DNA from: Gammaproteobacteria bacterium
Lineage (GTDB): Bacteria > Pseudomonadota > Gammaproteobacteria > DSM-16500
Length of the DNA: 64,000 nt
Reading direction: 5' to 3'
NCBI GenBank assembly: GCA_021325575.1
Contig: JAJPGW010000004.1
Coordinates: forward strand, 42,633-106,632
Shown here: one piece after another, positions 1 to 64,000 of the stretch
How positions within the stretch are numbered: the first letter of the stretch is position 1
How the letters are laid out: each line of letters starts with the position of its first letter
Notes under the pieces: generated by a model
What the model was told of the DNA's origin: nothing
The model's input: the letters and a program-made list of their open reading frames with translations, nothing else
Databases searched by the model: none
Position numbers and translations under genes: made by a program

Positions 1-19
1 CCTAATAGTTGGTGTCAAC

Positions 20-847
20 GTGAGTAGCGTGAAACAAACATACATGCGATGTGTGTCATTTTGCACAGCCAGTGCCTATGATTTAACAGGTCTTGCCAAT
101 TCGTTTAAACGTAAAAGTCACTACATCGTCAGACAATCTCGCGATGTGCTTCATGTCACCAATTTAAAAAAAATGGCGGATATTTTCTTTTTTAGCCACG
201 GTTGTTTTGTTTGCTGGGGATTGAAAAAACCGCAGGAACAAAAATTGTTAGAGCATGTGAAAGAATTTTCAATTGGGCCGATTTCGACGATTCAAACCGA
301 CCATTTTTGTTTTCGTTTTGGTGAAGAAACTTCAATTGATTCACACGAGCGATTCAAAGTGGATGTGATTACACTGGATTCCGATAATCCACAAGTTAAA
401 CTGGCGATTTCTTACGGTCTTGCGCAATCCATTAAATTAGAAGCGTTTGAAGACGCGATTCAAGAAACCATCAAGAAAAATAGTTCACTGCCCGAAGACT
501 TTGCAAACAAAGGCATTGTTTCATTATCTCGACGGTCACTTTTTCAGCGCGTCGGTGAAATTTTTATTGCGCGCAGTTCCATCAATTTAAGCATTGAATA
601 TCTCGATGTACCTGAATTTTTTTGGCGAAATTCTAATCTCGAGCCTTTTTACATGATGACAAAAAAATTTCTGGATATTCCAAGCCGTGTTATGGCGCTT
701 AATCAAAAATTAGATGTTTTGCAAGAACTGCTTCACATCTTAAATAGTCAGGTCCAACATAGACATTCCAGTATGCTGGAAACCATCATCATTGTTTTAA
801 TCGTCGTTGAAATTGTGATTAGTTTGTTTCAGTTTCACTTATGGTGA
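20..847 (+). CDS. RMD1/DUF155-like protein with C-terminal TM helix
   Basis: 275-aa ORF with a soluble body and a single C-terminal hydrophobic helix (IIIVLIVVEIVISLF). The architecture is recalled as the DUF155/RMD1 family. GTG at 20, alternative ATG at 44. Confidence 0.45.
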   Translation: MSSVKQTYMRCVSFCTASAYDLTGLANSFKRKSHYIVRQSRDVLHVTNLKKMADIFFFSHGCFVCWGLKKPQEQKLLEHVKEFSIGPISTIQTDHFCFRFGEETSIDSHERFKVDVITLDSDNPQVKLAISYGLAQSIKLEAFEDAIQETIKKNSSLPEDFANKGIVSLSRRSLFQRVGEIFIARSSINLSIEYLDVPEFFWRNSNLEPFYMMTKKFLDIPSRVMALNQKLDVLQELLHILNSQVQHRHSSMLETIIIVLIVVEIVISLFQFHLW

Positions 848-854
848 ATATATT

Positions 855-936
855 ACGTCATTGCGAGGCCTGTTTTTTAGGCCGAAGCAATCTCTAAAAG
901 ATTGCTTCACCGCCTATCGACGGCTCGCAATGACGT
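855..936. repeat. 82-bp compound palindromic extragenic element (REP/MITE-like)
   Basis: Outer arms ACGTCATTGCGAG (855-867) and CTCGCAATGACGT (924-936). Inner arms GAAGCAATCT / AGATTGCTTC plus a GGCC-N-GGCC hairpin. The right half recurs at 18645-18679. Confidence 0.8.
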
Positions 937-2047
937 TAATAAAAGAATTAATCTCTGCACAAATAAATTCCATCGCATAAAACTTCACTCGTTCACCGCG
1001 TCCGCGATAGGGAATTTTCTTTTCGATTTTTTTATTATTTTTTGTGAATAAAATTTCAAGATGAGTCAATTCGGTGTCTTCGCCATTCCAATATTCTTTT
1101 AACCCGCGAATAATAATATCAGCTGAATTGTCAGAGGAAAAAGTAAGGTGAGAATTATTTTTGGGTGTTGCAAGCGTGCTTTCGAGTAATCCATGTGTCG
1201 CTAGGTCATTCACTTTCACAACAAAATTAATTTTTTCCAGTTCTTTTCTAAGCTCGGCAGAAGCCGTTTGATTGCCATGACTAATGAGATAGGGTGCAAT
1301 TGCATTTTTAATCAAGGGTAAAAGCGTTTCAAAATCTTTTTGGTTGCTGGAATATAATTTAAATTCAATATACGGAAACGCTAGACGATATCCCGTCATG
1401 CAATCATACGGTTTAGCTATTTTATCTAATTCATCCGCAATCATGCTTTCGCCAATACCAAATAAAAGCCAGGACTGAAAATATAAAATTTTCTGGAATC
1501 CGGATTTTTTAAGCAAGGGTAAAACAGTGTTATCAATCATGGGTAAGCATTCAAATGGCGGTCCCGGCAGCATAAAAATGAGCTGTTCCGGAGTCTGAAG
1601 ATAACAACCTGCGGCTGTTCCCGATGGATTTGAAATCAGAACCGATCCCTCTGGAAATAATGCCTGTTGGCGATTGCTCTCTGGCGGTTCACCTTTGTAA
1701 CCCAACAATTTAAATCGCTCGCAAATCGCATGCCAGACTTCTTCGTGGAAAACCAGCGGGCGATTAATGACTTTGCTTAACGCATACCGGGTTAAATCAT
1801 CCGAAGTGGGCCCGAGGCCTCCTGTGATAATCAGCGCGCGATGATTTTTCAACAAAAAATTCATGGTTAATTCGATCTGATCAATATGATCAGAAACCGC
1901 CATGTGCAAACCCGGCTGCATGCCGGCAGAAAAAAGTTTTTGCGCAATGATTTGAGCGTTCGAATTTAAAATATCACCATTGATGATTTCATCACCGGTG
2001 GCCAGTAGCGCAATTTTATTGGTTGTAGCAAGTGTGTCTCGTGACAT
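914..2047 (-). CDS. CinA-like protein (MoCF/molybdopterin-binding domain, YfaY-type, no PncC domain)
   Basis: N-terminal IALLATGDEIINGDILNSNAQ...ALIITGGLGPTSDDLT is the CinA/MoCF-BD signature. ATG at 2047 chosen over the upstream extension. The last codons (..VIASRR) run into the palindromic element. Confidence 0.7.
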   Translation of the reverse strand: MSRDTLATTNKIALLATGDEIINGDILNSNAQIIAQKLFSAGMQPGLHMAVSDHIDQIELTMNFLLKNHRALIITGGLGPTSDDLTRYALSKVINRPLVFHEEVWHAICERFKLLGYKGEPPESNRQQALFPEGSVLISNPSGTAAGCYLQTPEQLIFMLPGPPFECLPMIDNTVLPLLKKSGFQKILYFQSWLLFGIGESMIADELDKIAKPYDCMTGYRLAFPYIEFKLYSSNQKDFETLLPLIKNAIAPYLISHGNQTASAELRKELEKINFVVKVNDLATHGLLESTLATPKNNSHLTFSSDNSADIIIRGLKEYWNGEDTELTHLEILFTKNNKKIEKKIPYRGRGERVKFYAMEFICAEINSFINVIASRR

Positions 2048-2131
2048 GCAAGAGATTATAAGGTATTCGTTCAGATTTGGCGATGGGGATAAAACGCTTC
2101 TCTCACGAAGTGAGAGAAGCAATTTAAGAGA

Positions 2132-2548
2132 TTATTCTGATTTGTCTTTACTAGCAGCGGGTTCTTCTGAATTTTCAACTTCCATTTTGCTGTTAGAAGC
2201 CAATTTTTCTTTAATACGAGCCGCTTTACCACTTAAGTCACGCATGTAGTAAAGTTTAGCGCGGCGAACATCACCACGGCGTTTTAATTCAACGTTATCA
2301 ATCATTGGGCTGTAGGTTTGGAATACGCGCTCAACGCCAACACCGTGCGAAATTTTGCGAACGGTGAAAGAAGAATTCAAGCCGCGGCTGCGTTTAGCAA
2401 TCACCACACCTTCGTAAGACTGCAAACGGACGCGTTCGCCTTCTTTTACTTTGACTTGCACAATGACGGTGTCGCCGGGTGCAAAATCGGGCAATGCCTT
2501 GCTATTTTGCATTTGTTCGGTTTCGAGCATTTGAATGACTTTGTTCAT
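2132..2548 (-). CDS. rplS: 50S ribosomal protein L19
   Basis: Matches L19 ([32 protein letters not shown]). Carries a ~20-aa acidic/lysine C-terminal extension. Lies in the rpsP-rimM-trmD-rplS operon. Confidence 0.95.
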
Positions 2549-2570
2549 GGTATTTCCTCAACCTTAATAA

Positions 2571-3305
2571 CTATTTCGTTTCTTTGATAAACTCCATCAA
2601 TAATTCCAATTGATGGCGATCTAAATTCATCTTTTGTAACAAATCCGGGCGTTTCATCCAGGTCTTGCCGAGTGATTGTTTTAACCGCCAGCGTTCGATT
2701 GCGGCATGGTTCCCACTCAATAACACATCCGGTACGACCATTCCATTAAACTCTTCAGGCCGCGTATACTGAGGATATTCCAGCAATCCCGTGGTCAGCG
2801 AATCATTCGCCGCCGAATCCTCATGTCCTAAGGCGCCCGGTATCAGTCTAGTGACCGCATCGATCATGATCAGGGCGGGTAATTCACCGCCAGATAACAC
2901 ATAATCGCCGATCGACCATTCTTCATCGATTTCTGATTGCAGCAGGCGTTCATCAATGCCTTCGTATCGGCCGCAAATCAGGATCACATTGTCTTGCTTT
3001 AAAAAACTTTCTGCCGCTTGCTGATTAAACATCTTGCCCTGTGGCGTTAGATGAATAACCTTGGCTTTGGCCGGTGCTGCGCTTTTTGCTGCACGGATGG
3101 CATCTTGTAACGGTTGCGCCATCATCACCATTCCGGGTCCGCCGCCATAAGGACGGTCATCGACATTCCGGTATTTATTCTGTGTGAAATCCCTAGGGTT
3201 CCAACACGTCACGCTAACTAATTTTTCGTCTATCGCGCGGCCAGTGACGCCAAAGCGCAATGTTTCAATCATTTCTGGAAAAAGAGTGACTATACCAAAC
3301 CACAC
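2571..3305 (-). CDS. trmD: tRNA (guanine37-N1)-methyltransferase
   Basis: [12 protein letters not shown]...[13 protein letters not shown]...[10 protein letters not shown] motifs, in operon context. Confidence 0.95.
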
Positions 3306-3809
3306 TTAAATTTCATCCCAATTAACGTATATTTTGCTTTCCGCCAAATCGACACGAGTGACGACTTGACCGGGTAAATAAGGGATAGCTTGTTCTTTTT
3401 CGCCTTTTACGACCAATACATCATTTGACCCTGTCGCGATTAAATAACTCACTTTGCCTAATGTTTTCCCGTGCTGGTCAATGACGGTCAAACCTTTTAA
3501 ATCGCTCCAGTAATATTCATCTTTTTCTAATACGGGCAGTTCTGATCTTAAAATTGCCAATTTTTTGCCACTTAACAGGCGGGCTTTTTCAGGGGTATGA
3601 ATGCCTGAAAATTTGACAATAACGCCTTTGCCGTATTGCTGGCTGGCTTCCAGTTCAATGGTTCGCCAGCCGTCTTTATCTTCAATATACCAAGGGCTGT
3701 AATCCAGTATATTGGCTGCCACTTCAGTATAAGACAGGATTTTCAGCCATCCTTTGACGCCGTAGGTCGAGCCTACTTTACCTACTAGAATATAATCGGT
3801 ATTCGTCAT
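3306..3809 (-). CDS. rimM: 16S rRNA processing protein RimM
   Basis: 167 aa. The pattern VGKVGSTYGVKGWLKI and the position between rpsP and trmD fit RimM. Confidence 0.9.
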   Translation of the reverse strand: MTNTDYILVGKVGSTYGVKGWLKILSYTEVAANILDYSPWYIEDKDGWRTIELEASQQYGKGVIVKFSGIHTPEKARLLSGKKLAILRSELPVLEKDEYYWSDLKGLTVIDQHGKTLGKVSYLIATGSNDVLVVKGEKEQAIPYLPGQVVTRVDLAESKIYVNWDEI

Positions 3810-3826
3810 GGGCAGAAAATGACCTA

Positions 3827-4102
3827 TTAAGCAGCCGCGGTGGTTCCCGTCGTTTCTGCTGTTTTTTCATAGGTTTTGATCAGCTGTTTAACGCGATCAG
3901 AAGGTTGTGCACCCTGTGAAATCCAGTACTGAATACGTTCAAAATTCATGTGTAAACGGACGTCTTTGCCAGCCGCAATCGGGTTAAAATAGCCCAAGCG
4001 TTCAATGCAACGGCCATCGCGAGCACGGCGTTTGTCAGCCGCAACAATTGTATAAAAAGGGCGTTTATTGACGCCGCTTCGTGATAAGCGAATTACTACC
4101 AT
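3827..4102 (-). CDS. rpsP: 30S ribosomal protein S16
   Basis: MVVIRLSRSGVNKRPFY.IVAAD.R..RDGR.IERLGYFNP. Confidence 0.95.
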   Translation of the reverse strand: MVVIRLSRSGVNKRPFYTIVAADKRRARDGRCIERLGYFNPIAAGKDVRLHMNFERIQYWISQGAQPSDRVKQLIKTYEKTAETTGTTAAA

Positions 4103-4166
4103 TCGTAAAGCTTCCCAATATAGTGTTATAGATGAAGGTCACGGATTATACGCGGTTTTTGGGGAG

Positions 4167-4336
4167 TTGCAAATAACTTCGGGGCGGAAAAAATGTCTTT
4201 TTTTAATAAAGATTATTGGTCTGGGTCCTGTCAGTATAGTGTTTTTTTGCGTGCGAGCACGCAAAAAAACACTATACTGCCACCCCGTTTTTTATATTAA
4301 AAAAAGACATTTTTTCCGCCCCGAAGTTATTTGCAA
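4167..4336. repeat. 170-bp nested perfect palindrome (MITE-like, 40-bp terminal inverted repeats)
   Basis: 4167-4206 TTGCAAATAACTTCGGGGCGGAAAAAATGTCTTTTTTTAA is the exact reverse complement of 4297-4336. An inner perfect 23-bp hairpin spans 4232-4254 / 4257-4279. Confidence 0.9.
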
Positions 4337-4339
4337 AGA

Positions 4340-4467
4340 GAGGGTGGTGATTTCAGGCCGAAGGCCGTAAGAGAATAGCCCAGGCTAAGGGCGCGCTCTT
4401 TGCGCCCGCCGGCCTGGGTGTGTGGAATTGTCGATGAGGTAAGCGCTGAAAGCGCGTAACAGGGTTG
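4340..4467. repeat. GC-rich cluster of short hairpins downstream of ffh
   Basis: Hairpins seen: GGCCGAAGGCC; CCCAGGC...GCCTGGG enclosing GGGCGC-GCTCTT-GCGCCC; and GCGCTGAAAGCGC next to the ffh stop. Composition is clearly GC-richer than the flanks. Confidence 0.6.
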
Positions 4468-5850
4468 TTAGCCCATCGGCGGAAGGCCGCCGCCCATGCC
4501 GCCGAAGCCGCCTGGGAGCTTGCCTTGTAGGCCGCGCATCATTTTCATCATGCCGCCGCCTTTGAATTTTTTCAGCATTTTTTGCATGATGATGAATTGT
4601 TTTAAAAGACGGTTGACGGCTTGAATATCCGTGCCGGAACCCATGGCGATGCGGCGTTTGCGGGAGCCTTTGATTAAATCGGGGAAACGGCGTTCTTTGG
4701 GGGTCATAGAATTGATGATGGCTTCGATTTCGACCAGCATTTTGTCGTTGATTTTGTCTTTGGCAGCGGCGGGGATTGCGCCCATGCCGGGCAATTTATT
4801 CATGATGCCCATGATGCCGCCCATTTTGGTGACTTGTTTTAATTGGTCGCGGAAATCTTCCAAATCAAACGTTTTGCCTTTTTTGATTTTTTTCGCGAGT
4901 TTTTCGGCTTTTTCGCGGTCAATGTTGCGTTCGACATCTTCAACCAATGACAGAACATCACCCATGCCCAAAATGCGAGAAGCAATCCGATCCGGATAAA
5001 AAGGTTCGAGCGCATCGATTTTTTCGCCGACACCAATAAACTTAATGGGTTTGCCAGTGATTTGACGAATGGAAAGAGCAGCACCACCACGTGCATCGCC
5101 ATCGGTTTTGGTAAGAACGACACCAGTTAAGGGCAGGGCATCGTTAAAGGCTTTCGCAGTATTCGCAGCATCTTGGCCGGTCATGCTGTCGACCACAAAT
5201 AAAGTTTCGATGGGTTGAATTGCTCCGTGCAAGCGCTTAATTTCATCCATCATTTCATTATCAATATGCAAGCGGCCGGCGGTGTCGATGATGACGACGT
5301 CGACTAATTTGGATTTGGCAGCTTGAATCGCATCGCGTGCAATCACAACGGGATCTTGGTTTTCATGACTTGGAAAAAAATCCACATCGACGGTTTTAGC
5401 CAGTGTTTCTAGCTGTTTGATCGCAGCAGGACGATAAACGTCGGCGCTGGTTACCATCACGGATTTTTTCTGTTGTTTCAGCCAGCGAGCGAGTTTTGCA
5501 ACGGTTGTGGTTTTTCCCGAACCCTGTAAACCCGCCATTAAAATAATAGCAGGCGGCTGAGTGGTCAGATTGAGTGAATCGCAATGCTCGCCCATTAATA
5601 AAACCAGTTCATCGTGAACCAGTTTAATCAGTGCTTGGCCTGGCGTTAGACTTTCTAGAATTTCCACGCCCACCGCTTTGGTCTTAATGTGTTCGATAAA
5701 TTCCTTTACGACGGGCAACGCAACGTCTGCTTCAAGCAACGCCATACGAATATCGCGTAATGTTTCTTCGATATTTTCAGGGGTTAATCGCCCGCGGCCG
5801 CTTAAATTTTTTAATACCCGTGTTAATCGTTCTGAAAGATTGGAAAACAT
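4468..5850 (-). CDS. ffh: signal recognition particle protein Ffh
   Basis: MFSNLSERL...GLQGSGKTTT..DTAGRL..TK.DGDARGGAALS, plus an M-domain with a Gly/Met-rich tail. ATG at 5850 preferred to the 11-codon extension. Confidence 0.95.
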   Translation of the reverse strand: MFSNLSERLTRVLKNLSGRGRLTPENIEETLRDIRMALLEADVALPVVKEFIEHIKTKAVGVEILESLTPGQALIKLVHDELVLLMGEHCDSLNLTTQPPAIILMAGLQGSGKTTTVAKLARWLKQQKKSVMVTSADVYRPAAIKQLETLAKTVDVDFFPSHENQDPVVIARDAIQAAKSKLVDVVIIDTAGRLHIDNEMMDEIKRLHGAIQPIETLFVVDSMTGQDAANTAKAFNDALPLTGVVLTKTDGDARGGAALSIRQITGKPIKFIGVGEKIDALEPFYPDRIASRILGMGDVLSLVEDVERNIDREKAEKLAKKIKKGKTFDLEDFRDQLKQVTKMGGIMGIMNKLPGMGAIPAAAKDKINDKMLVEIEAIINSMTPKERRFPDLIKGSRKRRIAMGSGTDIQAVNRLLKQFIIMQKMLKKFKGGGMMKMMRGLQGKLPGGFGGMGGGLPPMG

Positions 5851-5904
5851 ATATTCACACTCAAGAATGCCCAAAAATGGCAATGAGTATACCGGAAGTT
5901 TCGT

Positions 5905-7266
5905 TTATAGATCAAATGTTTCAGCTTGCGGAGCGGGTTCCGGTGCAGGTGTTTTTTGTGGATCCAAAAGTGGTTTAGCAAACATCCCAGCCTCGCTCGG
6001 TCGGGAACAACATTTTCGAAATTGATTAGCAATAGTGGTCCCGCACCAGGATAAAGTTGTTCCAAGCTGTGAAAGACGACTACAAGCGCTATCTTTTAGC
6101 ATGCTCGCGCCTGCTTTTATTTTTTCACCAATAGGGGATGCCACCCTTTGTACTTTCGGATAAAAAATAAAGCTGTAATAAAGCAACAAATGAAAACTAT
6201 AAGAAATAATAAGCGGATTAATGGCCCAAGTTTTGGTCGTGTCATCGGATGTAATATCCTGATAGTTTTCTTGTGTTAATTGTCGCTCAACAAAACTCAA
6301 TGTGCCGGCCATGACGGTCGTCACTAATCCAAAACTGAATATTTCACTTAAATGCGGATAACGCCCATCGGGTTTCGGTATTTTCCTAATAAAAGTTAAA
6401 AACCGGTCCATTTCATGCATAATCATTTCCTGGTTATAACAAAAATCGGTTAATCCTTTAGGAAAATTTAAAAAAATTAATACAAGACACTTTCCGGCAG
6501 TAGAAGTGACTCCGAAATAAGCTGTCGAAGTTGCAAAGGCGAATAACATAGCACCCGCTGAACCTGGAATTCTAACAATCAAACTCAATCCTTCATGCGC
6601 TTTGCAATATTTTTTTCTTTGATTAGAAAAAAATTTTATTACCGTATCAAAAAACCGAAATCCCTCGCTAAATACAAAAGCAGTATTTCCGGCAAATGCA
6701 CAAATTCTTGCGAGTAAAATGGGATACGGAATATGGGAGGGTATCTGTGTTTGATTATCATCTGCAGCAAAACTGAGTGAGTTAATTATTTCATTCGTTA
6801 AGCTAATCAGAAGCACAGCGGACCCTGTAATTACAATGCATCGTAATGCGCCGGGAGATAATCCACCTTGTTTCCATTCATTCGGTAATTTTCGATTAAC
6901 AATCATGCTAACGGTAGTTTTGATGCCATGAGCAGTATTCGAAATATCAAAAATCGCGCTTGCAGCCCCGAACCCTTTGATAACAATTTGAGGACCCAGC
7001 GTATTTGGCAAGAAAGCCAATCTAGAAAAATTGAGCGGCAAAATATTGATGGAGCTCGGCGAACACCTTAATCCATCTTCAATTTCACTGACATAATTAA
7101 AACCAATAGCACCGGCAAGGGCCACAATAATGATGCCGTTGCCGATATAAATAATTTTATCGCGTGTTTCATGTTTGTTGACCGTACATGAAAGAACGAT
7201 AGATTGTTCTGTTACGGGTTCATCCACAGGATGATATGCGAAGGCTCTGCCATTCATGTTAATCAC
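5905..7266 (-). CDS. orphan polytopic membrane protein
   Basis: 453-aa ORF with many hydrophobic segments and a Pro/Ala-rich C-terminal tail (PQKTPAPEPAPQAETFDL). I recognise no family. Confidence 0.5.
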   Translation of the reverse strand: MINMNGRAFAYHPVDEPVTEQSIVLSCTVNKHETRDKIIYIGNGIIIVALAGAIGFNYVSEIEDGLRCSPSSINILPLNFSRLAFLPNTLGPQIVIKGFGAASAIFDISNTAHGIKTTVSMIVNRKLPNEWKQGGLSPGALRCIVITGSAVLLISLTNEIINSLSFAADDNQTQIPSHIPYPILLARICAFAGNTAFVFSEGFRFFDTVIKFFSNQRKKYCKAHEGLSLIVRIPGSAGAMLFAFATSTAYFGVTSTAGKCLVLIFLNFPKGLTDFCYNQEMIMHEMDRFLTFIRKIPKPDGRYPHLSEIFSFGLVTTVMAGTLSFVERQLTQENYQDITSDDTTKTWAINPLIISYSFHLLLYYSFIFYPKVQRVASPIGEKIKAGASMLKDSACSRLSQLGTTLSWCGTTIANQFRKCCSRPSEAGMFAKPLLDPQKTPAPEPAPQAETFDL

Positions 7267-7375
7267 CTTTTAAAATGATTAATAACCCATCATGACATCC
7301 TTGGATGGCTCTTGAAGGCGTGTATGATAGGGTAAAAATCAGGTAAACTAAAGCTCTAATATATGGGGTTCAAAC

Positions 7376-8635
7376 TTGAGTCATTTTCAAATTACATTGT
7401 TTATTGTGGCGCTGGTGTTTTTGATCCTGTTTTCTGCCTTTTTTTCAGCAGCAGAAACAGGGCTTATGGCGATGAATCGCTATCGCTTGCGTCATCGCGC
7501 CCGAATGAAAAAACGGTCTGCGCTACTCATCTTAAAATTACTGAAACGTCCTGATCGTTTGCTCGGTACGATTTTGATTGGCAATAATTGCGCGAATATT
7601 ATTGCATCGGCTTTGGCGACATTATTAACGGCGCATTTGTTTGGCGAAAAGGCCGTGATCATTTCTACGGTATTATTAGCCATTGTTATTATCATTTTTG
7701 CTGAAGTAGCGCCTAAAACACTGGCGGCTCTCCATCCGGATCGCATTGCTTATTGGGTTGCGATTCCGGTGCGGATCTTGTTATTAATTTTTTATCCTAT
7801 TATCTGGCTTTTGAATGGTGTTTCAAACGGGTTATTACGGTTATTTGGAGTCAAGCTGACGCGTCAAACGAATGAACCATTAACGCGGGAAGAATTGCGG
7901 AGCCTAGTCTATGAAACGTCCGGCCGTTTTGCAAGTCAATATCAACCGATGTTACTCGGAATTTTAGATTTAAATAAAATGATCGTCGAAGATGTGATGA
8001 TTCCGGTTCATGAAGTCGCTGCCATTGATATTGAATCAAAGTGGGAAACAATTAAAAAACAAATTGAACACTGCAAACATGATTGGCTGCCTGTTTATCG
8101 TGAAAACATCAATCAAATTTTGGGGACGCTGCACATTCGAGAATTACTGAATAAATCGCTGGATAAAACCATCGATAAGGATATGATCCTTGCGACGTTA
8201 CATGAACCCTACTTTATTCCCGAAGCAACGCCGCTTAATATTCAACTGATAAATTTTAAACGTGAACGAAAAAATCAGGCATTGGTAGTTGATGAATACG
8301 GCGAAATTCGCGGTTTAGTCACCATGGTTGATATTTTAGAAGAAATCGTTGGCGAATTTACCACGACTGTCACGTCAACCAAAGTCATTGAACGCCAAAA
8401 TGATGGCAGTTATCTCGTCGAAGGGGCGGTCACCATTCGTGAATTGAATCGGGCGACGCAATGGAATTTGCCAACCAAAGGGCCTCGCACATTAAATGGT
8501 TTAATTACAGAAAGTCTGGAAGCCATTCCTCAACCTGGTATTTCACTTAAAATTTCTGATCACCCTATCGAAATTGTAGAGGTAAAAGAAAAACGGGTGA
8601 GAATGGCGCGAGTCTTTCCAAAAGAATCGAGCTAA
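7376..8635 (+). CDS. HlyC/CorC family transporter (CNNM/DUF21 + CBS pair + CorC_HlyC)
   Basis: The N-terminus FFSAAETGLMAMNRYRL, the membrane DUF21 domain, a CBS-like middle and the C-terminal DGSYLVEG...I.ELN motif match this family. It sits next to ffh as yfjD does in E. coli. TTG start. Confidence 0.85.
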   Translation: MSHFQITLFIVALVFLILFSAFFSAAETGLMAMNRYRLRHRARMKKRSALLILKLLKRPDRLLGTILIGNNCANIIASALATLLTAHLFGEKAVIISTVLLAIVIIIFAEVAPKTLAALHPDRIAYWVAIPVRILLLIFYPIIWLLNGVSNGLLRLFGVKLTRQTNEPLTREELRSLVYETSGRFASQYQPMLLGILDLNKMIVEDVMIPVHEVAAIDIESKWETIKKQIEHCKHDWLPVYRENINQILGTLHIRELLNKSLDKTIDKDMILATLHEPYFIPEATPLNIQLINFKRERKNQALVVDEYGEIRGLVTMVDILEEIVGEFTTTVTSTKVIERQNDGSYLVEGAVTIRELNRATQWNLPTKGPRTLNGLITESLEAIPQPGISLKISDHPIEIVEVKEKRVRMARVFPKESS

Positions 8636-9003
8636 CGAATAATCAGCGCGGCAACCACGTGACGATCTTCTGCTGTGAGTGCATTATAAGTTCGACAAGC
8701 AGCGCGGGTATCCATGATTTCAACGCCGATGCCGTAATTGATTAAATCACCATAAATTTCGATATCCGGAAAATGCAAAACCGTGCCCGTCCCGATCAAT
8801 AAAATAGCCGGTTTCATCTCAACAATCGGCGACAAATCGGCAGTCGTTAAATCCGAAATTGTTTCAGGCCGCCAATTTTCGATGAGTTTATCACTTGCAA
8901 CAATAATGCTCTTTGTATAGGTTTGATTGTTGATTTGAATAACGCCGGGCTTATAGCCTCTTATTTGAAATTTGGCATTATTTGAATCAAGTGAAAGTGT
9001 CAT
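8632..9003 (-). CDS. Mth938-like / DUF498 domain protein
   Basis: 123 aa. The patterns I.GY..G.I.IN...Y..S.IV......W and ILLIGTG match the family as I recall it. Confidence 0.55.
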   Translation of the reverse strand: MTLSLDSNNAKFQIRGYKPGVIQINNQTYTKSIIVASDKLIENWRPETISDLTTADLSPIVEMKPAILLIGTGTVLHFPDIEIYGDLINYGIGVEIMDTRAACRTYNALTAEDRHVVAALIIR

Positions 9004-9076
9004 AAATACCCCAAACGTGCCACTTATTTTGATGATAATTATGGTACCATAAAAAAATTTTCTGACGAGTTGAATT

Positions 9077-10291
9077 ATGAATGATTTTGCCCGTTTAAAA
9101 CGCTTGCCGCCCTATGTCTTCAGCATCATGGAGCAGCTAAAAACTGAGAAAAAAAAGTCTGGCGCGCCTGTTTTTGATTTTGGCATGGGGAATCCCGATC
9201 AACCGACGGCACCGCATATTATTGATGCCTTGCGCGAAGCATGTCTTGATCCTGCGACCCATCGCTATGCGCCGACCCGAGGTATTTTGCCGTTACGAAA
9301 AAGCATCTGCGATTGGTATCGCAACCGATTTCATGTCGACCTCGATCCAGAACAAGAAGCGATTGTGACTATCGGTTCCAAAGAGGGGCTAGCGCATTTA
9401 GCCATGGCGACCACCGCCGAAGAAGACACGGTTTTAGTACCGAATCCTTGTTATCCCGTGCATCAATTTGGTTTTGTCATGGCAGATGCGAAAATCCAGC
9501 ATATTCCATTATTGCCACAAATTGATTTTATTGAGGTGTTGCGAAAATCCATCGATGCCGCCTTTCCGCGCCCAAAAATGTTAATTTTAAATTTTCCAGC
9601 CAATCCTACAACGCAATGCGTCGATCTCGCTTTTTTTACCAAAATTATTAACATCGCCAAAGAATATAATATCTGGGTGGTGCACGATTTAGCCTATGCC
9701 GATATTGTATACGATGGATATAAAGCGCCTTCTATTTTGCAAGTCCCCGGCGCCAAAGAAATTGCGATTGAATCGTACACACTTTCAAAAAGTTACAACA
9801 TGGCCGGCTGGCGTATTGGATTTATGTGCGGAAATTCCGAATTAGTGACAGCGCTCGCGCGCATTAAATCTTACCTGGATTATGGCTCTTTTGCTGCCGT
9901 TCAAATGGCAGCCATTGCTGCATTATCGGGCCCACAAGATTGTGTAAAAGAAACCTGTTCCATTTATCAAAAACGCCGCGATGTCTTGTGCAAAGGTTTA
10001 AATGAAGCGGGCTGGGCAGTGGATGTGCCGGAAGCTACCATGTTTGTTTGGGCCAAAATTCCAGAACCGTTTCAACATCTCGGTTCATTTGAATTTTCCA
10101 AATTATTATTGCAGGAAGCTGATGTCGTTGTTTCACCTGGAATTGGTTTTGGCGAATACGGCAATCATTATGTCAGAATCAGTCTCATTGAAAACGAACG
10201 CCGCATCGGAGATGCTTTGCAACGCATTCAGCATTTTATGCGCGGTGATTTTTCTATTCCAAAACGTATTGAATTTGAGGTGCCAGCATGA
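9077..10291 (+). CDS. pyridoxal phosphate-dependent aminotransferase (class I/II, AlaA-like)
   Basis: LPPYVFS...FGMGNPD...NPCYP...NFPANPT...SKSYNMAGWRIG (PLP-lysine context). Confidence 0.85.
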   Translation: MNDFARLKRLPPYVFSIMEQLKTEKKKSGAPVFDFGMGNPDQPTAPHIIDALREACLDPATHRYAPTRGILPLRKSICDWYRNRFHVDLDPEQEAIVTIGSKEGLAHLAMATTAEEDTVLVPNPCYPVHQFGFVMADAKIQHIPLLPQIDFIEVLRKSIDAAFPRPKMLILNFPANPTTQCVDLAFFTKIINIAKEYNIWVVHDLAYADIVYDGYKAPSILQVPGAKEIAIESYTLSKSYNMAGWRIGFMCGNSELVTALARIKSYLDYGSFAAVQMAAIAALSGPQDCVKETCSIYQKRRDVLCKGLNEAGWAVDVPEATMFVWAKIPEPFQHLGSFEFSKLLLQEADVVVSPGIGFGEYGNHYVRISLIENERRIGDALQRIQHFMRGDFSIPKRIEFEVPA

Positions 10292-10548
10292 ACCCAGAGT
10301 TAAAACATTTTTTACCTTTTAAAAGCGTCGCGATCGCATTATTATTCAGCATTCTTTTTGGGCCGCTCGGTGTGCTTTATTCCACGGTATCAGGCGGAAT
10401 TGTGATGATAGTGATCGGTTTCATTGTGATTTGTGACAAATTTATGGTGCCGCTGGTTTTAGTTTGGCTTTTGTCTTGCATCGTAAGCGTCATAGCGGTC
10501 AATCGCTACAACAAAAGAATTTGGCTAGAACGTAACAAATCGAATTAA
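10288..10548 (+). CDS. small two-TM membrane protein
   Basis: 86 aa with two long hydrophobic helices. ATGA overlap with the aminotransferase stop suggests translational coupling. Confidence 0.45.
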   Translation: MNPELKHFLPFKSVAIALLFSILFGPLGVLYSTVSGGIVMIVIGFIVICDKFMVPLVLVWLLSCIVSVIAVNRYNKRIWLERNKSN

Positions 10549-10574
10549 TTGATAAAAAAAGAAAAGGATGTCCA

Positions 10575-12293
10575 GTGAAAAAAAAAATAATAAGACGTCA
10601 AAGCGACAATACCCATTTTGATCATCCATTGCATCCTGTTTTACAGCGTATTTATCGCTCGCGGGGCATTCAATCGATTGCAGAGCTCGAACATCAATTA
10701 GAAAAATTACTGCCTTTTCAGGATTTATTAAATATTGATAAAGCCGTCGCGTGTCTTGCTGAATCATTAATGTGTCAGGAAAACATTCTGATCGTCGGCG
10801 ATTTTGATGCGGATGGTGCAACGAGTACCGCAGTGGCGGTGCGTGCATTAAAAAGTTTTGGCGCAGAAAAAGTCGGATTTTTAGTTCCCAACCGTTTTGC
10901 ATTTGGTTATGGACTCACGCCAGAATTAGTGAACGTTGCAAAAGATCTGGATCCCGCACTGATTGTGACAGTGGATAATGGTATTTCCAATCATGCCGGT
11001 GTGAAAGCCGCAAAAGACGCAGGGATTAAAGTCGTTATAACCGATCACCATTTAGCAGCCGAAACGCTGCCTGAGGCCGATGCCATTGTAAACCCCAATC
11101 AACCCGGCGATCGATTTTCCAGTAAAAATATTGCAGGCGTTGGCGTTATTTTTTATGTGATGCTGGCTTTGCGACGCTATTTATTAGAAAAAAAATGGTT
11201 TCAGGAAAAAAATATCGCTGAACCTAATATGTCGCGCTTGCTGGATATTGTGGCTCTCGGCACAGTCGCCGATGTCGTGCCACTCGATCACAATAATCGC
11301 ATTTTAGTTTCACAAGGATTGCGGCGAATTCGCGCCGGACTTTGTGTGCCTGGCATTACAGCCCTGTTAGAAATTGCTAATCGTAATCAACCGCGACTGA
11401 TTGCAAGTGATTTGGGTTTTGCAGTCGCTCCGCGTTTGAATGCAGCGGGACGGTTGGAAGATATGTCGGTTGGCATCGAATGTCTTTTAACAGACAGTTT
11501 GCCTGAGGCGCGCGAATTAGCCAAACGTCTGGATCTTTTAAACGAAGAACGTCGCGTGATCGAACAAGACATGCAAGAACAAGCGTTTGCTGTTTTAAAA
11601 AAACTTCAGCCCGAACAAAAAAATCTGCCGCACGGTATCTGTTTATTCGAAGAAGAATGGCATCCGGGTGTAATAGGAATTGTCGCAGCACGTGTCAAAG
11701 ATCGTGTGCATAGACCCGTGATTGCTTTTGCATTGAGTGATAATAATGAATTAAAAGGCTCCGCTCGCTCAATTCCCGGTGTGCATATTCGAGATGTGTT
11801 AGCCGATATTGCGACAAAATATCCTGCGCTAATTTCAAAATTTGGCGGTCATGCGATGGCGGCCGGATTGACTGTACCGCGAGCTTCGTTCGAGCATTTT
11901 TCCAAAGCTTTTTCTGATTCGGTTTCCGCAAAAATGAATGACGATATGTTAAATCACGTGATTCAGAGTGATGGCGAATTACAAGATCAGGAATTAACAC
12001 TGGAATTAGCCGAGACCTTGCGCGAAGCAGGGCCGTGGGGCCAATCGTTTCCAGAACCCTTATTTGATGGTGTATTTGAGGTGATTGAGCAAAGACTGGT
12101 CGGAAGAAAACATTTAAAACTGGTTTTATCCAAAGATAATAAATTAATTGATGCGATTGCCTTCAATATTGATGTGAATGAATGGCCGAACTATCGTTGT
12201 AAGCAGGTCAATATTGCCTACCGCATGGATGTAAATGAATTTCGCGGCAAACGCAGTGTACAATTGATAGTAGAACATCTGGAAATTGCGTAA
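10575..12293 (+). CDS. recJ: single-stranded-DNA-specific exonuclease RecJ
   Basis: DHH motifs (ILIVGDFDADGATS, DNGIS, ITDHH) and DHHA1 (GGHAMAAG). GTG start. Confidence 0.95.
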   Translation: MKKKIIRRQSDNTHFDHPLHPVLQRIYRSRGIQSIAELEHQLEKLLPFQDLLNIDKAVACLAESLMCQENILIVGDFDADGATSTAVAVRALKSFGAEKVGFLVPNRFAFGYGLTPELVNVAKDLDPALIVTVDNGISNHAGVKAAKDAGIKVVITDHHLAAETLPEADAIVNPNQPGDRFSSKNIAGVGVIFYVMLALRRYLLEKKWFQEKNIAEPNMSRLLDIVALGTVADVVPLDHNNRILVSQGLRRIRAGLCVPGITALLEIANRNQPRLIASDLGFAVAPRLNAAGRLEDMSVGIECLLTDSLPEARELAKRLDLLNEERRVIEQDMQEQAFAVLKKLQPEQKNLPHGICLFEEEWHPGVIGIVAARVKDRVHRPVIAFALSDNNELKGSARSIPGVHIRDVLADIATKYPALISKFGGHAMAAGLTVPRASFEHFSKAFSDSVSAKMNDDMLNHVIQSDGELQDQELTLELAETLREAGPWGQSFPEPLFDGVFEVIEQRLVGRKHLKLVLSKDNKLIDAIAFNIDVNEWPNYRCKQVNIAYRMDVNEFRGKRSVQLIVEHLEIA

Positions 12294-12321
12294 TATAGTA
12301 TAAGGACAAAAAGGAAAGGCC

Positions 12322-13992
12322 ATGCGTTTTCTAATCAAATTATTGATTGTGCTATTGATCCTCTTCGGTGTGTCCGCGATTTGTTTGCCACCGCTGGTTG
12401 GATTAGGTATCCAGAAATACGCAGCTTACACTTCTTTTTTAAATAATGGCGACATCCAGGTCATCGATTATCAACGCAATTGGTATACTTCCGATGTGAC
12501 CTTTCGAGTGAAATTGATTAATCAAGATCTTGCTACTTCACTCGAACAATTTGGTGTTCCTAAAAATAATCTTCCCAATAATCTGCAAGTGATCGTTAAG
12601 GCCCATATTTTGCATGGCCCAATTTTTTCAGAACCGAGTCGTGCGCCCTTCCGTTGGGGTTGGGCATTTATCGACAGAAAAATGATTATCCCGCCGGAAT
12701 CGCAAAGCCTTTTTGCACAATACGGATTTAACGATTCAACAATCAAGATGAGTCAAAGCTATATCGATCTTTTGGGTCGTTACGAAGACAGTTTTGAAGT
12801 GGGAAATGTTTTCTTAGCTCTACCGAATAATGCACGTATGAGCGTGGGAGATGCCAGTGGATCGTTTTGGCATTGGCCTCTTTCAACGCGTTTCCAAGGT
12901 CTTGCGAAAGTAAACAATTTTTCCTTAGAAAATGACATGACACATCTTGCGATGTCTCGCGGCGTTTTTTCGTTTGATATGAAAAAAGACCCATCAGGCC
13001 TTTGGATTGGGAGTCAGACCGTTTCAGTGCCTGATTTGACCTTGCGTGATCAAAATAATCAAACCATTTTGATCAATGGCCTCAACATGAATGGTTTTCT
13101 GGATGTGAATGCGGTCGGTTTATTAGGCGGCGAGCGGCAATTTTCCATTCAGCAAATCAGCATCAATAATCAAGTGATCGGGCCTTTTCAGATGGATCTG
13201 GATGTCAATAAGTTGAATGCAAAAGCGATTTCCAATTTGGTTTCCGTTTATGAAGAAACGCTGCGCACCGGTGAAATGTATGAATCACAATTAAAAGATA
13301 AATTCATGGCGGCCATTCCGGCTATTGTGACACCGGGCGCTTATTTGCGTTTGAAAAAACTGGATCTCTTAACCCCTCAAGGCAGTCTGCATGCATTTGC
13401 ACGGATTTATTGGCCCGCTGAAAAATTTACCCGTCCTGATAATTTGCTTGATCTTTTACAAACAGGGCAAGTGCAGGCAACAGTACGAATTTCAAAAACA
13501 CTTGCGGAAGTGCTTATCCGGTTCTTTGGCGATGTCACCTATATTTATCAAATTCCACCTGACCAGCGCAGCGCTCTCGTTGCATTACAAGATGCCGTAC
13601 GCATGAATACCGAACAAAATACTTTTTTAATTATGGAATTAATCGATGAAAAAGAAATCGATAAATCCTACGGCCTCGATTTATTAAGTTTAGTAAAAAA
13701 TGCTGCTCCCATGGCCGATTATTTTGATTACGTTAAAGCTCTCTTAATGCAACGAAAAATTTCTCTTGAAGTCTCTTATCTTCTTGATTGGCAATATATG
13801 ACGTTAGTCCAGCAATTCGATATATTTTCACAAAACCTACAGCATTCGAAAGAATTAATCGAAGCTGAAATGCACGCCTCCCTCGATAACTTTTTAAAAC
13901 AAGGTTATGTCACACAAAATCAAACCGAGTATCTCATTAGCATCTCCCGCGAAGGCGGAGTGGTAAAAATCAATGGCAAGCCGATGAATTAG
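12322..13992 (+). CDS. YdgA/DUF945 family protein
   Basis: 556 aa with an N-terminal signal-anchor. Size and scattered motifs (HGPIF after the first beta block) resemble E. coli YdgA. Confidence 0.5.
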   Translation: MRFLIKLLIVLLILFGVSAICLPPLVGLGIQKYAAYTSFLNNGDIQVIDYQRNWYTSDVTFRVKLINQDLATSLEQFGVPKNNLPNNLQVIVKAHILHGPIFSEPSRAPFRWGWAFIDRKMIIPPESQSLFAQYGFNDSTIKMSQSYIDLLGRYEDSFEVGNVFLALPNNARMSVGDASGSFWHWPLSTRFQGLAKVNNFSLENDMTHLAMSRGVFSFDMKKDPSGLWIGSQTVSVPDLTLRDQNNQTILINGLNMNGFLDVNAVGLLGGERQFSIQQISINNQVIGPFQMDLDVNKLNAKAISNLVSVYEETLRTGEMYESQLKDKFMAAIPAIVTPGAYLRLKKLDLLTPQGSLHAFARIYWPAEKFTRPDNLLDLLQTGQVQATVRISKTLAEVLIRFFGDVTYIYQIPPDQRSALVALQDAVRMNTEQNTFLIMELIDEKEIDKSYGLDLLSLVKNAAPMADYFDYVKALLMQRKISLEVSYLLDWQYMTLVQQFDIFSQNLQHSKELIEAEMHASLDNFLKQGYVTQNQTEYLISISREGGVVKINGKPMN

Positions 13993-14074
13993 TGCCTCTT
14001 TTTAAGTTCGATCTTTCTAATAACATATTGATAAATCAATTAATTTTTTATTTTTATTTAATAATCATTGATCA

Positions 14075-14095
14075 TGATATCATTTTTTGATATCA
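14075..14095. promoter_or_regulatory. tandem TGATATCA palindromes, candidate HicB operator
   Basis: TGATATCA at 14075-14082 and at 14088-14095, 13 bp centre to centre. They lie 18 bp upstream of the hicA ATG, just before the AAGGAAAG Shine-Dalgarno sequence. Confidence 0.4.
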
Positions 14096-14112
14096 TTAAG
14101 GAAAGTGGATAA

Positions 14113-14367
14113 ATGAATAAGACACATCAAAAAACGTTGGAAACTATTTTTCGAAAGCCTGTTCCAAGTAATTTGGAATGGCGAAAGATAGAGGCTTTAT
14201 TTGAGGCATTAGGAGCGCAGACAATTGAGGGTGCCGGTTCAAGAGTTCGATTTGAACTCCATGGAGTGATTGCTATATTCCACAGGCCGCATCCAAAAAA
14301 GGAAGCTAAACACTATCAAGTTAGAGATGCAAAATCATTTCTTGAAAAAGCGGGAGTATTACCATGA
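14113..14367 (+). CDS. hicA: type II toxin HicA (mRNA interferase)
   Basis: 84 aa. The pattern ..W..IEALF.ALGA......GS.V.F.......FHRPHP.KE fits YcfA/HicA. 4-nt ATGA overlap with the downstream antitoxin. Confidence 0.75.
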   Translation: MNKTHQKTLETIFRKPVPSNLEWRKIEALFEALGAQTIEGAGSRVRFELHGVIAIFHRPHPKKEAKHYQVRDAKSFLEKAGVLP

Positions 14368-14690
14368 ATACAATGAGCTATAAAGGTTATGCAGCACGCA
14401 TAGAATATAGCGATGAAGATGACTGCTTTGTCGGTCATATAGCAGGAATCAATGATGTCATTGGTTTTCATGCGGATTCTGTAGCTAAATTGCATGTTGC
14501 TTTTGAAGAGGCTGTTGATGATTATCTTGAGACATGCAAAAAAGCGGGTAAATTACCTCAAAAACCTTATTCAGGACACATCATGCTTCGTGTTCCACCC
14601 GAGTTACATGCAAAAGTCGCAATGTTAGCTCAGGCACACGGGAAAAGTCTTAATTCCTGGGTGACGGAATTACTTTCTAGTGCAGATTAA
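14364..14690 (+). CDS. hicB: type II antitoxin HicB with C-terminal RHH/CopG-like DNA-binding tail
   Basis: YKGY.A.IEYS.EDDCFVGHI.GI.D.I.FH... then SG.IMLRVPPELH..VA.LA...GKSLN.WV. Confidence 0.8.
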   Translation: MNTMSYKGYAARIEYSDEDDCFVGHIAGINDVIGFHADSVAKLHVAFEEAVDDYLETCKKAGKLPQKPYSGHIMLRVPPELHAKVAMLAQAHGKSLNSWVTELLSSAD

Positions 14691-14734
14691 ATGGGATTAA
14701 ATGGGGTCAAATCCGGCTGGCTAAGAATCATTAG

Positions 14735-14863
14735 TATCAATCAGTTTTTATCAAAATGATTACGCTAGGAAAGGGAGGGCAAAGTGAGATTAATGATATA
14801 AAATTAACACGTTATGCCTGTTATCTGATCGCGCAAAATGGTGATCCGTGCCCCACAACTTGA
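14735..14863 (+). pseudogene. internal fragment of a DNA-damage-inducible protein D (DinD) type gene
   Basis: A 42-codon open stretch translates to ..[54 protein letters not shown] is the conserved DinD core as I recall it. The fragment has no start codon and no N- or C-terminal remainder. Confidence 0.55.
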
Positions 14864-14943
14864 CGCAACCTTCATTTTAATGTTATTTTTATCTCTATCT
14901 TTTTGGTCAAGTTGTTCTTCATCTTCGTCAGGTTTTTACGTCC

Positions 14944-15865
14944 ATGCTAAAATCATCAATTTTAAATAAAGTACTATTTTCTATATCCATCATTGTTATG
15001 CTTTGTTTTGCTGGTGATTTAGCCGCAAAAAGTCTAGGCAATACCGATGAGAAAATTCAAGTCGTAATCCAAAAAAAATCCCAGCGATATAAATAAAAGG
15101 GATATTTATCTCAAAAATAATCAAACTGGAAAGCAAAGCTTATTTATGACTATTACGGATGGCCATCAATATTATTATCGCCATGCTGAATACCATAATG
15201 GCAATGTTTATGTTGTCCGACGAATAGACAATCGTTTAGATATAAAGAATCCGCAATGGACAAATGAACTTTGGAGGTATTCCCCACAAAAGCCAGGAGT
15301 AAAATTGTATACCAGTCAAGGTATAGATTTTAGAGTCTCAGATGACGAGCAATTTATTGCTATTTCTGACCGAGATAAGAATTCTTTAAAAATAACAATC
15401 TTGAACAATGAAGGTAAAGCACTTAAATCGTTTCCGTTAGCCGGATTATATAAAGGGAACGATGAAATTACCTATTTAGAGTTACTTTCATGGGCCGATA
15501 ATATTCTTTGGCTAGATTGCGGAGCAACCGTACAGATTAAATCTATCGTTAAAATAGATGCAGACACTTTCAAAGTCAGCACTTTTGATCTATCAAAACT
15601 TGCTGTTTTTATAGATGATTTCACATTAAATCCAATCACCGGAAAAATTACGTTTAGTGATTATCCACCCATCTTTGACGCGGATACGCGAAATGCACTT
15701 ATTGCGAGCAAGAAAGAGATACATTTATTTGTATATGATTTACAAGCTCGTAAAAAACAAATGATCGCTGTTTCAACGGCTAAACAATTTCATCCGAAAT
15801 GGGTTGACGATAATACTATCGAATTTGAAAAGTCAGAAAGGCAAGAGCAAAGAGTAAGTGGTTAG
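14944..15865 (+). pseudogene. secreted protein gene split by a frameshift in an A8 run
   Basis: The 51-codon ORF at 14944-15096 encodes a Sec-type signal peptide (MLKSSILNKVLFSISIIVMLCFAGDLAAKS..). The frame of the 239-aa ORF at 15146-15865 is open back to 15068. Removing one A from A8 (15071-15078) joins the two. Confidence 0.65.
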
Positions 15866-15945
15866 CCACGCCTTTTTAGGGACCTGAGATTGATCTTCTT
15901 AGTGCTGGTGAAATTGTTTCTCAGGTTAAATTATAAATAAAATTT

Positions 15946-16022
15946 TGGCGCGCCCAGAGAGATTCGAACTCCCGACCACCTGGTTCGAAGCCAGGTACTC
16001 TATCCAGCTGAGCTATGGGCGC
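15946..16022 (-). tRNA. tRNA-Arg (anticodon UCG)
   Basis: 77-nt cloverleaf folded by hand: acceptor GCGCCCA/TGGGCGC, anticodon stem CCTGG/CCAGG, loop CTTCGAA, T-loop TTCGAAT. CCA is encoded. Confidence 0.9.
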
Positions 16023-16196
16023 GTTTGGAAAGTGCAATATTAGAGGAGTTAGGTTTCCCAGGCAAGCTCGATTAATGTGTCCTTTCGGCACGTCTGCGTG
16101 ACTTCTGCAACAGCTAACTACTTTCAATAAATATTCATTTCTTAACTAGAAAAGAAAGCGTTCAAAAATCCACCTGAAATTTGAACGCTAAAAACA

Positions 16197-16772
16197 TTAA
16201 CCTAATCTTGGGATATGGCTAAAAGATTTTGCAGGATTTTTGCTCAAAACCCTATAAGCGAATAAACCTAATAAAATTGCTCCGCCTGCAGCTGTGGTAA
16301 GAATTTTTCCTGTAGTCCAACTGTTAGGAGTGGAACCCTCTGCGACGCCTGCTTTTTCCTCACCTGCTTTTTTTTCTGGAGCATGTCTTTCAACTGTGCC
16401 ATGCTTGGATGCAAATTGTTTTACGCAATCGTCCCAAGCGCTTAGAAACGCTTTCTCTGCCTCCGCTTCAGTTTGCCCACTTATCGGAAATTTCTCAGAA
16501 AAACTTCCATATATTTCATTGAACTCCCCATAACCTATATCTATATCACCACAACTTAATGCAATGCTGAATTCAACTTCATTGGCGGCAAGTTCTGGAT
16601 TAATAGCAACAGTAGTCCTGATGAACTCATTATAAGGTTCATGATCTTTTTCCTTAAAAATTGAACGTAATTCAGTAGGGACGAGAGCTGGAAGATCAGA
16701 AAATGAAATGGAAACCTTTCCAGAAGCTTCAAATCGCTTTATCACATATAATGTTGCGGCAAATCTCTTCAT
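16197..16772 (-). CDS. tail-anchored hypothetical protein
   Basis: 191 aa. It has an acidic soluble domain, a lysine/glutamate linker (EKKAGEEKAG), and one C-terminal TM helix (ILTTAAGGAILLGLFAY). Confidence 0.45.
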   Translation of the reverse strand: MKRFAATLYVIKRFEASGKVSISFSDLPALVPTELRSIFKEKDHEPYNEFIRTTVAINPELAANEVEFSIALSCGDIDIGYGEFNEIYGSFSEKFPISGQTEAEAEKAFLSAWDDCVKQFASKHGTVERHAPEKKAGEEKAGVAEGSTPNSWTTGKILTTAAGGAILLGLFAYRVLSKNPAKSFSHIPRLG

Positions 16773-16931
16773 CTTTGAACCTCTCGTTTTATAATGACCT
16801 TGATCTTATATAATTCAAATCACTTCGGCAAATTTATCGTGTGTGACTTTTCAAAAAAGATCTTTTGATAATGGTGGCAAATATGCTTTATTATCATCAG
16901 AGCCATAGCTTGCACCTGCACCAAAAAGATA

Positions 16932-18362
16932 TTATTCGCAATTTAATAGCTGATCAAATTGAATAATTTTTGCAAAATAATCGCTATCTTCCAGTTCTTC
17001 ATGAATTCCATTCACATGAATTAGTATGGGTCTACAGGAAAAAGATCGGGGTCTTTTTAAACGTGTTATTTTTTCGCTCATATCTTTTATAATGTCTTTT
17101 TTTATTTCGTACTTGGAAAATTTAATTTCACAAACATAAAGACAATTAAATTTAGTTTGAATTAAATAATCAATTTGACAACCAGGTTGCCGTTCTGTTT
17201 TACGTTGAAAATAAGTTCCGTCTGAAATAATATCGTCAGGCCATATATTGAGTAATTTATGAATCGATCTTCTGTTATTTAACACGAGATTTTCAAATTG
17301 CAAACTCATAATTGTATTATATCCCGGGAAATTGATGAGACTTTTCTCTTCAAAAATACCAGACTCTATTTTTCTTTTATTGGGCTCAATATATTTTAAA
17401 TAAAATCTAAGATAATTATCTGATAAACGAAAATGGCTCAATTTAGATGTTTTTCCATCTTTAATACGCCAGGAAAAATCCCGAGAAATAAAGCCGGCTT
17501 TAGTAAGATCATCTAAATAATCGCTTATGTGACCGCTTGCCTCTCTATCTAACTCTTTTGCTATTTGATTGCGATCTGCAGAAGAGTCACCAAGACAAGT
17601 AACAATTTTTTTGTATAGGTTACTACGGGATGAGAATAAATCAGAAAATATTTGATCGAACTCATTAAATAGAATACCGCTTTTTTCAAAACAAAGTTGC
17701 CTTATATTTTCTTCAGCAGATAGATATGTTTTGATTTCTTCTAGATATCTAGGTATGCCCCCTGTTATAGCTAAAATTTTAAATTTCTCATAGGTAGATA
17801 GGGTCGAATGATTATCCCAAAATTTATTACAGTCTGATAAAGATAATTCCGGAAGAGTAAGCGTTAGAGATATTCGGCCCATAAAACCTGTGCTTGAAAG
17901 AATATTTTCTTCAATCCAAGAGGAAATAGAGCCACATAAAATTAATATTAGCTTTGGGTTTTGTTTGAAATAATTATCCCATACTGTTTTAAGCTTTCCT
18001 AAAAAATCTGGATCTTTTGAACCCATCCATGAAATTTCATCTAAAAGAATTACAACTCTTTCATTTTTTGTGTTTTCGGCAACAAACCATAATAAATCCC
18101 ACCAATCATTATTATTTTTAGGGAACGTTGTAAAATTTTTTTGGATTTGTTTTAAGAACGCGTCCCGTTGGGATTGCGCGGTGGTTTCTTGTGTTGGCGG
18201 CAAACCGGTAAAAGGGTAGAACTTATGATTCTTTGCGAACTCTTCGGCTAGCCTGCTTTTTCCTATCCTGCGACGACCTTTTAATACAATTAAGCTAGCA
18301 GAATTTTTTTTAAATGTATTTGTTAATTTGGACAATTCATTTTTTCTACCAATAAAATTCAT
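16932..18362 (-). CDS. AAA+ ATPase (Arch_ATPase-type) fused to a C-terminal PD-(D/E)xK-like DUF234 module
   Basis: F.GR..EL..L, then Walker A GRRRIGKS and Walker B VVILLDEISW. The C-terminal QIDYLIQT...LYVCEIKFS gives a D..E.K nuclease-like motif. ATG at 18362 chosen. Confidence 0.7.
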   Translation of the reverse strand: MNFIGRKNELSKLTNTFKKNSASLIVLKGRRRIGKSRLAEEFAKNHKFYPFTGLPPTQETTAQSQRDAFLKQIQKNFTTFPKNNNDWWDLLWFVAENTKNERVVILLDEISWMGSKDPDFLGKLKTVWDNYFKQNPKLILILCGSISSWIEENILSSTGFMGRISLTLTLPELSLSDCNKFWDNHSTLSTYEKFKILAITGGIPRYLEEIKTYLSAEENIRQLCFEKSGILFNEFDQIFSDLFSSRSNLYKKIVTCLGDSSADRNQIAKELDREASGHISDYLDDLTKAGFISRDFSWRIKDGKTSKLSHFRLSDNYLRFYLKYIEPNKRKIESGIFEEKSLINFPGYNTIMSLQFENLVLNNRRSIHKLLNIWPDDIISDGTYFQRKTERQPGCQIDYLIQTKFNCLYVCEIKFSKYEIKKDIIKDMSEKITRLKRPRSFSCRPILIHVNGIHEELEDSDYFAKIIQFDQLLNCE

Positions 18363-18495
18363 TTCTTTTATCCAAAATAATAAAAAAGTTATTCTCGTCC
18401 GATAATCGACAAATGTCAATTATCGGACGAGATAAATTAATGAACGGCCAAAAACAGGGAGAGTTATGCTGGCTAATTGATAATTATAGGTTTTC

Positions 18496-18572
18496 TGGCG
18501 CGCCCGGAGAGATTCGAACTCCCGACCCCCTAGTTCGTAGCCAGGTACTCTATCCAACTGAGCTACGGGCGC
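18496..18572 (-). tRNA. tRNA-Arg (anticodon ACG)
   Basis: 77 nt, a near-duplicate of the 15946 tRNA. Anticodon loop CTACGAA. CCA is encoded. Confidence 0.9.
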
Positions 18573-18644
18573 GTATGTAGATAGGAAAGTCGTGTATTAA
18601 AGCAATTAATGTTATGAAATTCAAGAATTTTCTTGGGTTTTCAA

Positions 18645-18679
18645 GAGATTGCTTCGGCACTTCGTGCCTCGCAATGACG
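18645..18679. repeat. half copy of the 855-936 palindromic element
   Basis: GAGATTGCTTCGGCACTTCGTGCCTCGCAATGACG shares AGATTGCTTC and CTCGCAATGACG with the first copy. It also holds its own GGCAC-TTC-GTGCC hairpin. Confidence 0.7.
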
Positions 18680-18694
18680 GGCAGAGGTTCTTAT

Positions 18695-18788
18695 TGGCGG
18701 AGAGAGAGGGATTCGAACCCTCGATGGAGGTTTAAGCCCCCATACTCCCTTAGCAGGGGAGCGCCTTCAGCCTCTCGGCCATCTCTCC
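18695..18788 (-). tRNA. tRNA-Ser (anticodon GCU)
   Basis: 94 nt with a long variable arm. Anticodon stem CTCCC/GGGAG, loop CTGCTAA. CCA is encoded. Its position downstream of csrA matches serV in E. coli. Confidence 0.9.
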
Positions 18789-18818
18789 AGGAATAGATTG
18801 GTAGTGCTGTGGTGATTG

Positions 18819-19031
18819 TTATTCAGTGTCTTTATCAGCTTCGTCTTTCTTCGCAGGGGTTGCATTTTTTTCCTGCTGAATGCGTTGATAAATTTCTTCA
18901 CGATGAACAGACACATCTTTCGGTGCGTTAATACCAATGCGGACTTGATTGCCTTTGATACCTAACACGGTCACGATGATATCATCACCTATGATTAATG
19001 TTTCACCCACACGTCGCGTTAAAATGAGCAT
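18819..19031 (-). CDS. csrA: carbon storage regulator CsrA
   Basis: [40 protein letters not shown]. Confidence 0.95.
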
Positions 19032-19174
19032 TTTTTATATCTCCTTGTTGATTACCATTTTACTTCCTAGTACACATTTTGCGTTACACACTAACCAAAG
19101 TCAGCAATGGTAAACAATATGATATACAGGTGTAAATATAGTTATTAAAATATATTTTTCAAATATCCTTTACT

Positions 19175-20425
19175 TTACGTTTCCATGAAGTCTTGATGTG
19201 TTTCGACCGATAATTTATCGAGACCGAACGCTTCGTGTACAGCGCGTACACCGCGTTCAAGACTATCTTCATCAATCACGACGGAAATTTTAATTTCAGA
19301 CGTCGTGATCATTTGAATATTGATATTCGCATTGCCTAAAGCACGAAACATATTGCTGGCGACACCCGCATGAGAGCGCATACCGATGCCCACCAGTGAT
19401 AATTTAGCCACTTTGGGATTGGTTTTTGGTGAAAGAGCGCCGAGTTCGGCGGCGAGCGTTTCGACAATTTTTAAGGCTTTTGGAAAATCTTTTCGTTGTA
19501 CAGTAAAAGTGAAATCGGTTTTGTCTTGATCGGATGCATTTTGCGCGATCATGTCGATTTCAATTTGGGCATCGCTGATTTTTCCGAGTATTTGACCTTC
19601 GATGCCGGCGCGATTCGGTACGGCAGAAAGCGCGATGAGGGATTCTTCACGGCTGAAGGCGATACCGGATACCAAACGTTTTTGCATAATTTTGTCCTCA
19701 AATGTCACTAACGTCCCTGGATGTTTGCTAAACGTGGATAAAACGCGAATCGGTAAATTGTGTTTGCTCGCGAGTTCAACTGAACGCATTTGTAAAACTT
19801 TGGCGCCCAGGCTGGACATTTCGAGCATTTCTTCGAAACTGATTTGGGGCAGCAAAGAAGCTTCGGGCAAAAGATGGGGGTCGGTGGTATAAACCCCTTC
19901 GACATCGGTGTAAATTTGGCATTCGTCTGCTTTGAGAGCGGCGGCTAAGGCGACAGCGGTTGTATCGGAACCACCGCGGCCTAAAGTGGTGATATCACCG
20001 TGTTTATTGATTCCTTGAAAGCCCGCGACGATCACCACAAAACCATCATTGAGGGTTTTTTGGATGGTTTCGGTTTTAACATTAAGTATGCGCGCTTTAG
20101 TATGGGTTTCATCTGTCATGATGCCGATTTGATGACCGGTAAATGAGCGGGCAGGGATGCTTTTCGCTTGCAATGCCATTGCTAAGAGGGCCATTGAAAC
20201 TTGTTCGCCCGTTGATACGAGAACATCGTACTCACGGGGATGCGGTTCGTTGGTTAAAGTTTGTGCCAAACGAATCAGTCTATCGGTTTCGCCTTGCATT
20301 GCTGAAACAACGACCACGACATGGTGACCGCTTTGTTTTGTTTCGATAATACGGGATGCCACGTGATGGATGCGATCCAACGTGCCAACCGAGCTTCCGC
20401 CAAATTTTTGTACAATAAGTGCCAT
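19175..20425 (-). CDS. lysC: aspartate kinase
   Basis: MALIVQKFGGSSVG, VVVVSAM, GRGGSDTTA, and C-terminal ACT repeats. Confidence 0.9.
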   Translation of the reverse strand: MALIVQKFGGSSVGTLDRIHHVASRIIETKQSGHHVVVVVSAMQGETDRLIRLAQTLTNEPHPREYDVLVSTGEQVSMALLAMALQAKSIPARSFTGHQIGIMTDETHTKARILNVKTETIQKTLNDGFVVIVAGFQGINKHGDITTLGRGGSDTTAVALAAALKADECQIYTDVEGVYTTDPHLLPEASLLPQISFEEMLEMSSLGAKVLQMRSVELASKHNLPIRVLSTFSKHPGTLVTFEDKIMQKRLVSGIAFSREESLIALSAVPNRAGIEGQILGKISDAQIEIDMIAQNASDQDKTDFTFTVQRKDFPKALKIVETLAAELGALSPKTNPKVAKLSLVGIGMRSHAGVASNMFRALGNANINIQMITTSEIKISVVIDEDSLERGVRAVHEAFGLDKLSVETHQDFMET

Positions 20426-20504
20426 ATCTTTATTATATCCTGAGTGTGGGCTATATGATGCTTGATATTCTGGGCGTTGTCTAGTAAATGATCATGAAGT
20501 GAGT

Positions 20505-23093
20505 TCAAGGGCGTAATTTTTTCGCTGCCCAATCGTATACTGAAAACAAGGCTTGATCAAGATGTTCGGGTTGATTTCCTCCAGCTTCGGCCATATCGGG
20601 GCGACCGCCGCCTTTGCCGCCGATTTGGCTTGCTACCATATTGACCAAATCGCCTGCTTTTATTTTATCGGTGCAATCTTTGGTGACGCCAGCAACGACA
20701 GTGGCTTTGTTGTCTTTTACGACAGCTAAGGCAATGACCGCGCGGCCTAATTTATTTTTTAATTGGTCGACGGCGGTGCGTAAGGATTTCGCATCCATGT
20801 TTTCTAATCGAGCGGCAAGGACTTTGACGCCTTCGATGTCTTTGGCATCCTTCACGAGGTCTTGACTGGTGGAGCTCGCTAATTTTTCTTTGAGTTGTTC
20901 GATTTCTTTTTCGAGCAAGCGGATTTTTTCGTCAGATTGCGCGAGTTTTTGTTTTAAATCCAGTTCGCGTTTTTCAATCCAACGCATTGCACCATCGCCT
21001 GTGACGGCTTCAATTCGTCGAATGCCTGCAGCGATACCGGATTCAGAAGTAATTTTAAAAATACCAATGTCACCGGTGTGATGTGCGTGCGTCCCGCCGC
21101 ATAATTCTACGGAATCACCAAAACGCACGACTCGTACGGTGTCGCCATATTTTTCACCGAATAAAGCGAGTGCGCCACTTTGGACCGCTTCTTCTGGAGT
21201 GGTGATGCGCACGGTTGCTTCGTGATTCGCCCGGATCTGATCGTTGACGCGTTTTTCGATGAGTTTAATTTCATCCGGGGTGAGTGCGGCAGAATGGGAA
21301 AAATCAAAACGTAAACGTTCGGGTTCAACTAACGAACCTTTCTGAACAACGTGTTCACCTAACGTGCTGCGCAACACATGGTGCAAAAGGTGCGTTGCAG
21401 AATGATTTAAAACGGCAGCAGCGCGGCGTTCTGCATTGACTATCGCGCAGACAGTGTCGCCCGTTTTGAGAGTGCCTTTTTTTCCAATATCACCTAAGTG
21501 GACAATCGCTTGGCCTTGTTTTTGAGTATCAAGTACGTGAAATTCAGCGCCGGTTTTTACATCGGTTAAAACGCCTTGATCACCCACTTGACCGCCGGAT
21601 TCCGCATAAAAAGGCGTGCGATCGAGAATCACGCTGCCTTTTTCGCCGGATTTTAATTCATTGACCGGTTGGCCGTCGCGATAGAGTGCGATAATTTTCG
21701 CGTTTTCAATTTTTAATTCTTCGTAACCTAAAAATTCGGTTTCTGAATCAATGTTCGCGCCGGTGTGATAATCCGCCGTAAATTTGCTGGCTTGGCGTGA
21801 GCGTTCGCGTTGTTGATTCATTAAGGTTTCAAAACCTTCGAAATCAATTTGCAAATTGCGTTCGCGAGCCATGTCTTCCACTAAATCCACAGGAAAACCG
21901 CAAGTGTCATATAATTTAAAAACGGTTTCGCCGGAAATAATTTTTTGGCCCTTTAATTTTGCTACTTCATTTTCAAATAATTTCATGCCGACCGTTAAGG
22001 TATTGCCAAATTGTTCTTCTTCGGCGCGTAAAACGTTTTCGATGTGTTTTTGTGCTTTGACTAATTCGGGATAAGCTTCGCCCATTTCATCAACTAAGGG
22101 TTGGACTAATTGGTAAAAAAATAATTGATCGGCCAAACCTAATTTATAACCGTGACGCAATGCGCGGCGAATAATGCGCCGCAACACATAACCGCGGCCT
22201 TCGTTGGAAGGCGTCACGCCATCCACAATTAAAAATGCGCTGGAACGGATGTGATCGGCGATCACGCGTAATGAAGTATTAGTTAAATCTTTGATATTGG
22301 CGAGTTTCGCCATGGTTTTAATGATCGGCTGGAATAAATCCGTATCATAATTATTGTGTACGCCCTGCATGACAGCCGTGATGCGTTCCAAACCCATGCC
22401 GGTATCGACGGAAGGTTTGGGGAGCGGTGTCAGCGATCCATCCGCTGCCCTGTCATATTGCATGAAAACTAAATTCCAGATTTCAACATAACGATCGCCA
22501 TCTTCATCGGGTGTGCCTGGAGGCCCACCAAAAATTTCAGCACCATGATCATAAAAAATTTCCGTGCACGGGCCGCAAGGACCGGTTGCACCCATGGACC
22601 AAAAGTTACTGTCTTCACCGCAATAGGAAAAACGTTTGGGGTCGACTTTCATTTCTTTTAACCAGATATCAGCGGCTTCATGATCGTCTTTGAAAACCGT
22701 GACCCATAATTTTTCTTGCGGGATTTTTAATGTGTTGGTTAAAAAATCCCAAGCAAATTGAATCGCTTCGCGTTTGAAATAATCCCCAAAACTGAAATTG
22801 CCTAGCATTTCAAAAAACGTATGGTGGCGGGCGGTGTAGCCCACGCGTTCTAGGTCGTTGTGTTTGCCGCCGGCGCGAACGCAGCGTTGGGAAGAAGCAG
22901 CGCGTTTGTAGGGACGTAATTCTTTACCTAAAAAAACATCTTTGAATTGCACCATGCCAGCATTGGTAAATAATAACGTCGGGTCATTGCCAGGCACGAG
23001 CGAACTGCTCGCAACCACTTCATGGCCGCGATCTTGGAAATAATCCAGAAACAAGCTGCGTAATTGATTCGCTGTTAATTTTTTACCGCTCAT
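20505..23093 (-). CDS. alaS: alanine--tRNA ligase
   Basis: 862 aa. FTNAGM.QFK, the [18 protein letters not shown] motif, the editing-domain HSATHLL, and C-terminal DHHA1 [11 protein letters not shown]. Confidence 0.97.
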
Positions 23094-23096
23094 GGG

Positions 23097-23513
23097 TCAA
23101 TCATCACTATTTTTAAAAATATGGTTTATTTGTTCGAGTGTAAAACCTCGGTGCTGCAAAAAACGCATGTGCTGCAAACGGGTTTTAATATCCTGCGGGA
23201 CCTGGTTTTTAAATTTTTTCTGCCAAACCTGACGCGCATGAATAAACCATGCATTATCAGATATCTGTAAGAGATGTTCAATGGAATCTTCCGAAATTCC
23301 ACGTTCTAACAGTTCATTACGAATGCGTAAGGGCCCATAGCCTTTATTCGTGCGGAAATGAATATAATTTTCAATAAAACGCTGGTTGCTTAATAAGCCT
23401 TCTTGCGCCAGCTGTTCGAGCACCGGTTGAATCGCATCCGTTGCAAACCCGCGTTGGCGAAGTTTCCGTTCGAGTTCCGTTTCAGAATGTTCACGACGCG
23501 CGAGCAAATTCAT
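23097..23513 (-). CDS. recX: recombination regulator RecX
   Basis: 138 aa of three-helix-repeat protein immediately downstream of recA. LL.RREHS..EL..KL pattern. Confidence 0.85.
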   Translation of the reverse strand: MNLLARREHSETELERKLRQRGFATDAIQPVLEQLAQEGLLSNQRFIENYIHFRTNKGYGPLRIRNELLERGISEDSIEHLLQISDNAWFIHARQVWQKKFKNQVPQDIKTRLQHMRFLQHRGFTLEQINHIFKNSDD

Positions 23514-23542
23514 TGCGGCGCGTCGGACGTTAGCAGTCTCGC

Positions 23543-24592
23543 TCAGACAGCGGCCTCTTCTTCGGTTTCATCCATCTCTTCGTTGGTGACCGTATTGTTA
23601 GAAGGTTGCAGCAATTTTTCGCGCAATTGTTTTTCAATTTCCTGGGTGATTTCAGGATGCTCTTTTAAAAAGATGCGCGAATTATCTTTGCCTTGGCCTA
23701 TGCGTTGGTTTTTGTAGCTAAACCAAGCGCCGGCTTTATCAATCAAGCCATGCAATACGCCCAATTCGATGATTTCACCTTCAAAAGAAATACCATGATT
23801 GTAAAGAATATCAAATTCAGCTTGTCTGAAGGGTGGAGCGACTTTGTTTTTAACCACTTTGACGCGGGTTTCGCTGCCGATGATTTCATCGCCATTTTTG
23901 ACGCTGCCGATACGGCGAATGTCTAAGCGAACTGACGCATAAAATTTCAGAGCGTTACCGCCGGTGGTGGTTTCTGGATTGCCAAACATGACGCCAATTT
24001 TCATACGGATTTGGTTAATGAAAACGACTAAAGTATTGGAGCGTTTGATGTTGGCAGTCAGTTTACGCAATGCCTGTGACATCAAGCGGGCTTGCAAGCC
24101 CATGTGTTGATCGCCCATTTCGCCTTCAATTTCCGCTTTCGGTGTGAGGGCTGCGACGGAGTCCACAATCACGACATCGACTGCGCTGGAGCGGACCAAC
24201 ATATCGGTAATTTCCAGTGCTTGTTCGCCGGTATCCGGTTGTGAAACCAATAATTCATCCACATTCACGCCTAATCGTTTAGCATAAGCCGGATCCAACG
24301 CATGTTCCGCATCCACAAACGCTGCAGTGCCACCATTGCGCTGACAAGCTGCAATGACTTGCAAGGTGAGTGTGGTTTTGCCGGACGATTCTGGGCCATA
24401 AATTTCAACAATGCGTCCGCGCGGTAAACCGCCGACACCGAGAGCCAAGTCCAGTGTCAAAGAGCCTGTCGAAACCACTTCAATATCACGCACGGCTGTA
24501 GCATCACCTAAGCGCATGACTGAACCTTTACCAAATTGGCGTTCAATTTGACTGAGGGCTGCGCCTAACGCCTTTTTTTTGTTTTCTTCCAT
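23543..24592 (-). CDS. recA: recombinase RecA
   Basis: [20 protein letters not shown], Walker [21 protein letters not shown]. Confidence 0.98.
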
Positions 24593-24834
24593 CGTAATTA
24601 TCCTTAGTTTGCTTTGCGGTTTAAGAAAAATTTTTTAAAAAAATTGGGGGAGAATCTTTGAGAGGATACACTATTTTGTGAACGCTAATCTAGCGCGTTG
24701 TTGGGTGGGATGCAATGCGTTTTTAAAAAAAGTTTTGGGGAAAAATCCGTATTTTTTACTGATGAAAATAATGCCCTTTGTGATAATATACGGTCTTTCC
24801 TATTAATTATGGACAAATTTTTTACGAGGTGGGT

Positions 24835-25695
24835 ATGCTTAGATCAGCAGCTAAAATTTTTAGAGCAATCAGTTTTGGTTCGGTAGCGGCAGTGAGAGGT
24901 TACGAGGCAGATATTTTCGCAAAAGTAGCGCTAAATAAAGGCTTGGCCACAGAAGATTTTCACCCTTTAGGACTAGCAGCAGGGGTTGCCGGGGGTGCTG
25001 CTTTAATTGCGCATGCTCTCGATAAAGCAGCCGACAGTGCAGATCAAGCAGCGAAAGCTAAGGAGGCTCAAGAAGAAGCGGATCTGGAAGCTCAAAAAAA
25101 ATTACAAGCTCAAGAACCAGTTAGCACAGCCGATGAAGAGGAAACAGCAGGCGAAACAATGGCTGATAGAGCACTTAGAGAGGCTTCATCACCTGATCCA
25201 GACGCTCGCGCTTCAGAAGGCGATTTGCTGAAAAAAGACGATTGTTGTGATTCAAAAACCGTTTTTGTCCTATTGGGTGCTGCTAGAAGTGCAACATTAA
25301 CCGTTGCAACCTGGGCAGTTGCAGAAGGCGCAGCGCCTGTGGTTTTCTCCGGCGCTTTACTTGGCGGAGCTGCGTATATCACTGCTGAGTTTGTCACTAA
25401 GAAATGCAAAGGTGAAAAATATGGTTGGGTTGAAGCAGGCAAATCAGCAAGTGATTTTGCAACAAATAATTTAGCATTTATTTGTCTTCTCAAAGGTGGG
25501 AAAGTTGGCGGAGAGTTTTTGGAAGCCGCGAAAACAAGGACTTTAGATGTTACTTACCGAGCTCTTTCAGGGGCCACCGCGCTAGCCGCAAGTGTCAGCG
25601 GATTATTTTATGCAGGCAAAGCGGGTAAAGAACTCGTTGCGCTGAAAGAAGAATGCAAGAAAGATCCAGAGGCTTACAGACGAGCTCCAGGTTAA
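24835..25695 (+). CDS. Ala/Gly-rich orphan membrane-associated protein
   Basis: 286 aa. GAGGTG Shine-Dalgarno then ATG at 24835. Several Ala/Gly-rich hydrophobic stretches are separated by an acidic coiled segment (AKAKEAQEEADLEAQKKLQAQE). It is locally GC-richer than its neighbours. Confidence 0.5.
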   Translation: MLRSAAKIFRAISFGSVAAVRGYEADIFAKVALNKGLATEDFHPLGLAAGVAGGAALIAHALDKAADSADQAAKAKEAQEEADLEAQKKLQAQEPVSTADEEETAGETMADRALREASSPDPDARASEGDLLKKDDCCDSKTVFVLLGAARSATLTVATWAVAEGAAPVVFSGALLGGAAYITAEFVTKKCKGEKYGWVEAGKSASDFATNNLAFICLLKGGKVGGEFLEAAKTRTLDVTYRALSGATALAASVSGLFYAGKAGKELVALKEECKKDPEAYRRAPG

Positions 25696-25706
25696 TAGTC
25701 TTAGAC

Positions 25707-25748
25707 AGTGGCAGCCTGCTCTATGGTAGGCTTGCCACTTTATTTTAT
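25707..25748. terminator. candidate bidirectional terminator hairpin
   Basis: AGTGGCAGCC ... GGCTTGCCACT (one bulge) followed by TTTATTTT, between convergent genes. Confidence 0.4.
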
Positions 25749-26213
25749 AAAATCTAATAATCCTCGCAAGGCGCGATTAATTGATTGTTCGCGGACTGAT
25801 TCGCGATTTCCCTGAAAAATTTCAACAAATGCTTGTGTTTCTTTATCCATACCAGCAATTGCAAACCACACCATTCCAACTGGCTTTTTAGCAGTACCGC
25901 CATCAGGACCTGCAACTCCCGTAATTGAGATGCTGATTTCGGCGTTACTGTTTTTCAATGCGCCTTCAGCCATTTCGCGAGCGGTTTGTTCGCTCACTGC
26001 GCCTTCATTGCTCAAGGTTGTTTTTTTTACGCCTAACATTTCTTCTTTGGAAAGATTGCTGTAAGTTACAAAACCGCGTTCAAACCAGTTGGAACTTCCT
26101 GGGACTTCGGTCAAAGCAAACGCCAATCCGCCGGCTGTACACGATTCAGCGGTAACTAATGTTAAATTCTGTTTGGTTAATTTTTCTGCCAATTGCATTA
26201 CAAGAGCATGCAT
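25740..26213 (-). CDS. pncC: nicotinamide-nucleotide amidohydrolase PncC (CinA C-terminal domain)
   Basis: [11 protein letters not shown]......[15 protein letters not shown]...LGV, and its position next to recA as in E. coli (ygaD). Confidence 0.85.
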
Positions 26214-26268
26214 AAAAACCCTTTTTTCACTATACTCGAAAACAGAATCTTATAAGGAAAATTGCGCC

Positions 26269-28812
26269 GTGACTACCGCTGTAACTCATACCCCCATGAT
26301 GCAACAATATTTACGCATCAAAGCAGATTACCCCGAAACTTTGTTGTTTTATCGCATGGGCGATTTTTACGAATTATTTTATGGGGATGCGGAAAAGGTA
26401 GCGCGTTTGTTGGATATTACGCTGACGGCACGTGGCAATTCGGCTGGAAAACCGATTCCAATGGCAGGTGTGCCTTATCATGCGGCAGAATCGTATATTG
26501 CAAAATTATTGCGGCAAGGTTTGTCGATTGCGATTTGCGAACAAGTAGGTGATCCGAAAACCAGTGTAGGTCCGGTTGAGCGTCAAGTTGCGCGAATACT
26601 CACACCCGGAACCGTCAGCGATGCCGCTTTTCTCGAAGAAAATCGCGAAAATTTATTGCTCGCCATCCATTCGGAAAATAATCGCTATGGCATAGCGACA
26701 CTGGATATCAGCAGCGGGCAATTTCATATTTTAGAAGTAACAAGTTTGGAAGCTTTGCATGCCGAACTTGAGCGCTTAAAACCCACTGAAATTTTGATTA
26801 GCGAAGACTCATCGCTCACTCTCTCGCATTCAGGAATTCGAAGACGCATGCCTTGGGAATTTGAACTGGAAAGCGCGCTGCGTTTGTTGACGCAGCAAAT
26901 GCAGACGCATGATTTAGCGGGATTTGATTGTCTGGATTTGTCTGCCGCCTTATGCGCTGCAGGTTGTTTGCTGCATTATGCACGCGAAACGCAACGTGCA
27001 GCACTTCCGCATGTGCGTGCGATTTCAGTCGAACGTCGTGAAGACAGTATTATTTTAGATGCTGCAACGCGAAAAAACCTGGAATTAATATCGCAACTTT
27101 CAGGTGAAACAACGCATACATTAGTATCTGTATTTGATAATACCGCAACTGCGATGGGCAGTCGTTTGTTAAAACGCTGGATTAATCGTCCTTTGCGTCA
27201 TCATGGATTGTTGCGTGACAGACAAGATGCCATAAAAAATATTTTGCACGAACGACATTTTTTATCACTACATGAAAAATTATCGCGAGTAGGCGATCTC
27301 GAGCGAATTTTATCGCGCGTAGCATTGCGTACGGCGCGTCCTCGTGATTTAGTTGAATTGCGCAACACGTTAAGTGTGTTGCCAGAATTACAAAGTGAAT
27401 TAAAAAATTTTTCAGCGGTTCTTTTAAAAAAATTAGCGGCTGAAATTCAAGAATTTCCAGATATTTTATCATTATTACAAAAAGCGATTGTTGAAAATCC
27501 ACCCGTCCTCATTCGCGATGGGGGTGTGATCGCCGAAGGATTTGATGCAGCCCTTGATGAATTATTAAAACTCAGCGAAAACGCCGGACAATTTTTAATA
27601 GATTTAGAAGAACGCGAAAAAGTTCGCTCGGGATTGTCTTCTTTGAAAGTGGGCTACAATCGCGTGCATGGTTATTACATTGAAATCAGCCGAGTGCAAG
27701 CGGAATCGGCGCCGACAGATTATATTCGCCGGCAAACATTAAAAAATGCAGAGCGATTTATTACGCCCGAATTAAAATCCTTCGAAGATAAAGCGCTCAC
27801 CAGTCGTGAAAAAGCGCTGGCGCGTGAAAAAGAATTATATGAAAAATTGCTCGATACGGTTCTTGAAAAATTATCACCATTGCAAGCTTCTGCCATTGCA
27901 TTAGCCGAACTGGATGTGCTAACCAATTTAGCGGAACGCGCCGACACACTCAACTTATGGTGTCCTGAATTAACCTCTGAACCCGGGATTCATATTGTAG
28001 GGGGGCGACATCCAGTAGTTGAATCCGTGCTGACTCAGCCATTTGTCCCGAATGATGCGCATCTTGATTTCGAACGGCGCATGCTTTTGATTACTGGCCC
28101 CAATATGGGTGGTAAATCAACTTATATGCGGCAAATTGCGTTAATTGTTTTGCTCGCGCATATTGGAAGTTTTGTGCCAGCAACGGAAGCACGCATGGGA
28201 CCCGTTGATCGCATTTTCACGCGTATTGGTGCAGCCGATGATTTAGCAAGTGGGCGGTCGACTTTTATGGTAGAAATGACAGAAACCGCGAACATCCTGC
28301 ATAATGCAACCGCAGAAAGTTTAGTGCTGATGGATGAAATCGGTCGTGGCACCAGTACTTTTGATGGATTATCCCTCGCATTTGCCTGCGCAGAATATTT
28401 AGCGCGTGAAAAAAAATCTTTTACACTGTTTGCAACCCATTATTTTGAATTAACGGCGCTTGCTGATTCCATCCCCACTGTCAAAAATATTCATCTGGAT
28501 GCAGTTGAACACGGTGACAAAATTATTTTTCTGCATAAAGTCCAAGAGGGCGCAGCAAACCAAAGTTATGGCATTCAAGTCGCACAATTAGCCGGTGTGC
28601 CGCGTCCTGTGATTCAAATGGCTAGAAAAAAATTACAGGAACTCGAAAATAAGGCGCATGTATCTGCCCCACAACAAATTGATTTATTTTCAGCAAAAAA
28701 ATCAGACCATCCTGTTTTAGAAAAATTAAAAAAAATGGATCCCGATCATTTTTCACCGCGCGAAGCGTTGGAATTTCTCTTTCAGTTAAAAGAATTAGCC
28801 CATGACGCCTAA
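26269..28812 (+). CDS. mutS: DNA mismatch repair protein MutS
   Basis: [16 protein letters not shown], Walker [27 protein letters not shown] at 26269 (AAGGA 10 nt upstream) chosen. The ORF-track extension back to 26089 overlaps pncC. Confidence 0.95.
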
Positions 28813-29608
28813 AGAATATTGTTACGATAAAGTGGCAAAGCCCGGATCTGAATTATTTTATGCGACCAAAAAAATTCCCTCTGAAAAACGCGATGCTGTA
28901 ATTGCTCTGCATGCTTTTTATCAAGAGATCGAAAGTATCGCGTTGAATACAGATACACTCGCACCCACCAAGTTAAACTGGTGGCGCGGTGAAATCATCA
29001 AAATCCAGGATGGAAAACCGGACCATCCTGTCGCGATTTTTTTGCAAAATGCGTTACCTAATTTTTCGCTCTACACAGCAAGAGTATTAGAAATCATTGA
29101 CGCTTGGGAATATGCTTTATCCGTTATACTTTTTGAAAAATTTGAAGATGTCATGACTCACATTATCCGAACAGCGGGCGCCAGAGAAGCAATGATTGCT
29201 GAAATCTTGCAAAATCAGAATGTATCAACTGAAAACATTTATTCTTTTTCATTTATCATCGAGATGACGCATTATATCCAGCATCTACATTCTTATGTGC
29301 GCGAAGAAATTTTTTATTTTTCAGAAGATGAGTTGCAGCGTTTTCAAGTGACCGCTCAAGAATTACAAAAGTATAAAACTACAGAAAATATTAAAACATT
29401 ATTACTCTTTCAAATAGAAAAAATAAAGAATGCTTATGAAAAAAATGCCATTACCAAACCTAAAACTATTTATGAAAAATACATGAAGTCACGATTAAAG
29501 GTAGCGCTTGCCGTTTTGCAAGCGATCGAATCCAGTAATTACTCAACCCTCGAAAATTTTATTGATATTACCCCCCTTAAAAAATGGTGGTTATCGCGCG
29601 CGCCTTAG
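28802..29608 (+). CDS. squalene/phytoene synthase family protein
   Basis: Y...VA..GS.F.YA....P..KR.AV.ALHAFY.EI..I is the typical N-terminal region of the family. 268 aa. The catalytic Asp-rich motifs look degenerate. Confidence 0.5.
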
Positions 29609-29697
29609 TGACAATAAAAGACATTAATATTCAGTTACTTGCATAAAGATTAAACCTCTATTATTGATTATCATTAAAGTGATATAATAGGCTACCT

Positions 29698-30198
29698 ATG
29701 TCCCCGACTCTATTTCAAAAGACGGACCGAAGATCCTCATGGAAGTTGGACCGAACAGAAAAAGATTCTGCCGGTGAAGATTTGTCTGGAGAAACGACGG
29801 ATCAAGGGACGGATCAAACGGGTGGCGATGCTTTTAAACCCGCAGAAGATACCCATCCGGAAATGCATGAAAATGTTCAGCCAGCAGAAGAAAGAAAAGT
29901 AAAGCGAAGTCTAGGACTTTATCCCCCTGATAAAACGCCTCTCGAAAAATTGGCACATTTATTGGAACGCGCTGAAAATTCCTTTGGAACGGCACGCATT
30001 AATTACATGGAACAATTGGTTATCTTCCTTGGCAACAATCGTAATCTTGTTAAAATTGCTCCCAAAGGGAAATACAATGCGCTGGAATTAGCACTCGAAA
30101 TTGGTCCTGCGCATGTGATTGATGAGTTAATTAATAATTTGCAAGCAACAGTTCGTTCTGAAAGAAAAGTGGTCCCAATTCGCGGTTTCCGAATGTAA
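29698..30198 (+). CDS. orphan hypothetical protein (acidic disordered N-terminus, helical C-terminus)
   Basis: 166-aa ORF standing alone between conserved genes. No family recognised. Confidence 0.4.
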   Translation: MSPTLFQKTDRRSSWKLDRTEKDSAGEDLSGETTDQGTDQTGGDAFKPAEDTHPEMHENVQPAEERKVKRSLGLYPPDKTPLEKLAHLLERAENSFGTARINYMEQLVIFLGNNRNLVKIAPKGKYNALELALEIGPAHVIDELINNLQATVRSERKVVPIRGFRM

Positions 30199-30245
30199 AG
30201 AAAGGATATCATAAAAAATTAGTTGAGTTGGCAATCGCAAATTTG

Positions 30246-31049
30246 TTATAAAGTTTTTAAATATTCTAAAACCACTTTATTAAAAACATCCCCCTGTTCA
30301 ATATGAGTAATATGTCCGGTTCCAGAAAAACAATGATATGCACAATTAGGAATTTGATCTGCTAAATTACGCATATGTTGTTCAGTCACAATCAGATCGC
30401 TATCGGAGCCAATCACTAAACAAGGGACTTTAATTTTATTTAGCCAGGATGAAGAATCAAATTTTTCTAACGCTATTAATTGATTTCGATATCCCACTTC
30501 CGTCATCGGAAATGGATTGGCTAAACCTGTTTGAATAAGAAAGTCAATCACACCCGGTTGATTTAAATAATGACTTGAAAAAACCCAACCTAAAACCATT
30601 TTTATTAATGCTTCATCTGGAACATTCAAATGCGATTGAAATATTTGCAATCTTCCTTTTGCAAACAGATGAAATTTGATATCAATTTTTGAAAATGAAT
30701 TGTAAATTATTGCGCTCTTGACCATTTGCGGATATTGATATGCAATCGTTTGCACGATCGCGCCGCCCATAGAATTTCCAATAAAATGGCAGGGTCCAAG
30801 CGATAACGCCTGGCACAAGCCAATGACATCCGCTGCCATCATTTCAATAGAATATGGAATATCAGGACAATCAGACTGTCCTATCCCGCGATTATCAAAC
30901 ACAATGACTTGATACTTATTTTGATAGGCTGCAATAATGTTTTGCCAAACAGTATGATCGGCGTTAAAACCGGTGACAAGAACCAGAGGCTCACCTTGGC
31001 CATGAGTTTCGTAATAAAGATTAATATTATTAATTTTAAGTTTAGGCAT
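30246..31049 (-). CDS. alpha/beta hydrolase
   Basis: HG.GEPLVLV.GF, nucleophile elbow GNSMGG, C-terminal GH.THIE. Confidence 0.8.
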   Translation of the reverse strand: MPKLKINNINLYYETHGQGEPLVLVTGFNADHTVWQNIIAAYQNKYQVIVFDNRGIGQSDCPDIPYSIEMMAADVIGLCQALSLGPCHFIGNSMGGAIVQTIAYQYPQMVKSAIIYNSFSKIDIKFHLFAKGRLQIFQSHLNVPDEALIKMVLGWVFSSHYLNQPGVIDFLIQTGLANPFPMTEVGYRNQLIALEKFDSSSWLNKIKVPCLVIGSDSDLIVTEQHMRNLADQIPNCAYHCFSGTGHITHIEQGDVFNKVVLEYLKTL

Positions 31050-31065
31050 GGGTCGTAATACTCCT

Positions 31066-31785
31066 TTATTCCAATCCGGCTATTTCCTCTTGAGTCAGAT
31101 CCGTCCATTTTCCACGTCGCAACAGTCGCGGCAATAAAATTGAACCAAATCGAATCCGAATCAAACGACTGACTTTGACGCCTTGGGATTCCCAAAGCCT
31201 TCGCACTAAACGATTGCGGCCTTCTTTGACCATGACATGGTACCAATGATTGGTACCTTCACCGCCTTCATCCGAAATTTTTTCAAAATGTGCCATGCCA
31301 TCTTCTAACTTCACGCCTTTTTTTAAATTTTTTATCATCTCAGGTGAAACTTGTCCCTGCACACGCACGGCGTATTCGCGTTCGATTTCTGAAGAAGGGT
31401 GCATCAAACGATTTGCGAGTTCTCCGTCATTTGTTAATAACAAAACGCCAGAGGTATTAAAATCCAGACGCCCTATCGAAATCCAGCGACCATTTCGAAG
31501 CATCGGTAAATGATCAAAAACCGTAGGACGTCCTTCAGGATCTGAGCGCGTGCAAATTTCGCCTTCCGGTTTATGGTAGAGCAAAACGCGAGTTTTTTTA
31601 GCGGCACTTTTGACAAGATTGACTTCACGGCCATCGACGCGCACTTTATCATCAAGCGTCATGCGATCGCCTAATTTAGCGATTTGGCCATTCACCGAAA
31701 CTCGGTTTTCACTGATCCATTTTTCAATTTGACGGCGCGAACCAAGGCCGGCATTGGCCAGGATTTTTTGAATTTTTTCACTCAT
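31066..31785 (-). CDS. rluB: 23S rRNA pseudouridine synthase RluB
   Basis: S4 domain (KILANAGLGSRRQIE.WI...RV.VNG) plus RsuA/RluB catalytic GRLD.NTSG.LLLTNDGEL. Confidence 0.85.
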   Translation of the reverse strand: MSEKIQKILANAGLGSRRQIEKWISENRVSVNGQIAKLGDRMTLDDKVRVDGREVNLVKSAAKKTRVLLYHKPEGEICTRSDPEGRPTVFDHLPMLRNGRWISIGRLDFNTSGVLLLTNDGELANRLMHPSSEIEREYAVRVQGQVSPEMIKNLKKGVKLEDGMAHFEKISDEGGEGTNHWYHVMVKEGRNRLVRRLWESQGVKVSRLIRIRFGSILLPRLLRRGKWTDLTQEEIAGLE

Positions 31786-32437
31786 TGGGAAGTTCGGTTT
31801 CCTCGGAACTTTCTTGATCGGCAGGTTCTGCGGATAATTCTTCTGTTGCAGCTTCGGGATCAGGCAATTCCAATTGCACTTGAAGTTTGGCTTCTTGCTG
31901 TTCGAGGTCTTTTAATTCAGCCAAGGTTGGCAGTTCGTCCAGGCTTTTTAAATTAAAATGATCGAGGAATTCTTTGGTGGTGCCATATAACGCGGGTTTG
32001 CCAATGACTTCTTTATAGCCAATGACGCGCACCCACTCGCGTTCGAGCAAGGTTTTAATGATATGCGAACTCACAGTAACCCCACGAATATCTTCAATCT
32101 CAGCGCGTGTAATGGGTTGGCGATAAGCAATCAGGGAAAGCGTTTCCAATAATGCGCGTGAATAACGGGGCGGACGTTCTTCCCAGAGTTTGGTGAGCCA
32201 AGGGCTTAAAGAAGTTTTTGCTTGGAATTGAAAACCACTGGCCACTTCATGCAATTCAATACCACTGTCGGTATAGCGCTCTTTTAACGCTTTGATAGCG
32301 TTGCGGATTTCGTCCGTACCCGGTTGATCATTTTCATCAAATAACCGTTGAATATGCGCAATGGGCAAAGGACGGCCAGCGACCATCAGGGCGGCTTCTA
32401 TGATTTTTTGTAACGCTTCGGGATTCATATTTGACAT
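31778..32437 (-). CDS. scpB: segregation and condensation protein B
   Basis: IIEAAL.VAGRPL, LSLIAYRQPITRAEIE.IRGV, and an acidic tail. Overlaps the rluB start. Confidence 0.85.
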   Translation of the reverse strand: MSNMNPEALQKIIEAALMVAGRPLPIAHIQRLFDENDQPGTDEIRNAIKALKERYTDSGIELHEVASGFQFQAKTSLSPWLTKLWEERPPRYSRALLETLSLIAYRQPITRAEIEDIRGVTVSSHIIKTLLEREWVRVIGYKEVIGKPALYGTTKEFLDHFNLKSLDELPTLAELKDLEQQEAKLQVQLELPDPEAATEELSAEPADQESSEETELPNE

Positions 32438-32449
32438 GGGGCTATCCTA

Positions 32450-33256
32450 TCAGATATTCGCAACCGCCTTCAAATGAATTGGGCCAAAAAGGGTAGTTTG
32501 GACGAATTCAATTAAGTGATCTTTTAATAATTCAAGCATCGCTAAAAAGGTCACGACCACACCACGGCGCCCTTCGTTTAACGTGAAAAGGCTGTAAAAT
32601 TCAACGAATTCTTTTTGTTGAGTGGCGTTTAAAATGACGGACATGCGCTCGCGAACAGACAGGGGTTCAAAATGGATTTGATGGCTTGCATTCAATTCCG
32701 CGCGCTTTAAGACATCCGCAAAAGCTAATAATAATTCTTGTAAAGTGACATTGGGTTGGGGTTTTTCGAAAGCGGGTGCTTCGAAAATAGCGCTGGCTGC
32801 AAAGGTATCGCGTCCATGGCGGGGCAGTTGGTCCATGTCTTCGGCCGCTTTTTTAATGCGTTCGTATTCTTGCAATCTTCGGACTAATTCGGCGCGGGGG
32901 TCTTCTTCGATGCCTTCGGCATTTTCAGAGCGGGGCAATAACATTCTGGACTTAATTTCGGCCAATAAAGCGGCCATGACCAGGTATTCAGCCGCCAGTT
33001 CCAGCGACATTTCTTTCATTAATTCAACATATTCCATGTATTGGCGAGTGACCTCGGCAATGGGAATATCCAGAATATTCAGGTTTTGTTTTTTAATGAG
33101 ATACAGCAATAAATCCAGCGGCCCTTCGAAGGCTTCCAGAAAGACTTCCATTGCATCCGGTGGAATATAGAGGTCTTTAGGCAGGGTGTTAAACGCCTGG
33201 CCTTGGACTTTGGCAATGGGTGCGGCTTGGGCTTGTGTTTCGGTCGTATTTTCCAT
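32450..33256 (-). CDS. scpA: segregation and condensation protein A
   Basis: FEGPLDLLLYLIKK..L.I.DIPIA..T.QY is the kleisin ScpA signature. Lies upstream of scpB. Confidence 0.85.
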   Translation of the reverse strand: MENTTETQAQAAPIAKVQGQAFNTLPKDLYIPPDAMEVFLEAFEGPLDLLLYLIKKQNLNILDIPIAEVTRQYMEYVELMKEMSLELAAEYLVMAALLAEIKSRMLLPRSENAEGIEEDPRAELVRRLQEYERIKKAAEDMDQLPRHGRDTFAASAIFEAPAFEKPQPNVTLQELLLAFADVLKRAELNASHQIHFEPLSVRERMSVILNATQQKEFVEFYSLFTLNEGRRGVVVTFLAMLELLKDHLIEFVQTTLFGPIHLKAVANI

Positions 33257-33286
33257 GGGGCTATTTTACCGGAATTCTTTCGGGAA

Positions 33287-34279
33287 ATGGAGGGATTTGT
33301 TAAAATACTCGGCCTATTTATAAGAGTGTACCCTTTGAGTTCTGATCAATTAGACAATGCTGTTGCCATTTTGAAACAGGGCGGATTGGTTGCGATCCCG
33401 ACCGAAACCGTTTACGGTTTGGGGGCGGATGCGACGAATCCGGCTGCGCTTCAGAAAATTTTTTCAGCTAAAAAAAGGCCTGAACATCATCCTTTGATTG
33501 TGCACCTTGGGGATATCGCTTGGTTGTCTCATTGGGCGAGGGATATTTCAGAGGATGCACTGAAATTGGCAGAGGCTTTTTGGCCGGGACCGCTCACGCT
33601 GATTTTAAAAAAAGCCCCGCACGTGTCAGATATCATTACGGGTGGTCAGGATACGATAGGGTTGCGGATTCCGGAGCATTTAATTGCTTTAGAATTATTA
33701 AAAAAATTCGGCAATGGGATTGCGGCACCTTCTGCGAATCGATTTGGAAGAATTAGTCCGACCACTGCGAATGCCGTTTATGAAGAATTAGGGGATGCAG
33801 TGGATTTGATTTTAGATGGCGGTCCCTGCAAAGTGGGTGTGGAGTCGACGATTGTCGATGTGAGTGGGGATGAACCCGTGATTTTGCGCCCTGGCATGAT
33901 TTCATCTGATCAAATTGAAAACGTGTTACAAAAAAAATTATCTACCCCTAAAAAAAATGCACCGCGAGTTTCAGGTTCTCTGGATTCGCATTATGCGCCA
34001 GAGACCAAAGTGATCTTAATGGAACAAGCAGAAATTTTTTCATTTGCTGAAGGAAAAAATTCAGTGGCGGTTTTGACGCGCACACCGGAAATGTTTAATG
34101 ACAACTATTGTGTTACAAGCATGCCAGAAAAGGCAGAACAATATGCGCAGAATCTTTATCAAGCACTGCGAGAGTTAGATAAGAAAAAATTTAGCTGTAT
34201 CCTAGTTGAAAATGTACCGGATCAATCGGAATGGCAAGCGATTAGAGATCGGTTGAAAAGAGCATCCAATCAAGCCTGA
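33287..34279 (+). CDS. L-threonylcarbamoyladenylate synthase (Sua5/YwlC type with Sua5 C-terminal domain)
   Basis: GGLVAIPTETVYGLGADA, HPLIVH, WPGPLTLIL, APSANRFG..SPT. The start is uncertain: ATG 33287, GTG 33326 or TTG 33335. The ORF-track start at 33203 overlaps scpA. Confidence 0.85.
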   Translation: MEGFVKILGLFIRVYPLSSDQLDNAVAILKQGGLVAIPTETVYGLGADATNPAALQKIFSAKKRPEHHPLIVHLGDIAWLSHWARDISEDALKLAEAFWPGPLTLILKKAPHVSDIITGGQDTIGLRIPEHLIALELLKKFGNGIAAPSANRFGRISPTTANAVYEELGDAVDLILDGGPCKVGVESTIVDVSGDEPVILRPGMISSDQIENVLQKKLSTPKKNAPRVSGSLDSHYAPETKVILMEQAEIFSFAEGKNSVAVLTRTPEMFNDNYCVTSMPEKAEQYAQNLYQALRELDKKKFSCILVENVPDQSEWQAIRDRLKRASNQA

Positions 34280-34331
34280 TTGATTAGGTTGCGCTTTTAA
34301 TTAATCTTAACCCTTTTCAGATGCGATTAAA

Positions 34332-34862
34332 ATGAAAGAAAATACGATTGAAATTAATATTGAAACGTTAGTGTTAGTTGCTATTTGGGAAAAACCTTTT
34401 ATATTCCAAGGTAGTTTTACCATAACAAATAAAAGTGATTATTCAAAAAAAGTATTAATTTTTCGATGTGAATGTGATTTAGAAGATAAGACGGATATCT
34501 TAAATACGGATTTTTCAACTACCCATTATCGATTCACGCACTTATACACTATTCAATCTGAAATTTCATTGACCTCTATCAATTACGAGAAGGAACTCGC
34601 ATTGTATTTATTAAAATATGCGCTGAATGAAACATTAAAAAAAATAATCACTCATCCCAAGCAACACGCAATCCATATGGATGACATCGCATTAGCTTCG
34701 ATATCTCGACAAATGGAGAATTATTTATTTTATCGTCAAGAAAAAAATTTAGGGGATGCTGACATAGGCTTTGCTGTAGCGATAGACTTCACACCCGCAG
34801 AAGAATTAGGACGAACAGGCGCTTTTACTTTATTAGAATTAGCTTCTGTATGTTTTCAATAA
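34332..34862 (+). CDS. orphan hypothetical protein
   Basis: 176-aa ORF. No recognisable family. Confidence 0.35.
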   Translation: MKENTIEINIETLVLVAIWEKPFIFQGSFTITNKSDYSKKVLIFRCECDLEDKTDILNTDFSTTHYRFTHLYTIQSEISLTSINYEKELALYLLKYALNETLKKIITHPKQHAIHMDDIALASISRQMENYLFYRQEKNLGDADIGFAVAIDFTPAEELGRTGAFTLLELASVCFQ

Positions 34863-34945
34863 GCATTACCTAAGCAATCCTATGTATCTAAGATAATCGT
34901 CCCCATGAAATATACATGCTTTGTTTTTTTCCCAACTCAAAGCGG

Positions 34946-35162
34946 GAGGAGTTCGGTTTTGTTTTCGAAAGCGCTTACTCCAATTTTTCTTATGAACTCC
35001 AACGCAAAAAATCGGCTCGGAAAAATTGGCCAAGACCAACCTCAATTTTGGCGCTCAGAACAATATTAAAATCCTAAAAGCGCGATCCATGTTCGAAGCC
35101 AATGGTCGATAAGAAGAACTACCAACTCCAAAAGCGCTTTCGAAAACAAAACCGAACTCCTC
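34946..35162. repeat. 217-bp element bounded by 31-bp perfect inverted repeats
   Basis: 34946-34976 GAGGAGTTCGGTTTTGTTTTCGAAAGCGCTT is the exact reverse complement of 35132-35162. There is an inner CCAATTTTT/AAAAATTGG repeat. It lies directly 3' of icd. Confidence 0.85.
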
Positions 35163-35176
35163 ACGCCGGCCCCAGT

Positions 35177-36637
35177 CTATTGACCTTGTGCCAAGCTAAA
35201 CCCCGGCTTCCCATCAAATAAATACAAATTCTCAGTCTTGATAACATCAAAACCCGCCTCATCAAATTTTTGCAATAACTGAATGATATCGTGATGTGAA
35301 ATCACTTTCGCATTTTTAAGATCAGCCGATGATTGAAAACGGCAACTGCAATGATTTGCATAAGGTGCATCGATCATGCTGTTTGGCCAGATTTTTAAAC
35401 CGCGGCTCGTGATAACAATTAATTTCAAATCGGTTGCTAGCTTCGATAATTTTTCGCCTAATTCAAGCGGAGTTAATTTGGTATTTTCAATAAAAACATC
35501 AACGCCAACTAATTCTTTTTTTGCCGTAAATGATTTTGATTCGCCATAACATAAAATTTTGGGCCGAACATCGGTTTGATAAGAAACCGGTTTAAAGTGA
35601 TGCGGAATTTTTCCTAATCGTTCGATGACAGCATCAGCAAATTCGTCGGTATTTACTTTTCGTTTGCTATATTCTTTCGAATAAATATCTGCGGTATGAA
35701 TGCCATCTTCCAATGTCACCAACCAAGCATTTTCAATGATTGTTGCAGACGCAGGTTGATTGATGTGAATCAGCATTTGAATCGCACCGTTTAATAATCC
35801 AGAAGGGTTTGCGATTTTTTTTCCTGCGATATCGGGCGCTGATCCATGAATCGCTTCAAACATCGCCATGTGATTGCCGACGTTTGCAGATCCTGCCAAA
35901 CCAACGGATCCTGCAACCTGCGCTGCAACATCCGATAAAATATCACCGTATAAATTGGAGGTGACGATCACATCAAAACGTTCGGGTTGTGCTGCAACGA
36001 GTGCGGTACCAATATCAATAATAAAATGTTCGTTCTGAATGTCAGGATATTCTTTCGCAATTTCATTAAAAACTTGGTGAAAAATCCCGTCCGTCATTTT
36101 CATGATGTTATCTTTCGTGAGACAGGTCACTTTTTTGCGATTGAATTTGCGGGCATATTCGAATGCGTAATGAATAATGCGTTCGCAACCGCCGCGCGTC
36201 ACGATTTTCAAGCATTGATAAACATCTTCGGTTTGACGATGTTCGATGCCGGCATACGTTCCTTCTTCGTTTTCACGAATAATCACTAGATTCATGTCGG
36301 GATGTTTGGTTGGAACATAAGGTGCATAGGCTGTGCAAGGACGCACATTGGCATATAACCCAAGCGTTTTCCGCAATGTCACATTTAAACTTTTGTAACC
36401 ACCGCCTTGCGGTGTCGTGATCGGGCCTTTTAATAAAACTTTTGTGCGTTTTAAAGAAGCCCACGCTTCATCAGAAATCCCAGACGAAAATCCCTGCAAA
36501 TAAACTTTTTCGCCAACTTCAATGATTTCAGGATCAATCGGTGCATCGGCTGCATTTAAAATTTTTAAAGTCGCGGCGGTGATTTCAGGACCGATTCCAT
36601 CGCCGTAGGCAACCGTAATGGGAGTTTTGACTGGCAT
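35177..36637 (-). CDS. icd: isocitrate dehydrogenase (IDH/IPMDH family, long ~480-aa form)
   Basis: I.V.YGDGIGPEI, LKGP..TP.GGG..S.NV.LR..L.LYANVRP, NLYGDILSD, plus a ~140-aa C-terminal extension. Confidence 0.8.
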   Translation of the reverse strand: MPVKTPITVAYGDGIGPEITAATLKILNAADAPIDPEIIEVGEKVYLQGFSSGISDEAWASLKRTKVLLKGPITTPQGGGYKSLNVTLRKTLGLYANVRPCTAYAPYVPTKHPDMNLVIIRENEEGTYAGIEHRQTEDVYQCLKIVTRGGCERIIHYAFEYARKFNRKKVTCLTKDNIMKMTDGIFHQVFNEIAKEYPDIQNEHFIIDIGTALVAAQPERFDVIVTSNLYGDILSDVAAQVAGSVGLAGSANVGNHMAMFEAIHGSAPDIAGKKIANPSGLLNGAIQMLIHINQPASATIIENAWLVTLEDGIHTADIYSKEYSKRKVNTDEFADAVIERLGKIPHHFKPVSYQTDVRPKILCYGESKSFTAKKELVGVDVFIENTKLTPLELGEKLSKLATDLKLIVITSRGLKIWPNSMIDAPYANHCSCRFQSSADLKNAKVISHHDIIQLLQKFDEAGFDVIKTENLYLFDGKPGFSLAQGQ

Positions 36638-36649
36638 GATTTTTTCCTC

Positions 36650-38014
36650 TTAGTGCGCATGTTCAAGTTGATCTTTTGGAATGATAAGCGCGAGAATTTT
36701 TTCCATGCGCATGGAGCGTGATCCTTTAACAAGAATAGTAACATCTTTTTTAATATGCGGCTGCAGCGCGGTGATTAACTGATCGCGATCAGAAAAATGC
36801 GCAGCATTTTTGCCAAATGCCTTACTGGTTTCTGCAGACAATTCGCCGAATGTAAAAAGATAATCAATGCCGGCAGCACGAATTTTTTCGCCGCATTCTT
36901 TGTGCAATGCTTTGGTGTTTTCGCCGAGCTCTTTCATATCGCCAAGCACAATCACTTTTTCACCTGGAAATTTGGCGAGTGTATTCACCGCAGCTTGCAA
37001 TGAAAAGGGATTCGCATTGTAAGTATCATCAATGATGCGCGCGCCATTTTTTAAAAAATATTGCTCCATGCGGCTGTGGGCAGGTCGGACTGATTCCAAC
37101 CCTTTTTTAATGAATTGAAGGTCAATGCCGAGCGCCAGTGTCGAGGCTGTTGCCGCTAATGCATTCATGACATTGTGTATGCCTAGTAAAGGAAGAGTAA
37201 CAGTGATATCGCCTTTAGGTGTGCGAATCAACGTAGCTGTTTCAGAAAAAGTAGCGGAGACATCCGCTGGATTTTTTAACCCAAAGGTTAAAAATGTGTG
37301 ATCGCTCACCAAATCATGCCAGTAATCAAAATATTGATCATCCCGATTTAAAATCGCAATGCCATCGCGAGGTAATCCCGAAAAAATTTCGCCTTTGGCG
37401 CGCGCAACACCTGCCACATCTTTTACGCCCTCGAGATGCGATTCAGCAGCGTTATTGATAACAGCCACTTGGGGACGTGTGAGTGCTGTTAAATATTCAA
37501 TTTCACCAAAATGGTTCATGCCCATTTCAAGCACGGCGTATTGGTGGTTTTTATCAAACCGTGACAACATCATGGGTAAACCAATGTTGTTATTTAAATT
37601 GCCTTCGGTCGCAAGCACTTTCGTCGCATCATCGTGACATGCGGCTTTCAGAATTGATGCGATCATATTTTTTAAAGTGGTTTTTCCATTGCTGCCGGTG
37701 ACGCCAATAATCGGCAGCGAAAATTGCGCGCGCCACTTTTCTGCAATTTTTCCGAAGGAGAGCAGGGTATCATCCACTTTGATTTGCGGGATCTCCAACG
37801 AAACCGGTCGATCGACTAAGACCGCGCTCGCGCCTTTTTTCATGGCTTGTTCTAAAAAATCGTGTCCATCAAATTGTTCACCGCGAATTGCGACAAATAA
37901 ATTGTCTTTTTGCAGGGTGCGGGTATCGGTGCTGATGCCCTGAATGGTTAAATCCTTTGCGGGAGCTTGGCTTCCAGTAATTTTGGCAACTTCAGATAAC
38001 AACATTTTAATCAT
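36650..38014 (-). CDS. murF: UDP-N-acetylmuramoyl-tripeptide--D-alanyl-D-alanine ligase
   Basis: TDTR.L....LFVA.RGE.FDGHDF, P-loop GVTGSNGKTT, DDTYNANP. ATG at 38014. Confidence 0.85.
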   Translation of the reverse strand: MIKMLLSEVAKITGSQAPAKDLTIQGISTDTRTLQKDNLFVAIRGEQFDGHDFLEQAMKKGASAVLVDRPVSLEIPQIKVDDTLLSFGKIAEKWRAQFSLPIIGVTGSNGKTTLKNMIASILKAACHDDATKVLATEGNLNNNIGLPMMLSRFDKNHQYAVLEMGMNHFGEIEYLTALTRPQVAVINNAAESHLEGVKDVAGVARAKGEIFSGLPRDGIAILNRDDQYFDYWHDLVSDHTFLTFGLKNPADVSATFSETATLIRTPKGDITVTLPLLGIHNVMNALAATASTLALGIDLQFIKKGLESVRPAHSRMEQYFLKNGARIIDDTYNANPFSLQAAVNTLAKFPGEKVIVLGDMKELGENTKALHKECGEKIRAAGIDYLFTFGELSAETSKAFGKNAAHFSDRDQLITALQPHIKKDVTILVKGSRSMRMEKILALIIPKDQLEHAH

Positions 38015-38183
38015 GGTTCTTCTTATCCCTGTTAATAAAAGTTGGCTGTTATGGTACCCGATTTTCCACAATTTATCTATTTTTTGTACACGAAATCACC
38101 TGATCATTAATAATTCATTAATGTTTAATTCGTTACCATGGAAGTGTTCCATTCATCCTTACACATAACATGAGGGAGGTTAT

Positions 38184-38570
38184 ATGGGCAAAACAAGAAG
38201 ATTGAGAAATGCTACTGAAGAAGGTGTGAAATCGGCATCGGCGGGTTATACGTTTATGGACTTATTGAGTTCAATTGTCGATATGCCGCGTTTTGCGAAA
38301 TGGATTGTGGCGGGGTTTTGCGGACTGGTTGGGTGTTGTTGTGGTTATAATGAAGATCCAGAAGAAAGAAAGCCAATGAATCCTCGAGCGCGTGAACTGG
38401 AAATGAAACCGCAAAAATTAAGCTATTCTTCCACCTCGTTTAACTTGTTTACAGGCGATCGAAAGGAAACGGCAAAATATTTTATGGTATTAGATGATGT
38501 TGTCGATGAGGTTCTCGCACAGGAAAAAAGGAAAAGTCCGGACAAGTCTCTGGATAGTTTTAGATTGTAA
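38184..38570 (+). CDS. orphan small protein with Cys cluster
   Basis: 128 aa. Good GGGAGG Shine-Dalgarno before the ATG. A hydrophobic patch ends in GLVGCCCGY. Confidence 0.45.
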   Translation: MGKTRRLRNATEEGVKSASAGYTFMDLLSSIVDMPRFAKWIVAGFCGLVGCCCGYNEDPEERKPMNPRARELEMKPQKLSYSSTSFNLFTGDRKETAKYFMVLDDVVDEVLAQEKRKSPDKSLDSFRL

Positions 38571-38627
38571 GAACTTAGGTTAAATGGGATAATCGCGGTT
38601 TTATGCTAATGCAGAAAAATCGCGATT

Positions 38628-40034
38628 ATGTATCCCGTTTCTCAGGAAATTTTTTATCAAGATCCTCGGGCAATTTTTGGTGCATTTGCTCACAGAAAAG
38701 GATCGATTTTATTGGACAGTTCTCATCAAATGAGCGGCTGTGGGCGTTATACGTTTATCGCGCTCGACCCCTTTCAGGTTCTCACTAGCAAACATCATGA
38801 AGTGTTTTTAAATGATAAAAAAATTTCGGGCGATCCTTTTCAGGTGTTGCGGGAACAATTAGCGCTTTATCCGCTTAAACTGCTTGATGCGATGCCGCCA
38901 TTTCAGGGTGGGGCTGCAGGATTTTTTTCGTATGATTTGTATGAACATCTGGAACCGATTTCATCGTCACAACAAGATGTGATGCAATTTCCCGATATGG
39001 CGATTGGTTTTTATGATGTGGTGATTGGGTTTGATTTGGTCGAGCATCGCGCTTGGATTTTTTCCAGTGGCTATCCTGAGTTGGATGAAGCGAAACGAAC
39101 AAAAAGAGCATGGGAACGGGTGCGTGAATGGGAATTATCATGCTGGAAGGCATCGCGTGCTGCAGCAAAACAAGAAAAAACAAAATCCACTCAATCGACG
39201 ATGTCGATTGCCTCGAATTTTACGAAAGACGAATATTGTCAGGCGGTCAGTCGCGTGAAAAATTACATACGCGCGGGTGATATTTTTGAAGCGAATATTT
39301 CGCAATGTTTTTCCGCAAAATTTTCTGAGATTCATAATGCGTTTGATCTTTATCTCGCATTACAAAAAATCAATCCAGCGCCTTTTTCAGCCTTTTTATA
39401 TTTTGATGAGACGGCATTAGTGTCAGCTTCACCAGAACGTTTTTTAAAAATATCAGGACGCAAAGTGGAAGCGCGTCCGATTAAAGGTACGCGTCCACGG
39501 GGAAAAACCACTGAGGATGATCAGCGGTTGCAAAACGAATTATTACAGAGTGAAAAAGATCACGCGGAAAATGTCATGATTGTTGATTTGCTGCGAAATG
39601 ATTTATCGCGCGTCTGTGAACCGCATTCGGTAGAAGTGCCGCAGCTTTGTGGTCTTGAGACTTATGCATCAGTGCATCATTTGGTTTCAGTTATCACTGG
39701 AAAATTACAAAAAGATGTTCAGGCGATTGATTTGCTTTCAGCAACTTTTCCAGGAGGGTCTATTACAGGCGCGCCAAAAATTCGCGCCATGGAAATCATT
39801 GCTGAAATTGAACCCACTCGTCGCGGCCCTTATTGTGGCAGTATTGGTTATATTGGTTTTAATGGCGATATGGATTTGTCGATTACGATACGGACGTTTG
39901 CAATCAAAAATAATAAAGTGACTTTTCAAGCGGGTGGCGCAGTCGTATTGGATTCTAATCCAGAAGATGAATATGCAGAAACCCTCGCAAAAATTTCCAG
40001 TTTGCAGCGGGCCTTGCATGATTTTGTTAATTGA
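38628..40034 (+). CDS. pabB: aminodeoxychorismate synthase component I
   Basis: Chorismate-binding family: SPERFL, IKGT.PRG, E..KD.AEN.MIVDL.RNDL, FPGGSITGAPK.RAMEII. Confidence 0.85.
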   Translation: MYPVSQEIFYQDPRAIFGAFAHRKGSILLDSSHQMSGCGRYTFIALDPFQVLTSKHHEVFLNDKKISGDPFQVLREQLALYPLKLLDAMPPFQGGAAGFFSYDLYEHLEPISSSQQDVMQFPDMAIGFYDVVIGFDLVEHRAWIFSSGYPELDEAKRTKRAWERVREWELSCWKASRAAAKQEKTKSTQSTMSIASNFTKDEYCQAVSRVKNYIRAGDIFEANISQCFSAKFSEIHNAFDLYLALQKINPAPFSAFLYFDETALVSASPERFLKISGRKVEARPIKGTRPRGKTTEDDQRLQNELLQSEKDHAENVMIVDLLRNDLSRVCEPHSVEVPQLCGLETYASVHHLVSVITGKLQKDVQAIDLLSATFPGGSITGAPKIRAMEIIAEIEPTRRGPYCGSIGYIGFNGDMDLSITIRTFAIKNNKVTFQAGGAVVLDSNPEDEYAETLAKISSLQRALHDFVN

Positions 40035-40656
40035 TAATTTTGATTCGTTTGTTTATAACCTGTCGCGCTATGTTTGTGAGTTGGGATTTGAAACGCTTGT
40101 GAAGCGCAATAATGCAATTACTCTCGCGGAAATTGATGCGTTAAATCCTAGTCATATTATTATTTCACCGGGGCCTTGTACGCCGAATGAAGCAGGAATT
40201 TCGCTTGCTGTGATTCGAGAGTTTGGGGCTCGTATTCCAATTTTAGGTGTTTGTCTTGGCCATCAAGCCATTGGGCAAGCTTTTGGCGCGATCGTTACGC
40301 GTGCGAAAAATCCTATGCATGGGAAAGCTTCGCCGATTTTTCATTACGAGAAAAAATTATTTGCTGGGATTGAAAATCCGATGTTGGCTGCAAGGTATCA
40401 TTCGTTGATTGTCAGTGAAGAAAATTTTCCAGGAGAGCTGCAAATTACAGCGCGATGTGAGAAGGGGGAAGTTATGGCGCTGGCGCATCGAACCTTGCCG
40501 ATTTTTGGTGTGCAGTTTCATCCGGAGTCGGTGTTGACGAAGGATGGCTATCAGTTGTTAGAAAATTTTATCGAAGGAGCACTGACTCACCCAAAAGCAC
40601 CTCTCACCCGCAACGCAAAGAACGCGTTGCGACCTCTCCCACAAGGGGAGAGGTGA
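40018..40656 (+). CDS. pabA: aminodeoxychorismate/anthranilate synthase component II (glutamine amidotransferase)
   Basis: MILLIDNFDSFVYNL, PGPC.P, GVCLGHQAI, FGVQFHPES. ATG at 40018 overlaps the pabB end by 17 nt. The last ~20 codons are read from the palindromic element. Confidence 0.85.
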   Translation: MILLIDNFDSFVYNLSRYVCELGFETLVKRNNAITLAEIDALNPSHIIISPGPCTPNEAGISLAVIREFGARIPILGVCLGHQAIGQAFGAIVTRAKNPMHGKASPIFHYEKKLFAGIENPMLAARYHSLIVSEENFPGELQITARCEKGEVMALAHRTLPIFGVQFHPESVLTKDGYQLLENFIEGALTHPKAPLTRNAKNALRPLPQGER

Positions 40657-40749
40657 AACACACTTCGTTAAAAAGCCGCGGCTCACCTCTCCCCTTGTGG
40701 GAGAGGTCGACGCGCGAAGCGCGGCGGGTGAGGGGTGCTTTTGGGTGAG
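40586..40749. repeat. 164-bp compound palindromic element
   Basis: The outer 26-bp arms (40586-40611 / 40724-40749) differ at one position. The inner 26-mers GACCTCTCCCACAAGGGGAGAGGTGA (40631-40656) and its exact reverse complement (40683-40708) are each self-pairing. There are extra GCAACGC/GCGTTGC and CGCGC-GAA-GCGCG hairpins. Confidence 0.85.
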
Positions 40750-40761
40750 GTGAGCACGTTA

Positions 40762-41562
40762 TCAAGAATCCAATTTGAATCCCAGTTTCTGAAAATGCCC
40801 TTCCAATTCATCAATATTATTAAACCGAATTTTCACAAACCCACCGCCACGCTCTTCACAATCAATTTGCACTTGATTGCCGACATGATCAGACAGTGCA
40901 AGTTCCAGATGTTTTAAATTCGGATCACTGTAGGGGCCTTTTTCATCGTTCGTATGCAATAATTTTTTCGCTTCCAATTCAATTTTTCGCACACTCCAAT
41001 TTTTTTGAATGCATTGATCCGCTAAAAAATATTGTTGTTCCAGAGCTACGCCTGCGAGAATTTTTCCATGTCCTTCCGATAATTTTCCAGAAATTAATAA
41101 TTCCTGCACACGCGGATCCAATTTTAATAATCGCAACGCATTGGTAATTTTAGTTCGTGATTTGCCAACAGCTGTCGCGACTTCTTCGTGCGAATAAAAA
41201 AACTCATCAATCAATCGCTGATAACCTTGCGCTTCTTCGATGGGGTTTAAATCCGCGCGATTAATATTTTCAATAATCGATGCTTGCAGCGCCTGTTCAT
41301 CCGAATAATTCTGAATAAGACAACTAACTTCTTTCATCCCAATCAACTGCGCTGCCCGCCAGCGGCGTTCACCTGCAATGATTTCGTACCGGTTATTTTT
41401 AATGGGGCGGACCACAATTGGTTGCAATAACCCACCAGTCGTTTTAATGGAATCAGCCAATTCCTGTAGCTGAGCAGGATCAAATTGTCGGCGAGGCTGG
41501 TATTCCCCGCGGACCAATTGATCAATGGCTAATTGCTGCAATAGCGGTTTTCCTGAATTCAT
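40762..41562 (-). CDS. parB: ParB/Spo0J family partition protein (no adjacent parA)
   Basis: I..L..G.YQPRR.FD...L.ELA.SI...G.LQPIVVRP......YEIIAGERRWRAA and the HTH GKSR..ITN.LRLL.L. Confidence 0.85.
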   Translation of the reverse strand: MNSGKPLLQQLAIDQLVRGEYQPRRQFDPAQLQELADSIKTTGGLLQPIVVRPIKNNRYEIIAGERRWRAAQLIGMKEVSCLIQNYSDEQALQASIIENINRADLNPIEEAQGYQRLIDEFFYSHEEVATAVGKSRTKITNALRLLKLDPRVQELLISGKLSEGHGKILAGVALEQQYFLADQCIQKNWSVRKIELEAKKLLHTNDEKGPYSDPNLKHLELALSDHVGNQVQIDCEERGGGFVKIRFNNIDELEGHFQKLGFKLDS

Positions 41563-41669
41563 TGAGTGTAACCTTTTGATTAGTAGCTTTTTTTAAAGAA
41601 AAAAGCATTAAGTTTCCCTTAAGGCCGATCTGTTATTATGAGCATAATTTTTTGAGATGTAAAATTACC

Positions 41670-43475
41670 ATGCAACGAACTGTAAACGAAGAGAAAGCTA
41701 CAGCTGCGGATCCGCAGCTTATTATTGCCTATGATGCAGATGGCATGGCATTTAGTCATCAGGTAGTAAGAGACTGGAATAATGGGAGCCTATCCTTTAA
41801 TCGGGTGCTGGTTACACATACCCAAAATTTACTGAGATTAAAAAAACCCAATAAAACACCGATTTTTGTTTCAGGTTCTAATCGACAAGATGACAAGCAT
41901 GATAGAAGCAATGCTGAACATAACAAAACGCCTCTTTTTCCCGAGTATTTACCTCTACTAATTGAGAAGGTAAGCTCCGGAGCCAACGTTGATCCCTTTT
42001 GGCTGCAAGATATTTTTGGCTATGGAAAAATTCCATTTGATCATCAGAAATTAATATTGCTTTTAGGATTATTATTTCATTATGAGTCGGAGTCTCCTGG
42101 GCCATTTGAACTGCATTTGTATGATGATCAATATGGTAAGATTCTCAAACCGTTGTATCATTTTTTACAACAAAATTTACACTTAATTTCAAAAAAATTT
42201 ACGATCTATTTTCATCATTACAGCAATTATTTCGATGCAATCAATGATTCTTTTCCACCTTTACAAGGTCGCGGTGAGTACAATAATTGTTATAAACAAA
42301 TGGTTCGCGAACTAGCTAGTGCCGCGAAGCTTTCAATGAAGAAGGATGCAATTGATGGGATACCCCTCATACAAAATAATTCAGCCATCAGAAAATTGGT
42401 TAACAAATATTATCCACGTCCCTTTTGCGATGGATATAAAAGACAGTCGACAGGTAAAAAAGTATTGTCAATCGATGTTGTCAATTTGGATAATGATTTG
42501 GCTGAAATAATGAGAAATGTTTTAGTTGATAATGGATTTATAGTCACTCAAAAGAAGTCAGTTGATAAGAATTTTTCAAAGCCCCAGCGAATTCAAAATG
42601 TTTATGCTGTCCTTTGTGAAAATGTACCCTTAAGAAATATTCATCGCTCAATTGAATTCTTTTTTCAGGCAGGCAGAATAAACAAGGAGGAGCTCACTCT
42701 GTTTAGACGGGAATTAGTGAAATTTCAGCTGGAAAATCTGGAAAAAGTTGCAGAATGGCAAGCGGCGGTTGCTGCTAAAGCTCTGCTCTCTCCCGAAGAA
42801 AAACAAGCTAAACAACAATTAATGAGCTATCGACGAAAAATCTTAGATGGCGAATACAAGCTTGGATTTTTACAAGGCGTCACAGTGCGAGATAATGAAG
42901 GAAAAGAAAAAATTATTCCTGACGAAGAATTTCGTCAATTGGAAAGAATTGATGCTGCTCTTCTTGATGAAAAAAGAAATAAACCAAATTATGTTGCGAC
43001 TCTCAGGAAATTACTCATTTCCGATTTAGGCGAGCACAAAGCATTAATTCAAGAAGCAAAAGAAAGTAAATTATCACCCCAAGAAGATAATTATAAAAAA
43101 ATGTGCCTAGCCATACGCGAAATTATTTTATATACCAATTGGAATGTGACGACAAGTGGTAGAGTGCCATCCCCATCAGAATACCCAGATAGACCTAGAA
43201 CTAATGTTCCTGAAAATATGTTTGCCATGTTAGGAATGATTTCTCAAGCTGAAAAAGATAATGAATGGGAAGCTGCATACAAAGCAATGGGACAATGTGC
43301 AGAGAAAACCATTATCAAAAAATCTGAACGTAACTGCTTAGGCCTTTTTAGAGATTATTTATTTAGTGATGGGTCCGTTGAACTTTTTTATGCGGAATTT
43401 ACTAGAAAATACCGAGCGCTATTTTCCGCCACAATTGTAAAACCAGCTGAATTTAAAGCGGCTCAGGCCGTATAA
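41670..43475 (+). CDS. large orphan protein, paralog A of a tandem pair (candidate secreted effector)
   Basis: 601 aa from the ATG at 41670. It aligns by eye with the downstream ORF over the whole length (see findings). No family recognised. Confidence 0.55.
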   Translation: MQRTVNEEKATAADPQLIIAYDADGMAFSHQVVRDWNNGSLSFNRVLVTHTQNLLRLKKPNKTPIFVSGSNRQDDKHDRSNAEHNKTPLFPEYLPLLIEKVSSGANVDPFWLQDIFGYGKIPFDHQKLILLLGLLFHYESESPGPFELHLYDDQYGKILKPLYHFLQQNLHLISKKFTIYFHHYSNYFDAINDSFPPLQGRGEYNNCYKQMVRELASAAKLSMKKDAIDGIPLIQNNSAIRKLVNKYYPRPFCDGYKRQSTGKKVLSIDVVNLDNDLAEIMRNVLVDNGFIVTQKKSVDKNFSKPQRIQNVYAVLCENVPLRNIHRSIEFFFQAGRINKEELTLFRRELVKFQLENLEKVAEWQAAVAAKALLSPEEKQAKQQLMSYRRKILDGEYKLGFLQGVTVRDNEGKEKIIPDEEFRQLERIDAALLDEKRNKPNYVATLRKLLISDLGEHKALIQEAKESKLSPQEDNYKKMCLAIREIILYTNWNVTTSGRVPSPSEYPDRPRTNVPENMFAMLGMISQAEKDNEWEAAYKAMGQCAEKTIIKKSERNCLGLFRDYLFSDGSVELFYAEFTRKYRALFSATIVKPAEFKAAQAV

Positions 43476-43575
43476 CCTAAAAAACCTCAAAGATAGACCT
43501 AAATTTAATCTTTCCTTAATAATTAGATGATATTATATACATCCTATTAAAAACATTGTCAATTCAGAGAGTTAT

Positions 43576-44844
43576 ATGCAACATTTAAGTTTAGATCCTG
43601 ACCGCAAAGTCGAATCCAAGAAGGCCAACGGCACCACCGTGATTTGCTGTGGAACTGATAAGGCCATGTACGGAGATGGTACAAAATTAGTTGAGTTGAT
43701 GCAGGAACTGATTACACCATCAAAAAACCCAACTATTGTGTTGCAAACGGATGGCTTGCAGACTTTTCTACCTTCCTTAGTAACTCGCGCGCTCGCTCCA
43801 AGCCGGGAGCTACTCAAGAAGCGTGAACCCCTCAATGCAGCAGCTCCTGCATGGATTTCACAATGGAAAGCCCGCAAAAATAAGCTTACTGAACAGCAAA
43901 GACTTCTTGCACAATTACATGAAGTAAGCCTCTCAATTAAGGGACCGATCGCTTTTCATTTCATCCATCGTGATATTAAGGAATTACAATCGAGTTTATT
44001 TGATCCAGCAAAGATTCCAGAAGGTGTCACACTTCATTTTCATCTTGCGGGAACGAATGGTTATAATGCTACACGAAGTAATATCTGTGAAAGTGTTGTT
44101 GGAACAGGAAAGCCCGATGAGCGCTACGCATCTTCAGAAGATACTTCAGTCTATGTTCAGGGATATCAAATACAATCAGAAAAGCTAACAAGAATTAATG
44201 TCACTTTGCTTGAACCAAATAGTGACATCGCAAAATTGGCTGGCAATATTTTGCTTGGTAATGGTTTTAGAGTGCATGGATTTCAATTAATTCCTAATCC
44301 AACAAAATTAATGGAACCATCCGATCTTTCCACAATTTGCGAATTACTTTTATCAAAAGTAAGCATTGAAAATATTTGTCGGTCGCTCGATTGTTCTTTG
44401 CATGCCGGTTTCACTTCAGAAAAAACGGTAAGACAATTGCAATTAGCATTAGTTGAGCGTCACATTGCAAGAATAGGAAATAATAGGGCTGATTTTTGCA
44501 GAGCCATTAAAGATTTAATTTTAAATATTGAATGGAAATCCAAAACATTTGATGTGAATTATCAAAAATTCTTGCCAAAAAATATGTCTGCCATGCTGGC
44601 AAGTATGCCTCAGGATGAAGAAGATATGGGATGGACCAAAGCATCCGATGAAATAGGTGATCGTGCTCGGAACGCGCTAGATAACAAACGAGATTGGATA
44701 GATCGCGTTAAGTCTTATTGCAGTCGCGATTGCTTAACTGAAGCTTGTTATACTGCAATCGCTAAAAAATATACTGAAATTTGCCAAGCAGAAAAACGAG
44801 AAAAACAACAATCAGCGCCTGTTTCTGAAGCAAAATTACCTTAA
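43576..44844 (+). CDS. large orphan protein, paralog B of the tandem pair
   Basis: 422 aa. Shares blocks with paralog A, for example LGNGFRVH vs VDNGFIVT, ILNIEWKS vs ILYTNWNV, and LPKNMSAMLASMPQDEEDMGW vs VPENMFAMLGMISQAEKDNEW. Confidence 0.55.
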   Translation: MQHLSLDPDRKVESKKANGTTVICCGTDKAMYGDGTKLVELMQELITPSKNPTIVLQTDGLQTFLPSLVTRALAPSRELLKKREPLNAAAPAWISQWKARKNKLTEQQRLLAQLHEVSLSIKGPIAFHFIHRDIKELQSSLFDPAKIPEGVTLHFHLAGTNGYNATRSNICESVVGTGKPDERYASSEDTSVYVQGYQIQSEKLTRINVTLLEPNSDIAKLAGNILLGNGFRVHGFQLIPNPTKLMEPSDLSTICELLLSKVSIENICRSLDCSLHAGFTSEKTVRQLQLALVERHIARIGNNRADFCRAIKDLILNIEWKSKTFDVNYQKFLPKNMSAMLASMPQDEEDMGWTKASDEIGDRARNALDNKRDWIDRVKSYCSRDCLTEACYTAIAKKYTEICQAEKREKQQSAPVSEAKLP

Positions 44845-44858
44845 TTTTTTTTAATTTT

Positions 44859-44885
44859 AAAAAAGGCCCAACAGGGCCTTTTTTA
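44859..44885. terminator. bidirectional rho-independent terminator
   Basis: AAAAAGGCCC-AACA-GGGCCTTTTTT between convergent genes. Confidence 0.75.
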
Positions 44886-44919
44886 TTTACCATTTTTCAA
44901 TGATTATCCGATTTCGATT

Positions 44920-45276
44920 TTATAATCGGGATTGTGGACAGAAAGAGTCTGGCTTTATTTCAGTTTTTTCGCCTGTATTTGTAATACCTAACCTAGTTAA
45001 TGTGGATCGCTCTTCCGCCGCTTTGGCCTTTACATAGGCTGCATATTTTTCTTCAGCTTCTGCAATTAATGGTGAAAGACGATCGACAATGTCTTTTTTT
45101 CCATCTGCTTTATATCTTTCTAAGCATTTTCTGAGATCAGCCATGATCACATCGGGAGCTCGATTAATATATAAGTGTACTTGGGTCCCTAATAGGGTAT
45201 TGGACATGGAGCTTGTCCGAAAATTAGCGATGTCATTCGCGACAAATTCTTTGAACGCTTGAGCCGATGAGCGCAT
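44920..45276 (-). CDS. orphan helical hypothetical protein
   Basis: 118-aa ORF followed by the shared terminator. Confidence 0.4.
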   Translation of the reverse strand: MRSSAQAFKEFVANDIANFRTSSMSNTLLGTQVHLYINRAPDVIMADLRKCLERYKADGKKDIVDRLSPLIAEAEEKYAAYVKAKAAEERSTLTRLGITNTGEKTEIKPDSFCPQSRL

Positions 45277-45485
45277 TTTTTAATACCTTCTAAATAGTTA
45301 ACAAGAGGTGTATTTTAATTTATTTTGAGTTAATTTTTAAACTAATATTTTTAATCTGTATATTTATTCAATATGAGGATATTCACTTATTAACGGATTA
45401 GTCAAATAGATAATATATAATTGTGTAAATCATAATCTACTTATGTAATAATTGACCAATTATTATTCGAGATTTCGGAAAAATC

Positions 45486-46970
45486 ATGACCCGAAGCACT
45501 AACAAAATGGAGCCAATGGAAGGCTTGCCTCGCGAAAAAACATGGTATTCTTCTCGTCCTCGTCCTGTTGGGCAAGATTGGATGGCTCAAATTATTGATC
45601 CCCCAACAAAAGATTCAAAAAATCGCACTTGTAAATTAACTTTATTTAAATATGCGCCACCTGCAGAAGAATTACAGGTTGATTTGCCTAAGGGAAAAAA
45701 ATTTGCAATTGTTGATAGGGGATACCAGTTTGCCGTTGTCGGCAACCAAAATTTATTTTTATATTCCATCCCACAAGGTCAGTCTCCAACGTTTCAAAGA
45801 AAACGATCGATAAAAGCACTTAACGAAGATGATACGACCAGTGATGTGATTCGCTTCAATGATCGTTACTTGGCCCGATTGCTTGGAGAACGCAATCACT
45901 GGGGGCAGCTACAATTTATTGATTGTGAGCAATCAGAAGATGTTGAATTTACGTTAGATAATCTGTTAGATGCTTGCGGCTATACTGTGAGGTTAGTGGC
46001 TCCTAATCGTCTTGTCATTTTGAATGGCATTAGATTTATCGCAGGTTATGATATTAATTTAGGAACCCATGGAAAAAAAATCGGTGTGCCAACAGACTAT
46101 AAAAAAACAGATCCATGGGCATTTTCTCAATGCAAAGATTGGTATCATTGTTATGTATCAGGTGATGGTCATTATGTTTTATACTCCCACTCTGCAAAAG
46201 TACACAAACGGGATCCTGAAAAAAAATCTTATGCAGAATTACAGGGCCAAGATCAATTATCCGGTAGTACGACTGGCTGTGGTTTTTTGCCTGATAATAA
46301 AGCGTTATTTCGAGATTATTCGAAAGAGGGTGTTTCTTTGGGGGTCTTTAATCCAGCAACATTACAATGTACTGAACTAACGTCCTATCGAAACCCCAAT
46401 TGGTTACAAAATCAATTCATTACTCCTGAAGGGGATGTGGTCTGTGCCTTAGAATATAGATCCCATCAAAGATGTGTTTACGAGACTCAGATTTTTCCGA
46501 TGCGCTATGATCATTTGAATTTGGATGAGCATGAGCGAAAGTTAGCATCCGGTGATACTTCAAAATTAACCGAAGCCGTCGTCGTTTCGACGCCGTGTTT
46601 ACCAAGAGGCGTTCAAAATATAGTTCTAAGTTGTCTCGTGCGTTATTCTCTAGTTGGTGTATTGGCCAACCGGGAAGCGCAAAGACAAGGTTTTCAAGTG
46701 CCGCATTGTTTTTCAGAAAAATCGCGAGCGCAAATTAAAATTTTTATGGATAATTCAGGGCATGAAGCTGAAAAAGAAGTGTTGAAACGATTTATCGATC
46801 ATGTCAAAGCGAATCATCCAAACAAATCCGTGCAAGTTTGTTTTGATGAATTAGTAAAGCAAGAAATCTTCAAACCTGTTTTTGGGCGATTTTTCTCAAC
46901 GAATTTTGAAAATTTAATTCATGAAATTTGTCAAAATGAAAATACTCAAGTTAAAAAAACTTGGACATGA
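45486..46970 (+). CDS. orphan protein with repeated beta-strand-rich blocks (propeller-like) and a helical C-terminus
   Basis: 494 aa. It may continue into the 46921-47130 frame through an A7 run (see findings). Confidence 0.5.
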   Translation: MTRSTNKMEPMEGLPREKTWYSSRPRPVGQDWMAQIIDPPTKDSKNRTCKLTLFKYAPPAEELQVDLPKGKKFAIVDRGYQFAVVGNQNLFLYSIPQGQSPTFQRKRSIKALNEDDTTSDVIRFNDRYLARLLGERNHWGQLQFIDCEQSEDVEFTLDNLLDACGYTVRLVAPNRLVILNGIRFIAGYDINLGTHGKKIGVPTDYKKTDPWAFSQCKDWYHCYVSGDGHYVLYSHSAKVHKRDPEKKSYAELQGQDQLSGSTTGCGFLPDNKALFRDYSKEGVSLGVFNPATLQCTELTSYRNPNWLQNQFITPEGDVVCALEYRSHQRCVYETQIFPMRYDHLNLDEHERKLASGDTSKLTEAVVVSTPCLPRGVQNIVLSCLVRYSLVGVLANREAQRQGFQVPHCFSEKSRAQIKIFMDNSGHEAEKEVLKRFIDHVKANHPNKSVQVCFDELVKQEIFKPVFGRFFSTNFENLIHEICQNENTQVKKTWT

Positions 46971-47279
46971 TGGGATTAAAAAAAAGAGTCCTGGGATATT
47001 GCCTATCTATCGTGACCTCATCGGCAAATTTATTCCAAAATGGCTGGCAGTGGGTCATGGTATGGCAGCTCTGATTGGATTTCTTTTTTTAATTATTTTT
47101 ATTTTTTTACATGATCATTCGCTGACATAATCAGCATGTAAAATCAAACAAAATTTTTATTTCATGCAAAAATAGTTTCTTTTAAAGTATTAAATCTAAA
47201 ATTTAAAATCACTTAGTTCTAAAAGGTAAGATGTTATGATAATCAATTAATTGAAAATTTTTTTGTAAGGGAACTTTTT

Positions 47280-48385
47280 ATGTTACAACAAAAAAAGAAG
47301 AAAAAGTTGATTCAGCAAGTAAGCATTATTTAAGTCTATTAGCAGAAGCCAAAAATAAAATTCAATCCACTCGTATACAGCTTGCAAGGGCGGCAAATCA
47401 AGAGCAAATAAATTTATATTGGTGGTTCGGTCAGAAAATAGTCGAAGCACAGGCAAAGTATCATTGGGGAAAATCGGTTGTTGATCAGCTTAGTATTGAT
47501 TTGCGCCATAATTTTGGTGCTATTTATGGTTTTTCAGCAAGAAATTTGTGGGAGATGAGGCGGTTTTATCTTGAGTGCGAAAATCAACCATTTCTGCAAC
47601 GACTCGTTGCAGAAATTCCTTGGGGACAAAATTTAGTCATTTTAAGCAAAGTTAAAGATTTGGATGCTCGAGAATATTACGTTCGTGCAGTAAGAGAACA
47701 AGGCTGGACACGTGATGTATTAGTAATCCAGATTAATTCCCAAGCCTATGAGCGCCATCTTTTAACCAAAAAACAACATAATTTTGAACAAGCTTTACCA
47801 GAACACCTTGCCGAACAAGCTGATCGCGCAATGAAAGATATTTATATGTTGGATACATTGGGTTTGACTAAGCCGGTTTTAGAAACTGTTCTAGAAAATC
47901 AGATGGTCGCTAAAATTAAAAATGTCATGCTTGAATTGGGTTATGGTTTCGCCTTTGTCGGCAATCAGTATCGAATCAATGCAAAAGGCAGGGAATATTT
48001 TATTGATTTGCTCTTTTATAATCGAAAACTGAAAGCATTGGTTGCAATGGAATTAAAAACCGGAAAATTTGAACCTGAATATGCAGGGAAAATGAATTTT
48101 TATTTAAATTTGTTAGATGATTTTGTTCGTGAGCCCGATGAAAATCCATCGATTGGCATTATTTTATGTTCTGAGCGTGATAAGTTTGAAGTGGAATATG
48201 CATTGCGAGGCTTAAATAAGCCCGTCGGTGTTTCAGAATTTCGTCTTACAAAAATATTGCCAGCGGAATTACAAGATAAATTACCGCGGGTGGATGAGAT
48301 CGAAAATGAAATAAGGAAAGGGTTGCGAACAGTAAACGATGAAGATATTTTGACAGAAAGTGGCGAAAAATTTGTGATGGAGTAG
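47280..48385 (+). pseudogene. YhcG/DUF1016 PDDEXK-nuclease family gene with a frameshift in an A7 run
   Basis: The body matches DUF1016 (..LYWWFGQKIVE....WGKSVVDQLS.DL...F....GFS.RNLW.MRRFY.., and D..FY.R.L..LVAMELK). The family N-terminus LLAEAKNKIQSTRIQLARAAN is open in the same frame back to 47255 but has no start. The only ATG (47280) is in another frame and would be joined by adding one A to A7 (47290-47296). Confidence 0.65.
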
Positions 48386-48393
48386 ATAAGGTA

Positions 48394-48430
48394 ATCGGGG
48401 TGACCTGGACTATGGTCGCAACCATGGGCC
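48394..48430. repeat. degenerate copy of the 3' end of the tRNA at 63964 (att-like direct repeat)
   Basis: 48394 ATCGGGGTGAC(C)TGGA.. versus 63963 ATCGGGGTGAC-TGGA.. . The blocks TCG, AACCA and GGCC follow in the same order. Confidence 0.55.
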
Positions 48431-48480
48431 AATCAACTCGCCCATGACAATCTATACACCTGACAAATATTAAACTGATA

Positions 48481-49290
48481 TTAAATCTGACCTGCTACTT
48501 GGCAGCTTGCATAAAATCCCGCAATTTGTGCGTCGTCATTTACTATTTTTTCAAGTTCGATTCCTTGATTAACCCATTCTATTTCAGTCTTTCCTTGTTC
48601 TAATTCGTATTGTTTAAGCTCCTCTCTACCTAGGAGTAATAGATTTTTTTCATCACGCGTTATTAATAACGGATGTATAATTTTTGCAGAAATGATCTTA
48701 AAACTTGCTTTATACATTTTATTATATAATTTCATTCCTAAATTGCCATCACGCATATTTTGTTCTTCGTTATCAATCCAAGGATATGGTCCAGTGTATT
48801 CTGTTCCCCAAGCTGGGTTATGTGGGTAAGAAAATGCAAAATTGACAATACCTTCCTCTGCTGCATAAATTCCATTAGGTTTAAGCACGCGGATGATTTT
48901 TTTGATAACTTGAGAGGGTGAATTAAGATGGTGTAATACAAAACGACAATACACCATATCAAATCTTTGATTAAGTGTCTCAATATCATAAGCAGATAAC
49001 AACTTAAATTCGATGTTGTTCAACCCCATTTTTTTAGCGCGAAGCATTGCAGCGTTTAATTGATTTTTATTATTCTCAATGGCAATAACAGATCCATTAT
49101 TACCGACTTGTTTCGCTATCCAACAAGTCATGGCGCCTGACCCGCATCCTATATCTAATACGATCATGCCAGATTTTAATCCGCTACAAATTAAAAATTC
49201 TTGCGTTGTTGGATTAAAACAATAGTCTAATTTATCTAGTCCAATGGAGCCTTCGTCACCAACGTCAACAATATATTTTTCATTTGGCAT
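48481..49290 (-). CDS. class I SAM-dependent methyltransferase
   Basis: Motif I VLDIGCGSGAMT, post-I IAIE, motif II FDMVYCRFVLHHL. Confidence 0.8.
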   Translation of the reverse strand: MPNEKYIVDVGDEGSIGLDKLDYCFNPTTQEFLICSGLKSGMIVLDIGCGSGAMTCWIAKQVGNNGSVIAIENNKNQLNAAMLRAKKMGLNNIEFKLLSAYDIETLNQRFDMVYCRFVLHHLNSPSQVIKKIIRVLKPNGIYAAEEGIVNFAFSYPHNPAWGTEYTGPYPWIDNEEQNMRDGNLGMKLYNKMYKASFKIISAKIIHPLLITRDEKNLLLLGREELKQYELEQGKTEIEWVNQGIELEKIVNDDAQIAGFYASCQVAGQI

Positions 49291-49414
49291 ATGTATCTCT
49301 ATAAATTATTACTATTGGATGGTTTAGTATCGCATTTTTTTAAAAGATCCACATCATAGTAATAGGTAAAATTATTTTGATGTTACATTCTTGAAATCGA
49401 TAAAGTATCAATGA

Positions 49415-49436
49415 AATACCGTATTAACACGGTATT
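49415..49436. promoter_or_regulatory. 22-bp dyad operator, site 1 (perfect)
   Basis: AATACCGT-ATTAAC-ACGGTATT, in the divergent intergenic region. It is 51 nt upstream of the ATG at 49487. Confidence 0.6.
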
Positions 49437-49486
49437 GCTCCATTCGGCTGAATAAGTGATAATTATTGCAGTGATTGGAGAGAAAT

Positions 49487-49882
49487 ATGCGTTTATTAAA
49501 ATATGTAATTATTATAATGGCTAGCATGATTTTTATGTCATCTATAAGTTTTGCAGAAACTAATACCAAACAAAATCATGCACCGGTTGTTTTTCAAGTT
49601 GTTCAAGCTCAAATAAATTTTGATAATTCTATGATTAAAAATGCTTCATTTATTACAAATAATGATGGGTCCTTCGGTGGTCTTGAGATACAGTTAAAAC
49701 CATCTGCTTCTAAAGAACTAACTCGTATTACAGCAGCTGGAGTTGGTAAAGAGGCAAATCTTGTGATCAACGATAAAATCGTTAGCAGAGCCACTTTGCG
49801 TTCATCGTTGCAGGATCAATTTCTAATAACTGATATATCAAAAGAGGATGCTCAAAAATTTATTGATTCGTTGCATGAATAA
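49487..49882 (+). CDS. small secreted protein
   Basis: GGAGA Shine-Dalgarno then ATG at 49487. Signal peptide MRLLKYVIIIMASMIFMSSISFA. Confidence 0.55.
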   Translation: MRLLKYVIIIMASMIFMSSISFAETNTKQNHAPVVFQVVQAQINFDNSMIKNASFITNNDGSFGGLEIQLKPSASKELTRITAAGVGKEANLVINDKIVSRATLRSSLQDQFLITDISKEDAQKFIDSLHE

Positions 49883-49902
49883 TATTTTTATGCAAATTTG
49901 AA

Positions 49903-51054
49903 ATGTTGCGGCTTCCCACCAACAGAAATGATTTCATTGACTTCATACGAGGACTATCAATTCTTTGTGTCATTTTGCTTCATACTAACATATGGCTTCC
50001 GTTCGCCGATAGTCATTTAGGACAGATGGTTCCCCATGCTATTTCAAATATTTCTTTTCACAGCGGGTATTATGGAGTCATTATATTTTTTGTTGTCTCT
50101 GGATTTCTAATTACTAATACATCGATAAAAAGATGGGGGAATTTATCGAGAATACGTGTAATCGAATTTTATCAAATAAGATTTGCGCGAATTATCCCTT
50201 CTTTAATAGGGCTATTAATTATCCTAACTATGCTTCATTTAATGAGTGTCGATGGATTTATTATTAAAACTACAACGCTAGAAAATACTTTATTTGCAGC
50301 ATTAACTTTTCATATTAATTGGCTTGAGGCAAAAACAGGATATTTACCGGCTGGCTGGGATGTGCTCTGGTCGCTCTCTGTTGAAGAAATGTTTTATTTG
50401 TTTTTTCCGATTATTTGTTTGCTAACGAGAGGAAAATTGCTCTTTAAAATAATATTGTCCATTTTTGTTATTTTTGGCCCCATTGCCAGGTGCTTATATG
50501 CTGATAATGACATTTGGGCGTATCACTCCTATTTATCATGCATGGATGGGATTGCAATAGGTTGCTTGGCCGCAATCTATGTTAATAATGTTGAAATCAA
50601 AAGATCGGCAAGTAAATTTTTTTTATTTTCAGGATTATTGTTATTTATCTTGATATTTATTTTTCGACATACTACCTATCAGCTTGGGATGACTAAAATT
50701 GGTGTCAATGTAACTATTTTAGAAATCGGTATCGCATTTATTTTAGTTTGTGTAAGCAATTTAAAAATATATTCGGGTGGTTGGTTAATAACTGTTTTTA
50801 GTTGGTTTGGTAAAAATAGTTATGAGATTTATTTAACACATGTTCTTGTCATTTTTTCCATATCATATTTATTTTTTACTTTCAAAGTTTCAGCAAATTT
50901 AATTCCAATATGTTACGGATGCATACTATTTTTGTCGGGATTGTTAGGGTTCATAATCGCAACCTATTTTTCAGAACCGATCAATCAATTTTTAAGAACG
51001 AAATTCGTAGAAATAAACCAGAAGTCATTGAAAAATACTGAGTACACATCATGA
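49903..51054 (+). CDS. acyltransferase family 3 (OafA/YrhL-like) membrane protein
   Basis: N-terminal R...IDFIRGLSILCVILLH, about 10 TM helices, and the WSLSVEE.FY motif. Confidence 0.8.
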   Translation: MLRLPTNRNDFIDFIRGLSILCVILLHTNIWLPFADSHLGQMVPHAISNISFHSGYYGVIIFFVVSGFLITNTSIKRWGNLSRIRVIEFYQIRFARIIPSLIGLLIILTMLHLMSVDGFIIKTTTLENTLFAALTFHINWLEAKTGYLPAGWDVLWSLSVEEMFYLFFPIICLLTRGKLLFKIILSIFVIFGPIARCLYADNDIWAYHSYLSCMDGIAIGCLAAIYVNNVEIKRSASKFFLFSGLLLFILIFIFRHTTYQLGMTKIGVNVTILEIGIAFILVCVSNLKIYSGGWLITVFSWFGKNSYEIYLTHVLVIFSISYLFFTFKVSANLIPICYGCILFLSGLLGFIIATYFSEPINQFLRTKFVEINQKSLKNTEYTS

Positions 51055-51105
51055 TTTTTGTAAATTAGTTGGTTTACGACCATTTAATGGATTGCGCTAA
51101 ACTTG

Positions 51106-52029
51106 CTAAGCATGAGACAGTAATGGAAACATTAATTTATTTTTATCAAATAATATGGTCTTATTTTTTTGAATAAAAAGTGCGTCAGCTTCTACTATCT
51201 CTCTTGGCTTATAAGAGCTGATATCTTTTGGAGTAAATCCCAGCACGACTTCATCAATTCTGGAATTAATTAATGAATTAATAATCGTATCTAATTCCAC
51301 TTCAACCTTGCAGAAAACATCAAGCAAATAAAGCTGGTTGTTATTAAATTTCGCGACTGCAATTGCATCTAATGCTTTAATATAATATACATTCTCTTTA
51401 AAAAACGAGATGCAATAAAACATCACAAGATCCGCATTTTCTCTCATGGAAAGTTTGCTAAAGACCGATGAATTTTTCGCATAATCATACAGCATAGCTC
51501 GGTTGGATTGCATATCCATATTTAATTTTTCAAAATTTTCATGTTGCTCAATATTTTTATTAATTGCTCGGAAGTATTCGTATTCTTTAACTCTAGTAAA
51601 CCCAAATTTTGGATACATCTCCAACGCTGTTGGATTTGCATAGAGATAAACAAAATCACTTTTATCATTCCATTCTTCTAAAACTTTTTCCATCAAGAAT
51701 CGGCTTAATTTTTTATTACGATAATTTTCATCTGTTAAAACTGTTCCAATTTGAATATAGCGTTGCGGCTTACCAAGTGTGTTAAAATCCATGATATTCA
51801 CGGATACATTGCCTACAGCTTTATTTCCATCAAATAGTGTATAAGGAATATATTTTTCGTTCCAATATCCTGCTTGATACCATTCTTCGAAAGAAATGCC
51901 AAAAACTTTTTTTGCAAGTATATCAAATGCAGCTCTATACTTGACTTCTCTCTGGTATCCTATTAAAAAGATATACTCTTTATCTGCTAAATTTATTTTC
52001 AATATTAGTTTCCTTCTTAGCAAATTCAT
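51106..52029 (-). CDS. GNAT family N-acetyltransferase
   Basis: The acetyl-CoA motif region IQIGTV.TDENYRNKKLSRFLMEKVLE...LYANPTALEMYPKFGF. The start may be the TTG at 52002 (AGGAA Shine-Dalgarno 7 nt upstream). Confidence 0.7.
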   Translation of the reverse strand: MNLLRRKLILKINLADKEYIFLIGYQREVKYRAAFDILAKKVFGISFEEWYQAGYWNEKYIPYTLFDGNKAVGNVSVNIMDFNTLGKPQRYIQIGTVLTDENYRNKKLSRFLMEKVLEEWNDKSDFVYLYANPTALEMYPKFGFTRVKEYEYFRAINKNIEQHENFEKLNMDMQSNRAMLYDYAKNSSVFSKLSMRENADLVMFYCISFFKENVYYIKALDAIAVAKFNNNQLYLLDVFCKVEVELDTIINSLINSRIDEVVLGFTPKDISSYKPREIVEADALFIQKNKTILFDKNKLMFPLLSHA

Positions 52030-52874
52030 CTAACAAGATGCGCGTTGCGGCCGCAACGATATCATTGCGAGCTGAAGCTTCTTTTTTATTTTGCATCGTA
52101 TATATGGCCACGACAATAGGGGATTTTTGGGGTGGCCAAATAACAGCAATGTCATTGCATATTCCATATGATTCACCTGTACCGGTTTTATCAGCAACCA
52201 CCCATCCTCTAGGGACACCCGCGCGAATACGAGCATTCCCTGTGGTATTTTGCTTCATCCACAATGTTAATTGTTCGTCCTGAGTAGGTGCCAAAATATG
52301 TCCCAATGTTAATTGTCTTAAGCTCTTTAGCATTGCATCAGGTGTTGAGGTATCGCGTCGATTCAAAGCTCCTTCCAAATGTACCAACTGAAAATCGTTA
52401 TCGCCAATAGATCGTGCAAAAGCAATCACTGCGGCAGGTCCGCCTAATTGTTTTATAAGTAAATTGGCTGCAGTATTATCGCTATACATCATGGCTGCTC
52501 CACACAGTTCAGAAACAGTCATCCCATTTGCAATATGTTTTTTCGTGATAGGTGACCAGGTTACTAAATCTTTCTTGTTGTAAGTAATTTTTTGTTGCAA
52601 CAAGTGAGGATCGGACATGCTCCTTTTTAACACAGCCCCAACTACCATTAGTTTAAAAGTACTTTGAATAGGGAAATTCTGCTTCGCATGATATTGGATA
52701 CGCATATCATTTGCAGTGTTAATAGCTGATATGCCTATGTGTCCATCAAATGAAGATTCTAGTGTTGCTAATTTTTTTTGTGCTAGCAGTCTGTAGGGCT
52801 GAATTAGTCTGTGCATAAGTGAAAGAGGAAATAATAATTGAAATTGCAAACATAAACCGCATTAGTTGTTTCAT
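51980..52874 (-). pseudogene. class A beta-lactamase gene split by a frameshift in an A8 run
   Basis: All four class A motifs are present: STFK, SDN, E..LN region and KTG. The signal peptide MKQLMRFMFAISIIISSFTYA (ATG at 52874) is in a different frame. Removing one A from the run at 52772-52779 joins ..TASTKK to LATLESSFDGHIGISAI. Confidence 0.75.
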
Positions 52875-52945
52875 AAAATTGATCTCTTTTATCAGGGATT
52901 TTAGTCATAAAAAAAGGATTAGTATAATAGAAATATTTTATCGCT

Positions 52946-52967
52946 TATACCGTATTAATACTCTATA
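52946..52967. promoter_or_regulatory. dyad operator, site 2 (conserved left half, degenerate right half)
   Basis: TATACCGT-ATTAAT-ACTCTATA, about 73 nt upstream of the beta-lactamase ATG. Confidence 0.4.
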
Positions 52968-53023
52968 TATGATTGGGTATTGGAGATCAGGTGCCAGGCC
53001 TAATTAATATAGATTGTGGATGA

Positions 53024-53809
53024 TCAGTTGAATGGTTTATTTTTTATTTCGGTTTGAAAAATTTCAACAAGTTTTACAATTAGATCGGTTTTATTTGCAC
53101 AATTCAATTTAATTTTAAGATTATTAATATAGGTTTCGACTGTGCGAGGTGACAAAGAGAGCGTCTCCGCCATTTCTCTAGAATTCTTTCCTTGTAGCAA
53201 TAGCTTAGCACATACAAATTGCTGAGGTGATAATTTCACCTTAGATCGAATATTAATATCTAATATGGATTGATCTAGAATGTTAGCATCAGGAAGAGCT
53301 TTATTATGATATGGGAGATAAATTTTATTTGCTTCACTTTGTTTAATTAGATTGCTTGCTTTTTCCTTAAACTGATCCCTAAATTTTTTGAAAAAATCCA
53401 TGTTAGTCAAAAACGTGTTAACAGCATTATTAGCTCGATTAATGGCAAAGGCAGTAAATTCACAATAATCCTTATACGACTCAATAATAAAAATTCCATT
53501 GCCGGTACCGTGTTGCTTTAAAAATTCAAAAACCTGTTGATTTGGCAGTGTTGACCATAAAACGATTTGTGATTTGTAACTTGCAGGTTGTGCTTCGGAA
53601 TTACCGAAGCGATATAATTTATTTGTGTAATAATTTCTAAGATTCTCTGGTGTGTTGCAGAGCCAAATTCTACCGCCATCATGATAATGTCGTCCCCAAC
53701 TAAAATAATTGATGCCATTTGATAAGAGGGGATTGGCAATATTCCGAATTTCTTGTGCTGCTGTTAAAAACAAATGATCGTTTCGAATTATCATAATCTG
53801 CCTAGTCAT
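53024..53809 (-). CDS. LuxR/GerE-family transcriptional regulator (downstream copy)
   Basis: C-terminal HTH LSPQQFVCAKLLLQGKNSREMAETLSLSPRTVETYINNLKIKL. The ~180-aa N-terminal domain is unassigned. ATGA overlap with the upstream copy. An alternative ATG lies at 53794. Confidence 0.8.
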   Translation of the reverse strand: MTRQIMIIRNDHLFLTAAQEIRNIANPLLSNGINYFSWGRHYHDGGRIWLCNTPENLRNYYTNKLYRFGNSEAQPASYKSQIVLWSTLPNQQVFEFLKQHGTGNGIFIIESYKDYCEFTAFAINRANNAVNTFLTNMDFFKKFRDQFKEKASNLIKQSEANKIYLPYHNKALPDANILDQSILDINIRSKVKLSPQQFVCAKLLLQGKNSREMAETLSLSPRTVETYINNLKIKLNCANKTDLIVKLVEIFQTEIKNKPFN

Positions 53810-54552
53810 AGACCAAGAATTTTAATCAGTTTTACTATTAAATCGGCTCTGTTAGCACAATTTAATTTTATTTTTAAATTATTGATATATGATTCAATTG
53901 TGCGAGTCGACAAAGATAGCGATTCTGCAATTTCATTTGCTGTTTTACCGGCTAATATTAATTTAGCGCAGGAATGCTGACGTGGTGAAAGTTTTAAATT
54001 AGATTTAATATCGAAAGCTGGTATTTGATCGTATTCGTTGATTTTTGGAAGTGGTTTTTGATGATAAGGTATATAGATTTTATTTAACTCTCCTTTTTTA
54101 ATAATGTTTTTTGCGTGATCCTTAAAGTAATTTTTAAATTTATTTAAAAATTCCATATGGGTAAGGAATAAATTGACTGAATCGACAGTCTCTTTTTTTA
54201 CTGCAAAGCTAGTAAATTCACAATAATCTTTGTGCTGATCAATGAGGAAAATTCCATTATTTATTCCTCGTTGTTTTATGAACTCAAAAACTTTCTGGTT
54301 TGGCAGTGTTGACCATAGTACAACTTGTGATTGGTAGCTCGATGGATATGCTTCCGTGTTTCCAGAAACATATAATTTATTTGAGTAATAATTTTCTAAA
54401 TCTTCTGCCATACTACAAAGATTAATACGACTGCCATCGTTGTAATGACGATCCCAGCTAAAATAATTGATACCTAATGCTGAAAGGGGAGACATACATC
54501 CTTGAATATCTGAAGCTGATGTTAAGAAAAAATGATCGTTACTGATTGTCAT
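53806..54552 (-). CDS. LuxR/GerE-family transcriptional regulator (upstream copy)
   Basis: C-terminal HTH LSPRQHSCAKLILAGKTANEIAESLSLSTRTIESYINNLKIKL. Roughly 60 percent identical by eye to the downstream copy. Confidence 0.8.
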   Translation of the reverse strand: MTISNDHFFLTSASDIQGCMSPLSALGINYFSWDRHYNDGSRINLCSMAEDLENYYSNKLYVSGNTEAYPSSYQSQVVLWSTLPNQKVFEFIKQRGINNGIFLIDQHKDYCEFTSFAVKKETVDSVNLFLTHMEFLNKFKNYFKDHAKNIIKKGELNKIYIPYHQKPLPKINEYDQIPAFDIKSNLKLSPRQHSCAKLILAGKTANEIAESLSLSTRTIESYINNLKIKLNCANRADLIVKLIKILGL

Positions 54553-54712
54553 AATCTACTCAAAACCACAGGCCATTCGAAAATAAAATAATCAAACTGA
54601 ATTAAATAAATGCATATTTTAACATTTATGATTTCTATATAAAAGATTATTTAGAATTAAATATCAACCATTTTTTAATACAACCTATTGATTAATGGCG
54701 TATTTAATTTTG

Positions 54713-54734
54713 AATACCGTATTTTTACCCTAAT
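54713..54734. promoter_or_regulatory. dyad operator, site 3 (conserved left half, degenerate right half)
   Basis: AATACCGT-ATTTTT-ACCCTAAT, between the luxR pair and the cytochrome c gene. Confidence 0.4.
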
Positions 54735-54784
54735 ATTGTTTAGTTAAATAGTTTAAAATTCATGCCGCATTCACTATTATTGAA

Positions 54785-55189
54785 ATGTGGCTAATGTCTA
54801 AAAATTCTATTATGAAATGTGTATTCTTAACTCTAATCCTTTATTCTTTGGCAGTAGATGCAATCGCAAGCGGTGGTAAGGACCTCTATATTTCCCGTTG
54901 CGCTATGTGTCATGGCTTAGATGCCAAAGCAAGTGGATATTTAGCAAAGAAAAGTCATCCCCCAACCCCTGACTTGACTAGCCGCGTTTTTCAAGAGCGA
55001 TTAGCAAAATATCCAGGTGTGATAATTTCAGCGATTGTTTTGCAACCCAATGGCTCTTTGATTCCAGATACACTGAAAAGAAATCATGTTGTTGTCCCTC
55101 ATCATATTTGGACGGATAATGAATTACGATCCATAAATCAGTACATTTTGTCGTTGATTAAATCAAAACGGTGTGAGACCAAACCATAA
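54785..55189 (+). CDS. small c-type cytochrome (single CxxCH)
   Basis: Signal peptide followed by the GKDLYISRCAMCHG haem-binding motif. Confidence 0.65.
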   Translation: MWLMSKNSIMKCVFLTLILYSLAVDAIASGGKDLYISRCAMCHGLDAKASGYLAKKSHPPTPDLTSRVFQERLAKYPGVIISAIVLQPNGSLIPDTLKRNHVVVPHHIWTDNELRSINQYILSLIKSKRCETKP

Positions 55190-55247
55190 TCTGAAGAAGA
55201 AACATTGTTGGCAAGCATATGAAACCTAAAGAAAATATTCCACAAAA

Positions 55248-55829
55248 ATGAACGTACCAATATTAAAATTAAATGATTGGCTAGAAAAAGAAAGGAAATT
55301 GGGATCATCTAATCCAGATAGAGCCGTATTAGCTACAGCTGGAAAAGATAATATTCCACATAGTCGTGTTGTTGCAATCCGAGAAATTAATGAAAAAGGT
55401 ATACTGTTTTTTACGCAGCGTGGAACAAGAAAAGTTATGGAATTACAGCAAAATCCGTATGCTTCGATGACATTATGGTTACCATTGCAGCAGAGAGAAA
55501 TTATTGTTGAAGGTGGTGTCATTGAATTATCGCGAGAAGTAAACGAAAAGTATTGGAAAACATTACCCCGCGATAGGCAATTGCGTTTTGCTGCATATGC
55601 TCCGACTTCTACTCAGCCCATTCAGTCTATTGAAACCATCAACGATGAATATCATAATTTGTTAAAGCAATTTGACAGACGAGATGTTCCAATTAGCGAA
55701 TATTATTGTGGATTTCGGTTGTTTCCTGAATATTTTTACTTTTATTCTTTGGGCTCTGATGATTTTTCTGAATTAATTAAATATCGTTTTAATAATGATC
55801 AATGGACTGAGCAATTACTTTCTCCATAA
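55248..55829 (+). CDS. pdxH: pyridoxamine 5'-phosphate oxidase family protein
   Basis: A.LAT......PHSRVV.IR......G..FFT...S.K..EL..NP.AS...W..L.RQ....G and the C-terminal W....L.P. Confidence 0.65.
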   Translation: MNVPILKLNDWLEKERKLGSSNPDRAVLATAGKDNIPHSRVVAIREINEKGILFFTQRGTRKVMELQQNPYASMTLWLPLQQREIIVEGGVIELSREVNEKYWKTLPRDRQLRFAAYAPTSTQPIQSIETINDEYHNLLKQFDRRDVPISEYYCGFRLFPEYFYFYSLGSDDFSELIKYRFNNDQWTEQLLSP

Positions 55830-55996
55830 AAAATAGTTAGCATGATAGAAACACAAGTTTCTAATATTACGTGGAGCGGAATAATCGTTGATATAATCGA
55901 GCAGGGTAAATTCAAAGAAACTTGAGTTTGGTTTAAAAGAATTGAACATGATCAAATTTAAGATGATAGAAAATAACCCACTATGTAAAATATTAA

Positions 55997-56338
55997 TTAA
56001 TCAATAATCTGATGCTGCTCAACACAAAATGCAGGCCTACAGGAAATGCAAAGTGTCATATTTCCTTTCCAAACAAATTTTTCTCCAGCTTCAATTAAAA
56101 TGAGATCCCCTTCGTTTAAAAAATTTTTTTCTCCATTGACAATAACTTCGCCACTGCCGCTTTGCACATATACAATTTCAGTGCATTTTTGATTTACAGC
56201 ACATTTTTCAGCAGGGTATTGGCCATTGATTCTTACCACCGCAAAATCAATCCCTTTATTCTCCATAGGATATTCAGTTACAATGCAAAGATCGCTATTT
56301 TTTCTTTCTATTGATTGATTTTTTAGCATGATTTTCAT
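55997..56338 (-). CDS. cupin domain protein
   Basis: 113 aa. E..YV..G.G.....GE......GD...I..GE.F.W.G pattern. Confidence 0.65.
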   Translation of the reverse strand: MKIMLKNQSIERKNSDLCIVTEYPMENKGIDFAVVRINGQYPAEKCAVNQKCTEIVYVQSGSGEVIVNGEKNFLNEGDLILIEAGEKFVWKGNMTLCISCRPAFCVEQHQIID

Positions 56339-56373
56339 GAGCAGGTTATCCTAATTATAATTTCTTATTCATT

Positions 56374-57297
56374 TCATTTTTTAGTTCCCAAAGTGCAGAA
56401 ATGATAATCCTTTTGTGATTCATAGGGGTTATCCCCAACACCATATTGAGTTGTCAGATCGGAACAAACATGATTTTCTAATAGAATCATACCTGCCTCA
56501 TCAGCTAATGCTTTAATATTATCGTATCCATTGATCATTGGCGCTCTAGCACTCTTAAATTTATCCATCATATTTGTAACTTCGTTGACTCTCTTAATTT
56601 TATCAATCGTTGCTTTGCCCATATAATCAAATGATATATAGACAGTGCCCTTGAAAGCATCTTTTATTTGACATAATACAGTTTTTACCTGATCAGGAGA
56701 TAAATACATTGTATTACCTTCCCATATAAAATGAGTCGGTATACTGAGATCAATACCTGCATCGATGAGATGTTTAACAAAATTTTCATTGAGATAATCG
56801 ATACCAATATATTTCGCATTAGTATCAATTTTATGTTCATCATAAATTCTTTTTTTATTCGCTAATACTTCTGGTTTATCTATTTCAAAATATTTTACAG
56901 GGTATTTTTTCTTTCTGACTGGTCGCGTATCATAGCCGCTTCCTAAAATCACAACTTGTTCGATACGCTTACTACAGTTTTTCACATGAGCCGAAAGTGC
57001 TTTATTAAAAAATTTGTGGCGTACAGCTAATGCCAACCATAATTTTGGATCCATTGTTTTTTCTGTTTGCGCAGCAATTTGTTCAGTAACAAAAAGTTTC
57101 ATGTAATCATCTTTAAATAAGTCTTTTTTTCTGGGCGCTTTGCCATGCCGACTTGGTTCCCAAAAGCCAACTCTTCTTGCTTGGTCTTTTACGTAATTAG
57201 TGAATAATCCAGTTTGGGTGACGCCGGAATTTTCTTTATTGTCGGGTGCTTTTACATCTGGTTGTGTAACAGATTTTTCTTTGCCTGGAGTGAACAT
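56374..57297 (-). CDS. SAM-dependent methyltransferase, leucine carboxyl methyltransferase (LCMT)/TIGR00027-like
   Basis: VVILGSGYDTRP......KYFEID.PEV...K and THFIWEGNTMYL are the family signatures as I recall them. Confidence 0.65.
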   Translation of the reverse strand: MFTPGKEKSVTQPDVKAPDNKENSGVTQTGLFTNYVKDQARRVGFWEPSRHGKAPRKKDLFKDDYMKLFVTEQIAAQTEKTMDPKLWLALAVRHKFFNKALSAHVKNCSKRIEQVVILGSGYDTRPVRKKKYPVKYFEIDKPEVLANKKRIYDEHKIDTNAKYIGIDYLNENFVKHLIDAGIDLSIPTHFIWEGNTMYLSPDQVKTVLCQIKDAFKGTVYISFDYMGKATIDKIKRVNEVTNMMDKFKSARAPMINGYDNIKALADEAGMILLENHVCSDLTTQYGVGDNPYESQKDYHFCTLGTKK

Positions 57298-57352
57298 ATG
57301 CTGGCCTTAACAAATCAAAAAACGATTAATACTAACACATTTATGAGGAAAA

Positions 57353-57374
57353 AATACCGTAGATTCACGGTAGT
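57353..57374. promoter_or_regulatory. dyad operator, site 4
   Basis: AATACCGT-AGATTC-ACGGTAGT, in the divergent region between the LCMT-like gene and a GNAT gene. Confidence 0.55.
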
Positions 57375-57414
57375 TAATAAAATTAATCAAGAATAAAATG
57401 CACAACAAAAAATT

Positions 57415-57933
57415 GTGAAAGCAGGGAATAATATGTTTTTTGTCACGCCATCAGCCAAATTTTCACCCACCTTGAAAGTGCATAAATTATCTGGACATGC
57501 TGAGGAAAAATTATGGCTCACCCAAGCAGCTGCCTGGGCGGAAGAAAAGTGGGGCTATATTCGTAACTACCCTGGAATTACTGAGCGAATAAAAATAATT
57601 ACAAAATTAAAGGAAAATTTTTATATCGTGACATATGACAAACAACCTGTAGGAATGTTTGCTTTGCTCGATTATAAAGCTCTTGAATCCAAACAAGCTA
57701 TCAAAGAACTCATGTATCTTTATGTGGATAAAAGTTTTAGAAATATGGGCATCGGAAGCCAAATGATTAAAATCGCAAAAGGAATTGCCAAACAACAGGG
57801 CTGTGAATCAATCGTTTTTGATACCTTAACACCGAGTTTAAATGGATTCTACAAAAAACAGGGCGCAAAAGTAATTTGTGAAGGCCAATTACTGGGTCAT
57901 CCAACTACGGTTTTGAGAATGAAGACATCATAA
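57415..57933 (+). CDS. GNAT family N-acetyltransferase
   Basis: LYVDKSFRNMGIGSQMIKIAKGIAKQQGCESIVFDT. GTG at 57415 or ATG at 57433. Confidence 0.75.
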   Translation: MKAGNNMFFVTPSAKFSPTLKVHKLSGHAEEKLWLTQAAAWAEEKWGYIRNYPGITERIKIITKLKENFYIVTYDKQPVGMFALLDYKALESKQAIKELMYLYVDKSFRNMGIGSQMIKIAKGIAKQQGCESIVFDTLTPSLNGFYKKQGAKVICEGQLLGHPTTVLRMKTS

Positions 57934-57968
57934 CCCTTTAGTGCGGTATTGCGCTGGTTTCCGAAAAA

Positions 57969-58388
57969 TTATGCTTTTATTTGAGGCAATACATTAATTG
58001 AAATTTTATTTTGTTTGTCCCCAAGTACCATTCTGCCTTCCTGATTAATTTTTGTTATGATTACAGGTTTAGCAATAATTTCAGGTTTATTTTCAAGATC
58101 AATTACTATGAAATTCAGACGAATTGATTTTGAATCATATTTATCTGCCTGCGCTAACAATAATAAAGGTGGTTTATTTGATGCTGATTTATCACCAGGC
58201 ACAATCATCCATGATCGGTTGGAAGAGAAGATCAAGTGATTACTAATTGCATAAGAGTCATTCGAATGTAATTTTTGATAACTAAAATTAATCTTGATTA
58301 ATAAATCATGAAAATTAGGGCTATCGGTTTGAGCCTTTGCTAAGGTAAAGAATAGCAATGTTGTAACAAATAATAATAATTTATACAT
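57969..58388 (-). CDS. small secreted protein
   Basis: AAGGA Shine-Dalgarno then ATG at 58388. Signal peptide MYKLLLFVTTLLFFTLAKA. Confidence 0.5.
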   Translation of the reverse strand: MYKLLLFVTTLLFFTLAKAQTDSPNFHDLLIKINFSYQKLHSNDSYAISNHLIFSSNRSWMIVPGDKSASNKPPLLLLAQADKYDSKSIRLNFIVIDLENKPEIIAKPVIITKINQEGRMVLGDKQNKISINVLPQIKA

Positions 58389-58482
58389 AGGAATGTCCTT
58401 TCGGCTGTGTTTGTTTACTGACAATTATAACAGTAATACTAAGATACTACATTTTAATCGAGAATAAATTATTTTTTATTTA

Positions 58483-58504
58483 ATTACCGTATTATTACGG
58501 TAGA
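58483..58504. promoter_or_regulatory. dyad operator, site 5
   Basis: ATTACCGT-ATTATT-ACGGTAGA, about 95 nt from both divergent start codons. Confidence 0.55.
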
Positions 58505-58597
58505 TAAATTAATTTTAATAAATATAATTCGCGATGTTTTAGGTTCTCACCTAAATCTAAAAATAGAGAAATCAATTTAATTATTTAAGGAAAAACC

Positions 58598-58789
58598 ATG
58601 GCTATTAGAAAAGAAAATCCATTTGCAAGACTAAATGACAAGGGTAGTAATGATTCTATAAATTTAAGAACAGATAGGCTAAAACTATTTTCTGCTACTT
58701 CCAATAAGGAAGACTCAAGAAATGGATTTGTTCATGAAGTGGAAACAGGAGTTGAACAACAAGTTTCAGCTTCTAAGTTAAAACTTTAA
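58598..58789 (+). CDS. 63-aa hydrophilic small protein
   Basis: Strong AAGGA Shine-Dalgarno 7 nt before the ATG. No Cys and no TM helix. Followed by a 12-bp stem hairpin. Confidence 0.45.
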   Translation: MAIRKENPFARLNDKGSNDSINLRTDRLKLFSATSNKEDSRNGFVHEVETGVEQQVSASKLKL

Positions 58790-58800
58790 TTACATCTATT

Positions 58801-64000: not shown

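Follow-up and report, generated by a model that had tools for sequence, protein, structure and literature searches.

Five copies of an inverted repeat, TACCGT-N6-ACGGTA, are packed into 9.1 kb around a pair of luxR-type genes on an island in the 64-kb stretch of DNA analysed here (hereafter the window), and judging from the sequence we consider it likely that they are the operators by which the two LuxR proteins act as class II activators on six transcription units. We infer that dimers of the two regulators would bind the five dyads, the dyad centre lying about 42.5 bp upstream of a predicted transcription start and standing in for the -35 element; since the dyad replaces that element, the regulator, once bound, would bring in RNA polymerase by class II activation, and activation would probably be gated by a small-molecule ligand because the regulators have a ligand-binding domain like that of quorum-sensing receptors. 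The units that would respond encode a secreted protein and an acyltransferase, a beta-lactamase and a GNAT protein, a cytochrome c and a PNPOx protein, an LCM methyltransferase and a cupin, another GNAT protein, and a small ORF with a JmjC protein and a nucleotidyltransferase. A first-pass annotation had proposed lux-box-like operators of this LuxR pair, and the prediction draws support from the association of dyad and regulator in related loci, the absence of perfect dyads from control loci, the spacing to -10-like hexamers and the receptor fold of the regulator.

At no more than two mismatches the window holds five dyads between 49417 and 58502, three of them perfect and two with two mismatches, against 0.64 expected, and they stand where they had been reported. 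No other dyad was found in the window at this threshold, none of 100 dinucleotide shuffles of the window reached five, and the matches that appear at up to three mismatches are scattered, none being in intergenic island DNA. The five sites are as follows.

49415 to 49436, no strand: dyad site 1, AATACCGTATTAACACGGTATT, with a perfect 6-6-6 core at 49417-49434, TACCGTATTAACACGGTA
52946 to 52967, no strand: dyad site 2, core 52948-52965, TACCGTATTAATACTCTA, two mismatches (right arm GG to TC)
54713 to 54734, no strand: dyad site 3, core 54715-54732, TACCGTATTTTTACCCTA, two mismatches (right arm GG to CC)
57353 to 57374, no strand: dyad site 4, perfect core 57355-57372, TACCGTAGATTCACGGTA, apparently bidirectional, with predicted -10s on both sides
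58483 to 58504, no strand: dyad site 5, perfect 7-4-7 core 58485-58502, TACCGTATTATTACGGTA

All are intergenic and, as had been claimed, four (sites 1, 3, 4 and 5) are flanked by divergent genes, the exception being site 2, which has the luxR-B 3' end on one side and the 5' end of the beta-lactamase gene bla on the other. The nearest start codons are 61-105 nt from the dyad centres, and the distance is 135 nt to the methyltransferase start and 171 nt to that of luxR-A. The heptamer TACCGTA does occur six times on the plus strand, as had been counted, with the sixth copy at 6640 and not 6641; the minus strand has two copies, at 7666 and 58496, the latter belonging to site 5 as its second arm. 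In 22 sites the family consensus is a-TACCGTA-wwww-TACGGTA-t with G5 and C14 invariant, the arms being conserved and the AT-rich spacer not, and the sites have the 18-20 bp dyad symmetry of lux-box-type operators. A check for a dispersed repeat family found no longer repeat: the copies are alike for no more than about 21 nt, which means that the dyads are not embedded in one. The GC content of the island is 30-36%, compared with 40-47% upstream.

The regulator genes and the promoter predicted for them are given below.

53806 to 54552, minus strand: luxR-A, 248 aa, quorum-sensing-receptor-like ligand-binding domain and GerE/LuxR HTH
53024 to 53809, minus strand: luxR-B, 261 aa (256 aa in the NCBI call), a paralogue of luxR-A
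54616 to 54624, minus strand: extended -10 TGTTAAAAT, predicted to drive the luxR-A/B operon, 72 nt before the ATG

The two genes overlap by 4 nt and their products are 61% identical, with near-identical recognition helices (RTIESYINNLK in LuxR-A, RTVETYINNLK in LuxR-B) that recur likewise across the close family. Both belong to the LuxR/FixJ/NarL HTH group, matching Pfam GerE PF00196 above the gathering score (3e-15 for LuxR-A, 9e-13 for LuxR-B). Sequence matches to PDB entries are restricted to the HTH, an hhalign comparison with LasR yields an alignment confined to residues 182-236 (the HTH), and Pfam Autoind_bind PF03472 gave no match at E<=0.01 in the pair, nor does it appear among the domains precomputed for about 45 relatives. 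The AlphaFold model of LuxR-A (pLDDT 91) has full-length Foldseek matches to QscR, SdiA, LasR, RhlR, TraR and CviR with E from 3e-9 to 4e-5, and the matches to LasR ligand-binding domains have a target-normalised TM of 0.56-0.63. As modelled, LuxR-A has its HTH attached to an N-terminal autoinducer-binding-domain fold, in the manner of quorum-sensing-type receptors, and its ligand is probably other than an acyl-homoserine lactone. The island genes scanned include no LuxI-type synthase, and a domain search of the island genes found no other DNA-binding domain, which bears out the view that the pair are the sole DNA-binding proteins there. The luxR-A/B operon has a probable promoter of its own, independent of the dyad: its predicted extended -10 stands about 100 bp from the dyad, and TGnTAnnnT elements of like kind occur upstream of the luxR genes at six related loci (L003, L005, L006, L007, L008 and L043).

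The position of the dyads relative to -10-like hexamers, defined as TAnnnT with at least four of six matches to TATAAT, was scored in 46 oriented flanks. Such hexamers cluster 20-22 nt past the 18-mer (20 matches in the 46 flanks, where other offsets have about 1.5 each), and this fixed spacing of predicted -10s would place the dyad centre near -42.5, while the -35 positions of the dyad promoters, read by eye, are poor (1-4 of 6). In the window the hexamer is TATACT on the minus strand at site 2 (52926-52921, 21 nt past the core, towards bla), TAAAAT on the plus side of site 3 (54754-54759, 21 nt, towards the cytochrome c gene), TAAAAT (57394-57399, plus, 21 nt) and TAGTAT (57334-57329, minus, 20 nt) at site 4, and TATAAT on the plus side of site 5 (58523-58528, 20 nt). 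On the plus side of site 1 it is GATAAT (49458-49463), 23 nt past the core, an exception that counts against a fixed spacing, as do several related sites with 24 nt or no -10 (L044, L048). No -10 was found at 20-22 nt on the minus side of site 1 or the luxR-A side of site 3, and on the minus side of site 5 the sole hexamers, TATTCT and TAAAAT, lie at 18 nt and 28 nt. When the region was scanned for promoters in general, 74 turned up against 68 expected, a chance-level result that speaks against the predicted -10s. These elements are predictions within AT-rich DNA. The predicted units and their neighbours are listed here.

49475 to 51054, plus strand: predicted unit 1, SecDF-P1-head-like secreted protein, probably starting from the ATG at 49488, with an Acyl_transf_3 membrane acyltransferase
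51106 to 52874, minus strand: predicted unit 2, class A beta-lactamase and 307-aa GNAT (domain search, -10 spacing)
54785 to 55829, plus strand: predicted unit 3, secreted cytochrome c-like protein (CAMCH motif) and PNPOx-family flavoprotein (domain search, -10 spacing)
55997 to 57297, minus strand: predicted unit 4, LCM-family SAM methyltransferase and cupin (domain search, -10 spacing)
57433 to 57933, plus strand: predicted unit 5, 166-aa GNAT acetyltransferase (domain search, -10 spacing)
58598 to 60616, plus strand: predicted unit 6, 63-aa ORF, hairpin at 58798-58844, JmjC-type cupin and Pol-beta-type nucleotidyltransferase
57969 to 58424, minus strand: possible target, 151-aa secreted protein, -10 spacing non-canonical
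48481 to 49290, minus strand: SAM methyltransferase, LuxR-family-linked cargo without canonical promoter geometry

The six predicted units are those whose promoters have the dyad/-10 geometry. Of the nine or ten units listed as served in the first-pass annotation, six have the canonical geometry; it was not found for the methyltransferase at 48481, the 151-aa protein or the luxR pair. The homologue of the 151-aa protein at L002:5204-5587 (33% identity) lies directly behind a dyad (L002:5128) that is followed 21 nt later by TATATT, and copies of the methyltransferase at 48481, 62-81% identical, adjoin LuxR homologues in L002, L006 and L007. Sec signal peptides are found in the beta-lactamase, the cytochrome c and two small proteins. 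That of the beta-lactamase starts from the ATG at 52874, and the bla frame is broken at an A8 run (52772-52779).

To survey the regulator family, we used 13 independent loci encoding LuxR relatives of 40-62% identity (223 kb in total) and, as controls, 34 loci of remote homologues (569 kb). The dyad adjoins the regulator in 11 of the 13 close-family loci. Checked for enrichment, the close set has 13 perfect dyads against 0.009 expected and five with one mismatch (0.36 expected for at most one mismatch), all intergenic and adjoining the regulator or its neighbours, whereas the control set has no perfect dyad and one with a single mismatch, against 0.024 and 0.95 expected. Two observations count against the association: a close-family locus with full flanks, L045, yielded no dyad, and the N6 dyad is missing from many remote homologues whose recognition helix is almost the same. 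Beside homologues of 25-33% identity or HTH-only relatives (Coxiellaceae, Tatlockia, Waddliaceae and others), ACCGT-N7-ACGGT occurs eight times, and the same half-sites with spacers of 2-6, 8 or 9 were never found there; CCGTA-N4-TACGG is kept in an alphaproteobacterial MAG and a groundwater gammaproteobacterium. LuxR-A is 25-26% identical to its Legionella-clade homologues (L. drancourtii, a Tatlockia MAG), and the relatives of the island family come from uncultured Coxiellaceae/Legionellales-type and unassigned contigs. Island cargo is shared with other LuxR-bearing contigs at 55-81% identity, as with the 307-aa GNAT (65-68% identical copies in L002 and L044), the cytochrome c (64%, L002) and the PNPOx protein (55%, L044), and the gene contents of the close-family contigs otherwise differ. 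By sequence comparison, other Legionellales-type genomes also carry the module of regulator, boxes and part of the cargo, its gene content differing from one to the next. In a metagenome sample of at least 120 stretches, chosen for the dyad alone, 10 of 12 LuxR-type HTH ORFs in the 120 stretches listed lie within 1 kb of a dyad, a zone that makes up 31% of the sequence; against the association, none of these 120 encodes a full-length family member, and by a rough estimate chance could explain most of the dyads in so large a collection.

Some quorum-sensing-type LuxR proteins act as repressors or anti-activators, and the island pair might likewise bind the dyads to repress, in an EsaR-like or roadblock manner, occluding the promoter until released by ligand. 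A dyad over about -51 to -34 would block the polymerase too, and at site 5 a partial -35 (TAGATA) would give a 10/12 sigma-70-like promoter unaided. We hold repression to be unlikely, however, since most dyad promoters, read by eye, lack a usable -35 (1-3 of 6) and would thus offer little basal promoter to repress, the predicted fixed -42.5 phasing is a signature of class II activation, and both characterised Legionella LuxR auxiliary regulators activate (PMC13555631).

It is less probable still that a regulator encoded elsewhere binds the dyad, luxR proximity being coincidental or due to co-regulation by that factor. The genome is visible through 64 kb only, and identical dyads stand beside PAS-LuxR and REC-LuxR genes in unrelated metagenome contigs, so the sequence is not exclusive to the island LuxR subfamily; against this, the dyad goes with that subfamily in contigs of differing gene content, the half-site is kept with the family down to 25% identity, and no further DNA-binding domain was found among the island genes. 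We give little credence to structural or mobile DNA, whether a miniature repeat family or RNA hairpin terminators or attenuators: the arms could form a 7-bp stem, a terminator scan flags site 4 on the minus strand, followed by a T-run, and site 2 is 59 nt downstream of luxR-B, but the likeness of the copies stops too soon, the dyads are upstream of genes rather than behind them, the degenerate arm of two sites would disrupt the stem, the conservation is in the arms and not in the spacer, and a -10 spacing would be meaningless for a terminator. Chance clustering of a short AT-rich palindrome, to which the low GC of the island and the AT-rich spacers would lend themselves and against which the two degenerate sites alone would lack significance, is effectively refuted by an excess of orders of magnitude replicated in independent loci.

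Class II activation by the LuxR pair would have well-known parallels. LuxR at the lux box and TraR at the tra boxes activate in this way, with the box near -42.5 replacing the -35 element, and they share with the island an 18-20 bp dyad and a two-domain LuxR protein, binding and position being predicted here. The LuxR-A model matches TraR, LasR, QscR and SdiA over both domains, including the GerE/LuxR HTH; the island proteins differ in giving no match to the Pfam autoinducer-binding domain and in aligning to the LasR profile by the HTH only. To our knowledge, TACCGTA-N4-TACGGTA is unlike both the lux box and the tra box. LuxR solos (SdiA, QscR and non-AHL solos) also combine the receptor fold with the lack of an adjacent synthase gene, and QscR and SdiA are the best structural matches of the model, although the island ligand-binding domain has diverged too far for a sequence-based assignment of contact residues. 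NarL, with a 7-2-7 box of TACYYMT, and SsrB, with a 7-4-7 18-bp palindrome, are phosphorylation-controlled response regulators. By these descriptions their operators resemble the island box in heptamer arms beginning TAC and in the SsrB layout, and the HTH superfamily is the same, whereas the N-terminal domain of the island proteins is, by the model, a ligand-binding fold.

The island switch would be a fresh example of a well-known kind, closest to RegK3 and LexR1 of Legionella, which turn on adjoining genes gained by horizontal transfer, acting through inverted repeats whose distance from the -10 is constant (PMC13555631), and differing in its box. Alike are the LuxR-type regulator with an N-terminal sensory domain, its place in low-GC, patchily distributed DNA beside its (here predicted) targets, the paralogue pairs, the target sets common to genomes and reshuffled, and a possible extended -10 promoter of the regulator gene itself (PMC13555631). 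As in Legionella-type regulator-effector islands (RegK3, LciRS), the regulator lies beside box-bearing predicted targets in horizontally acquired DNA. The box of LexR1 (lpg2524) contains a GTC...GAC inverted repeat, mutated there from GTC to TGA and from GAC to TCA, and for LexR1 orthologues, defined at >=60% identity, close homologues are reported to be lacking outside Legionella (PMC13555631); neither GTC nor GAC is present in any of the five dyad sites. RegK3 differs in having a PAS domain, and several predicted island targets (beta-lactamase, cytochrome c, acyltransferase) are Sec-exported or housekeeping-like and not obvious type IV effectors. Eukaryote-like domains of the island are LCM and JmjC, with DOT1 nearby and without a box, and behind the boxes at other loci stand Ank-repeat, PAF-AH-like and Scabin-like proteins.

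Searching the window for the palindrome TACCGT-N6-ACGGTA (an 18-mer, here called the dyad or box) with at most two mismatches recovered the five sites read by eye in the first-pass annotation, and that set is complete.

Dyad sites in the window and the tandem LuxR-type regulator genes beside two of them
49417, site 1, perfect
52948, site 2, two mismatches, beside luxR-B (53024..53809, minus strand)
54715, site 3, two mismatches, beside luxR-A (53806..54552, minus strand)
57355, site 4, perfect
58485, site 5, perfect

These five dyads stand against 0.64 expected in the window, and a count of five is not attained in any of 100 dinucleotide-preserving shuffles. All are intergenic, as had been claimed, and divergent gene pairs flank four of them, the exception being site 2, which lies between the luxR-B stop and the start of the beta-lactamase gene; matches with three mismatches are scattered over the window, none of them in intergenic island DNA. 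The heptamer TACCGTA had been counted correctly at six copies on the plus strand (the sixth at 6640), and the minus strand holds two further copies, one being the opposite arm of site 5. The two isolated heptamers, found without a partner arm outside the island (6640-6646, plus strand, and 7666-7672, minus strand), are consistent with chance, 2.4 being expected in the window. The dyad copies stop resembling each other beyond about 21 nt, which argues for a short motif rather than a dispersed repeat, and both a repeat family and terminators were rejected as readings of the dyads. The symmetrised matrix of 22 sites is a-TACCGTA-wwww-TACGGTA-t with G5 and C14 invariant; the two degenerate window sites, which flank the luxR pair's own genes, keep both positions, and the mismatches of each hit the GG of one arm. 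A literature search with the box sequence and LuxR returned unrelated titles only, with no paper describing the box.

The GC content is 30-37% from about 42 kb to the window end versus 40-47% upstream. The genes around the dyads encode a SAM methyltransferase, a SecDF-P1-like secreted protein, an Acyl_transf_3 acyltransferase, a 307-aa GNAT and a class A beta-lactamase (307 bits against NCBIfam bla_class_A, cut-off 200), then the two tandem LuxR-family proteins, a cytochrome c-like protein, a PNPOx flavoprotein, a cupin and an LCM-family methyltransferase, and further a small GNAT, a 151-aa secreted protein, a 63-aa ORF, a JmjC-type cupin, a Pol-beta nucleotidyltransferase and a DOT1-like methyltransferase. 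The LuxR pair had been named as the sole DNA-binding proteins among them, and no other DNA-binding domain was found.

Database searches returned only about 36 full-length relatives of the LuxR proteins, all from metagenomes or MAGs and 36-62% identical, and the DNA around 12 relatives together with the window gave a family set of 13 independent loci (223 kb). A dyad with at most one mismatch is present in 11 of the 13, always intergenic and adjoining the regulator or its neighbours; the 223 kb contain 13 perfect dyads versus 0.009 expected from base composition, and five one-mismatch dyads (0.36 expected for at most one mismatch). The 569 kb surrounding 34 remote homologues yielded no perfect dyads (0.024 expected) and one one-mismatch dyad (0.95 expected), and two-mismatch dyads are at chance level, with 16 versus 17.3 expected at up to two mismatches.

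A variant of the box was found around remote homologues that are 25-33% identical or match in the HTH only. ACCGT-N7-ACGGT, the dyad half-site with a spacer longer by one base, occurs there in eight copies (L011:10851 and 11443; L015:9905; L018:3761; L020:10804; L029:10780; L034:8036 and 9271), all intergenic and followed at about 21-25 nt by a -10-like hexamer. One copy, in a Tatlockia MAG, is about 1.2 kb from the homologue, and for the remaining seven this distance is at most about 0.7 kb; the other hosts are two Coxiellaceae MAGs, a Waddliaceae (Chlamydiae) MAG and two unclassified bacteria. The ACCGT/ACGGT pair with a spacer of 2-6, 8 or 9 is absent from the remote-homologue loci, where we estimate about 0.2 per spacer by chance, and when further 6-mer inverted repeats shared by the surroundings of the remote homologues were sought de novo, none recurred. 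The inner core CCGTA-N4-TACGG is kept in an alphaproteobacterial MAG (two loci, with five and three sites) and in a groundwater gammaproteobacterium.

The reverse test took at least 120 metagenome stretches chosen solely for ATACCGTA-N4-TACGGTAT, and none of the 120 listed encodes a full-length family member. This is weak evidence against a link between dyad and regulator, since the matches listed are part of all matches and, roughly estimated, most of them could be due to chance in a collection of this size. The test is uninformative on the exclusivity of the dyad and usable only for local enrichment of LuxR-type HTH genes: 10 of the 12 such ORFs in the stretches listed lie within 1 kb of a dyad, a zone making up 31% of the sequence, although many of these loci are mutually related, so that the enrichment gives class-level support only. 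Among the ORFs near a dyad are PAS-LuxR proteins of about 180 aa and REC-LuxR response regulators, unrelated LuxR-type genes on contigs of 37-64% GC that have the dyad 0-100 nt upstream (L071:3123, L101:344, L107:6431, L110:1433, L120:2229 and L164:567). These arrangements suggest an operator common to several LuxR_C subfamilies, which probably serves their autoregulation.

For the promoter geometry, hexamers of the form TAnnnT with at least four of six matches to TATAAT were scored as -10-like in 46 oriented flanks of 23 sites. They peak sharply 20-22 nt past the 18-mer, with 20 matches versus about 1.5 per offset elsewhere. Placing the -10 at -12 to -7 puts the dyad centre at about -42.5 and the 18-mer from -51 to -34; the -35 position is made up of TA and four bases of the flank, with only 1-4 matches to TTGACA. 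On these predicted -10 elements, the spacing is that of a lux box in the class II arrangement.

Predicted -10 elements at the window dyads (site and strand, hexamer, distance, genes faced)
Site 1, plus strand, GATAAT, 23 nt, towards the secreted protein and acyltransferase
Site 2, minus strand, TATACT, 21 nt, towards bla and GNAT
Site 3, plus strand, TAAAAT, 21 nt, towards cytochrome c and PNPOx
Site 4, plus strand, TAAAAT, 21 nt, towards GNAT
Site 4, minus strand, TAGTAT, 20 nt, towards LCM methyltransferase and cupin
Site 5, plus strand, TATAAT, 20 nt, towards the 63-aa ORF, JmjC and nucleotidyltransferase

The list of served genes in the first-pass annotation therefore holds in part: six sides have the dyad/-10 geometry, and it is missing in the direction of the methyltransferase at 48481, of luxR-A and of the 151-aa protein. 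A generic sigma-70 promoter and terminator scan stayed at chance level in the AT-rich DNA and was not counted as evidence.

The luxR-A gene has its own predicted extended -10, TGTTAAAAT (54624-54616, minus strand). A similar element (TGnTAAAAT-like) precedes luxR at six other loci (L003, L005, L006, L007, L008 and L043); in the regulator family it is often present, 37-108 nt from the luxR ATG, and recalls the extended -10/RpoS-type promoters reported for orthologues of lexR1 (lpg2524), a Legionella auxiliary LuxR regulator. In six cases the luxR start codon is preceded by a dyad at a distance of 172-203 nt, and at the Coxiellaceae locus L008 each luxR gene of the tandem has a dyad facing it, with a -10 at 22-24 nt, positions that make autoregulation likely in some relatives of the LuxR pair.

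The recurrence of the dyad in the family loci and its fixed spacing to the -10 support the original reading of the five sites as the operator set of the island's LuxR pair. As the most likely mechanism, which we hold with considerable confidence, LuxR-A and/or LuxR-B, gated by a ligand, would activate the six island promoters in class II fashion. The main rival keeps the same proteins and has them repress the dyad promoters.

LuxR-A and LuxR-B are 61% identical, with a near-identical recognition helix, RT(I/V)E(S/T)YINNLK; Pfam finds the GerE HTH only, and PDB sequence matches cover that domain only. A structure model from 43 family sequences (pLDDT 91) matches QscR, SdiA, LasR, RhlR, TraR and CviR over both domains (E 3e-9 to 4e-5), with a target-normalised TM of about 0.6 against LasR ligand-binding domains; a profile comparison with LasR aimed at the AHL-contact residues aligned the HTH alone. 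Going by the model, the pair is best described as quorum-sensing-fold LuxR solos. The lineage is not known to make acyl-homoserine lactones, and such a fold there raises the question of the ligand. Control of a class A beta-lactamase, GNATs and methyltransferases by such receptors would tie signal sensing to functions of the resistance or modification type.

Several cargo genes of the island recur beside LuxR relatives.

Copies of window cargo at other loci (identity, locus)
Methyltransferase, 62-81%, L002, L006 and L007, beside LuxR relatives
307-aa GNAT, 65-68%, L002 and L044, beside LuxR relatives
PNPOx, 55%, L044, beside a LuxR relative
Cytochrome c, 64%, L002, beside a LuxR relative
151-aa protein, 33%, L002, directly behind a dyad there

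Elsewhere, the boxed genes encode large family-less proteins, ankyrin-repeat proteins, PAF-AH-like lipases and a Scabin-like ADP-ribosyltransferase. This mixture of regulator and boxed cargo is like the Legionella regulator-effector islands and auxiliary regulators (PMC13555631). However, the LexR1 box contains GTC...GAC (PMC13555631), which the window dyads lack, and RegK3, another of these regulators, differs from the island LuxR proteins in having a PAS domain. The box and regulator system would be a new example of an already known type of LuxR switch.

More tentatively, and with doubt prevailing, the pair may represent an undescribed clade of quorum-sensing-fold solos that passes by horizontal transfer between intracellular bacteria associated with amoebae (Coxiellaceae/Legionellales, a Waddliaceae chlamydia and Alphaproteobacteria), along with cargo bearing an ACCGT-N6/7-ACGGT box. 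If so, it would be a portable ligand-gated regulon cassette, through which effector-like genes and drug- or envelope-modifying genes of recent acquisition would answer a host or environmental small molecule rather than a self-made autoinducer.

The island offers a concrete, testable regulon for acquired DNA in a Legionellales-type genome (one box, two regulators, six promoters), widens the reach of the recent concept of auxiliary LuxR regulators of acquired genes past cultured Legionella, and provides a box with spacer variants usable to predict targets of the regulator family in uncultured intracellular bacteria.

Some minor observations are added. L045, the only family locus with full flanks that lacks a dyad, has gyrB and gyrA fragmented into many short ORFs (L045:4266-7846), the cause being either genome decay or a long-read assembly rich in errors. 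The family branch at 40-43% identity has a second conserved element, approximately AATGAGGGGATCATTGAG, promoter-distal and directly upstream of the dyad (L008:180-215 and 1885-1919; L046:1900-1934 and 10760-10795; L025:9360-9393); it is absent at the window's dyads and may be the site of a second factor or belong to a promoter cassette. Where the GC content drops there is a lone parB-like gene (40762-41562), and after it come three large family-less ORFs (607, 422 and 494 aa) and a YhcG/DUF1016 nuclease gene (region 40762-48385); the right end of the island is past the window. The DOT1-like methyltransferase gene (60690-61310) is inside the island and has no dyad. The class A beta-lactamase gene is split (52746-52874, minus strand) at an A8 run (52772-52779): from ATG 52874 a good signal peptide (MKQLMRFMFAISIIISSFTYA) is read before a stop in that frame, the mature protein resumes in another frame from the run, and one A less would join the frames (…TASTKKLATLESSFDGHIGI…), which could mean a pseudogene, a slippage-prone tract or a homopolymer sequencing error. 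The small ORF with the JmjC hydroxylase and nucleotidyltransferase behind it resembles a peptide-modification cluster. An inverted repeat that separates the 63-aa ORF from the JmjC gene (58798-58844; 21-nt arms, 86% complementary, 5-nt loop, T-rich 3' side) may be a terminator or attenuator, in which case the 63-aa ORF would be the main product of the site 5 promoter.
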